64,000 nt of DNA, from the NCBI GenBank assembly GCA_964016885.1, contig OZ024742.1, positions 99,572,001 through 99,636,000 on the forward strand. Reading direction: 5' to 3'. This DNA is from Eledone cirrhosa. Taxonomy: Eukaryota. Positions 1 through 64,000 of this stretch are shown piece by piece (position 1 is the stretch's first letter; each line of letters opens with the position of its first letter). A program made the position numbers and the translations under genes. The notes under the pieces are model-generated. The model searched no databases. It was not told the DNA's origin and saw only the letters and a list, made by a program, of their open reading frames with translations.

Positions 1-3000
1 TTCAAAATACCATACTATTAAAAAAATACTAAACTTAACTGATAGTAGCCCTGATTCTGGTTGATAGAAGGTAAATGTTATTTTCTAAGTAGAAAATTTG
101 CAGAGACCTCGATGGTTCAGCTTGGTCACTTCATATGTATGTATGTGGAATGAGTGTGGCCCAATTGGCCTCAGTAGTCTTAGAAGCCATCATAGAAGTA
201 ATTATAGAAGCTATGTACAAAATGTTGTCGATTATGGTCTCTTTGGTATTCCTTTCTGTCTGAAGAGTGGCAAACAATGTGGCTTTTCCGGTGGACCCCA
301 ACGACATTTGGTTCCCTGTTTTGTTTCAGGGAGTTTTCAAATCTCATCAAACCATAACAGTGAACCAAAGTGGAGGTAATGTTCGTCCCTGCAGCATATG
401 CAGAAAGGAACGTAAATCCTTGGAGGACTAAAGCTTCATATTCATGCCACCCATGTTTGTGAAGGGTGTCAGGTAGTGACAATGCTTGAAATCGAGATGG
501 AGCAATCATGTATGTAGGTATGCATACAAGTATGTATGTAAGTATGGATGGATGGTTGGATGAGCGGATGGATGGATTAATGGATGGATTAAAATATGGC
601 GCAATGTTTAAGCTCACTTTAAAATCCAGAGGTCCAGGGTGCGATCTCAATGCATGCATCTTGAGCCAGTGTATTTCATGAAAGCTTGTGAGTGAAAATA
701 GGCAGACATAAACATTGTGGAACCTTGTGGAACCGACTGTGCCGGTGTAATTCAAGCGTCTAAGTATGTCCCGGTCTGCATGAGCTTTGACTTATGGATA
801 CACGTGTCTGTGAAGGAATCTCATTAGTTCAATATGATTTCAATTTGTATTTCTTTCTTTCTCTCGTTTCTTTCTCTATTTCTCTGCTTTTCTAACTTTA
901 CTCCTCTTTCCCTCTTTATTGCTATCTTTCTCTCTTTCCTCTCACTTCTTATCTCTTTCTGTCTCCCTTTTTATCACAAGGCTTGGCCTTTCAATTACAT
1001 ATACAATCTATCTGATGGGACTTAACTATCTAATTTCACTCGCAAGATTTAGGCCCTCCTGCAGCTATGGTAAAGACTTAATCTATTCGAGACCTCTAAA
1101 CAGCCGATTTCTTCCAGAAAAAAAGAGAGAGAGCGGGGGAAAGGAAATGATATGTTGACTTCGGTATATTTTGAATTCCAAACGCATTGAGCGGTACAGT
1201 ACGGCAAGGCAATCTACCCGATATTCTAACGGCTTTGCCAATTCGCCGCCTCGACCATTTTTACATTCTGTCATTTACAGATACTCTATGCAGAAGAACA
1301 TTATTCAATATTCAGATAAGCTTTAAGATGATAAGCTATGATTTAATATTTTAAATATCCGAATTATTTCTCAGATAATTGATGTATTTCCGAAGCCACG
1401 GGTTACTCTTGAATCCACGTGCACTTCAGCTATGACTGTCCAGTATTTTATACATAAACACCAACCAGGACTAAGTTATACAATATAATATTATCATTTA
1501 TTACTTAACGGAACTTTCTATTCCCCCAAGTGTAATACACAAGAAAGTATAGGGATAAAAGCTGTTAAATTTATGGCAACAAATGCTCAACACACATTTT
1601 ATATTTCTGTTTTTCTATGATAATTCCATTTACATGGAGGATACGTTACCAGAATATAATCAGAAATCAATACACATGAGCTTCTTTACTTTATTGACTA
1701 CTGTAGGATAAAAGGCAATGTTGACATCGGTGCGCTTTCAACTCAGAATTTAAGGACCGTAACTAAATATTGCAATGTTTCAAACTCAAATGTTTTGCCA
1801 ACGATACCGACTTAAATATGTGTATCGTATAATACCGGTGGTATTCCATAAGACACTGAGACTGCTTAAATGGAACCTTAATCTGCAGGAGCAGTAATAA
1901 AATCTCACTTATACCCAGGCATACACACACAAACTCACACACAACCACATACCCGCATGTATTTAAACACACACAGAAAAAACAAGTGCACACACTCACT
2001 CGAAGAGCGCAGAGAGTAAGAACGAAAAGCGTAAACTATTCTATCTGACGTTTTAACTAATTTGCCAATTCGCCGCCTAGTTACTGTATTACCTGTACAA
2101 ATAATTTAATTATCCGCGCGCTCACGTCTGAAGTAAAGGTATTCTTATAATTTAGAGATTCACGTTCAACTATTTTCGCATTGAACACAAATTATCTTCA
2201 GTTCCGTCTGGCTTCAATCATTGAAATTGTTGTTGTATGTGTGTGTGCTTTATGTATGTGTTTTTTTTTTTTTTGTGGGTATGTGTGTTTAGGTATGGAG
2301 TAAAGTGTAGCGTGGTGGTTCAAATGTTTCATATCTGTCTTATACATCTGATAAATCTTGTTTGGATGTCACTGTCCAATATTTCATTGGATCACTGCCA
2401 CTATTCTAGAACTATCGAAGTTTGCCACTTGCTGCCTTACCACTGTTGTTACTGTCAACAACTCCACCAGCTATCTTACTACCATCACCACCGCCACTAA
2501 TATTGCCACCACCACCACCACCACTACTGCCGATACCATCAGCAGTCACCTCTATACCCGCCACCTTCAACACCATTGCCGGCAATCAACATTGCCAACG
2601 CCACCATTGCTAATCACCAAACCCAATGTTAGACATCAATATTTACTGTCATATTTCTGTGCTCAGAACTGAAACTACGTTGGAGCCAACTTTACTTTTT
2701 ATTCCTCCAGGATCGACAAAACGAATACCAGGTAATGTACGAAGGAACCATTTTTAGTAAGGCTATGTCTTTATGCTAATATGGTAAATCAATTAAAATT
2801 AATGATTTTTACGCTGGCACAAAGTCATGTATCAGCTGTTGTTATTTAGTTGCAAGTGATCTCAGATTTAACAGACCAGTAATCAAATGTATTCCAGTCA
2901 TGACTACATTTCTTTATTCCAGACCGTGAATTTAATATTATATTATCCAATATTTTTTATAGCGATAGTGTTTAATTTGGTGGCAATTTATCAGCTGTTA

Positions 3001-3133
3001 CTTGTAGGGCGATTGATTACGAAAGTTCTGTCTCATTATCTCATATCCACTATTTTAAGTGGTGTGAATTATTCAACTGACTTTCTTACAGCCTAGTATT
3101 GGGTCCAGCGACACCGAAATGGTGAAAATCATA

Positions 3134-3318
3134 ATAATTGTTTCTACTTTTGGCACAAGACCAGCAATTATCCCAGTGTATTACTGGTACTTTATTTTAT
3201 CGACCCCGTAAGGATGAAAGGCAAAGTTAACCTCGGCGGGATTTGAACCCAGACCATAAAGGGCCGTAACTCTTTGCTGCAAAGCATGACGTCCGACCCT
3301 CTACCGATACTGCCAATC
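3134..3318 (-). mobile_element. tRNA-derived SINE (family 1), near full length
   Basis: Matches the other copies (B-box GTTCAAATCC, GCCTTTCATCCTTACGGGGTCGATAAAATAAAGTACCAG core, AAAGTAGAAACAATT end); TSD aatcataataat at 3127-3138 and 3315-3326. Confidence 0.9.
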
Positions 3319-3899
3319 ATAATAATGCCGACCAAAATAAGCGTTGGCCTAAACTAAGATATGGACATGCTGATACAAAATAGAATTTTCTATAAAGTTA
3401 TTCTTGAACTGTATAGATTTCATTGCCAGATTAAATACATATGACACGATCAAAACATCGACCAAGTTGAACTCACTTAATGACCGTAGCAGCGTCTATG
3501 TGGTCTCTCGGCCTTTCCATCCTATGAAAAATACGTTATCCATTATAATTCTACATGCGGAGCATGAAAAACGAGAGACGGAGGGACAAAGCCAGCATGT
3601 ATTTGACGAAAATTACAAAGGATATGTCGAATTAAGAAAAGGGATTTAACTCCGTACACGATTGTTTGTATAACTACACCACACATCAGAGAAACAAAGA
3701 CCACACATCACTACTAATATTGATCGGCAATGTATGGCTGAATAGAGAGAAATAATTAACCGTTAGCCCGATATCCCACCACATTGTGTAAACTACATCA
3801 CGCTCACACACGCATTACTGATAGCAAGTATGGAGGAGGACTTCTTATACGAAGTCACCGGATTGTCTGCCAGAAAATTTTGATCGGATGTCGGATTCC

Positions 3900-4990
3900 A
3901 GCTAAACCCCAAAGTTTTGCTGCGATTGTTCGTGCATGCTTGTACCGCAAGTTCACGAAGGAGGACTTATTTCAAATCCAGCTTTGTATGCCTCCTTCTT
4001 TGCTCGGGTGGCATCTTAAACTTGTTAATTGAACCAAGGTGTCCTCCTGCCATACGGCGCCACTCAAAGCTTCTTTCACCCACTACATTTAACAGCTGAA
4101 ACGGAAACACTGATCTGAACAATCTCCACACTGTTTCACGTCCTCTATTTGGTCTGAGATTTCTAGTTCTCTGAATGTGGATGCAATAGTATCTGCCTAT
4201 ATTTTCCTGACTTCCCTACCTACCAATGCATCCTGCATTATCTTGTAGATCGACATGGACCAACCAGTTTTGGGGGCATATTTGGCTTAAGGTTTCAGAT
4301 ACATAGACGACGATCAATTGAGAGCTCAGCCCCTCATTAAACACGAAGATCCAGCACAGAATCTAAGTTTAGAGACCTGCATATTTATTGATGTCTCTGT
4401 GTTGGAAGATGGTGTTCATAATAGAGAGTCCATTGCTATAGCAGAAATCTAATAAGGCCTCTCCATTCTTATTTAGATGTCAGTTGATCTGTTTTAACGT
4501 GAACGTGTGCATTGAAGTCTCCCATGAGGATACATGAGGCAGTTATAACTACATCTAACGCTGCAGGAACTTTGTCAATAAAGGATCTGTATACAGGCTC
4601 CTTGTTTCGTGAAACTTGCACCACCCACAGAGATCTATCTTTTAGCTTGAGATCAAGGAGGCAAATTCTCGCTGCTAATGGTATCCAGTACATAACATAT
4701 TAAGACCGGTGGGGTCTTCTGAGTATACCCACTCCTGCCTGTGCTGTCATTTCTTGCGCCACAGTTAAATAGTGGAGTTCCCAAACTATCCAAATCTACA
4801 GTACCAGATCCACAGACATATGCGGAGGAAACACCAGCTATATCTAGCTAGTAGCATCTAGCCTCCTCCACTAGTTGCTGCTCCTTACCTGTGATTTTCC
4901 AGATTCAAATTGTCATGGTTTGCTATCTTCTGAACCTTTTTTTGCGTCCGTCCCACACATCCCAGGACACAGTAAACTCGCCAGTCTTTA
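3900..4990 (-). pseudogene. Degraded RTE-clade LINE, APE endonuclease and linker region
   Basis: Minus-strand translation gives SCILMGDFNAHV (APE motif) and RRTPWFN..DATRAKKEAYKA; many stops and frameshifts. Confidence 0.75.
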
Positions 4991-5149
4991 CGCATGAACT
5001 GGAGACGACAATATATTTTACGAATATGCCCCTCTACCATAGGCCTGAACGCGTTCCTCGTTAACCCACGTGAAAGACGATGGTCTATAATTCTTTTTAT
5101 TTATTTCTTACCATATTGCAATGTTGATGGTCTTATTCGCGTCTGTCAC

Positions 5150-5500
5150 GAATCTGTTAAAAACCTTAAATGCGTTTTCTGGTTGACTCGTGTGTGCCGA
5201 GTACCATGGATGTCCGGAAAGGCAATGGTGTAACGGGAGTGATAAAAAGGGTGACAAGAGAGATTGCTCCACTTATAGAGGGATCTTCTTGTTAAGCCTC
5301 CCCGGTAAAATCTAGTCTAAATGCCTGGCAAAGAGATGTAGGCAAATTGTGGAGTCCATGCTAGCTGGTGAACAGTGTGGTTTTCGTCCCGGACGCAGCG
5401 CAGCAGTCCAAATATTCATACTGCAGCACGTCTTTGAAAAATCGTGAGAGTACTGCCAAGAGACGTATTCTTGCTTTGTAGATCTCGAAAAGGCATGTGT
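5150..5500 (+). pseudogene. Degraded RTE-clade RT N-terminal fragment, inverted relative to the endonuclease fragment
   Basis: Translates to KGDKRDCSTYRGI..LSLPGK..EQCGFRPGRS..QIFILQHVFEKS..CFVDLEKA (RT subdomains 0-3). Confidence 0.75.
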
Positions 5501-6648
5501 TTACTATAGATAATAAACATTTTAGTGTAGTTGTTTTTGCATTATAGAGTGGACATTATGAGTTGTATAGGTTAAGTGTAACTTCGAAACAGCTGGCGTT
5601 TAAATGAGATTCAAATTTTACCGCAAACTATTTTTTTAAATTCAGAACTCTTCCGGAAGCACTCAGTTATTTGATTATGAGAATTACGCAATTAATTATT
5701 TTTAAAAGCGACCTTTTCAATAAAAACTATCAAGATTTGATAGGATGGTTTCATCTGATATATTCAAAATATACATTCCACTGAATCATTTAATCCCATG
5801 CTGATGTTGATTAGACCATTCCTAAAAAATTTGGGTGCCAAACTAATTTGCCATGGAAGAAAAGAAATTGTTTCGTTTGTAATACGGGGGGGGGGGGGTG
5901 TATGTAGGTTTTTGATTCGTCTCTGTATTTACTTTTACTGTACGCTATCCTCATGGTTAGTTGTTTCACAATTAGGATCGATATATGTATTAACAGAAGT
6001 GAGAAAATATAAGTAAATGAATAAATCCCTAACCGCTGTTGTCCCAGAGTGACCGCAGTCTGATGAATGAAACCAGTATATATGTAATGGTATATACCTT
6101 TAGAGTCAGTAGAATAGTGATCTTTTATCCCAAGTTGGAAGAAATGCCGTTTTTATATCCTCTTATTTTGAATTATTTCAAAGAATTAAATGTTTTAAGA
6201 CTGATAGACAGTAATGTTTATAGTATTGATACACAAATACGATATAGAAGGGTCAAAGGTGTTTGCTGAAGTGGGCTTAGTAAAGATCGCATATTTGAAA
6301 TACGTGTTACTTGTGTTTCTAGCTAAGTTGCAATACTTTTAGCAATAGTATTTTTTTCTTTTAAGAAGAAAATATTTCTCTTTTATTGGAATATTAGTGA
6401 CTTAATTAGATAGAAATCTGTATTATATGTGTTAGTTTAGCACATATAAGTTGTTTTATATTTGTTTTGTCTAATCGTGATTATTTTAATAAAATTCTAA
6501 TAAAACAATTCATAATAATTAATTCTGGTGAACAAATACGATAATGTTATTGATGAAACAATATTATAAACAAAACTAATTCTGAATAAACAAAAACAAA
6601 CATAAAAGGATTTCAAAAAAACACTAACATCAATTTCTGTCCAAATTA

Positions 6649-6772
<124 letters not shown>

Positions 6773-6852
6773 GGAGTGAGTGAGTGAGTGTGTGAGTGAG
6801 AAGGAGAGAGAGAGATGTAAAATCCCGATTGCGGCGCCAAGCGGTTTCGGCT

Positions 6853-6883
<31 letters not shown>

Positions 6884-6969
6884 AAAAGGTGAACAGAAAT
6901 GACAACACAATCGGTACAGTATATGGAAGGAATATATAAGGTTACCGCTTGAAATAGCAGGAAGAGGGT

Positions 6970-7003
6970 CTTAACGTTTCGGACGCTAGTCCTTCATCAG
7001 AAG
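6970..7003 (-). ncRNA. Minimal type I hammerhead ribozyme motif
   Basis: Minus strand reads ctt CTGATGA a GGAC tagc GTCC GAA ACGT T aag: intact core, stem II, palindromic stem III and a 3-bp stem I. Confidence 0.75.
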
Positions 7004-7505
7004 AAAGAATGAGAAATAAGATAGATTGAAGGGACAGGTGGGTTGGAATTGTAAAAAAATAATCAATAATATGTAGGAACGAGATGTTGAAGAAGTATCA
7101 TCATTACGTCTACTCGGGTGTGACGCGCGTCTCGCGATTCATCAGCTCAATATTAGATCTATATCGATCCAGCTCGACACTGAAATTAATAGACCATTAA
7201 CAAAACCTAGAATCTTCCGAGCTCTTTATTTCAGAGTCTTTTCCGATCGATACGGTTCGAACCTTGAAAGTATCGATCGATAATCGCGCATCACACTTGA
7301 ATAAACTCAGTGATACTTTGACTCCTCCTTCGTACTTATTATTAGTATTAAAATCTGCTTATGAAGGTAACCGAACATAGTACAACACCAAACGTACTAG
7401 ATTCGGACGGACCCACCTATGCATCGAGTGCTTAAGTTGGTGAACCAACAATAACTTAAGGTTAGAATCCATTAAACTATATATATTTATACATTATATT
7501 ATATT

Positions 7506-7635
7506 TAGGCGCAGGTATGAATGTATGGTTAAGGAATTCGTTATGCAACCACACAATTTTGCTTTCATATCCATTGCGTGAAAAATAGTGTTATCTACTG
7601 TAGCATCTGGTTGATCAATGACTTGTGAATGAAAC
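7506..7635 (+). mobile_element. Degraded tRNA-derived SINE (family 2); other copies at about 17405-17565 (-), 24605-24690 (+) and 28740-29100 (-)
   Basis: Starts aggcgcaggtatgaatgtatggttaag. Resembles, from memory, the common octopus SINE aggcgcaggagtggctgtgtggtaag; the copies resemble each other. Confidence 0.6.
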
Positions 7636-8170
7636 AAATTTATTCTGATTGAAATAATATAATTACTGATAAAAATATTGCCACTGAACTAGAGATAGAT
7701 ATTAAGCCTGAAATAATTATAACAGTTGAAACATTAATGATCATATGCCGAACATCAAACATCTTTTAACTGAATTTATTAATCCACCCAAAAGCATTTA
7801 AGTGTCATTCCTTGAAATCAAACAAAATCCACGTGTATATACATATGGAATACTTTACGTTTACTAATACATTGGTTTGATATTATCTAGGATAAAAGAA
7901 AATGTTATTTCTTCTAGCTTGACATAAAAAAATCACTTACTATACGATCACAAAACATATACGTACTGCTAAGTATTTATTACAAACTCAGGTATTAATG
8001 TTAAAGTAAAGTCTTAAAGATATTTCCATAACAACTTTATTGGATCAAGTTGCTGTGTCCTGTGACAGTAGGATGGGGGAAAATGCCTCAGCTGACAACA
8101 GCGACATTTTTAGAATGTATATTTGAAATACTCTAACACTGATGGTTTTATATCGAGATAACAGATTGTC

Positions 8171-8356
8171 TGGTTTGGCAGTATCGGTAGAGGGTCAGAC
8201 AACATGCTTTGTATCACACAGTTACGCCCCCTTCTGATCTGAGTTCAAATCCTGCAGAGGTTAACTTTGCCTTTCATCATTACGCTGTCGATAAAATAAA
8301 GTACCAGTAATGCACTGTGTAATTGCTGGCCTTGTTCCAAAAGTAGAAACAATTAT
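8171..8356 (+). mobile_element. SINE family 1 copy
   Basis: Same head, core and tail as the other copies. Confidence 0.88.
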
Positions 8357-9354
8357 TTGTAACCTTAACACCTAAATAACTAAGAGATTCCGTGAGATTC
8401 TCCATGATCTTTACAAAAATCTAGGTTAATCTATCGGAACAGTTTATTTCAATATCGTCAGCTTCCTTCATATTGCATTTAACCTAGATACTTTGCAATA
8501 TACCAAGTGCAAAACAAAAACACAAACAAACAATATTCATCAGTATTTACAAATTACTGAATCACCTCAATGGTTTATTCCGAATACTACTATTTCTTTT
8601 CTGCTTAAAACTATCTACTTTATCTGTTACTGAATCAGGACATCCAATTTACAACGAAATAAACAACAAAAGTGACTACTAAATAAATATAAAATATAAT
8701 CTAAATACAGATGTAACACGTATAAATTATAGAAAGAGATAAATGGAAAGATATCCTGTTCTGTTTAATTGTACAAGGTGTAACAGTACTAGCAACACAT
8801 TTATTTCAAATTCCAACCGAAGCATTTCTCTAAACATCACAAATTCGATAATCTACTTAACCCTCTAAATATTAAATTCTTTTATAAAATCACGCAGAAT
8901 TTTGCATAAACATTAGAGAATTCAAATACTTTGAACATATTTCTATTTTTAATTAAATCGACACCAATAACTGTTAACTTAAATGAAATGTTCAGTTCAA
9001 ATGACAGAACTAATATACCAGGTTTAATACCAACTAGAACTCAACTGCATATATAACTTTAACTGCAAACTCTTTTTTTAAAAAACGATCTTATCAACAT
9101 AGAAGTATATTTAGAAGCCAGATCAAGAATATCCGATAGCTTGTTTTTGAGCGGTATTTTGGATTTAAAGTCTATGAAAACACCATTAGTATAAAAATAG
9201 AAACTTTTCTTTTATATTTTGCAAACGAATAAACAATAAAACCCGTATCAGTTTTGCACATCTGAATCATATGAAGTAACATTCTGCAGTTTTCAGTTAA
9301 TTGACATACAGAATTTCTCTTGATTTATAGAATGGACACACACACACACACACA

Positions 9355-9393
<39 letters not shown>

Positions 9394-9416
9394 TGATCGT
9401 TTATTATTTATCGATA

Positions 9417-9606
9417 GGGCGGTGGATTGGCAGTATCGGTAGAGGGTCGGACGCCATGCTTTGGATAATTTAGTTACAGCCCTTGTCATTCTGAGTTCAA
9501 ATCCCGCTGAGGTTAACTTTGCCGTTCATCCTTACGTGGTCGATAAAATAAAGTACCAGTAATACACTGGTAATTGCTGGCCTTGTGCCAAAAGTAGAAA
9601 CAATTA
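9417..9606 (+). mobile_element. SINE family 1, full length
   Basis: gggcggtggattggcagtatcggtag...agtagaaacaatt; TSD attat(t/c)tatcgat at 9403-9415 and 9603-9615. Confidence 0.92.
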
Positions 9607-10069
9607 TCTATCGATCTCTAATGTGATATTTATGCTCCGAGGTTAGTCGAACAGTTTTTTGTATATGATCTATTTCTAGCGTTGCCACTGACCGCATTCA
9701 TCCTATTGAAATCTGAAATGTTATTCTTACTCTACTGGTGGCTTTAGTAATGGATGGCCTCCCGTTTTTGAGATCTAATATATGCCTGAAGTTATAAGTT
9801 GCCCAATGGTGATTGCTTCACTATTTACCGATGGTAATCAATGTTAATTTCCTGCCATGAAATAGTACCATATAGATTTCATAAAAGTTTAGTGGCATTG
9901 TAAATATAATACTTATACTTGTTCTCAAGAAAATATTATATATGTGGTTTTCCATGATATTGGCAGTGTGCAAGCGCTCATAGAGATATCATAGGGCTGC
10001 ATAATCTTTATATTATATATCGATCACTTTATCTATCTATATATATATGTATGTATATATGTATATATA

Positions 10070-10156
<87 letters not shown>

Positions 10157-10217
10157 GTTATATAGTAAGGTGTATTATTGGTTGTGTAAAACGGTCCAAT
10201 AAATGTTAGTTACCAAT

Positions 10218-10408
10218 ATTAAGTTCTCCACGCTTTTGTATATCTCCAAATCCATTCAAGGGAACAGCTAGATGATGTAAAACGGAGTATAAGTATCAAA
10301 ATGAAAATCTGAAGGCAGGGTAGAATTCCAATCATTTTAATCCCGACACATGTTTCAATAAGAGATAGATCGATCGTAAAGCCATGATCAATTATCACTG
10401 ATCTCATA
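10218..10408 (-). mobile_element. PLE 3' terminal (pLTR) fragment; 10293-10408 duplicates 11308-11421
   Basis: About 115 bp near-identical direct copy; it ends inside the hammerhead core. Confidence 0.65.
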
Positions 10409-10414
10409 TATATA

Positions 10415-10937
10415 TTTTTTCTAGGGCGGGTAAAATTCCCGAGATCCATGAACGAGTTCTCTCCAGCGGTCTCTGTCCATCATTATCGCTGCCATGTCCT
10501 GCGTCTCCAACAGACCAGTGTCTGTCCTTAGGGCATCAACACACGTTAAACTTGGCCTGCACCCCCACCCAGCGTGTCCACGCAGGTGCCGCCACAGGAG
10601 CACCAAGCGCAACGCCAACCCCGGTTGCAGCGAGCACGCCTAGCCAACCCCAGTCTCCCCCGTGTCAACCCCGAGCTGACCCCTGGGAGGCTCCCACACA
10701 GCCCCGTGCCCCTCATCCCCAGTGTATACGTACTAATATCCAGAGCCATTCCCAGCACTCTCGTGCAGCATCCATCCACCATCCGAGCGAGCCTCCCGGT
10801 CAGTGTCCAAGTCCCAGACCTGCATAGCAGCACAGACACCACCACAGCAACGAAGAGGCGGACCCTCAGGTCTCCATGAAGGTCCGACCTCCACCCCGAC
10901 CCCAAGCCTGTTGGGAGTGCGGGGGATGGTGTGGTTG

Positions 10938-10941
<4 letters not shown>
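10415..10941 (-). mobile_element. 5'-truncated RTE-clade LINE copy, A-to-G hypermutated
   Basis: The C-terminus [35 protein letters not shown] is near-identical to 43735-43855. The upstream part reads SVLLCRSGTWTLT / DGCCTRVLGMAL, which are RTE motifs altered by A>G changes. Confidence 0.9.
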
Positions 10942-10980
<39 letters not shown>

Positions 10981-11156
10981 GAAAGGTATAGAAAACATAT
11001 ATATATATATATATGTATGTATATATATATATATATGTGTGTGTGTGTATATATACATATACATATATATATGTGTGTGTGTGTGTATGTTTTATGTATT
11101 TCCGTAGAAAAGTTAAAGGAAAGAAGAGTGCTCTATGTATAGTACAGAACTATTTG

Positions 11157-11232
<76 letters not shown>

Positions 11233-11246
11233 ACATACACACACAC

Positions 11247-11307
<61 letters not shown>

Positions 11308-11312
<5 letters not shown>

Positions 11313-13046
11313 AAATGAAAATCTGAAGGCAAGTTAAAATTCCAATCATGTTAATCACGAGACATGTTTCAATAAGAGATAGATCGATCGTAAAGCCATG
11401 ATCAATTATCACTGATCTCATCAGGTGAAAATAAATTATCTTCAAATTCTTGATATGAGGGAGAAAATTAGCAATGTTCCCTCACAGAGTTTATTCTTTC
11501 ATATGAAGATCCAGTACTCAGAAATAAGGCGACTGCTATCATCTTCAGTTAGGGTCATAAAACTGTCAAATCTCCATAGATGCAAAGGACGCTGGAAATT
11601 AATCAGATCTGTAGAAATACAGTCGGTCACAGTTAATGTGAGTGGGTACACAGACACTCAACACACATACACACCGGCTCGAGGTCAAACATAAAAAATA
11701 TATATATTATATATATATATACACATATCAACACAGCATCAAACCTCTAGAACCATAGAAGGTCACAATTAGTGTGAGTGGGTACACACACACTCTCACA
11801 CACACGGAAGCGATGTCATAGAAAAAAAACAACAAATATAAGAAGAATATACCAACACAGCACTCACCGAAAGTTCGTTTACAAAACAACAAATGCTACA
11901 TTGGTCAAATCTCCATTTGACCATGTAAATTGGAAATATTGGGTTAACCACAGCCCCATACACATACATACACACACACAAGCAAGTAAGTTCAGTTCAG
12001 TGTTCTGTTATACATGTATAGATTAAATTGTAACATCCGTATATTCAAGTGTATGTTATGGTATATACACATCCGTATCGTCCCAAAAAGTGTATGTCAT
12101 GTATATACACATCCATGTGAAGAGCAAGCAATCAGCTCATATCGAACTCAGTATGTACCGCTGTCCCATTGAGAGTCTGAGTCCCCAGAACCGTGCATGT
12201 AAGCAACCGCAATGTAGGCCAGTAAGGGGCTCCGTGTAGGGTTGGGTATTTGGGTTATTGTGTCAGTAGTGCGATTTCCGGTCGAATGGGCCCTTGGGCT
12301 TTTAAGATAGGTGTTTGAGTGGTGGAGGTTTGTTATCCAACACAAAAGGTAAAGTAAATAACAAAGGATAGCAAAACCCAGAGGATGTGTGTAGGCCCAT
12401 TATTTGTGTGTATTATTGTTCAATACGTAACTGTGAGCACTCTATGGTTAGATGGTCACGGATCAAAACCTAGTGTAGTGTTCAATCGGTAGGAACGTGA
12501 CCAGTCGCAACTGTGGGAACTCAATGTCTAAAGAAAACTGTGTGGGTACTGTGTGTAGAATTATGTATAGAGAGCGTAATCGGTCCTAACTAGCTATAAC
12601 CCAACCGAGAGAACTCAATGGTTAGGGTATCTTCAAGTAAAGGTAGATGCGCGTAATCAGTCTTACCTGAGTGTGTAATCAATTCTAACTATTTACTAGC
12701 TAGGTATTCTAAAAGTGTACTCAGCCGTGAGAACTCTGTGGAAACAAGTCAGGTACCGTTTGTAAGTGTGAAAACAATCTTAGCCGTCTAACTACCTGAG
12801 TGTGTGACTGTCTGTTTATTGAGAGAATTCTATGGCTAAAGTAGAGAGGGAGGAGTTAGTGGTAGGTTACCTTCCAAAAATCCTGCGGAAGGTTTTCGAG
12901 GTTCTATGTTGGCGATTGCTGAAAAAATCTGCTCTCCTATTATTTAATAGGGGGGCACCTTTAATAATATTAAAGGTTTCAGCTACACATAAATTGCAAA
13001 CACCAGTGCTGCCGTTATAAGGCTGGGCTGAGCAAATTATGGACCA
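11308..13046 (-). mobile_element. 5'-truncated Penelope-like element: GIY-YIG C-terminus, long 3' region, hammerhead
   Basis: 12867-13046 translates WSIICSAQPYNGSTGVCNLCVAETFNII..LLNNR (PLE endonuclease end); hammerhead at 11355-11428 on the same strand. Confidence 0.7.
11355..11428 (-). ncRNA. Minimal hammerhead ribozyme motif
   Basis: Minus strand: TCAC CTGATGA [imperfect stem II] GAA A catgtc T C GTGA; stem I is TCAC/GTGA. Confidence 0.65.
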
Positions 13047-13825
13047 GTGCTCTATATTCCGATGTTTAGTAAACATATATTAGATAGAATCATACCGCAA
13101 CTTAAAGAAATATCTTACTTAAAACTATGGAATGGTACTAATGAAGTTATAGATTGGTTCAATAACATAAAATATAAGCATAACAAAAAATTAATTCAAT
13201 TGGATATTGCAAATTACTACTCATCTATCACTCCTAATTTACTTAATAAAGCCCTTATCTACGCATCTAATATACAGATTTATCTACTGATGAAATGCAT
13301 ATCATTTTAACTGCACAGAAAACCTTAATTAAATTCAACAACCATCTTTGGACCAGAGCAGATAGAGATAATAATTTCGATATCATTATGGGGTCATCAG
13401 ACTCGGCGCAAATAACAGATCTTGTGGCTTTTTTTTTTTATTAACAATACATTACATAGAAACTACCGGAGTTGACCGGTGGTTTATATCGTGATGATAT
13501 GCTGCTGGTAATTGAAAATAATAATAATTGTGAAATCAATAGAAAAAGAAAATCAATAATACAATTTTTTTAATAGCTATAATCTTAAGTTAGAAATAGA
13601 GAATAATTATAAAATTGTTAACTTTTTAGACGTAACATTAAACCTTAATACTGGGCTATACTATCCATTCCATAAAATTAATGAGAACTTAAACTATGTT
13701 AGCTTCAACTCTAATCATCCTAGATCCGTTAAGAACACTAACGTATTTCTCGAATCTCAGCGAATAAAAATATATTTGAAGATAAGGCACAATATTATAA
13801 CGAAGCTTTAAGTAGAGCAGACTAT

Positions 13826-13925
13826 AATAATTGTTTCTACTTTTGGCACAAGGCCAGCAATTACCCAGTACATTACTGGTAGTTTATTTTATCGACCCCG
13901 TAAGGATGAAAGGCAAAGTTAACCT
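13826..13925 (-). mobile_element. 5'-truncated SINE family 1 inserted in the PLE ORF
   Basis: SINE 3' half; TSD ctataataat at 13822-13831 and 13924-13933. Confidence 0.9.
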
Positions 13926-16309
13926 ATAATAATAAAAATTAAATACATCGATAATAATAATAAGGCAATTAACCATAATATTAACCATAATTTAATTATA
14001 ATTATAATAAGAAACCTAGCATAAACTCTAAAACTAACAGAAGGAATAGAACTAGAAACATAATCTGGTATGCTCCTCGATTTTCACTAAGTATTAAAAC
14101 ACCTTTAGCTAAACTATTTTTTAAAGCTCTTGATAAATGTTTTCCCAAGGCTCATAGATATTATTTAATCTTTATCAGACATACAATTAAACTATCTTAC
14201 TCTACTACTATGAACCTAGCACAAAATATAAATAGAATCAATAATAGAAATCTAAACCTTAACCAGAATAGCACTAATAACTCTAGCAATATCCAATATA
14301 ATAATACTGTTCCGAATAATAAAAAAACTCTGATAAATGTAATTGTAGAATTAAATCTAACTGTTCTTTAAAAAATAACTGTTTAGTTAAAAATGTGGTC
14401 TATAAGTGCAATGTCAAAACAAATGATAATATTTTTAACTATGTTGGCTCAACTTCTATAGACTTTAAATCTCGTTTCAATAACCATAAATGATCGTTTA
14501 ATAATATTGGTAAAAAATCTTCAACTTCTCTATCCAACTTGATATGGAACTTAAAATCCAAAAATAGAGATTATTCTTTATCTTGGAATATAATTGCAGA
14601 GCACCTGCTTACTATAACACAGCTTTATCCAAATTTTGCAATTTGCGTGTTGAAGAAATTTTCTTCATACTTAAATGTAAGAACTCCATTAATTTACGAA
14701 ACAATTTATTTAGTTCTTGTAAACATCGCCAAAACTCAACTTTTAGATCTATATATAAAATATAATTACACGTTTAATCTTCTCTACATAATGTTTACAT
14801 TATCCAAACACTTATAATCTCATTTCTTAAATTATATGCATATATGTTCATAAATATTCTAAACATTTAAATTTAAATTTAATGTAATTCTAATTTTAAT
14901 ATCTTTTACTTCTTAAATATATATAATTTAGTTCTTAAATCGTTACTTTTTAATATTTTTACTTCTTAAATATCTTCATTTTTATCTTTATTTATCTTAC
15001 TTCCAAAATATCTCATAATCTTTTTAGAAAATCACTTAAATTTTTCTTTTAAAATTACTTATTTCCCAAAAAACTATTTTTTGGGTCACCTTAATATTTT
15101 TAATATATTGTTTAGAATTTTTCAAATATTTTTAAATATTTTTAAATATTTTAAAGTATTTTTAAATATTTCTCAATATTTCTTTATATTTTTGAATAAT
15201 TTTAGGTTTTTAATTATATTTCCTGAATAATTTTAGGTTTTTAATTAATTTTAAACACTTTTTAATTTTTTTAAAAAGGTTTTTGAGTATCTTCGGAGTC
15301 TTTTTGAGATCTTTTAAAAAATCTCTTGGGAAGTATTTCCAGGAATTTTCAAGAATTTTGTCTAGAATTGTTAATATTGTATAGTCTTAATGTTTAAATG
15401 GTTTTAGTATTTTCTTATACTTTTAATTAATTTTTTTATTTTTTTTTATTTTTTTTATTATTTAATATTAGAGTTATCACCAATAACTAACTCTGGCTTA
15501 ATATATCTTTAAACATATCTTTGTCAAAATGATCTCATAATAACTAATAAATGAACAAAACTGGGATTTTCAATATTTTTCCAATGTAAAACATTAAAAT
15601 ATGTAAGTAATCTTATTGACTCAGTTAATTTAATTTAATTTAATTTAATTTAAATACTTACACTAAATATAAACTAGTATCCCTCATAATTTATCATCTA
15701 TAACATGATATACCCCTCTATCCACTCATATATCTATCCTTATATCTACATTTTATCCTATGCTTCTACTTCATATTTATTTAAATCTATTTTTAATATA
15801 TTTTAATATAATTTGATATATTTTAATATATTTTAATATATTTTAATATATCTTTATTTTTAATATATCTTTATTGTTTCTATATATTTAATTTTCTATA
15901 TACTTATAATAGTAAATCAATATTTATTATAATAGAATTCTAACAATTATTAGTAAATATACGTAACATATATATGTAACATAAACATAAGACTTATTTA
16001 CGTTATATGAACTCATCCTCGGATAAGCTTCTTTCTCCGTTCTTTCTTCACTTTATTTCTTCACTCTACTTCTACATATACTAATATTTTATTTTATTTT
16101 ATTTTCTCTCTCTTCTTTTTTTTCTCTCTCTTCTTCCCACAGTGTAATTTAAATAAACGGTTGTTATTTTTCAATTTTTCGGATATTCATTTGCATAGTC
16201 ACACAGAACTTTGAATTACCATCAATAACATTTTTCACTATCCAGCGAATTTTCAACCGTCAAGGTTGATTTCCACGGTTATGTCAATATTTATGAAACA
16301 AATTTTGCA

Positions 16310-16360
16310 TTTTATCTGATGAAAGCGCACTTGGTTGCCCTTGAAATATATGTAATAAAA
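16310..16360 (+). ncRNA. Minimal hammerhead ribozyme motif (PLE family A)
   Basis: TTTTAT CTGATGA aagcgcac ttg gttgccctt GAA A tatatg T A ATAAAA. Confidence 0.75.
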
Positions 16361-16437
16361 TAATTATGGTTTTATAAATATAGTTTCCATTTATTAATAT
16401 AGTGTATGTATATATGTACATAAATATATATATACAA

Positions 16438-16497
<60 letters not shown>

Positions 16498-16834
16498 CTG
16501 CGGCCACTTCCGCTTTGTATCCTTTTTTTAATTTAAATTGGTCTTCCTTTCTTTGTGTCATAAGATCACGTCTACCTGCCAACACTCATCTCCTTCTCCT
16601 GCTCCTCCTCTCTGAATCTTTTTTTGTTTTATCTGCCGGTCACCCACCACACAACTTTACCGAGTGCAGGCCACTGTTTTCTGTCTTTTGAGGTATATTT
16701 GCACAACTTTCTTGCTGTCACTGACGGCATTTGGCTGTTTTACTAGCTATTCTCCCGTTGAGCTTTCGAACTATGTCTATCAATTTCAAAATGGTATAAG
16801 CATGAATGTTTTATAGACATTAATTACTTCGCTT

Positions 16835-17023
16835 AGGGCGGTGAATTAGCAGTATCGGTAGAGGGTTGGACGCCATGATTTCTAGCATAGTTACGTCCCT
16901 TTACAGTCCGAGTTCAAATCCCGCCGAGGTTAATTTTGCCTTTCATCCTTACGGAGTCGATAAAATAAAGTACTAGTAATGTACTGGCTAATTGCTGGCC
17001 TTGTGCCTAAAGTAGAAACAATT
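16835..17023 (+). mobile_element. SINE family 1, full length
   Basis: TSD attaattacttcgct at 16819-16833 and 17021-17035. Confidence 0.93.
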
Positions 17024-17159
17024 AATTACTTCGCTAAATTTCATCAAGACCTCGTCATGTTTCGTGATCTGTTTTGTTCACAACAGTCAATTCTAATACT
17101 ATATATGTTTCTGGGTGTGAGTATATGTTTGTGTATTATTATTCAAATTACTGAAACCA

Positions 17160-17310
17160 GTAGGTTTCAGTAATTTGATTGCAGCCATGCTGGGGTAGAA
17201 CTTAAAGGGATGTAATCACTCATATTGACCGCAGTACTTGTTTTTCACATCTGGTACTTATTTTGTCGATCTCTTTTTGTCGAGTCGTTTGGTTACAGGA
17301 TATAAATACA
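17160..17310 (-). mobile_element. Degraded SINE (family 3); related pieces at about 26850-26960 and 50675-50800
   Basis: gtttcagt..tgcagccatgctgg..ggtacttattttgtcgatctc pattern shared among copies; recognised from memory as a common octopus repeat. Confidence 0.55.
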
Positions 17311-17355
17311 TACAAGGAGACCCACACACCCACACACACCCACACCCACACATGC

Positions 17356-17406
<51 letters not shown>

Positions 17407-19512
17407 CATCAGGCTTCTATAGTTTCCGACTCTCATGTTTCACTCACAAGCCGTTGACCATCCCGTGTCTATACTGAAGCGTGTTTGCGTAATGTGACAT
17501 AATCCTTGGAATTAAACTGAAACAGCATTGTTGCGAAGTTAAATCTTTAACCACACTACCATAAGTGAGTGCAATCATACATACATTTTCCATTAAAACC
17601 AATTTCTATTGTATATTGTAATTCTAAGATAAACATTCTTTTATGTTTATCATTTTATACCTCTCACTATAACTAATATCCTATTCGCTTGTAGACTAAG
17701 TTCTATACTGCTTTCAAGGCTTCGCAAACAATTTATACTTCATCTTTTTTTTTTTTTTTTACGTTATTACATTTCTTTTATATTATCATAATTTCCCCTT
17801 GAACATTTATTCATTAGCTATTTCTCAAAACCTACCGCCTTAAAATTCCCCCTCTAAATTTCTCACATCTATCAATATATAGATTTTCTGTAAATACATT
17901 GTTTACCAATACATATGATTTTTTATTCTCTTACACTACATGTAATTTGTCTGAACGAAAGAAATTCAATATTAATATTGTCAAGCAATACATACGCCTT
18001 TTAAAATAAATATTACTACTGTTTTCATATTCCAAATTGCTTTTAGTAACAACTGGTATTTATAAACAAACGTTTGGATCTGAAATGATCATATTTCAGA
18101 TAAGGTTGTTTTTTTTTCTAAACTGTGTATTATTTCTTCTTCATAATTCGTTTGAACTATTACAACTCTTTGTACGGAAATTAAGAAACGTATTTCTACA
18201 TAATACATTGAATTTTATATTGGCATAGAGACTTAAGTACCTCTCCAGATATTCCTACATTTTCCAGCAAAGACATTTTGTAATATCATATATGAAAGAT
18301 TTATAATTAAACAAAATATAAATAAAAAATTCTAAAGAGAAATACAACGCACGCCAAAGCTATGATAACCAGAGTTAACGGCGTTGACAATTATGTCAGT
18401 TACAATTAAGTGCCTGATACTTCACTTAAGCACATGGGACATACATTTATGATGGAGTGTATTTCATCAACTCGAGGCCGGGAAACAAAGTACCAGTCCA
18501 GTACTAGGGTTGATTTGTCCTCCATATGACTTTCTCACTTCCTTTCTATCTCTGTCCTTTTCCTTTTCTGGGAGAAACAGGTTGTGTACAGAGCTGGAGA
18601 CGGAGCGGCTCGGCCAGGGTTAAAATGCCCCTACTATAGCAGTAGGAGTTACAGATCAATATATATATTTCTTGATTATGTACACAAACACACCTCACAC
18701 ATGTACACACAGCATTACCCCTCCCATACGTCGGTGTGTGCGTATTTGCTTTAAAATGTTTATCTGCTTACGGTAAAAGCAGAAATTGTTGGCTTAACCT
18801 TTTAATCTGTGTAAATAATTAATATTTGTCCAACGGGTTTATATATACTTATATATTTCCAACACTTATTGAGTCCTCACCGGATTTTGGTCTTTGTGAT
18901 TTTTATTAAAAATTCACACAAACACACAGACACACACACACACATATATACATATATACATACACAAATATACATACACAAACGTACATACACACTCATA
19001 TATAATCATTGAGTATACCGACAGAAATTGCGATAAACATACACATCCACATATACATAGACGCACACCTACCTGCATGCATGCTGACATACAATATTCC
19101 CCGTAAATTTGACAAAAGATGTCTACATCTTAACACAATATAGAAGGTATCACACAGATATCATATACAATATTAACATATTAATACACTTTTTACACAG
19201 AAATATATAGACCTGAATGATGATGTATATATCGATATATCAAATTTTACATGTCTATACCAATCAAATTAGACCTGTTTTTAATCAAAAGGCAGTAACT
19301 TCCGCCAACATCATTTATCCCGAAAATGAGGTTATGAAACCATAGAAACTATGGATATAATAAAAACGCATTGCAACAAATGCAAATGAAACTGATAAGT
19401 TTAAAATGAAGGCTAAGGCTAGCCATTATTAGTGTTTCAAATACGCAAAACGCGTGTGCACGCACACATACGCACGCACACGCACTCACACACACGTATC
19501 AATATATATATA

Positions 19513-20079
19513 AATGTATGTATAGTATATTTGGCAATATACCGTATGTTTAATTAAAAACATTTCGAAGACCATACGCTATCGGTTTTAAAGTAGTGAC
19601 TATGTCACTTACATCTTTTCGGTGAAAGAAGGAAGAGAAGCTGACAGTCTGGTTGGCGTTCATCAGAGCCACGTACTACCTTGCTTTCGCCGAAAATTAT
19701 AGAAGCTGGATTCTTATAGAATTCCAGTAATAATCAGGAGCTGATTATACAGAGCGATTGCCGGTCCCGCAAAAATTAGATATTAGAATTGATGATCTGA
19801 AATAGCGATGTATACATGAACGTATGTATAGTATATTCGGCAATATACCGTATGTTTAATTACAAACATTTAGAAGACAACACGCTATCAGTTTTAAAGT
19901 AGAGAACCAGCGTAAACCACACTGTCAGTTTCTCTCCCTTCTTTCACCGAAAAGAAGTAAGTACTTTAAAACTGATAGCGTATGGTCTCCTAAATGTTTT
20001 AAATTAAACATACGGTATATTGCTAAATATACTATACATACATTCATGTATCCATCGCTATTTCAGAGCATCAATCCTA

Positions 20080-20085
<6 letters not shown>
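19513..20085. repeat. Inverted repeat element (arms about 19513-19648 and 19921-20045) with an internal direct copy at 19780-19880
   Basis: Arms are reverse complements by eye; flanked by (TA)n. Confidence 0.8.
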
Positions 20086-20110
<25 letters not shown>

Positions 20111-20120
20111 ATGTATATAT

Positions 20121-20310
20121 ATAATTGTTTCTACTTTTGGCACAAGGCCAGCAATTACGCAGTGTATTACTGGTACTTTATTTTATCGACCCTGTAAGGA
20201 TGAAAGGCAAAGTCAACCTCGGCGGGATTTGAACTCAGATCGTAAAGGGAGGTAACTATGCTGGAAAGCATGGCGCCCGACACTCTACCGATACTGCCAA
20301 CCCATCGCCC
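20121..20310 (-). mobile_element. SINE family 1, full length
   Basis: Reverse complement of the consensus. Confidence 0.92.
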
Positions 20311-20338
20311 TTGAATATATAATATATAATCCGTATAA

Positions 20339-20375
<37 letters not shown>

Positions 20376-20379
20376 AATG

Positions 20380-21518
<1,139 letters not shown>

Positions 21519-21536
21519 ATATATATATATATTTAT

Positions 21537-21734
21537 ATTATTATTATGTAATAAACAACATAAGGCAATTATTCCATTTACCAGTGGTTTCTTAAAAGCA
21601 AAAGATTTTGCTTTCAATCCTCAGAATGAAAAATGGATTTTTCATTCTGAGGATTGAATGCAAAACCTTTTGCTTTTAAGAAACCACTGGTAAATGGAAT
21701 AATTGCCTTATGTTGTTTATTACATAATAATAAT
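21537..21734. repeat. Near-perfect 198-bp palindrome with a 2-nt loop
   Basis: Arms 21537-21634 and 21637-21734 are reverse complements with about 2 mismatches. Confidence 0.95.
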
Positions 21735-21815
21735 AATTAAGCTCTGTTGCATACATAGAGCACTCTTTTTTCCTGGACTTTTCCGATGGAATTACTTCAT
21801 TTACACATATATATT

Positions 21816-21930
<115 letters not shown>

Positions 21931-21941
21931 GTATATATATT

Positions 21942-22464
21942 AATGTAAATCTGCACTTTTCGAATATTTCTAGTAATATTCGATTAGTTTGCAACTAAGC
22001 AAACAGCCTCTTTAAGTCATATAATTAAAATGACCTCGTCATTCTTGTTCTCGTGTTGGCATGTAAACAGACCGGGAGACACTAATCTTTCTGGGTGATT
22101 ACCCATCATCATTACCGTATACTGCTTACGTGCCAACTGTCAGAGCTAGTGAAAATATATGATACACTCTGTAATATACAGTGACTGATTGGATTGATTT
22201 GCATATTAGCAGACTGTCTGATCAGTTAGATCTGCATATTAGCAAGCCCATTGATCAGCCAGATTTGCATATCACCAGATAGACCAGTCAATTTCATGTA
22301 TACGAGCGATTGAAGTCGGGCTTTCCCATATCCAACAGTTCATATGCCAACACAAGAGTAAGAATGACGAAGTCATCCTACTTACATGGCTTAAAGAGGC
22401 TGTTTGCATAATTGCAAACCAATCGAATATTATTATTAATATTCGAAAAGCTCAGATTTACATT
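21942..22464. repeat. Inverted repeat element (about 125-bp arms) with internal 33-bp tandem repeats
   Basis: aatgtaaatctg..gtgttggcat versus atgccaacac..cagatttacatt. Confidence 0.8.
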
Positions 22465-22650
22465 TCTTGTATTCAGCCATATAGAGCGATAAAACTATTT
22501 GTTAGATAGATTGACAATAAGAACTGCAGCTTTTTGCGTAACTTTATTTTATATTACAATTGTATCTATATCGATCAGCTCGGGTTTGATCAGGCGATCG
22601 GTTCCCGACTCTTAATTGACACTTCTTCAGATATGAGTGTTTCCATGAAT

Positions 22651-22966
<316 letters not shown>

Positions 22967-23372
22967 ATATATATATATATATATGCATATATCCACATAC
23001 ACAAACATAAACATAACGTACGGTATAACAGTACTTATATAAACATACCCGTTCACAGATGTATAGAGCACTCATACCTACATGCATACTTGTATGCATA
23101 CATATATACTTATAGGCAGTGAAACATACAGAGGAGGAGAGGAAGGGCATCGGATAGAGACGAAGAATGAATGAGAGAGACATAGATGCAAGGATGGAGA
23201 ATGAATGAGACTTGCATATCTATGAAGGGAGTCAGTCATACAGAGAATCACTGAGAGATTGAGAGAGAGAGAGAATCAAGTAAGACAATGAGACGTACAG
23301 AATACGAAAGAAAAGGATAGAGAAATCTTAGAGATTACTGTTAGTTCAAGACATTTCAGATAGAAATGGAGT

Positions 23373-23432
23373 GGAGTGCGAAGGACTGGAGTGCGAAGGA
23401 CTGGAGTGCGAAGGACTGGAGTGCGAAGGACT
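23373..23432. repeat. 15-bp tandem repeat (GGAGTGCGAAGGACT) x4
   Basis: Four perfect adjacent units. Confidence 0.95.
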
Positions 23433-23737
23433 GGGTCGGCTAGTCAAAAGAGATAACAATTTGCCATTATTGGCACTAATTCTTCGGTTCAACAAACAAA
23501 TTAACTACTTTTCAGAACTCTTCCAGTTTATGTCAATAAAATAAGATTTCAGCATGTTAAGTTGTTGCTTCATTTTCCACAGCCATTCCAATGAGGGGAC
23601 GGGGTTTTGGTGTTATGGAAAATTATATAATACATGCATATCTCTCTTATATATTGTGATGTATTAATTAAGCGCATATGATATGTGTTTCCATGTGCGC
23701 ATATGTGACTGAGCCTGTATTTGTGCATCCTTCTCTT

Positions 23738-23780
<43 letters not shown>

Positions 23781-23879
23781 GAAATTCTATTTAAATTGTT
23801 GGGATACAACAAGCAAATATTTTTATAACTGATATAAAGCACTCAACAAATAATTGGAGTAAAAATACCATATTAACTA

Positions 23880-24060
23880 TCCGGGAGCTTCCAGCAGTAA
23901 TGGTTGCATTCTTTAAGGGTATGTCAATATTTATTTATAAAACTGCTCTATATTATATTTTATCTGATGAAAGCACACCATAATTTAACTTGGTGTCCTT
24001 GAAATATGTATAATGAAATAAATATGGTTTTATAAATATAGTTTCCATTTGTTAATATCG
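23880..24060 (+). mobile_element. PLE family A pLTR fragment with hammerhead (23958-24018)
   Basis: Homologous to 16281-16400 and 37610-37800; TTTTAT CTGATGA aagcacacc..ggtgtcctt GAA A tatgta T A ATGAAA. Confidence 0.85.
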
Positions 24061-24704
24061 TATATATATATATATAAGCAAGTTTGTTTTGAAACAGCGA
24101 ACGAGTTTGAAAATAGTAACTGACGCTTTCGTCGTACATTTGACTAAAAAAATTTTAGCCAGATAGCGGAGTTTAGAAATCTCTAAGAAATGGAAATGGA
24201 TGAGTTTTGACGTACATGTACGTTGTATATATATATATATATATATTCAACAGCTATATCCGAGTTCGTATCTAGCGGGCGAAATGCCCGGAGCTTAGCC
24301 GTCGGGGTCCTGACTCTTTTCCTATACCCACTCTACTACACTAAGAAATGAGTACTCTGGTGCGGTATGGTCCACCTGGTATCTTAGCATACACTCTTTG
24401 TTAGTTAGATAGATAGATAGATAGATAGATAGATGAAGGATGCATGTTTGAAACGCAGTGAGCGGAGTTTAGAATTGAAATTTAAATAGAAGCTTCGCCG
24501 TTATATTTTTTACTATATAATATAGTCTATTAATGGGGCGTATATTCCCACTGAACAGAAAAAGATGGGTATCAGCACGCATATAGGATGAGGGAGATGT
24601 ATCTATTTACAGTTTCGATTCCCACCACGCATTACTTTGCTATTATAGCCGAGGTATTACCAATAACTTCCGACGGAAATTTAGTAGATATATATATGTA
24701 TATA

Positions 24705-26706
24705 TAAACACAAATAGTAGAAAGGAAAAAGATTCTTTCAGTACAAAATGTTGAAGAGATTTCTTTCAGTGATATATCAAAACATTAATTTATTTACAAT
24801 ATCGGTTTCAGCATTAAATGCATTGTCAATTGCGGATATGCAGAATATTGTTAAGTTGTATATGTGTACAAATGGTGATAATAGTAATAATAATGATGAA
24901 GGCAATGAAAATAAAATATAAAGGCGAAGAAAAGAAATTAATTTCCACATTAATAGAAATTAATTCATTCAGAGAAGTCATTTCTCTGTCCGTCCTACTC
25001 TGCTTATAGCTTGGTTCTGACAGGTAGAAGGGGAGGGGAGAGGAGAAGAGGAAGGGGAAAGTTGGCAGGTTGCTGTTTGTAGCCCTTTGAGGAGTGGATA
25101 CAAGTTCCAGATGGTATTGGTTTGAAAGCCGGGTGACCTTAGAGTTGACCAATCTAGTAGAGGGATCGGAGTTCCACTTCAAGCAAGTATAGCACTTTAC
25201 AATGAAACACAATTTCACATGTGCATCAGAAAATCTGATCTATGTATTAACCTGCTCAGGTTGTCGAGAGCAGACCAAAATTAGGACAGACCAAAAACAG
25301 CGTCCGCCAACGTATGACCGTGCATATATACCAAACCAAAATACGGGAATACAGAAAGATAGCACTAAGTGAACACATCGTGACCTGTGCATCTTAATGA
25401 ACAACCCGATTTTAGAATTTTTCCCATCTACAAATGTAAAGACAACGCTTCCTACATCCAGCGCATTAGCAAGGAATCACAATTTATCGCCAAATACGAA
25501 CCCCTTCAAAATGTTTCAACTTCGGACTAAACTAAAACTGGCACACTTTAAAATCAACACCCTATACAAATTAACCCTTTGGCAATGTACCCTCCTCCAA
25601 GATTCCAGCAACCTCTGACAACTATATTATGCAGACCATGCAACCACATAGAAACACCCAAATCATCTACCCCTGGAGGACTTCCACGAAGATAATCGGA
25701 TAAATGGAAGGATTCAGGTCTCAGACTAATTGCTTTACATCCCCCTGAATCTGGAAATTTCTGCTGAAGATAGAATGGCATTCCAATGGCTCTGAACCCC
25801 TTTTTGTGACAACATTTTCTCCATTCCCCTAAATCTGAAATTTCTGCTAGGGATGAAATTAGTAGTTCAATAACTCTGAAGCTTCTTTGTGGCAAAAAAA
25901 CAAGGATAATGCTGATGTTTTCTGCTAAAAAAAAATACCAAGATAGATGTGTCGAGAAACAATCACCTTTACCCCCCCCCCCCCCCCCCCCCCCGTAACT
26001 TCTGCTATGGGTGGAATCAGTATCTCAATAACTCTTAATCTTCTTTGTGGCAAAAAAAACAAGGTCAATGCTGATGATTTCTTCCAAGAAAAAATACCAA
26101 GATATATGTTTTTAGAAGCAATCAACCCCCCCCCCCCCCCGGTCAACTCTAAGGTCACCCGGCCTTTCAAACCAATCCCAGCTGGAACTTGTAACCACTC
26201 TTCAAAGGGCTACACACAGCATCCTGCCAACACCCCGCTTTCCTCTTCTCCCCTCCTGTCTCTCCTTCTACCTGTCACAACCAAGCTATAAGCAGAGTAG
26301 GACGGACAAAGAAATGACTTCTCTGAATGAGCCTGTATGTGAAAATTAATTTATTTTCTTCCTCATTTTATTTTATTTTCATTGCCTTCATCATTATTAT
26401 TAATTATTATTACTATTATCAGTAAATCCCACCGAGGTTAACTTTGCCTTTCATCCTTACGGGGTCGATAAAATAAAGTACCAGTAATGTACTGTTTAAT
26501 TGCTGGCCTTGTGCCAAAAGTAGAAACAATTATTACTATTATCACTATTTGTACAAATATGCAACTTAACAATATTCTGCATATCCACAATTGACAATGT
26601 ATTTAATGCTGAAACGGGTATTGTAAATAAATTATATATCTCACCGAAAAAAATCTCTTCAATATTTTGTACTGAAGGAATTATTTTCCTTTCTACTATT
26701 TGTTTA
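24705..26706 (+). mobile_element. 5'-truncated Penelope-like element (family C) with long inverted pLTR arms
   Basis: 25150-25510 translates NFTCASENLIYVLTCSGC..GQTKNSVRQRMTVH..LSEH..KESQFIAKYEP (GIY-YIG). Arms 24705-25150 and 26141-26706 are reverse complements; decayed hammerheads at 24796-24833 and 26587-26624. Confidence 0.88.
26424..26532 (+). mobile_element. 5'-truncated SINE family 1 in the right arm of the PLE
   Basis: TSD attattactattatca at 26406-26421 and 26529-26544; absent from the left arm. Confidence 0.9.
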
Positions 26707-27157
26707 CATACATATTACTTTTCTACATTTGCAGTAACTCCAAGTTGCATCCCTAGATATATATATATATATATATTTATTTATTTATGTAAGCGACTAT
26801 GTGTGTCTGTGTGTACTCCTATTATTTATTTATGTCCCAAAACTTTGAGGCTCTACAAAAAGACCTGAAAATAAGTACTAAATTAGATATGATAGATTAA
26901 ATAAATCCTTCCGAAAGTATGTGCTTCCGCATGGAGGTAGTCTTATTACTGAAACTGTTAAAATATTATATATATAGTAGGGGTGTATCTTAAATCATAT
27001 TCTATTTGTTTATATACAATGAGTGACTCACTATCAGAGAAAAATATTTTCGAAAATTTTACGGAAATTTGTTTGTCTATTCTGTTGTGACCAAGCCAGA
27101 GTTGCAGTTGAGAATGCAGGAGAGCACTGTTTCAAGTTTCATTAATATCTCATAAGT

Positions 27158-27349
27158 AGGGCGGTGAATTGGCAGTATCGGTAGATGGTCGGTTGCCATG
27201 CTTTGTGGCATTGAGTTACGGCCCTTGCCATTCTGAGTTCAAATCCCGCCGAGGTTAACTTTGCCTTTCATCCTTACGGTGTCGATAAAATAAAGTACCA
27301 GTAATACACTGGGTAATTGCTGTCCTTGTGCCAAAAGTAGAAGCAATTA
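27158..27349 (+). mobile_element. SINE family 1, full length
   Basis: 17-bp TSD attaatatctcataagt at 27141-27157 and 27346-27362. Confidence 0.94.
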
Positions 27350-29304
27350 ATATCTCATAAGTGACATTCACTCAACCGCTACTGACATGAAAATTGACTA
27401 GAGTCTGTATAGATTATGCATGATGAACATTTACTGGCGATACCAGTAAATATCTGAAAATGTTCATTTACAAATAGTACAAACTTGGGCGGTTGCATTT
27501 TATTGGCAGTAGCACTGAGATAGCATTAAGCATAATAGGGATATATATGAAGATATATATTATATGTTTATATACGATAAACATATGAGAGGTGATTTCA
27601 CAAATCGGAAGGTTATTGTTGCAAAATGTGGTCTCCAACTACAACCCGGCTCCAACAGCCCAAAGTCAGCAGCTGGGAAACCGTAAGCCTACCCAGCTAG
27701 CCAACTTACTTCGACCGGACGAAATAGATGCACCAGGCTGGATGTCTTGTGTAATGTTGTTTTTAGCCGGCTCTTTTTACCACCCCACCGAACGTAAACT
27801 GACTGCTCTCGCTGCCAACCTCACACCAACTCTTTGCATTGGCAACTCCACTAGTTTTAAAAGTCTACCCCCAGTAAAACCCACAAAATTTCGTGCATCA
27901 TACTTCAAATCAATCACGTGATACATTGTCCGTGTTTCCTCGCTTTCTTTTGTAGATCTGTGATGCAGTGTTTCGAATTAGAGTGATACTATTTGCAGTT
28001 GATGATTGACTTTACAATCTCCTTCGTAACACTATGTTGGATAATATAAGTAGTCAATGTCACATATGTACGTGTGAGACTTTCGAATGGAACAACTTTA
28101 TAATATTAAACCTGATCTATGTCTATAGAACACTAACTAGTAAAGCAGTGTAGAATAAAAAGAAATTTGACCTTACTCCTAACACTATTTTACATTCATT
28201 TATCCGTCTTTTTCAAAACTCTAAATAGAAAAGAATCTGCACAGAATAGTTCAAATGTTATTTCGCTAAAACAGTATAACAAGAAACAAACTCGTCCAGA
28301 TGTGAAAACATGCCTACCTAACATCGTAGTGATTTTCCCCGCTTCATCTGCCTGAATACATTATTAGAAAAATCTAAATTTTCAATGGCATAAAAATAGT
28401 AAAGTATTTAATATTTAATCAAATATAAAGAAGAAAAAGAAGCAATACAAAAGACTATAAATGAAAAGAAAAGGAGGGGAAGTGCAAGTGTTATTAACCA
28501 AGGGGAAGAAAAGGGGAAATGGGGTGACAGACACTACTCATAATTCAGAGAGGTGTTTAGGCTACGCCCCACAGAAAAAATAGCAAAAGCATTGCCATTG
28601 ACAATGGCCAGACATTTGAAGTTGTTGCTCCTGTCTGTCTTGAGTAGATTCCAGCATTTCTTCAAGATTTACCTCTTCTCGGATTCAGTCGTTGAATGAT
28701 GGTGTTGTAACAGCTTATAGAACTTAAAAGTTTTATGATTGACACACGGATCATTTCCACGTGGAGCCTTCAGTTGTTCTATCAATTGAACGTGTTGCCT
28801 GTGAATTAGCGTGTAAATGGTTGAGTATTCCACAGAAACGTTTACCACCTCTCCTTGTAATTCTCAAAACAGAAGCAACTTCACAAAATCTGTGACGGGT
28901 CCGAACCATTGAAATACATAGACAATCGTTGTGACAGGCTTCCATCACAGTTTCCGTCTGATAAATTTCTCTAACAGGGATTGAATCGGCCCGAGGTTAT
29001 GGTAAAAAAACTTGTCCACGAATCCATGCATGGGGTACGAACTGTGAACACCCATGACTGCTGCACTAACTTGTTAACTCTTTAGACTCAGCCATATTAT
29101 GTCCGCACGCCCAAAATATGTATATATATATATATACCCTAGAAAGTATATATATCCATTCAACATTTATATGTGAGAAAACCCACAACCCCTCCATCTC
29201 AATTATACTTTTAAAAAGCAGAACTACGAAACCGGCAAAGAACCAAATAAATATATATTTAATAAAAAAAAGACTCCAGCTGAATTTTCGATTTCATCTT
29301 TTTT

Positions 29305-29351
<47 letters not shown>

Positions 29352-29399
29352 AATATATATATATATATATACAAATATATATATATATATATATAGCTG

Positions 29400-29431
<32 letters not shown>

Positions 29432-29847
29432 CGTCTTGTGTGTGTGTGTTTGTTTGTGTGTGCGTGTGTGTGTGTGTGTGTGTGTTTGTGTGTATGTGTG
29501 TGTGTGAAAATATGTATGTATATGAATACATGAGGTCAACGTAAAATTGAAGAGAGAAAAATAAGCAAAATGCAAGGCGTATAGAAAGCAGAAGATGATG
29601 AGAGAGAGTATGAGATCTAACGTGGTAAATTTATGATGCGATAAATAAGAAAAAAGATGGCAAGCTGGCCTGAAATATTATTACATCGTAATTTACGTAT
29701 TTATATCTGGTAAATGGGAAAAAAAAAGACAAAAGTAAAATACCGACATTTGAAGCAGTAACAACCAATTCTAAAACAGCAGGATTAAGAAAAATCACCA
29801 CCACGACTACAGTAACAATAACAAAAACCATAAATATAAAAATAATA

Positions 29848-31260
29848 TTTTTTATTGGCCAAAAGCGCCGTCATACAAAAACAGAGACAGTGTAAAGAAG
29901 ATATAACACATAATAAAATTATAACAATGAAAATTTCTCTGTAGGGTAGATAGTACCCAGAGGTAACTCATGAACCTAACCAATCCTAACAGACGCTACT
30001 CTACATGGTCACCCTAGGAAGGCGCCACTCAACTTTCCAAACTATCCAGCATACAGTGGTATTGTCAGAGTAGTCCCATTTACACGGACCATATTCGCTA
30101 CATTCACCCAAATTTTAACAAAAGTACTGGGGGACAGTAATTCCCTCTCCACCTTCACTGTAGGGTAGATTCTGCCGATGGACTGGGTCCATAACTGGAT
30201 CCGTCGTACACCTGATAACAGCTGTTCGACAAATGGACAACTGCTTGCAGAACAGTTCTGTCGCTTTGTGCATATCTCCGACAGGTCCACCTGACATCAA
30301 TACCGTGGCTGTAGAGTTTCTATCAAACCGTCAGTTCTCCCCGGCAGTACTCCCAGCCAGAGATGTCTGGAATGTATCCATAGACACCAGTTCGAGACTT
30401 CTCCGTAACAGCCTGGTTAAATCGAATCCGTCGATGCCCAGAGATTTTCCGAAAACGTTTCGAATTTGCTCACCACTAGTCCTCTATAGAAGCCCAGACG
30501 CAGCCCCTCAACGTCCCTGTTTGAGCAGTATGTCATACAACAGCTCCAGCTTCCGCAGTAAACGCTCGAGTGTCAGTACGTAGAGAAGGAAGAGAGGAGC
30601 ATTCTTGGGGGATCAAGCGCATGATCTGGAACAGTTCCGACAGATGGCCGTTGACTTTGACCACCGAGCAGATACTTCTGTTCACTGCAGCGATTCAGCC
30701 TTTCAAGATGGGACCGAAGCCGGCTCTCTTGAGGACAGCGTCACCTCTCTATGATGTATCGTATGAGGTGGAAATTGTTGTGTATGGACATGGTCGGGAT
30801 TGCACTAGTCTGTGCCTCCCTCACTAAGCTATCGAGGATAAGCGAGACACTCGTTGCTAGCACATTGGCGAAAATCTTGAACTCTGTGTTCAGCAGAGTT
30901 ATGGGCCTTGAATTATCAATGACATCCCTCTTATTCTCATATTTCCTCATCAGCGTTACTAAGTCCTGACTCACCGAACAGGGAATACTTCCGGTCTGCT
31001 GACAGTCGTAGTAGACAGCTTCGAGGACATCGGAGTGTACAAGTCTGGAATATCTACGTAAAACGCATAGGGCAGATTATTGAAATCCAGTGATTTGCTC
31101 CCTGTACAGCCGACCATGGCTTTCCACATCTAGGCTGCTTTTCTTAGCTTTTCACGACACTCCGCATCAGTCACCAAGAGTCGAGGAGGTGAAGTCTGCC
31201 TCCCTTTGCGAACCCCCGCCCTCCCCGAACTGTTGTGCAAAGATGCCTATTCTTATTTAG
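29848..31260 (-). pseudogene. Degraded, internally deleted L1/Tx1-clade LINE
   Basis: DNSRPITLLNTEFKIFANVLA..AQTSAIP..IHNNFHLIRYII (Tx1-type RT start); C-terminal remnants; 3' end ..gccAATAAAAAA on the minus strand. Confidence 0.8.
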
Positions 31261-31334
31261 CTAGTAACTCCCCCACATTTCTATTTTTTATCGCTACTGC
31301 TTTACTAAAAGCTATTGATTCTACTCTACCCTAC

Positions 31335-31406
<72 letters not shown>

Positions 31407-31566
31407 TATTCCAGGCGAAAAATTCTAATTTAGACCAGAAGTAGCTTCGAAACGGCTTGAGCTCTGCCGTCGGGGTCATACTTTTTCATATATATATATA
31501 TATACACACAGAGAGATATCCACGGTATGTTGTGGGATCCACATACACACACATATATATATATAT

Positions 31567-31600
<34 letters not shown>

Positions 31601-31754
31601 ATACATATACATATACATACACATACATACATATATATATCTATATATATCTATAAACACACACATACATATATACACATATATATACATATACACACAT
31701 ACATACCCATATATACATATATATATATATATATACATAAATATACACATATAT

Positions 31755-31855
<101 letters not shown>

Positions 31856-31984
31856 CACAAACATGCCCATATGCAGATACATGTGAACGCACCTACACAG
31901 CGATATGCATACAAACGAACGGCCACTCATACAAATACATACAAACAGGTACTCATAAATATACACATATACACAAGCACATAA

Positions 31985-32575
31985 AAACAGCTCTACAAGC
32001 AGAAAATGCAGATATGTAAGAGGTACTTACATAACCATAGTGCCGTGTTTCAGGTTGAGGAGGGGTAGGGCGGGGTGGGAAGGAGGTAGAGGGATTTGTT
32101 TGTCGGCTGGCGTTTAAAAAGAAAAAAAAGGGGTAGTCGTATTTAGCCATCGGGCATTAACACTGGCTTAAGGTATTTGAAAGTTGCAAAATTTTTGTGC
32201 ATGCAGTCGGGCAGTGTTCAGAGAGTTTGTTCAGTAGCGGGCCCTTGGCGAATAAAATTTCGTAGCTCTCTAAAATACAAAGGTCGCAGTGGAGTTCCTT
32301 TTGAGGTCCCAAACATAGGAGGCGAGTGTTGTCTGGTTTGATTTGTCCGGTCCTCTGAAGGAGTGGGTATGGGCATACCACCGGGTCTTAAAGTTATTGG
32401 AAGTCATGCCGATGTAAGTCTTTTTGTTGTTGCCATCATCGGTGCCTGAGATGACATCGCATTTGTATACGATATCATTTGTCAGGCATTTGTTTTCAAG
32501 TAGGCAGGCTTCCTTATTTAGGCAATTACACAAGGCCCCAATCCGGGGATTGGGTTTGGAGGTGGTTGGCTTATT
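31985..32575 (-). mobile_element. Penelope-like GIY-YIG endonuclease remnant
   Basis: CNCLNKEACLLENKCLTNDIVYKCDV..TYIGMTSNNFKTRWYAH..TTLASYVWDLK, then in another frame CDLCILESYEI..LLNK. Confidence 0.88.
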
Positions 32576-34212
32576 AATTTTTTATGTATATACATATATA
32601 CATATTGAGAGCACCACACAACCAGTTGTTTATGTCAACTTTCGCTTAACTAAAGTGCTAACCTATTCTCTATAGGCTTTACACGTGTGTGAAACAGCCA
32701 AATTTAGACTTCCGTGGGGCCCCGACACCATCGTGGTGTTAGCAACTCTTCCACATGGCAGTTCGAGCAGCATTCTATGCAACTTTCCGATATCTGGTCT
32801 TTTACTCTGACCATACAGATATCACTATGCATTTAACCGAATCAACCTCTGAAGCGGAAACGACAACGTTTGCCTTGAGCCTCGAAGTATCAATGGTCTA
32901 CCATAATGAGTGCTTTCCATTTAGCCCAATGATCAAAGACCTTCTGAAGCCAAGTTTATTCCCTCCCACCTGTTGAGAATTCGTGGATAGACCTGTACGG
33001 AATTGTTTACCTCTGCGCTTTCACGACTATGCTCTTGGCGACTAGCGCCAACCTCTGTGTTGAGCAGATTCATGGGGTGGAAATTTTCAGTTATGATCCC
33101 CATTTTTCCTCATTAGTGGTATCAATTATTGACTCACAGAACTGGAAATTCTATAGTCTTGCTGTTAGTTGCCGTAGACGGCTGTCAAGGCCATTGGCGA
33201 ACAGGTCTTGAATATCTACAGAAAATCGGGGGCTTGAACAAGCAACAGCCTTGATTTGTGAACAAGTGATATTGTTTGATGCATTTTCGAAACCTACCCT
33301 TACAGCAGCCATATTAGTAGAAAAGAGAAATAAATATACATATAAACATAAAATTTGAACGCTGAAACGTGTGGCACTAGAATAAATATTATACATTCCT
33401 TTAGCATTTAGCTGGCCACTTAAATAACAGCAGCACACCTCTCACCCGCAGCTGTGTTAGTAGTATACAATAGCAGAACCATTTCCGGATAACATTGTGT
33501 AAAGACTCAATGTTTAGCAGCTATTTCATTTCATTCTTTTCTCTTTCCTTCCAAAGCGCTTTTACCAATTTGGTAAAAGTTTCAGTTTCCGCCGATTACC
33601 CCCTAAATAGTCGAAACATACCTACACCACCACCACCACCACCACCGACAACAACAACACTGCAGTGTTAGTATCCACCAATACTAACAATATCACAATT
33701 ACAGCTTCACATATTAACTATCAACATCATTACAACATCACTACTGCTACAATTATATACTATCACCACCACCAGCACTACAACAACCACCACCATTACA
33801 TTACAACTATCACCATTACAAATATATAAAATTATCATTACCAGCAACAAAACACTACAAGATCTAAAACTATATAATGTCACCAACACCACCACTTCAG
33901 CTCCGTGTATATACCAGCCACTCCACTATCACCATTACCATCACAATCACGAAAATCACTACCATTCACTTGCTTTAGTCTTCCTGATAAAACATTTGTT
34001 ATTGTTGGCGTTCATGTAGTGGTGGTACTGGTTGGTACACTGTTGTTATTGTTATTGTTTCAGTTGTTGTTACACTATTATTATTGTTGTTGTTACAGTT
34101 GTTGTTACACTGTTTTTTTTATTGTTGTTATTGTTGTTTTAGTTTTGCTTAAATTCTTATTCAACTTCGTTATCATCATTTTCAGCATTTTTTTCCATTT
34201 TCTTATATCCGC

Positions 34213-34330
34213 TTTCTTCTTCTTCTTCTTCTTCTTCTTCTTCTTCTTCTTCTTCTTCTTCTTCTTCTTCGTCTTCCTCTTCTTCTTCTTCTTCTTCTTC
34301 TTCTTCTTCTTCTTCTTCTTCTTCTTCTTC
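34213..34330. repeat. (TTC)n microsatellite; second tract at about 34995-35085
   Basis: Direct inspection. Confidence 0.97.
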
Positions 34331-34669
34331 TACCCCTTCTTTTTTTCCACGATATTCACTATGATGACTATCATGTTCATCATCATCATCAACATCACCA
34401 TGAATATCACCACCTATTTAAATAAGTAGGCTATTAAAGGCTTCTCTCTCTATCTCTCTGTACGCACATACATACACACATACACACATACACACACACA
34501 CACACATATATATATATATGCGCGTGCGTGTGTGTGTATTCATGTATATAGACACGCACACACACACACATATATATATATGCGCGTGCGTGTCTGTGTA
34601 TTCATGTATATAGACACACACACACACATATATGTATGCGCGTGCGTGTGTGTGTATTCATGTATATAG

Positions 34670-34723
<54 letters not shown>

Positions 34724-35577
34724 CGCCTTAATTACTTTTCTCTCTTTCCCCCTCTACCCCCGCCCCCCCTCTCTCTCTCTCTATCTAGTTCTCTGTCTCC
34801 GACCTCTTACTATTTTCGCTTCTTCGTCTCCATCATTTCTCAGTGTGAAATTTCTTTGATTGTCCCTTTCGTAAAAACCGGAAATTCAATTCTAGCCCAG
34901 CAGAATGATAAGCACTTAATTTCGTTCTCCAAACTTGTCTTTGTAATGTTGTTCAGACTAAAAGAACGCCGCCAAAACTTTAACACTTTCCGTTTTCTTC
35001 TTCTTCTTCTTCTTCTTCTTCTTCTTCTTCTTCTTCTTCTTCTTCTTCTTCTTCTTCTTCTTCTTCTTCTTCTTCTTCTTCTTCTGTTCCATTGTATTGT
35101 ATTATTACACACTCTCTTTCATTGTTTCATTCTTTCCTTTCTCTTTTTCGCTACATATATACCATTATAACAGACGACCAAACGGAAGGTGGATTCATAA
35201 AGCGTCTCCAAATTCTTTGATTCCAATAACATCCATTTACACGTAGAATTTCACTATTCTTTCTCAAAGAAATTCGCTTTTCTTCCAAGTGTATCGCTCT
35301 GTTCTCTATATTGATATACACATGTGTACGCACACATAAACTTATATCCATATATGTATGTTTGTATGTGCGTATGTGTATATCTATATATATAGATATA
35401 GATATATATAGAGAGAGAGATGTATAAATATATATAACTATATATATATTACTACATATATAACTACATATATATATATATATATAAGTATATATATATA
35501 TATATAAGTATATATATATATAAGTATATATATATATATATATATATATAAGTATATATATATATATATATATATAA

Positions 35578-35652
<75 letters not shown>

Positions 35653-35852
35653 TATATATATATATATAAGTATATATATATATATATATATATACAAATA
35701 TACATACATACGTACATAGAAATAGAAATAGAAACTTACGTATGTATGTCTGTATGTATATGTGTTTGTGTGTGTATGTATGCGTGTATGTCTGAAGTTT
35801 AGCCATAAAGAAATCTATGTATAAATCTATCTAACAATCTCTCTCTCTCTCC

Positions 35853-35931
<79 letters not shown>

Positions 35932-36009
35932 TATATATATACACATATATATATATATACATTTATATATATACATATATATATATGTATATATATATTT
36001 ATATATATA

Positions 36010-36071
<62 letters not shown>

Positions 36072-36655
36072 ACATTTATCGATCTATCTATCTATCTAAC
36101 TATTTTTATAAATCATTAGTTCTCTTTCCTTACACAAATAATAGCAGCATGTGACATCTGCAAATCTTTAAGAAATACTGTCATTCTTGTTGCAGTCTTG
36201 ATCAATTTGGCTCTCATTGTACTTGTAGTTTTATCCTAGTTGTTGATGAGGTTGTTGTCGGTATTGTTGTAATCGCAGACGTCTGAAACACGCAGTATAT
36301 GCCATGATTGTAAACGTAACACGTCCGTGTTTGGCACTATCAGTCAATGAGAATTCGCTGCGGGACCGTCATATAATGCCCACCTACACACTGATATACA
36401 CACATACACACATTTACAAGGCACGCACACACGTATAGACAAATATGTGGTAGTGTATGTGCACGCAACGGTGTATATGTGTATGTGTTTGTGTATGTGT
36501 GTGTTTCTTTGTGAGTACTTGAGAGAGAGAGAGACATATTTTCCCCAACTCTTTCTGCTGGAACCCGCTAGACGGCGCTAGCCGTTAGCCTTTCAATATC
36601 CACTGTTGGGCTTTCAAAGTGATATACATACCGTATATCAATGGAAACTTCAATA

Positions 36656-36695
<40 letters not shown>

Positions 36696-36777
36696 GTATG
36701 TGAATTATATTTAAATTAAAAAAAATTGTACTACATTATATGCCTACCAACAACACACGATATATATATATATAATA

Positions 36778-37489
36778 TATAAGATCAAAAGATGGTTAAA
36801 AGAGTTCCATGTATTTTATTATGCGCATTTCAAAAACAAATATCATCATGCAATAACATTTGTGTTTTCATCAGATAAAATAGGAAGACATGATATGAAG
36901 GTTAAAAAACACTTGTGAATAGTGCAGTTTAAAATCAACATATGAAAAGTAGTTTTAGATTGATGTGTGATATTAGGAAAGATGAAAAAGAGGAGGAGAT
37001 GAGAGTAAAAAGTGGAGGGGGCGGAGTATAATGAGGAAGAATAAGATAGGAGGAGAGATGGGTGATAGAGAGAGAGAGATAGCTTTTATAACTGAGAAAA
37101 ATATATTGGAAGATAATAAAAGAAACAATATATTTTCTCAGTTAAAGAAGCTATCTCTCTCTCTCTATCACCCATCTCTCCTCCTATCTCATCCTTCCTC
37201 ATTATACTCCACCCCTCCACTTTTTACTCTCATCTCCTCCTCTTTTTCATCCTTTCCAACCTCCCACCCCCCTCAAAAAATCTTTTTTTCCCAATATCAC
37301 GCATCAATCTTAAACTACTTTTCATATGTTGATTTTAAACTGCACGATTCACAAGTGTTTTTTAACCTTCATATCATGTCTTCCTATTTTATCTGATGAA
37401 AACACAAATGTTATTGCATGATGATATTTGTTTTTGAAATGCGCATAATAAAATACATGGAACTCTTTTAACCATCTTTTGATCTTATA
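36778..37489. mobile_element. About 710-bp fold-back PLE pLTR with two divergent hammerheads (36814-36880 minus; 37387-37453 plus)
   Basis: Arms are reverse-complementary around about 37110-37125; TTTTAT CTGATGA aaacacaaat..atttgttttt GAA A TGCGCA T A ATAAAA. Confidence 0.9.
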
Positions 37490-37609
37490 CATTATGTATA
37501 CTCCAGTCCTACAAACTGTAGAGTGCTTCTTATCCGATATCTGCATTGCTTTATTGTACTACAATAAAACTCACCTCCTACATATATATATATATATATA
37601 TATACAGTA

Positions 37610-37800
37610 TATATATAATATATTAACAAATGGAAACTATATTTATAAAACCATATTTATTTCATTATACATATTTCAAGGGCCACCAGAGCAAACTATG
37701 GTGCGCTTTCATCAGATAAAGTATATTATAGGTTATTTTTATAAATAAATATTGACATACCCTTAAAAAATGCAATCATTCTGGTTGGAATCTCCTGGAT
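37610..37800 (-). mobile_element. PLE family A pLTR fragment with hammerhead (37660-37720)
   Basis: Reverse-complement homolog of 23880-24060 with intact CTGATGA and GAAA cores. Confidence 0.85.
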
Positions 37801-37837
37801 ATATATATATTATATTATATTATATTATGTTATATTA

Positions 37838-38018
37838 TATTGGCAGTATCAGTACAGGCTCAGACGCCATGCTTTCCAGCATAGTTACGTTCCTTAACGC
37901 TCTAAGTTCAAATCCCGCTGAGGTTGACGTTGCCTTTCATCCTTACGGGGTCGATAAAATAAAGTACCAGTAATGCACTGGGTAGTTGCTGGCCTTGTGC
38001 CAAAAAGTAAAAACAATT
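37838..38018 (+). mobile_element. SINE family 1 copy
   Basis: Matches consensus; slightly 5'-truncated. Confidence 0.88.
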
Positions 38019-39449
38019 ATATTATATTATATTTTATATATCGTGTGTTGTTGGTAGGCGTAAAATAAAATGTAGTACAGTTCTTTTTTTATTTAAATAT
38101 AAGGATGGATAGGAAAGCCGACTATATCGACACCAGTAAGTGACTGTGACTTTGTTTGTGCTTAATCTGAATTGAGTTTTATGTGGCGCCTGTTCATGAC
38201 GCTAAATTAAAACAAGAATAATTTACATCTTTTCGTACAATAAGCCGATAAAATACAACTATGTCTATGTAAATATTTTGGTAAACTTGTACCATTCTAT
38301 CCATCAGAATTTCGATCTCACACATAGTTTGCTACAATATTTTGGTGTTGTGATATTAAAAATGTAAACAATCGATTTATTTGAAACTTGTATTGATAAA
38401 CTCAGTAAACATTTCTGAAAACGTGCACTCGTGTATAACACAACCTCTTTTTACGCCTCAACCAAAGTTCAAAATATTTCGTATCATACATGAGAAGATA
38501 TTACGGTCAGTATTTATACCAACATTTTTTAGCACGTTATGAACTATACCTGCTTAAATTATCGGGTTAATTTATTTCTCTGTCCATTCCCCTACCTCCC
38601 TCTACCTGTCCCTCATTATACACATAAAAGAAGAAAACTTTAGGAAATGTAGTCCTAGATATATCTGTAAAGCACGTTTAAATAGAATTCTTTATATTTG
38701 CCTTTTTGACTTTTCTAAGTGGATCTATATATTGTGTGTCATCTCCAACACTCGCGCGTGTGCAGACATCTGTCATGTCAAAAGTTGTTTTATCCCCATT
38801 GCCTTCCTTTAAGATGAAAAAAACAACAACTTCTGATTCTGTTCATCGTTCTATATATTTATATTGGCTTGCTTTTATTAATATTTTTTTCACAGCTTTC
38901 GTATTTAAGTAGTTTGTTTTCCTTAAAACTCTGGTCATAACCTGCAACCTAAGGTCTCAAGGTTAAATGTCGAGCGTGTTTATTTTTTTCTCTCAATATT
39001 ATGTCTGCTCAGAGCGAACCAAACTTTGGAAGCCTTCCAAGCTCATGTCTAATGCCAACCTTCTTTAAACTCTTTGAAATATATTGCTAAACACTCTTAG
39101 TGTTCCAATTATTACTATAATGACTTCTAATTTATTTAAGTAAATAGATATTTTACTTTTTTGTTTTAAAGTTTATTGTATTTTCTACATTCTGTTTCAT
39201 TTTCTGTTATGTCCTTCGACTTCTATGTCTGCAATCCTGTATTTATGCTCCCTAAAACCGCTTTATGACCTTAAAAGTCAGGATGTCTGTTTTCTATATA
39301 ACGTAAATATATTGGATGTTAAATGCTCGCTCAAGTTCTTTAACATTATTATCTTATTTGATACATTCTTCGGACTGTTTTCATATTACTTCCTTCCAAA
39401 CGTTCCATCTCTCCTTATCGATCTATCTCTGTACACACACATACACAAT

Positions 39450-39495
<46 letters not shown>

Positions 39496-39762
39496 TATAC
39501 ATACACACATATAAATATATATATATATATATATACATATATATAACGATGGAAATGTGGTAAGCTCAGCCGTCGGGGTCCTACTCGTTCCTATATATAT
39601 ATATATATAAATAAGTATATATGTATATATGTATATATATATATATACATATATGCATACATGCATACTTTTATATATGTATATACATATATACATACAT
39701 ACATACATACTTTTATATATGTATATAATATATATATGTATATATATATATATACATACATA

Positions 39763-39830
<68 letters not shown>

Positions 39831-40462
39831 GTTGGCCGATAATATCCGCTGCTTACTTAATGAAGAAATTCCACCAACATTAACATAGTGGCCTTTCTAC
39901 ATGCTTCGAGCTGGCTAGATATATAAAACACTCACCCTTTTCTGTTCTGTTCACTTACGATACTTAATTTACACATCAAACACAGCTGCAACGAAATGTT
40001 TATTATTGTCATTGGCGTTGTTGTCACTTTCCATGTTGGCCTTTTTCTTGTTGTTATTGTTGATGCTCATATTGTTTAGTTGTCATTCTTCTTATTATTA
40101 TCGGCATCATCATCACCGACAATACCATCATCATCACCATAGTGATCATTATAATCGCTTTTATATTCCAATTTTTGATCATGGATATATTTGGTGTTTG
40201 ATGCCGTTTTGGCAATACATTACAAAGGCCACGCTGGAGCACTGCCTTTGGTGAACTTGCCGGATTAACGATTTCGATCCAATAGATAAATTGGCTTGTC
40301 TGAAATATTTAATAACCGTATCACCTGTGTTAACTTAAAATGGCTTAGCATTGACATGGTCAGTGTTCGATCGATCAAATTACAGTGTAAGAAAGGGGGA
40401 AATAAGAAATGTAAACGGACCCGTAAGTGAATGAAGCATGAAAACTAGATAATGTATATACG

Positions 40463-40540
40463 CAAGGTGTCCCATAAAATGTGTACAGACTTCAACAGCA
40501 TTCTATTCAAAATGTCTATACATTTTTGGAGGACACCCCT
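40463..40540. mobile_element. Tiny Tc1/mariner-like MITE remnant
   Basis: Imperfect TIRs ggtgtcccataaaatgtgtacagac / gtctatacatttttggaggacacc. Confidence 0.45.
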
Positions 40541-40541
40541 T

Positions 40542-40597
<56 letters not shown>

Positions 40598-40929
40598 TAT
40601 GTGTGTGTCGTTGTGTGTGTGAGAGGGTGTGTGTGTATGTTTGTGTGTGTATGTAGAAACAAATATCTCTTTGCATAAGTACATATCTATATTCACTCTG
40701 TGTGCATGCAATTAAGTATGTATATATGTGGTTAAGCATGCTCTACATGCGCGTTTGTATATGTATGTACATATCAGTTCCTTTCCCTTTATATACTATA
40801 TATACATACATATATATATATATATTGGAAATGTGTGGTGCTGATACAGGAGAGCTCATAAGTCAGGATAGTTCTGAATGTATAGGCGTCGAGGTCGGGT
40901 ATGTACATTCCTGTATGTATATAATTGCA

Positions 40930-41031
<102 letters not shown>

Positions 41032-41527
41032 CATATATATACACACCTACACTCACACATACAGTATACATACACACACCTACACTCACACATACAGTAT
41101 ACATATATATGCGTGTGTGTATTTGTATATAATGAATACATGTGTATGTTTTGCGCTTATTTTAGTATGTACGAATGTATGTTTGAGAATATACTTGTGT
41201 TTATGTGTATGTTGAAGAATATTTTCTTTTGACTTCATGTATGTAATTACGGATAAGCTGGATTTGAAGTATTAAGTGAGAATGGCCGATAATTCAATGG
41301 TGATGATAATAAAGCCGGAATGCTATTAAATAGTTTGATGTGTGACTGGTCTGCTGAAGAATATCATCTTGGATCTTAGTAAGCAGAAATTAAGGAGTCT
41401 GCAAATGCCTCGTCGATGGAATATCTTGCATTCCTCAACTATATCTCCATTTAATTACGTTTGTTTCCTTTATAACATTACATAAAATCTCACATACGTG
41501 TCTCATAAATGCACACTCATATACACA

Positions 41528-41635
<108 letters not shown>

Positions 41636-41830
41636 AGTGTACGTGTGTACGTATGTATGTATACATGAATATATATATTTAAACATACTCTATTTTATAT
41701 AATAACACACATATAGTAATATAGTTTAATTTTATGAAACAATCCTATAGACTAGAAGATGTGGTCACATGAAAAATTGCTTGCGACTGCTGTGAGCTTA
41801 CAGACACACACACCTGCACACACACACATG

Positions 41831-41891
<61 letters not shown>

Positions 41892-41895
<4 letters not shown>

Positions 41896-42115
41896 GTAAT
41901 ATATAGGGGAATGATCGATTGATGATCGAACCTGACTCTGGAATCGGACACTCGCGAGTCTATATGTTAACACGTATCTGAGGTTTTTCCGATTCCAGAG
42001 TCAGTTTCGATCACCAATCGATCATTCCTCGAACTGATCGACAGTGAAACCTGTAATATCTAATTAAATATGTATATGATGCAACAGAGATTCTTTGTTC
42101 CCCTATATAATACTA
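41892..42115. repeat. Inverted repeat element next to (TA)n
   Basis: 41908-41949 is reverse-complementary to 41988-42028, and 41895-41911 to 42098-42115. Confidence 0.75.
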
Positions 42116-42236
42116 TTATTGATAGTCTGCTCCCCCAGATCATCGAGTGCTCATTCGGCATACCGCCTACGTACGCAATTAATTTGCATCTTTAATACCT
42201 ATATATATATATATATGCGTATATATATATATATGC

Positions 42237-42318
<82 letters not shown>

Positions 42319-42377
42319 GTGCGTATATATATGTGTATATATATGTGCGTATATCTATATATATTTATATAAATGCG

Positions 42378-42414
<37 letters not shown>

Positions 42415-42416
<2 letters not shown>

Positions 42417-42680
42417 TATTCAAAATATTAATAAAGGATAAATATTCTCATAACCAAAATATATATTTCATTATACATATTTCAAAGGTACAATGGTATT
42501 TCAGTACGTTTTCTTCAAATAAAATATATGAGAGATTGGATATGCGAGATACCACTAAGGTTTTCATTATTCAATTCCTGTAGTGGCACTACAGGAATTG
42601 AATACCTTTGAAATGTGTATAATAAAATATATATTTTCGTTATGAGAATATTTTTCATTTATTAATATTTTGAAAAATAT
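42415..42680 (-). mobile_element. Fold-back PLE pLTR fragment (family A related) with a decayed hammerhead at 42466-42524
   Basis: Arms 42415-42490 and 42603-42680; core reads TTGAAGA..GAAATATGTATA; junction hairpin at 42569-42603. Confidence 0.75.
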
Positions 42681-42768
42681 GAAATACTCCCAAAAATTTT
42701 TTATCGAGTGGTTCTAATCTATTGTAAAATTGTATTCGTTGAATAATCAACGAACCATATAAACTTTG

Positions 42769-42811
<43 letters not shown>

Positions 42812-42898
42812 CAGAATTATTTGGGCGCTTGCCACGTATCTCGGAAGTTGTTTTTCGCTAATTCCAAAGCAGAAATATGATTCTCGGTAATTTATATT

Positions 42899-43047
<149 letters not shown>

Positions 43048-43064
43048 ATATGTATATATATAAA

Positions 43065-43123
<59 letters not shown>

Positions 43124-43143
43124 ATATATATATATATATATGC

Positions 43144-43212
<69 letters not shown>

Positions 43213-43253
43213 TATATATATATGTATGCATATATATATATACATATATATAT

Positions 43254-43319
<66 letters not shown>

Positions 43320-43322
43320 AAT

Positions 43323-43858
43323 TAGGGGCTCTAGCCTTAGTGCGGTTAGATCGACTCTCCATATTTCTTTTCAATGGCTGACAATACCTTACCGGCACCA
43401 CTCGAATAAGGTAATTATTTAACCCATAAATGGAGCCCTAACAGGTACTATCACCCCGGGCCAGGGCAGACCTGGGAGTCATGACAACTAAGGGGTAACT
43501 CCACATTCCCCCACATCTCCTGAACTCCCGAACTGGAGCCTTGCCACTGGATGTAGTCTAATATCATACCCAGAGCTGTATGGGAGCATCCCAAAAGTCA
43601 GCTCAAAAAGTGACACAGAGGAGACTGAGGTTAGCTGGACATGCTCACCGACATCCAGAGTTGACATTGCACTCAGTACTCCTTTGGGAGCCCCTACATG
43701 GACACACTAGACGAGGAAGACCAAGGTTAACGTATGTTGATGCCCTAAGGACAGATACTGGTTTGTTGGAGACGCAGGACATGGCAGCGATGATGAGGGA
43801 CAGGGACCGCTGGAGAGAACTCGTCCATGGATCTCGGGAATTTTACCCGCCTTAGATT

Positions 43859-43860
<2 letters not shown>
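43323..43860 (+). mobile_element. RTE-clade LINE 3' end (43575-43860) joined to a probably inverted RTE 5' segment (43323-43574)
   Basis: QRRLRLAGHAHRHPE..VLLWEPLHGHTRRGRPRLTYVDAL..WRELV (RTE C-terminus). The upstream part resembles, from memory, octopus RTE 5' sequence in antisense. Confidence 0.82.
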
Positions 43861-43903
<43 letters not shown>

Positions 43904-43924
43904 CATATATATATAAAGATATGG

Positions 43925-43956
<32 letters not shown>

Positions 43957-43966
43957 ATAAATATAT

Positions 43967-44051
<85 letters not shown>

Positions 44052-44104
44052 AATATATATATATATACATATACATATATATATATAAATATATATACAC
44101 ATAT

Positions 44105-44323
<219 letters not shown>

Positions 44324-44330
44324 CATATAT

Positions 44331-45975
44331 GTTTGTACCAGCAAGAGGCACAACTGGTGCCCTCTTCCTTGTGAGGCAGTTACAGGAAAAGTACCTAGCT
44401 AAATGTAAGCCACTCTACCTGGCATTCGTCGATCTCGAGAAAGCCTTTGACAGAGTTCCACGTGCTATAATCTGGTAGGCTCTTAGAAACTAGGAGTAGA
44501 TGAATGGCTTGTCAAAGCTGTACAAGCCATGTATAGGAGAGCAGTCAGCAAAGTTAGGATTAGCAATGAGTATAGCGAGGAATTTAGCGTACAGGTTGGT
44601 GTCCACCAGGGCTCTGTTATTAGCTCTCTCCTGTTCACATAGTCCTGCAGGCAATAACTGAGGAGTTTAAGACCGGATGCCCATGGGGGCTCCTGTATGC
44701 AGATGACCTCGCACTTATAGCTGAATCTATGGTAGAATTAGAGAAGAAATTCCAAACTTGGAAGCAGGGACTAGAAAGAAAGGGTCTCAAAGTCAACATG
44801 ACAAAGAAAAGGTCCTTGTAAGTAGACGAGAAAACAGAACCCAGATCCCCTCAGGGAAATGGCCTTGCTCAGTATGTAGGAAAGGTGTAGGTAGGAACTC
44901 CATTCTCTGCCCCAAATGCAAACACTGGGTACACAAGAGATGTAGCGGGATCTCAGGAAGCTTAATTAAGAATGTAGGCTTCACATGTAGCAGCTGTGCT
45001 GGGACAGCAAGCAGCAAACAGCCACAGGAAACAAGTACCACCAATCTTTGGGAGGGCTCTGTAGAAACAGTAGACAGCTTCTGCTACCTAGGTGACCGAG
45101 TTATCAGCAGAGGTGGGTGTTCAGAAAGTACAATATCTAGGGTAAGAACGGGATGGAAGAAGTTCAGGGAACTACTGCCACTGCTAGCTGCAAAAGGCTT
45201 CTCCCTCAAAATGAAAGGCAGACTGTATGATGCGTGTATCCGAACAGTAATGTTACATGGTAGTGAGACCTGGGCGCTGAAGGTGGAAGACTTACGTAGA
45301 TTAGAAAGAAACGAAGCCGGCATGCTCCGATGGGTGTGTAATAGTAATATACGCGAACGGCAAAGCATAAATGAATTGAGAGAGAGACTGAGCATAAGAG
45401 GAATCAAATGCTGTGTGCAGGAGAGGCGGTTGCGTTGGTATGGACATGTGATGCGTATGAAGGATGACAGCTGCATAAAAAGGTGCAAAGCCCTAGAAGT
45501 CAATGGAAACAGCGGAGTGGGGAGACCCAAGAAGACCTGGGATGAGGTGATAAAAGCCGACCTTACCCAATTACACCTCTCAAAGGCGATGACACATGAC
45601 CATCACCTCTGGCGTCACGCAGTAATACAGAGTACCCGACCTCCCATGGGTACAAGCTGAAGCATATAAACAATATGCGCCCACACCCTCCCACTGCAAA
45701 GTGGTCGTGGGGGTGCCACGGCAAAAAAGCACCCAGCCCACACTGTAAAGTGGACGTGTAGGCGCCACAGAATTAAGCACCCAGCACTCACTGTAAATGA
45801 GGTTGGTGTTAGGAAGGGCATCCAGCTGTAGAAATCAAGCCAAAATCAGTTCCTGTATGAGCAAGGCATGGTCAGCTGACCAGACACTGCCCACAACAGG
45901 ACAGCCCGTCTAACCCATGCTAGCATGGAAGAACGGACGTAAACGGTGATGATGATGATGATGATGATGATGATG

Positions 45976-45980
<5 letters not shown>
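44331..45980 (+). mobile_element. 5'-truncated RTE-clade LINE; RT with an inserted PHD-like finger; (GAT)n tail
   Basis: FVDLEKAFDRVP, GVHQGS, LYADDL, FCYLGD, MLHGSETW and RRLRWYGHV..GRPKKTW motifs, with a few stops and frameshifts; 3' UTR ends in (GAT)n at 45948-45980. Confidence 0.95.
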
Positions 45981-46045
<65 letters not shown>

Positions 46046-47456
46046 CATACATATATATGCAAGAGAATGCACACGTGCACATCCACAAGCCTTGATAAGA
46101 ATGCCTTTCAAAGCCAGAAGAAAACGTTATATTATCTATGCCTCATTTGTACTTAATGTACAAATCTAGTTGTACCATCTCATATCAGTGTATGACTCTG
46201 GAACGAAATTCCATAGGAATATTGAGGATGTTGTTTCCGTGTTTTAGTATATAGCAGTATTCAAGTAATAGTATGTAGCATCTGGGGTTTCGTCAGGGTT
46301 TACACTATTTTTGATGTGAATATAATTACCCTTATATTTTTATTACCATTATATTTATGAACTGATAATTGTTATGAGATATAATTAATGAGGTTTGATT
46401 GGCCGACGCCCAGCTTTACGCCAACGTAGTATGTATTGTAAAAGCTTTTCCTATTTTATATGCTTGACTTGTGATAGTTTGCATACAATGCGAAACCGTA
46501 CTAAATATTTAACTGTCGAACAGTTGGAATTGGCCGACGCTCAAATTTACGTCTTCCTAATGCACACACATTGTGGAGGCTATTTCTGTTGTTTTTACCT
46601 AAGGTATACATGGTAGGGGAAGGAAGTGTGTTTACTATCTAATAAAAGAATCAAGAAAATAAATAATTTGCGCAAGAAAACCAAGCGCCACCCTGTCCCG
46701 GAAGAAAACCTACGAACTTATGATTATCAGACCGAAACACTAATCGATAATCTACGAGCTAAAAACTTAAAGTCGTATAAAGAAATTTGTTTGTCCGTGT
46801 TCATGACACGGCTATGTGGTTATCATTTGGATTTGATCCGTATAGACAATAAATGGTTAAAACATATCGCTAGAAGTCTGACACTTCTTTATTTATTTTA
46901 ATCAAAAATGATTGCCATATTTCAATTTTTCATCATGTTTATTGTTTTTGAATGTATGAGTATGATATTACGTGCAAAATTGGCAGTTGGTTTAGAATAT
47001 TCAACACAGCGGTATGGGGAAATTGAAGTATGCGATAATTGTGTTACTAGAAAGTCCCATATTGGCTAGTTTGATTAACATTACCGTAGTTAAATGAGTG
47101 AAGCCAGTATAAGTGTAATATAATCTGAGCGCGCACACGAGCGTGTGTTTATATATGTGTGAGGGGGTTACTGAGTGTATTGAACTCTCTTAAGTGTACT
47201 TCTTGACAAACATTACAGCACGTATATTTACGGGGGCGCTGGATTGGTAGATTCATTAGAGAATCATACAAAATGCTTTGTCCTATATAATTACCGACCT
47301 TTAGGCTTTCAATTCAAATCCCATCAAAATGAAGATTTCAAACTTTGAAGTCAATAAAATTGACGTATTAAGATTAATATAATTGACTTTTATACCTGTC
47401 ACAAATTGTTGTAATTTTGCCTAAATGGTTACACAAATTTCTGTAAGTTAATTTAA

Positions 47457-47646
47457 TAATTGTTTCTACTTTAGGCACAAGGCCAGCAATTACCCAGTGC
47501 ATTACTGGTACTTTATTTTATCGACCCCGTAAGGATGAAAGGCAAAGTCAACCTCGGCGGGATTTGAACTCAGATCGTAAAGGGACGTAACTATGCTGGA
47601 AAGCATGGCGTCCGACCCTCTACCGATACTGCCAATCCACCGCCCT
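47457..47646 (-). mobile_element. SINE family 1, full length
   Basis: 17-bp TSD taagttaatttaataat at 47444-47460 and 47647-47663. Confidence 0.94.
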
Positions 47647-47997
47647 TAAGTTAATTTAATAATATTTCTTAATCTTAATTTTAGTTATTAGAGCATCCAT
47701 TTTTTTTTTCTTGAATAAAAAGGCATAATATTCTCTTCGAAGTTTCAACTTTTCAAACACATATCCGTTTTCCTTCATCCATTTGTTTAATAGTCGCATA
47801 TTCTATTATGTCCGTGTACTTTTGTTTTCGTAGGTGGCGGGAAAATACCAGTTAATTAACTACTGGGCTGTGCCAGAAATAAGGAGCTAACTCCGATGAA
47901 TATCTTTCAATATATGTGAATATATATTTTAATATATATAATAATTTTCACGTAATTTACTGATTGATTGATTATGTGACTGATATCAAGGACGATG

Positions 47998-48082
<85 letters not shown>

Positions 48083-48176
48083 GAGGATTGCATACTTTTA
48101 TACGTGTGTATTTTCATTCATACATCCAAACACACATATAGATAGAAAGATCGATCGATCAATAAATAGAACGGTG

Positions 48177-48215
48177 GATAGATAGATAAATAGACAGACA
48201 GATAGATAGACAGAC

Positions 48216-48289
<74 letters not shown>

Positions 48290-48303
48290 GTAGATAGATA
48301 GAT
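48177..48303. repeat. (GATA)n microsatellite
   Basis: Direct inspection. Confidence 0.97.
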
Positions 48304-48653
48304 GACTAGTTACATTTCATGTTACTCTTCTGACCTCCTGCAGCTATAACTTACGCTATTGTAACATTCACTAATTAGGTTTCACCAAAACTTAATTGAT
48401 AGCTTCTTTATAATTAGTAGCTTTTTACATGCTTGACTACACCCACCAATAATTAAACACGTATCAGTTGTCTGTCTCTGTTGCTTACTTTCTTTGTCCC
48501 ACATTCTCCCTATCTATCAATATATTTATCGCTCATTCTGTCTACATTCACTTCCACCTGTCAGTCTATCCCTTAATCTGCATGTTTTCTTCCTGAATCT
48601 CACTACCATCTCTCCATACCCCTATTTACTCCCCCCTCTCTCTCTTACACACA

Positions 48654-48728
<75 letters not shown>

Positions 48729-50950
48729 TCTATTTCAATGTCATCTCTTTGTTCATATCTTCCTCTCTTCTATGTTCTTAAGTTCTTCCCATTGCATTGT
48801 AAGAAACCACGTCTTTCCTTTTTTCGTTTAATTTACCCTACCTGTAAATCATTCACTTTATTCTCTCTTTCTCTTGATCCTGTCTTCCGTGTTTCTCTTT
48901 ATCTCCCTTTCATTCAATTCCGTTCCCCCACACTCACCCTTTGCTCTATTCCTCTCACTCCTCTCTTCTATAAATCCCCTTTCCTTATCCATCTCTATAT
49001 CAGTATTATAGATTTTGTAAATGTCTTGTATAACACATATTTCATTAAACAGCTACACTAACTATTGTTATTCCTATCGAGCTACCAAAGACTGGGCCTT
49101 TGAATTCTCTTGATACACATTCATGGCGAATCGAAAACGGAACTGTTAATTATTTCAATGCCTTTCAAAAATGTTTAAATGTCATGGAGCACAAATTGTT
49201 TTATCTTTCCTCCAGAATATGCACATTGCTGGTCAGATATGTCACATGTCTTTAAACATAGCAATTGGATACGGATTTCTTTTTAACTCTGAATTAGTCT
49301 ACAAAGAAACGATCAAGCAATATCAATCAAGTTACCGCATCTGGTGCCGCCAGCCGTTGCTGTCTCACTGTCGATGTTTGACTGTTTGTCCCTCACCTTG
49401 TTTCAGTGGACTTGAGTGTTTTACACTAGTAATAATAACTACGATTTGGCTGAAAAATGTTCCAATATGTAGTGATAAACACGCTTACATAAATCGTACA
49501 ATGAGATATTTTGTATTCTCAGTCTACTTAGACGGGTACAATCCTCCTAGGTCTCTTAATCCCACCTATATTAAAGGGAAAGGATAACTACATAACATAT
49601 TAGGTGAAGAGCCGTAACTCCTGATGGAGTCGTAGTGGTGCCGTCAAGTCATACATGAGGTGGGCATTTAAACCGGGTGGAGCCCATCTCTTCTCCGGGT
49701 CTGGATGCAGCTGATTTCGTTGAGAGAAGAGGAGAGAGAGTAAGTTAAAAATGAAATGAGAAAATGATATGGAGAAAGAATCGACCGCAGTACTGGCCTG
49801 GTTCATGTTATCGATATCGAGGACATGGAAAACAAAGAAAATCATCAGTGGAATTTGAAATCAAAATACAGGGAGTCGGAATTATTGCAGTAAACTTTCG
49901 TATGGCAATGTTTCTGCCAATTCGACGCCTAGGTAAATTGCTTCAGTTTATATTTACAATGTATTTTTGCAGACTGGTGAATTGTATTTTTATTGTTTTT
50001 TTAGTCTTGTATAGAAGGATGTCCCCATGACACATTTCATGTGGGAGGAAGGGAGAGGTTTTTCCTGAAATCAGAGACGGTGCTTCAATACTTGCAACAG
50101 GGTGTATTGCACTAAAATCAATTAAGTGTTAGCTGGTAGTGGTAAACAAGGTGAAGAACTACTTCTACCGCTGGAGTAGGCTACAGCGGGACTTGAACTA
50201 AAAATACAAGTGTGCTGGCCCGCAGAAATGATAGGAAGAAAGGACAAATGGAAATATACGTATATGTATATAACATTATGTACGACATATATCTCACAAA
50301 ACAAGATATTTTTGTGTGCTCCTGTGCATGTGCATGTATGCTGATGTGAGTGCATATGTGTACATGTTTGTGCTTGTAATTCAATGTATAGAGTGGAATT
50401 AACTCCTAATTTATTCAGTTAATTGTGCAAATCTGTATAATGCGATTTAAGTAGTACATAATCAATTTTGTTTTCATGTTTATTTGAAAATTCTGGATTA
50501 CATCGTTATTTCTATTACATTATTTAACTTGTTTAAATATGATTCAGTAGTTTACACGATATGTTATAGTGTTTTGTATATTCTTTAAACAAAGGTATAA
50601 TTATAATTCTATTACATTCTGACAGGCTTTCAAGCATCGTGCTTTGTATAAAGGAAATAACCGTTAGTCATACAGTTTTTCACTGGTTTCAGTTATACGA
50701 CTGCCACCATGCATAGGCACCGTCTTGATATAAGCAATCACTTTGACCCCTGTACATATCAAACTCCTCTTTCTTGAATAGCTAAGTTACGCAGCATAAA
50801 TACAGAGACATGCAGAAACACACATATACAGTAATATACACACAGTTACACTTACAGAGATACACATACTCACACATACATAGCCACACACACACACACA
50901 CATATTTATTTATATATATATCTGTGTGTGTGTGTGCGTGCGTGTGTGTG

Positions 50951-51000
<50 letters not shown>

Positions 51001-51532
51001 GTATATCTATATATATTTATATGTATAATGTGTATATATATATTCTCTCTTACTGCTTCCCCGCTCTCTCTGTTTCTCTCACCTTCTTTCGCCCCCTCTG
51101 TCAGTTACACTTTCTCTCGACTGACCTCTTCCTCACACTTCCACTCACTCACTCTCTGTTTCTCCCCTTCTCACTTCCTCCCGTTTGGCTTGTAGTGGGT
51201 CTCTTCTTGCTCACATCTCACACACATCAACATGGTCTGTCCCTCTCTCGCTCATGAAATCCACCCAGTTTATGCTGACCGGACAACCATGCTGCTTGTT
51301 TATTTTCCTATCTTCGGTTTGCTTTTATCCTTCTATGTTGTTTAATTGTCTTCCTCGCCTTACACGAATACTGGTCCCAATAACTTTTTTTAGTTATTGC
51401 TCGCACCAACCTGAGGTATCGGATTTTTAATGCGATGAATTACCAATGATGGTTGGAAAATCACTGACGAAGGACTATTTTTATCATATGTAACCCATGT
51501 GCAAACCACGCAGTTATCTTCTTTCTTCTCAT

Positions 51533-51630
<98 letters not shown>

Positions 51631-51653
51631 GTATATATATATATATATATATA

Positions 51654-51706
<53 letters not shown>

Positions 51707-51819
51707 GTATATATATATATAAGGTATATATATATATATATAATGTATATATATATATATATATAAGGTATATATATATATATATATAAATGTATATATA
51801 TTTTATTTATGCATTTATT

Positions 51820-53180
51820 TACTCCCTTTACTCTCACTATATCCGTCTCCTTGTACTCATTAGCACACGACCCTAGAATATTACTCTCTGTACCCTTATA
51901 TCATTTTATCTTTATTCACTCCCCCCTACTCACCCAGGAATCACACTACATATAACCCGGACTAACTGGGGCTATCTATAGTCTATTTGCACATTTCATC
52001 AGATTTTACCACTTTCAACTTCACATCACGGGTGTGAATAACTAATAATCGTTTGGTACACGCGATGATCCGACTGATGTGCGGCTTTCCCGACTACACG
52101 CCAGGCGATCAGGTCGATCAGCCTTCCTTGAGTGCTTGGAAATATAAATTTCCCCTTCTTTCGGTAAACGAAAATAGTCGGAACGGCTGCTTCGCCCTGG
52201 GGCCCTGTCGGACTTGGAACCCGCCGCGACCCGGTTATTGACCGCCAAACAGTACCATTAAATTCTAGGCTTAATCATAACTTTTAACTTTATCTTGCCT
52301 CCTTCTACTAGCACTTAACTAAATCCCCCAACAGTGTGAATAACTAGTAATCGTTAGGTATATACGATGGCCGGCGGACGGTGGCGGACTCCCCACTAAC
52401 ACACCCGACGCTTAAGACAGTTAACATTCCTGGAGTGCTCGGAAAAATAAATTTCCATTTCTTTCGCTAGACGATAATAATCGGAACCGCTGACACGCCG
52501 GGTGTCCGCAACGTCGCTGGTAATTGATCGTTAAGCATGGGCTTAATATTTGCCCTATATTCTACCCTGAAACGTTATCGTGACTATCTATAATATACTT
52601 AAACTTTTTCATAACAGCCTCCCTCTGTAAATTCTTTAACTAAATCTCACAACTTCAAACCTAAACCTTATTTTTCTAATTTCATCTTAAATGGCATCTT
52701 CTAAAGTTTCTAATTGATAATCGTAATTTCTGTCCATACATTATACCATGCAGACGCCCACTATATATTACTATATATAGATTTGTTAAAATATATGTTC
52801 TTTAATAAACAGATTTTCGCGGCACTTTCTAGCACGCATGACCAGCTTGATTGTGACCTGACCTCACCGCTGGCCTCTGTCTTTGACGGAGTGTTAGTAG
52901 TACACTATAAGCCTACGCCCCTTCACCATATGGACATAAGTAGGGTTAATAATCACCAATTGAGGGCGACCGACTAGGGTAAAAGCTGCTAAATGTTCGG
53001 TCGCCCTCATGTCTCTGATTTTCAGCCCCATGGATTTTGTCTATCATATTCCTTTGTTATATTTCGAATAGCTGATGATGTCACCGGATTCCTACTGAAC
53101 CCGGTCATTGAAATGATCATAGCATAATAAACCTTTTAAGGAATTACACCAGTCCAGCCTCCTGTTTTTTTATAATAATG
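51820..53180 (+). mobile_element. Probable PLE 3' region/pLTR with a hammerhead motif at 53072-53121
   Basis: Bounded by (TA)n; CTGATGA..ACCGG..CCGGT..GAA A TGATCA T A (palindromic stem III, poor stem I); no ORF remains. Confidence 0.55.
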
Positions 53181-53250
53181 TATATATATATATAATGTGT
53201 ACATATATATATATATATATATACATATAATGTATATATATATATATATA

Positions 53251-53309
<59 letters not shown>

Positions 53310-53313
<4 letters not shown>

Positions 53314-53442
53314 TACTTTGGGAGGGTCATGTTGCCAATAAGAAACACACGCACCAGTTGCTTTCACTTCAATTTATTATAATAAATTTATAATAAATTT
53401 ATAAATTTATAAATTTCTGGTTGGTTCCACAACCAGATAGTT

Positions 53443-53493
<51 letters not shown>

Positions 53494-53678
53494 CTGGTTG
53501 TGAAACCAACCAACCAACCAGAAATTTATAAATTTATTATAAATTTATTATAATAAATTGAAGTGAACAACTGGTGCGTGTGTTTCTTATTGGCAACATG
53601 ACCCTCCCAAAGTATAACAATATCGGTTTCAACACACGATTTCAGATAAAGAATCTTGCTAAACAAATTCAGAAACGA
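53310..53678 (+). mobile_element. PLE family B terminal fragments in fold-back arrangement around a (TA)n tract
   Basis: 53310-53447 is the inverse of 53491-53622; near-identical to 21300-21518. Confidence 0.9.
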
Positions 53679-53785
53679 AATATATATATATTTATATATA
53701 GTAATAATAATAAAATTGAAGACTAAAATCCAAAGGGGGCTCGATAAGGAAAATATATATCAAATATATAAGAACCGTAGTGCAA

Positions 53786-54372
<587 letters not shown>

Positions 54373-55338
54373 TAATGTGTGTGTATATAAATATATTGAG
54401 TATATATCTTATCAAATGATTCTAAGGACATCATTTATAGTATATTGCTCTGATCATTTAATTTATTAATTCATCATTAAGCCACATCGTGAATGGTTGC
54501 CAAAAACATATCTATAACTTTATCTAGTTTGTGTATATGTAAATCTTTATATTTGATAATCTCCCATAAGGTTGAGATGCAATTTGGGCAATATTAGGCT
54601 GCGCTTTCTAGCAACCAGCCTACTAGCTGTAAGGCACCAATCACATTCTTTCTGACTTAACCACTGCCACGTCACAGTTCTTAGCCATTTTGAATTCGTT
54701 TCTGGCGGGGATCATTTAAGAAAAATCTTTGTCCAAGTGAGTTTGTTTCCTGATTAGTTCGATGCTCGAGAATTTATCCTTGATAGGATATTTCCGAAAG
54801 CGAAGGAAACCCTAAGGGGAGAAACGCAATCCTGGTATGTGTATATGTATTTTTTCTTCTAACTTTAATTTTATACCTAATTGTGTATGGTTAACGATAT
54901 ATTTAATCGATTTCCACGTGCTATTGAAATGATGGGTAAATATTCTATGGCTGTTGATCGCGAATAAATGGCTATCGATTATTTATCTATTATTATTTCG
55001 CATGTGCCTTTTAATCTTATAGCCTTGTTTAATTGTTTTGTTTTTTTTTGTGTGGTTGATTATGCTAATTGGGAGAGGAAATTGAGTATATATCTTATCA
55101 AATGATTCTAAGGACATAATTTATAGTATATATATATACCCAGAAACATGTTGATTGTTCCTCAAAGCCAGTGTTGAACAAGCATGTGACGATCGGTCAC
55201 CGTCACCGCACAGCTTTAAATCGGGCCGTTTATTTACAAACGTATCGAAGATTATTATTAATATTCGATATAACCCATACGTATATATATATATGCATAT
55301 ATATATGTGTGTGTATGTATATATATATATGTATGTGT

Positions 55339-55417
<79 letters not shown>

Positions 55418-55507
55418 TGTGCATACTTACATCTATGTATCAGCTTTGCTAGGGCGAGAAATAAAATTCTAATTGTATTTATATATATATATATATACAT
55501 TCATATG

Positions 55508-55690
55508 ATAATTGTTTCTACTTTAGGCACAAGGCCAGCAATTACCCAGTGCATTACTGGTACTTTATTTTATCGACCCCGTAAGGATGAAAGGCAAAGT
55601 CAACCTCGGCGGGATTTGAACTCAGATCGTAAAGGGACATAACTATGCTGGAAAGTATGGCTTCCGACCCTCTACCGATACTGCCAATCC
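55508..55690 (-). mobile_element. SINE family 1
   Basis: TSD catatgataat at 55502-55512 and 55690-55700. Confidence 0.92.
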
Positions 55691-56216
55691 ATATGATAAT
55701 GCCATATATGTATATACACAGAATGAGGTAAACAAAATGTATATATAAACTCATACATTAAGTGAATAGACATGTAAACATGCAAAATATACATATTTCC
55801 TTACAAACTGAAAAAAAAAATGACAAACCAATTTTCAAGCCTAGTTGGGTTTTTGTGAGAATGTATGTATATCATCTATATAACCACAAAGGAATATGTA
55901 ATCGAGAATTTCATATGTACAATAGCTTATACTGTTATCCTGAAATAGAGCTACTAAATTACTTATAATTAGCTCCCATGCTGGTAGTTAATTAAGATAA
56001 AAATTAATCTGTACGCAAAGCTTAATCATTAACATCTATACATCTTATTTAACCTGGTCATCAGGCGTTGGACAAGTATGAAAATACCGCTAAGAGCATA
56101 GCATGTTTAGAGTTCCTATACAACTTCGTATGCAAATGAGGCTAATCAACCCGTTTATACAGACGAAAATCCACCTATTTTTGCCTGTTTCAAAGTCCAG
56201 CATTAGCGAGAAGCAT

Positions 56217-56255
56217 TGTCCTGATGAGAGCGATTAAGTTAGAAATGAATCGACA
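56217..56255 (+). ncRNA. Minimal hammerhead ribozyme motif (partly decayed)
   Basis: TGTC CTGATGA gagc gattaa gtta GAA A tgaa T C GACA; the downstream flank is homologous to 36550-36640. Confidence 0.65.
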
Positions 56256-57466
56256 GTTATCTCCCTTGCTTCTGCTGGACACCACTCGGCGGCGCTAACC
56301 GCTAGTGTTCTGTTCATAGATGTGACTTTCAAAATGTTTATTTAGAAACATACCGTATATCTTTAGATATACGAAATTCACATACATATTTCTATGCAGC
56401 TATGTCGACGCTAAATTCTAATTCTACTTATTTATTTCTCTACTATTTACATACTATAACAAAGGAAAATGACTCCTGATGTAAAACTGCAATGTATATG
56501 ATTGTGTCTTTGTGTACAGTATTGTAAGGATGTAGTTTAGAAATTTGTATTTAAGTGTCATGACATCTTCAACATAGGAATTGTTTCGTGTTATTTGGTG
56601 GTATATAATTATTTAAGTGGAGAAATTTAGTAATATCGGAAGTATGCGGTGTTACGTGTTGATATGTAACTGTGGAAAATAGAAATAGATATGTAGAAAT
56701 TATAGAAATCAATTTCAAGCTGGTTGTAGATGTGGTGAGTTTATTGAGTTTTTGCAACTTGAAAGCAATAGGCCTTTGAGATGTAGGCCCGCCATACATA
56801 TCTATTTAAATTTGAGTTTAAATACTATTTGAGGGCTTCTCATAAGGAGGCGTGTGAATTACGTCCCTTTCCCCTGCCTCTTTTCAACGACGCTGAATTA
56901 CTACTAACTCCATTGAGGCGATAAACACATGAGAGAGAACATGAGAAAATATCTTATGTTTTCCCTGTGTTGTTTTACTAAACAATACCCACTAAAGATC
57001 CGTGGCCGGTTCTCGGTGTTACAACTGACTCTTGGAATGGACATCTTTTTACGTAATTATTACTAACAGTCCGGCTTCTGGTGAAACTGGCGCTAGCTGG
57101 GGCAATTATTGATATTTTCTTTGGTCTTCTTGCCGACTAATCGGATTAACAATTGCTTAATGTTAGCAGCAATATTTCTTTTTGATTACCATAATTAATG
57201 AGTGGGATATATCAGTAACTTTGATGCCGTTATTAAATGATCTCATAATCATTAAGTTGCTAAACGTATTCAACTTTTCTTGATTGCCCTTATGAATTTG
57301 TTCAATTTTTTACAACTCATTACCGCATCCTGTTGAGATATACTCTGCATTTGTTTAACCCAGGTAGTATTGAGTAGGAAATTGAGCGGCACGAGGTTGC
57401 CGTACCATACCATGCTTGAAGCACACTTTGGTATTGTGATTTCGTCAAACTTATTAATATTATAGA

Positions 57467-57648
57467 TGGCGGTGGATTGGCAGTATCGGTAGAGGGTCGG
57501 GCGCATTGCTTTGACACATAGAGTTGCGGCCCTTGCCATTCTGAGTTCAAATCCCGGCGAGGTTAACTTTGCCTTTCATCCTTATGGGGTCGATAAAATA
57601 AAGTACCGGTTATACACTGGCCTTGTGCCAAAAAGGTAGAAACAATTA
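57467..57648 (+). mobile_element. SINE family 1
   Basis: Matches consensus, with a small 3' deletion. Confidence 0.9.
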
Positions 57649-57872
57649 TATATATATATATACAAATATAAATTAGCGAGAATCGTATTTCGGCTTTGGA
57701 AATAGAGAAAAACAACTTCCTAGATGTGTGGCAAGCGCTCAATAATTCTGACGAACCAGAGCTACAACATACGTTAAAGGCCAAACACACTGAGACGATG
57801 GTTAAACCGTCATCCACACAACCATAGAAACGACCAAGTAATTCGGGTGAAACAAATAAAAAAATACGTGAT

Positions 57873-58004
<132 letters not shown>

Positions 58005-58107
58005 AGTATATCTACCAACATATGTATACAGATGTATACCCATGCTAGCAAATATATATGTTATGTCTTAGTACCTTTGTGGTTCTATGCAGGGGATGCA
58101 GAACAAT

Positions 58108-58468
58108 TATATGAAAGACGTAAAATAAGAAAATATTAAAATTTTCACTCCAACTAATTAGTTTCTGTAAGGGAATAAATATAGTTACGCAACGCAACTA
58201 TAGAGAAGTCCTTACGTCATCAGGGAGTCTATTCTCAGCTAAGTTCCCAGGCAATGCGCGGACACTAGGAACCCATATAAAAATAATAATTCAGTGTCCG
58301 CGCATTGCCTGGGAATTTAGCTGAGAATAGACTCCCTGATGACGTAAGGACTTCTCTATAGTTGCGTTGCGTAACTATATTTATTCCCTTACAGAAACTA
58401 ATTAGTTGGAGTAAAAATTTTAGTAAGTAAGTTAATTTTAATATTTTCTTATTTTACGTCTTTCATAT
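58108..58468. mobile_element. 360-bp fold-back element with two divergent hammerheads (58147-58228 minus; 58331-58412 plus)
   Basis: Arms 58108-58266 and 58293-58468; ACTCC CTGATGA cGTAAGG..CCTTACa GAA A CTAATTAG T T GGAGT. Confidence 0.92.
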
Positions 58469-58470
58469 AT

Positions 58471-58695
58471 ATCCTTACCCCGTAAGGCTGAAAGGCAAAG
58501 TTAACCTCGGCAATAAAGCACCAGTAATGCACTGGAATAAATGCTGGCCTTGTACCAATTGTACAAACAATTATCTCTATGTGCTCACATCCCGCCGAGG
58601 TTAACTTTGCCTGTCATCCTTACGGGATCAATAAAATAAAGTACCAGTAATGCACTGGGATAATTGCTGGCCTTGTGCCAAAAGTAGAAACAATT
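58471..58695 (+). mobile_element. Two SINE family 1 fragments: one with an internal inversion (58471-58573) and one 5'-truncated (58589-58695)
   Basis: Antisense core joined to a sense tail, followed by a sense 3' half. Confidence 0.8.
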
Positions 58696-58758
58696 ATATA
58701 TATATATATATATATGTTTGCATATATATATATATAATCATTATTATTGTTGCTTTTA

Positions 58759-58789
<31 letters not shown>

Positions 58790-58791
58790 AA

Positions 58792-59634
58792 TTGCATTTA
58801 TCTTGCTTTATGTTCATACGAGTTATCACCAAGTCACAACCAGTGACCTCAAGAGACAACAAGGTCCGCCATGTTCAAGAAAGAACATACATACACACAC
58901 ATGCATCTTTAGGTGTTTAGACTCGTGATGTACTTATATTGAGAGAATCTTCCTTAGTATATGGGCAGTTCCCATTAGTACTATATTTTGTATTTCTCCT
59001 ATACGCGGGTTTCCTGGGATTTGCGATAAGTAATCAGTAGACCCCTTAGGTATCATTCCCAGAGCGCCTACAACCAATGATATTGTTTTAGTTCTCAATT
59101 TCCACATTTTTCCAATTTCTATCTCCAGGTCCTTATACTTGCTCAATTTTTCAAATGTTTTTATAGATACATTCTTGTCTATTGGGACGGACATATCAAT
59201 TAGCAGGCATACCCTCTTTTTAAAGTCCCTCAGTATTATATCAGGTCTATTTGCATCTATTTTTCGGTCTGTTTGGATGCTAAAGTTCCACAAGATTGAG
59301 ATGTAAATCTTTTTCAAGTATGGGAGGTGGTTGATGCTCCCACCAATTCTTTTGATGGGGTAGGTCAAAATGCTTACACATTATCCAATGTATGTATTGT
59401 GCAGCTCTGTCATGCCTGTTTAGGTATTCGGTTGGAGCTATAGGACTGCACATTGAAATTATATGATGAATGGTCTCTGGTTGCTTTTTACATACACGGC
59501 ATAATGGGTTGCATCCATTTTTTATTATGTTGTCTTGGTAATTTTTGTTGGCAGACACTGATCTTGTGCTGATATAGTCAGTCCTTCAGTCTCCGATTTC
59601 AGTCCAGAGGATGCCAACCACTGATGGGTTAAAG

Positions 59635-59635
<1 letters not shown>
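58792..59635 (-). mobile_element. 5'-truncated RLE-type LINE (R4/Dong-like, second subfamily)
   Basis: CRVCKKQPETIHHIISMC zinc knuckle; RPDIILRD..LIDMSVP..EKLSKYKDL RLE; frameshifted; 3' end abuts (TAA)n. Confidence 0.92.
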
Positions 59636-59673
<38 letters not shown>

Positions 59674-59685
59674 GTTATTGTTATT

Positions 59686-59832
59686 CCTTGAATCTCAGTC
59701 ATTGATGTTGGTTAACTGGAAAGTCCGTTGGATTGAATATCAAGCCACTACCTGCAGCCTCAGATATTCAGGACGTATCGGAGGGTTCTTGCTGTTCCAA
59801 GCAAGCATGCCTTTTGAAGCGTTCCAAAAAGC
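59686..59832 (-). mobile_element. Very short 3' fragment of the Dong-like LINE
   Basis: Near-identical to 61039-61185; (TAA)n on both sides. Confidence 0.93.
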
Positions 59833-59887
<55 letters not shown>

Positions 59888-59889
<2 letters not shown>

Positions 59890-59968
59890 GCCCATATGTA
59901 CCGTCCTGTATTGTCCTGCACTGTCCTTAAAGTCTACTTCATGTAAACCCTTCTGATTAATAAAGAAA

Positions 59969-59970
<2 letters not shown>
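59888..59970 (+). mobile_element. Probable 3' end of another non-LTR element, with AATAAA and an (ATT)n tail
   Basis: ..ttctgattAATAAAgaaatc followed by (att)n. Confidence 0.4.
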
Positions 59971-60006
<36 letters not shown>

Positions 60007-60007
<1 letters not shown>

Positions 60008-60391
60008 TTTGAGTCTCAGTCATGATGTTAGATAACTGGAACATTTGTTGAAATGAATATCAAGCCAAAACCTGCAGCCTCAGATATTCAGGACGTATTG
60101 GAGGGTTCTTGCTGTTCCCAGCAAGCATGCCTTTTGAAGCGTTCCAAAAAGCGTGAAGGGGCCAATTTTCTTTAACCATCCCCGGAAACTTTTTGAGATA
60201 GTACCTAGTGCGCCTATGACAATCGGGACCACTTTGATATCATGGCAGTTCCAAATCCTTTTTACCTCCCACTTTAAGTCCTGGTATCGGCTAATGTTCT
60301 CCCTCTCCTTCTCTTGCACTCTCGTGTCGAATGGGCAGGCCACATCCACAATCAGGCACGATCTTTTTTCTTTGTCCACAACCACCAGGTC
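60007..60391 (-). mobile_element. 5'-truncated Dong-like LINE copy
   Basis: RLE C-terminus highly similar to the last 100 aa of the long ORF; 3' end at (TAA)n. Confidence 0.93.
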
Positions 60392-60978
60392 GAATGTATG
60401 GTTACATAACCACCGGTGATTTCATCACCTCCGGTGATTTCGTCATTGCCGGTGATTTTTGTGTGGCATTATCACGATGTAGACGAAAATAAATAAACAA
60501 ACAACCCCCCCCCCAAAAAAAAAAAATGAATAAGCATAAGATTCATTGTAATGTAATGTTTGAATGTCTGACTTAGTTTTTCCCTTCCCTTCTCTGTCCG
60601 TCTGTTTGTTTTTCTCTTCATTTTTCTTTTCTTTGCGTTTTTCGTTGTTGCTGTGCTGCTTTGATTTTTATTTTTGGCTTTTTGATTTTGACCGGGTCAT
60701 CAATTCAGTCTATTTATATATTTTGATGCCTTCCTCTTTTAGTGGGGACACTACGATGTAGCAGGGGCTAGTGGGAGAGAATAGCGGCGGTAGAGATAAT
60801 GAGGCAGTGGTGGTGGTGGTAGTGGCGGTTCTGTGCTAGTAGTACCTAGCAGGAGGTAGTGAGAGAGAATAGCGGCGGTAGCGATAATGAGGCAGTGGTG
60901 GTGGTGATGTGATCGTAGTACTGTAGTGATGGTGTTGAAGTTGGAGTAGAAATAGCGGTTGAGGCAACTTGACCAGAG

Positions 60979-60988
60979 TTTATTATTA

Positions 60989-61039
<51 letters not shown>

Positions 61040-61112
61040 CTTGAATCTCAGTCATTGATGTTGGTTAACTGGAAAGTCCGTTGGATTGAATATCAAGCCA
61101 CTACCTGCAGCC
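60979..61112 (-). other. 74-nt 3' UTR of the Dong-like LINE (61039-61112) followed by the (TAA)n target tract
   Basis: The UTR is shared with the copies at 59686 and 60007; all abut (TAA)n. Confidence 0.85.
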
Positions 61113-64000
61113 TCAGATATTCAGGACGTATCGGAGGGTTCTTGCCGTTCCAAGCAAGCATGCCTTTTGAAGCGTTCCAAAAAGCGTGAAGGGGCCGATT
61201 TTCTTTAACCATCCCTGGAAACCTTTGGAGATAGTCCCCAGTGCGCCTATGACAATCGGGATCACTTTGACTTCATGGCAGTTCCAAATCCTTTTCACCT
61301 CCCACTTTAGGTCCTGGTATCGGTTAATTTTCTCCCTCTCCTTCTCTTGCACTCTCGTGTCGAACGGGCAGGCCACATCCACAATCAGGCACGATCTTTT
61401 TTCTTTGTCCACAACCACCAGGTCAGGTCTATTGTGTTCCAGTTTTTTGTCCGTCTGTATCCTAAAATCCCACAGCACCTTCACCTGACTGTTCTCCATC
61501 ACCGCCTCTGGCCTATGCTCATACCATTTCTCAGAATGTGGTAGATTGTTTACTTTGCACAGGTGCCAGTGGATCACCCTGCCCATCACATCGTGTCTCC
61601 AGCCCTTATAGTGGGTCTGGGCTAGGTGTTTACACTCGGACACAATGTGAGCCACAGTCTCCTCTCTCTCTCCACAGATCCTGCACAGTGGGCTAGCCTC
61701 CTCCTTGTAGATATGGTGCTTCAACCACTTCGTTTTGAGGGCCTGCTCCTGCGCAGCCATTAGCATTCCTTCTGTAGCCTTTTTGAGGTCTCCTCTTCTC
61801 AACCAGTTCCATGTCTGTGGATCTTTAAATTCAGTTTTCTCAAAGAAGGTACTATGAAGGGATTTTCCCTTAAGGCTGCTCTTCCTCCTTGATGTTATTT
61901 CCTCCTTGGGTATCCCCTGGCCTACTGTCCCCTCCTTCAGTACAGCTCTGAGCATTGGCTCCTTACTATAGGTCACGTATTTGTATAGGTTGTTTTTCTC
62001 CATCTGAACACAGTCCTCTATGCTGATAAGACCTCTTCCACCCTCAGATCTCCTTAGGTAGAGTCTATCGACATCACTCCTCTTGTGGAACATGTTGTAG
62101 GTAGTCAATAGCTTCCTAGTCTTCCTATCCATTTCTTTTTGTTCAGCAACATTCCATCTCAGAATTCCCGCACTGTACCTAATAATAGACACAGCTCGGG
62201 AATTTACTGCGCTTATGGCATTTCTGCTGTTCAGATGTGACTTCAATACGCTCCTTACTCTCCGAATGTATTCAGTTCTTAACAATTCCTTCATTTTTTT
62301 GTTCTTTATGCCATCAGCCTCCAGAACGCCCAAATACTTGTATCCTTCCTCAGAGTCAATTTCCTTTATCATCTCACCTGTTGGTATCTGGATCCCGTTA
62401 CTTCTGCTCAACCTACCCCTCCTCATCACAATGACTCCACATTTACCAATACCAAACTGCATACATATATCACTGCTGAAAATACGGACAGTGTCAACAA
62501 GCACATCCAACTCCTTCTCACTTTTCCCGAAGAGCTTAAGATCGTCCATGAAGAGGAGGTGATTGATGGTAAGCTCTCCCCTTCCCAACTTGTATCCTGC
62601 TCTCACTTTTCGCAGCATAATGGTCAAGGGCATCAGGGCAAGGACAAACAACAGAGGGGACAGGCTATCGCCCTGGAAGATACCTCTCTTGATCTTCACG
62701 CTTCCCAAGGATACTCCAGTTGATGTCAACTCTGTCTCCCAGGACCCCATACTCCTGCCCAGCAACTGTCTGATGTTATCTGCCACCCTGAAGATCTCCA
62801 GGCTTTTGGTGATCCAGGAATGAGGCACCATGTCAAATGCCTTTCTGTAGTCTATCCATCCCATGGCAAGATCAGTGTGTCTCCTCCTGCAATTCCCCAT
62901 TACCATCTTATCAATAAGCAACTGGTCCTTTGTACCACGTGACTTCTTTCGGCATCCTTTCTGTTCGTCCGGCAACAAGTTGTTTGTGTGGAGGTGATGG
63001 TAGATTTCCTCAGACACAATGCTCGTCAACAGTTTCCACATTACGGGCAGACATGTGATAGGTCTATAGTTGGTAACATCATTACCCTTGATTCGGTCTT
63101 TCATTATCAGAACTGTGGTACCTTTTGTCAACCACTCTGGCACCTCACCCGACACCAAGCAGTCATTGAACATGGCCGTCAGCTTCGGGTGGAGGGATGT
63201 TAAATGTTTAATCCAATACCCCTGCACACCATCTGGGCCTGGTGATTTCCAGTTGGTTAGTTTTTTGGCTTGCCCCTTAAGAGTTTCAACTGTGATACTC
63301 AAATCAGTCTGTTGCTGTGCCTGCTCACCGATCTCCCTCTGTACTGTCTCAATCCACCCTGCCTGGGCATTGTGTCTAACATCCTGCTCCCATATTCCTC
63401 TCCAGAATGTTTTAGCTTGTTCCGCCCCAGGGATCAAGTCGTTGCCTCTTTCTTTCCCCTGAAGCTGTCCAAACAGCATCTTCTGGTTGTTGTCGAACAT
63501 GCGGTTCTGTTTATACTGACTGACTCTGTTCTCATATCGCCTGATTTTGGCACTCTTTGCTACAATGCGTTGCTTCAATTCCTCTATGATAATATTTAGC
63601 TTTTTACTCCTAGTTTTGTATTTTATTTCCAGTCTATTTTTAGTGCCTATGTTTTTTAGTGTCCCATTCAGTAGTGACTCAAGCTTTCCTATGTCATTTC
63701 TCATTTCCCCGATTTGCCCACTCAGTCGCTTCTTCCACCACGGCTCTGCTCTTTCTTGTCTGTTGTTTCCTCTCGCTTTTATACCAAGTAGTTTCCTCAC
63801 CGTATTTGCTGTTGCTTTGAGGATATTGTTGCACTGGTGAAGACTCCTCGCCTCAAGGTATGGGATGTCTTTGTTTACCTTAGCTGTTGTTTCTTTTAAC
63901 TTTTTCCTGTCTACAAATCTTAGGTTCATAGGTCTCCCACTATCATTGTTCAACTCATCTACCACTAAATTTAGGATGTCAACCGAATCTTGTCCTAGCC
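61113..64000 (-). CDS. Non-LTR retrotransposon ORF (RT + CCHC knuckle + restriction-like endonuclease), R4/Dong clade; reading frame open to the window edge
   Basis: At least 950 aa without stops; NYRPITCL, IDYRKAFD, GIFQGDSLSP, LFMDDL, YKYLG, CRIC..HIVSEC, RHD and RPD..D..K motifs. Confidence 0.96.
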   Translation of the reverse strand, partial: LGQDSVDILNLVVDELNNDSGRPMNLRFVDRKKLKETTAKVNKDIPYLEARSLHQCNNILKATANTVRKLLGIKARGNNRQERAEPWWKKRLSGQIGEMRNDIGKLESLLNGTLKNIGTKNRLEIKYKTRSKKLNIIIEELKQRIVAKSAKIRRYENRVSQYKQNRMFDNNQKMLFGQLQGKERGNDLIPGAEQAKTFWRGIWEQDVRHNAQAGWIETVQREIGEQAQQQTDLSITVETLKGQAKKLTNWKSPGPDGVQGYWIKHLTSLHPKLTAMFNDCLVSGEVPEWLTKGTTVLIMKDRIKGNDVTNYRPITCLPVMWKLLTSIVSEEIYHHLHTNNLLPDEQKGCRKKSRGTKDQLLIDKMVMGNCRRRHTDLAMGWIDYRKAFDMVPHSWITKSLEIFRVADNIRQLLGRSMGSWETELTSTGVSLGSVKIKRGIFQGDSLSPLLFVLALMPLTIMLRKVRAGYKLGRGELTINHLLFMDDLKLFGKSEKELDVLVDTVRIFSSDICMQFGIGKCGVIVMRRGRLSRSNGIQIPTGEMIKEIDSEEGYKYLGVLEADGIKNKKMKELLRTEYIRRVRSVLKSHLNSRNAISAVNSRAVSIIRYSAGILRWNVAEQKEMDRKTRKLLTTYNMFHKRSDVDRLYLRRSEGGRGLISIEDCVQMEKNNLYKYVTYSKEPMLRAVLKEGTVGQGIPKEEITSRRKSSLKGKSLHSTFFEKTEFKDPQTWNWLRRGDLKKATEGMLMAAQEQALKTKWLKHHIYKEEASPLCRICGEREETVAHIVSECKHLAQTHYKGWRHDVMGRVIHWHLCKVNNLPHSEKWYEHRPEAVMENSQVKVLWDFRIQTDKKLEHNRPDLVVVDKEKRSCLIVDVACPFDTRVQEKEREKINRYQDLKWEVKRIWNCHEVKVIPIVIGALGTISKGFQGWLKKIGPFTLFGTLQKACLLGTARTLRYVLNI

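What the first reader, a model, noticed from the sequence alone, without database searches (positions are those of the whole stretch)
10543..10905. Genomic LINE copy carrying an ADAR-like A-to-G hyperediting scar (edited RNA written back into DNA)
Seen: the reverse complement of 10531-10702 aligned by hand to the sister copy 43575-43745 shows about 30 A>G changes on the element's sense strand in about 170 bp, against roughly a dozen other differences. Examples: cccaAAAgtcagctcAAAA > cccaGGGgtcagctcGGGG, and ccAgAgttgAcAttgcActcAgtAct > ccGgGgttgGcGttgcGcttGgtGct. The 3'-terminal ~120 bp (10421-10540) has no such changes, so the boundary is sharp. Upstream, conserved RTE motifs are altered the same way (LLY.SETW > LLC.SGTW; DGCYTRML > DGCCTRVL). 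Established: ADAR deaminates up to about half of the As in long dsRNA, RT reads inosine as G, and coleoid cephalopods have unusually high ADAR activity; APOBEC and CpG decay give the opposite (G>A/C>T) pattern. Inference: a hyperedited LINE RNA was retrotransposed in the germline, making RNA edits heritable. This could be an ADAR-based anti-retrotransposon defence and a fossil record of germline editing. The unedited 3' end may be the part protected or required by the RT.
Basis: partly seen in the sequence, partly recalled or inferred. Interest (0 to 1): 0.92.

Follow-up and report, generated by a model that had tools for sequence, protein, structure and literature searches.

The report
ADAR-edited LINE RNA fixed in genome
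A retrotransposon copy in an octopus genome has more than half of its adenosines changed to guanosine, in the pattern left by the RNA-editing enzyme ADAR and always on the element's RNA strand, so an edited RNA was most likely copied back into germline DNA and its edits became heritable; about sixteen sister copies show the same scar.

Summary
Against 29 genomic copies, 56 of 95 family adenosines are G in the copy's 5' 365 nt and 0 of 39 in its last 120 nt. Two sequencing-run contigs from one sample carry the Gs.

The polarity follows the element's sense, not the chromosome strand, so the change came before integration.

Fifteen other copies carry separate tracts: 354 A>G of 921 A against 2 T>C of 684 T, with ADAR's 5' neighbour bias (U/A 0.58, G 0.21). 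No tract occurs in 63 copies chosen without an edited query, so such copies are rare (about 0.1-0.3%).

Best reading (0.85): ADAR-hyperedited LINE RNA reverse-transcribed into germline DNA. The double-stranded partner is unidentified, a defence role is unproven, and the 3' end is depleted of edits but not immune.

Hint: all 8 A>G changes defining the younger subfamily have ADAR's 5' context. Ten literature searches found no such report. This scan noted similar L1 copies in other genomes (unchecked).

The parts
10420..10907 (-). Body of a 5'-truncated non-LTR retrotransposon (RTE-like LINE): the last ~486 nt of the element, whose ORF ends at the element's 3' end (TAG at 10423-10421)
   Evidence: the family ORF has RVT_1 at E 7.8e-33; at least 6444 copies of one family 26-mer in the genome
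10542..10902 (-). A>G hypermutated tract on the element's sense strand
   Evidence: 56 of 95 A>G and 1 of 78 T>C; 51 of 94 at near-invariant columns; 37 of these 51 would be non-synonymous taken singly
10420..10541 (-). Unedited 3'-terminal 120 nt
   Evidence: 0 of 39 A>G
10910..10940 (+). 5'-inverted arm of the same element with twin-priming geometry (family positions 1440-1470; the body starts at 1501), also A>G hypermutated on the element's sense strand
   Evidence: 8 of 10 family A are G, 0 of 21 other positions changed, 0 of 8 T are C; the first of the 8 sits at the junction; present in run contig X1
10408..10419 (-). Short A/(TA)n tail at the 3' junction
   Evidence: sequence; most copies end in (TAGA)n or (TA)n
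10941..10977 (.). (TA)n flank at the 5' junction; most copies of the family lie in (TA)n
43568..43857 (+).
   Evidence: 3 A>G among 84 A against the family majority

Best explanation
A sense transcript of this RTE-like LINE paired over a few hundred nucleotides (here at least 425 nt, family positions 1440-1864) with a complementary RNA. ADAR deaminated about 55-60% of the adenosines in the duplex. The RNA was still used for target-primed reverse transcription in a germ cell: priming began at the unedited 3' end, the RT read inosine as G, and a second internal priming event made the short 5' inversion from the same edited RNA. The insertion was inherited and has since gathered about 5% ordinary mutation. 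This happened independently at least 16 times in this family, in roughly 1-3 per thousand insertions. Shown: the A>G tract, its direction, its tie to the element's sense in both arms, the neighbour bias, separate tracts in other copies, rarity, presence in run contigs, and ADAR genes in the genome. Inferred: ADAR as the enzyme, inosine in the RNA, an antisense partner (the RNA has no long self-duplex), and twin priming. Also inferred is that editing came after translation or the RNA was mobilised in trans: in L137 the first Asp codon of the RT's FADD motif is changed, so that RNA in its edited form could not encode an active RT.
For: (1) Spectrum in the tracts of 16 copies: A>G 354 of 921 A; T>C 2 of 684; G>A 16 of 952; C>T 13 of 600. 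(2) Polarity follows the element's sense in inverted arms: this copy 8 of 10; L065 arm 5 of 13 and body 15 of 99; L071 arm 14 of 66; L138 arm 8 of 126; L143 arm 18 of 75; T>C is 0-1 in each. (3) 5' neighbour: U 54/95, A 126/217, C 64/204, G 78/363, p 4e-21; UAG 20 of 22, GAH 30 of 224. In the subset free of query bias: U 19/26, A 39/55, C 25/52, G 37/114, p 2e-6; without this copy p 1e-5. This matches the metazoan ADAR motif of 5' U/A favoured and G disfavoured (PMC9989829 passages; PMC5625713 passages). (4) Tracts of 45-817 nt have different ends, several with clean sequence on both sides. This copy shares no private non-A>G change with any of the 10 other tract copies then held. (5) In ordinary copies rare A>G (60 of 10840) equals T>C (48 of 8451) with no ADAR context. 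(6) Whole-genome motif counts: A>G version 1 and 4 hits, T>C version 0 and 0. (7) The genome has A_deamin exons at four loci, one an ADAR2 exon with the CHAE/PCG/SCSDK motifs.
Against: No double-stranded partner was identified; the family RNA folds no better than shuffles (z -0.97). The 3' neighbour bias is significant over all copies (G 0.46, A 0.40, U 0.31, C 0.24; p 6e-6) but not in the unbiased subset (p 0.2). In this copy alone the 5' bias is marginal (p 0.05). All tract copies were found with A>G-rich queries or motifs, so the lack of T>C-tract copies rests on two motif searches with 0 hits and on 63 unselected copies, which is weak alone. Non-A>G changes are somewhat commoner inside tracts than outside (this copy 21 of 351 against 2 of 120, p 0.08; the other 15 copies 38 of 2812 against 109 of 12459, p 0.02). 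ADAR alone does not explain that. In human cell assays L1 RNA was found unedited and restriction by ADAR1/ADAR2 was editing-independent (PMC5224506, PMC8677026 passages). No private tract was found in 213 kb of other repeats.
Confidence: 0.85

Rival explanations
1. Reverse-transcriptase hypermutation under unbalanced dNTP pools: dC put opposite rA when dTTP is low, or dG opposite dT in the second strand when dATP is low. No RNA editing is involved.
For: It also acts before integration and follows the element's sense, so the inversion test does not exclude it. A-runs are heavily hit (AAA 49 of 64). Other changes are slightly raised in tracts.
Against: With low dTTP and high dCTP, extension after the error should be easiest when the 5' neighbour is G and hardest when it is A (inference from next-nucleotide effects); the opposite is seen (G 0.21, A 0.58). 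With low dATP a 3' A should be disfavoured; it is not (0.40). The 5' bias holds for isolated As (U 43/74, G 67/278). Tracts as short as 45 nt with clean flanks and rates of 20-69% do not fit a change in the cell's nucleotide pool.
Confidence: 0.05
2. The template was not the active element's mRNA. It was a host or read-through transcript of a resident copy, edited by pairing with a nearby inverted copy and then mobilised in trans or joined by template switch to an unedited 3' end. This is still ADAR plus RT, but with a different RNA source, and it overlaps with the best explanation.
For: The boundary is sharp, there are more non-A>G changes in the tract than in the 3' part, and L137's edited FADD codon needs an RT from an unedited message. 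ADAR hyper-editing mostly targets neighbouring inverted repeats (PMC5625713 passages).
Against: This copy's 5' part carries the same subfamily markers as its 3' part. No unedited donor sharing its private changes appeared among the 40 best of 2377 candidates. L137, L139, L140 and L005 are long and have only 4-7 non-A>G differences, so their templates were close to the active source.
Confidence: 0.25
3. Mutation of the chromosomal copy after insertion: adenine deamination in an R-loop, transcription- or replication-strand-biased damage, or RNA-templated repair with an edited host transcript.
For: None specific; the copy is old enough to have 22 of 468 non-A>G changes.
Against: Such processes keep one chromosomal strand. 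Here the body has T>C on + and the adjoining arm has A>G on +, with 0 of 8 T changed (p = 0.4^8, about 7e-4; mistakenly used 9 T). L065 shows the same across its junction. The tract stops at the element's edge, and post-insertion change in ordinary copies is strand-symmetric.
Confidence: 0.03
4. A G-rich subfamily inherited by descent, or G>A decay in the other copies.
For: Edited sites overlap between some copies more than chance (this copy with L004 p 0.0006, with L003 p 0.004).
Against: Overlap is expected from shared context preference and from picking copies by likeness. Tracts have different ends, and only 4 non-A>G variants are shared by any two tract copies, none involving this one. 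The A state keeps the conserved ORF. The fully G version of one motif occurs once, against 6444 native copies.
Confidence: 0.01
5. Assembly or RNA-polishing artefact.
For: The two runs that hold it are one sample and their library kind is not on record.
Against: Run-level contigs match letter for letter across the tract, the inversion and the (TA)n junction at single-copy depth. The copy also has non-A>G decay, including a C>T directly before a new G (position 1804).
Confidence: 0.01

Closest known systems
ADAR A-to-G hypermutation recorded in proviral DNA of avian retroviruses (RAV-1, Felder et al. 1994; ALV, Hajjar and Linial 1995; seen only as cited in PMC8586724 passages)
   Same: Clustered A>G on the RNA strand, attributed to ADAR and fixed in DNA by reverse transcription.
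   Different: Those are exogenous LTR retroviruses in infected cells. Here it is a non-LTR element integrated by target-primed reverse transcription, inherited through the germline, recurrent in at least 16 copies, with 5' inversions that place the edit before integration.
APOBEC 'DNA editing' of LTR retrotransposons fixed in vertebrate genomes (Knisbacher and Levanon, PMC4866542 passages)
   Same: Single-type, strand-biased mutation clusters in individual germline retroelement copies, found by comparing copies of one subfamily.
   Different: That is G>A from cDNA deamination in LTR elements of vertebrates. The passages say other mismatch types were very rare, invertebrates were devoid of it, and the screen focused on LTRs. 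Here it is A>G from RNA deamination in a LINE of an invertebrate.
ADAR hyper-editing of repeat-derived dsRNA in metazoan and cephalopod transcriptomes (PMC5625713, PMC9989829, PMC9068888 passages)
   Same: Dense A>G clusters in repeats, 5' G depleted and 5' U/A favoured; cephalopods edit repeats widely outside the nervous system; sense-antisense pairing is a known source of duplex.
   Different: Those are differences between RNA and DNA; here the changes are in genomic DNA.
ADAR1/ADAR2 restriction of human L1 (PMC5224506, PMC8677026 passages)
   Same: ADAR acts on a LINE's RNA or ribonucleoprotein.
   Different: Those studies found no editing of L1 RNA and an editing-independent block; here heavily edited LINE RNA completed integration.
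RTE-2_OV, the octopus brain-expressed RTE LINE (PMC9115989 passages)
   Same: An octopod LINE of RTE type, with signs of recent activity in the genus.
   Different: RTE-2_OV has a 3' UTR of about 600 nt; this family's ORF runs to the element's 3' end. The sequences were not compared.

Membership tests
ADAR hyper-editing footprint | Dense clusters of one change, A>G | tested here: met
   354 A>G against 59 other substitutions in the tracts of 16 copies
ADAR hyper-editing footprint | Confined to the RNA strand | tested here: met
   T>C 2 of 684; polarity follows the element's sense in 5 inverted arms
ADAR hyper-editing footprint | 5' neighbour U/A favoured, G disfavoured | tested here: met
   p 4e-21 overall and 2e-6 in the query-unbiased subset; motif
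ADAR hyper-editing footprint | 3' neighbour G (or A in invertebrates) favoured | tested here: inconclusive
   p 6e-6 overall, p 0.2 in the unbiased subset
ADAR hyper-editing footprint | Long double-stranded RNA substrate | tested here: inconclusive
   No self-duplex (z -0.97); bounded tracts fit a partner strand, but none was identified
ADAR hyper-editing footprint | ADAR encoded and active in the germline | tested here: inconclusive
   ADAR-type exons at four loci, ADAR2 94% identical to O. vulgaris; germline expression not examined
ADAR hyper-editing footprint | Inosine in the element's RNA | not testable with these tools
   Only run contigs could be laid; no raw RNA reads were available
APOBEC DNA editing of retroelements | G>A clusters on the sense strand | tested here: not met
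   G>A 16 of 952 in tracts
m6A-linked change (DRACH context; motif recalled) | Changes concentrated at GAC/AAC | tested here: not met
   GAC 10 of 77, the lowest class
Non-LTR retrotransposon, RTE clade | Reverse transcriptase ORF | tested here: met
   RVT_1, E 7.8e-33, in a 660-aa open frame of L026
Non-LTR retrotransposon, RTE clade | 5' truncation or inversion and a short tandem-repeat tail | tested here: met
Non-LTR retrotransposon, RTE clade | AP endonuclease N-terminal to the RT, and RT phylogeny within RTE (or RTE-X) | not tested
   The clade label rests on recalled motifs; DUF6451 scored below its cut-off (20.6 against 28 bits)
RTE-2_OV | About 600-nt 3' UTR | tested here: not met
   The ORF ends at the 3' terminus
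Twin-priming 5' inversion (model recalled) | Inverted arm from just upstream of the body, with its body-proximal end facing outward | tested here: met
   Arm 1440-1470 with 1470 outermost; body from 1501; the same geometry in many copies

The most novel reading that the evidence does not exclude
ADAR is a germline mutator of this LINE at two levels. Heavy editing leaves rare dead 'fossil' copies. Light editing of the source RNA supplies a large share of the substitutions fixed in the active lineage. Of 18 changes that define the younger subfamily among copies chosen without an edited query, 8 are A>G and 0 are T>C (p 0.009). All 8 follow A or U (p 3e-4 against the 37% expected), 5 precede G, and several are non-synonymous. 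Private mutations in ordinary copies show neither bias. RNA editing would then steer the protein evolution of a retrotransposon, and LINE copies would be a datable record of germline ADAR activity across animals.
Probability: 0.4. Interest if true: 0.88.

Novelty: new variant of a known kind. Interest (0 to 1): 0.72.

Why it matters
It shows a natural route by which A-to-I RNA edits become heritable DNA changes. The 5' inversions give an internal control that the change came before integration. It implies that editing-competent ADAR meets LINE RNA in the germline, whereas human cell assays found L1 RNA unedited. Such copies let one date and map germline editing from genome assemblies alone. 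They are also a possible source of false 'hyper-edited' RNA reads when DNA of the same animal is not used. If the subfamily signal holds, ADAR also contributes to the sequence evolution of active LINEs.

Tried and rejected
Self-folding of the family RNA as the duplex: no support.

Other repeats: no tract in 62 kb covered. In 213 kb covered there were two A>G or T>C flags. One lay in a tandem repeat (L188) and one was a difference shared with the window copy at 21116-21459 (L106); both were rejected. That screen recovered this copy, L003 and L137 as positive controls. A first version of the screen over-masked and was discarded.

Rows dropped from the tract set: L015's second piece, L079, L081 and L082 (A>G at sites shared with an older subfamily, or matched by T>C); L090 (6 in 100 nt among 37 other changes); L132 (5 A>G); and the array L150-L157 (11-13 scattered A>G). 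Duplicate loci of one place were counted once. L166 (4 terminal A>G) is reported separately from the 16.

An apparent ADAR-like context in the background of all copies vanished when only unselected copies were used; it was a selection effect.

An absolutely protected 3' end: rejected. Long target-site duplications as a family trait: not seen.

No RNA holder was listed for the locus. Runs X9 and X4 do not cover the edited part.

Literature: 10 searches gave no paper describing ADAR-hyperedited LINE copies fixed in a genome. I saw search listings and passages only, no whole texts and no supplements; supplements of PMC4866542 may hold counts of A>G clusters. Most subscription papers, including Carmi et al. 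2011 (recalled), were not searchable.

Full report
What is there. Window 10420-10907 (- strand) is the last ~486 nt of a non-LTR retrotransposon. An unedited copy of the family holds a 660-aa open frame with an RVT_1 domain that ends at the element's 3' terminus. The label RTE rests on recalled motifs and was not tested by phylogeny. The window is G000:C3:99572001-99636000 of a 3.0-Gb genome. Its ADAR2 exon is 94% identical to that of Octopus vulgaris, so the host is an octopod. One family 26-mer occurs exactly 6444 times, and 4 copies lie in 400 kb of unselected DNA.

Against the sister copy there are 33 A>G and 12 other changes upstream of 10541, and no A>G downstream. Against 29 genomic copies, 56 of 95 family A are G in 10541-10907, 0 of 39 in the last 120 nt, and 1 of 78 T is C. 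Against 29 nearest-subfamily copies chosen by the 3' end, the counts are 59 of 134 and 0 of 104. So G is the derived state. Contigs of two runs from one sample match the locus with no difference over 435 and 355 nt at single-copy depth; the library kind is not on record. The copy also has 22 non-A>G changes in 468 columns, so it is an old, inherited insertion.

At 10910-10940 a 31-nt arm of the same element is inverted, with the geometry of twin priming (model recalled). In it 8 of 10 family A are G on the + strand, none of 21 other positions differs, and none of its 8 T is C. The body thus shows T>C on + and the adjoining arm A>G on +. The change follows the element's RNA sense, not the chromosome strand, and must predate or accompany integration. 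L065 repeats this across its junction (arm 5 of 13, body 15 of 99). L071, L138 and L143 have tracts in inverted arms, again as sense A>G.

It is recurrent but rare. Searches with edited queries and motifs gave 16 copies with tracts, this one included. The tracts are 45-817 nt long with 19-69% of A changed and different ends. Inside them A>G is 354 of 921 and T>C is 2 of 684. Among the first 11, only four non-A>G variants are shared by two copies and none involves this copy, so they are separate events. None of 63 copies chosen without an edited query has a tract (29, 30, 4), which caps the rate near 5%. Sixteen or seventeen found among some 6,000-30,000 copies suggests about 0.1-0.3%. Matched whole-genome motif counts gave 1 and 4 A>G hits against 0 and 0 T>C hits; the numbers are small. 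The rows that I dropped are listed under Tried and rejected.

The context is ADAR's. The share of A changed by 5' neighbour is U 54/95, A 126/217, C 64/204 and G 78/363 (p 4e-21); UAG is 20 of 22 and GAH 30 of 224. Using only this copy plus sites outside the queries that found the others, it is U 19/26, A 39/55, C 25/52 and G 37/114 (p 2e-6), and the bias remains without this copy. Published metazoan motifs favour 5' U/A and disfavour 5' G, with a weaker 3' G or A preference (passages of PMC9989829, and PMC5625713). The 3' bias here is significant overall but not in the unbiased subset, and this copy alone is marginal (p 0.05). Ordinary copies show symmetric rare A>G and T>C (60 of 10840, 48 of 8451) without this context. 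RT error under low dTTP predicts the reverse 5' preference (inference), and m6A context is not enriched (GAC 10 of 77). The genome encodes ADAR-type deaminases at four loci.

Mechanism. The family RNA has no long self-duplex (z -0.97), so a partner strand is needed; it was not identified. One candidate (inference) is antisense RNA from resident copies. Their inverted arms are common (12 of 28 and 8 of 22 assessable unselected copies), cover internal parts of the element and spare its 3' end. Edits are scarce in the last 100 nt (1 of 174 and 9 of 240 A in the two terminal 50-nt bins, against 28 of 269 in the next). They are not excluded there: L003 is edited to 52 nt from the end, and L166 has 4 A>G in its last 40 nt with no other change. 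Of 306 altered codons in tracts, 238 are non-synonymous, and L137 has the first Asp of the RT's FADD motif changed. That RNA was therefore edited after it was translated or was mobilised in trans. Non-A>G changes are slightly raised inside tracts, which is unexplained. Whether editing restrains the element cannot be read from survivors: the copies are rare, and this one is truncated and dead anyway.

A further hint. Among unselected copies, 18 substitutions define the younger subfamily: 8 A>G, 0 T>C, 6 C>T, 2 G>A and 2 transversions. All 8 A>G follow A or U (p 3e-4; the tree agrees). This was found after the fact, rests on one lineage, and could reflect RT error or protein constraint. It fits light ADAR editing feeding the active lineage.

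Generality. No private tract was found in 213 kb of other repeats, in a screen that recovered the known tracts; at the estimated rate the power is low. Unchecked notes of this scan describe similar A>G L1 copies, a LINE-borne hairpin and a proviral LTR in other genomes, so the process is probably not special to cephalopods. I did not test those notes.

Comparison with what is known. ADAR hypermutation is on record in proviral DNA of exogenous avian retroviruses (cited in PMC8586724). APOBEC G>A editing is on record in vertebrate LTR elements, in a screen that focused on LTRs and found invertebrates devoid of it (PMC4866542). Human cell studies found L1 RNA unedited by ADAR1 or ADAR2. Ten searches found no report of ADAR-hyperedited LINE copies fixed in a genome; I read passages only, and the library lacks most subscription papers. 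It works like the retroviral ADAR footprint but in a germline non-LTR element.

Verdict: real; best explained by ADAR-edited RNA written back by the LINE's reverse transcriptase (0.85); a new variant of a known kind; interest 0.72.

Noticed in passing
window 10288-10407 and 11302-11421: A 120-bp direct repeat (93% alike) flanks this copy plus about 360 bp of microsatellite and another repeat. The left copy continues a host repeat leftwards and the right copy continues it rightwards, like a very long target-site duplication. Other family copies did not show this.
   Followed up: partly
L032-L060, L094-L123: 5' inversions are very common in this family: 12 of 28 and 8 of 22 assessable copies.
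   Followed up: partly
L026:3-1990 and family 3' ends: The ORF's stop codon is the element's 3' end (no 3' UTR), followed by (TAGA)n or (TA)n. Most copies sit in (TA)n, so any 3' recognition signal lies in coding sequence.
   Followed up: no
family positions 900-1984 (L026 numbering): Subfamily-defining substitutions are skewed to sense-strand A>G in ADAR's 5' context (8 of 8).
   Followed up: partly
L150-L157 (G000:C12, 17.0-17.5 Mb): Eight near-identical long copies spaced about 60 kb apart (a large tandem array) share 11 scattered A>G and 0-1 T>C, possibly a lightly edited founder.
   Followed up: no
L166:1487-1674: A young 188-nt copy whose only differences at invariant columns are 4 A>G in the last 40 nt.
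   Followed up: yes
window 21116-21459 and L106:2391-2729: Two copies of another repeat differ from three relatives by 11-13 T>C on one strand against few reverse changes, a one-strand skew at subfamily level.
   Followed up: partly
window 44725-45660 (+); 30741-31076, 58934-59585, 60080-60421, 61171-63840 (-); 13991-14817, 32270-32581: Fragments of other retroelements by their translated frames (a second RTE-like LINE, other LINEs, and GIY-YIG/Penelope-like pieces); the labels are recalled, not tested.
   Followed up: no
window 3131-3329, 8171-8357, 9343-9611, 16834-17026, 20089-20375, 27157-27353, 37839-38041, 47448-47647, 55476-55703, 57453-57673: About ten copies of a ~190-bp SINE-like repeat, 80-97% alike; none has an A>G tract.
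   Followed up: partly
window 36657-37618, 58108-58469, 53305-53623: Long inverted (palindromic) self-matches, partly microsatellite; potential dsRNA sources if transcribed.
   Followed up: no
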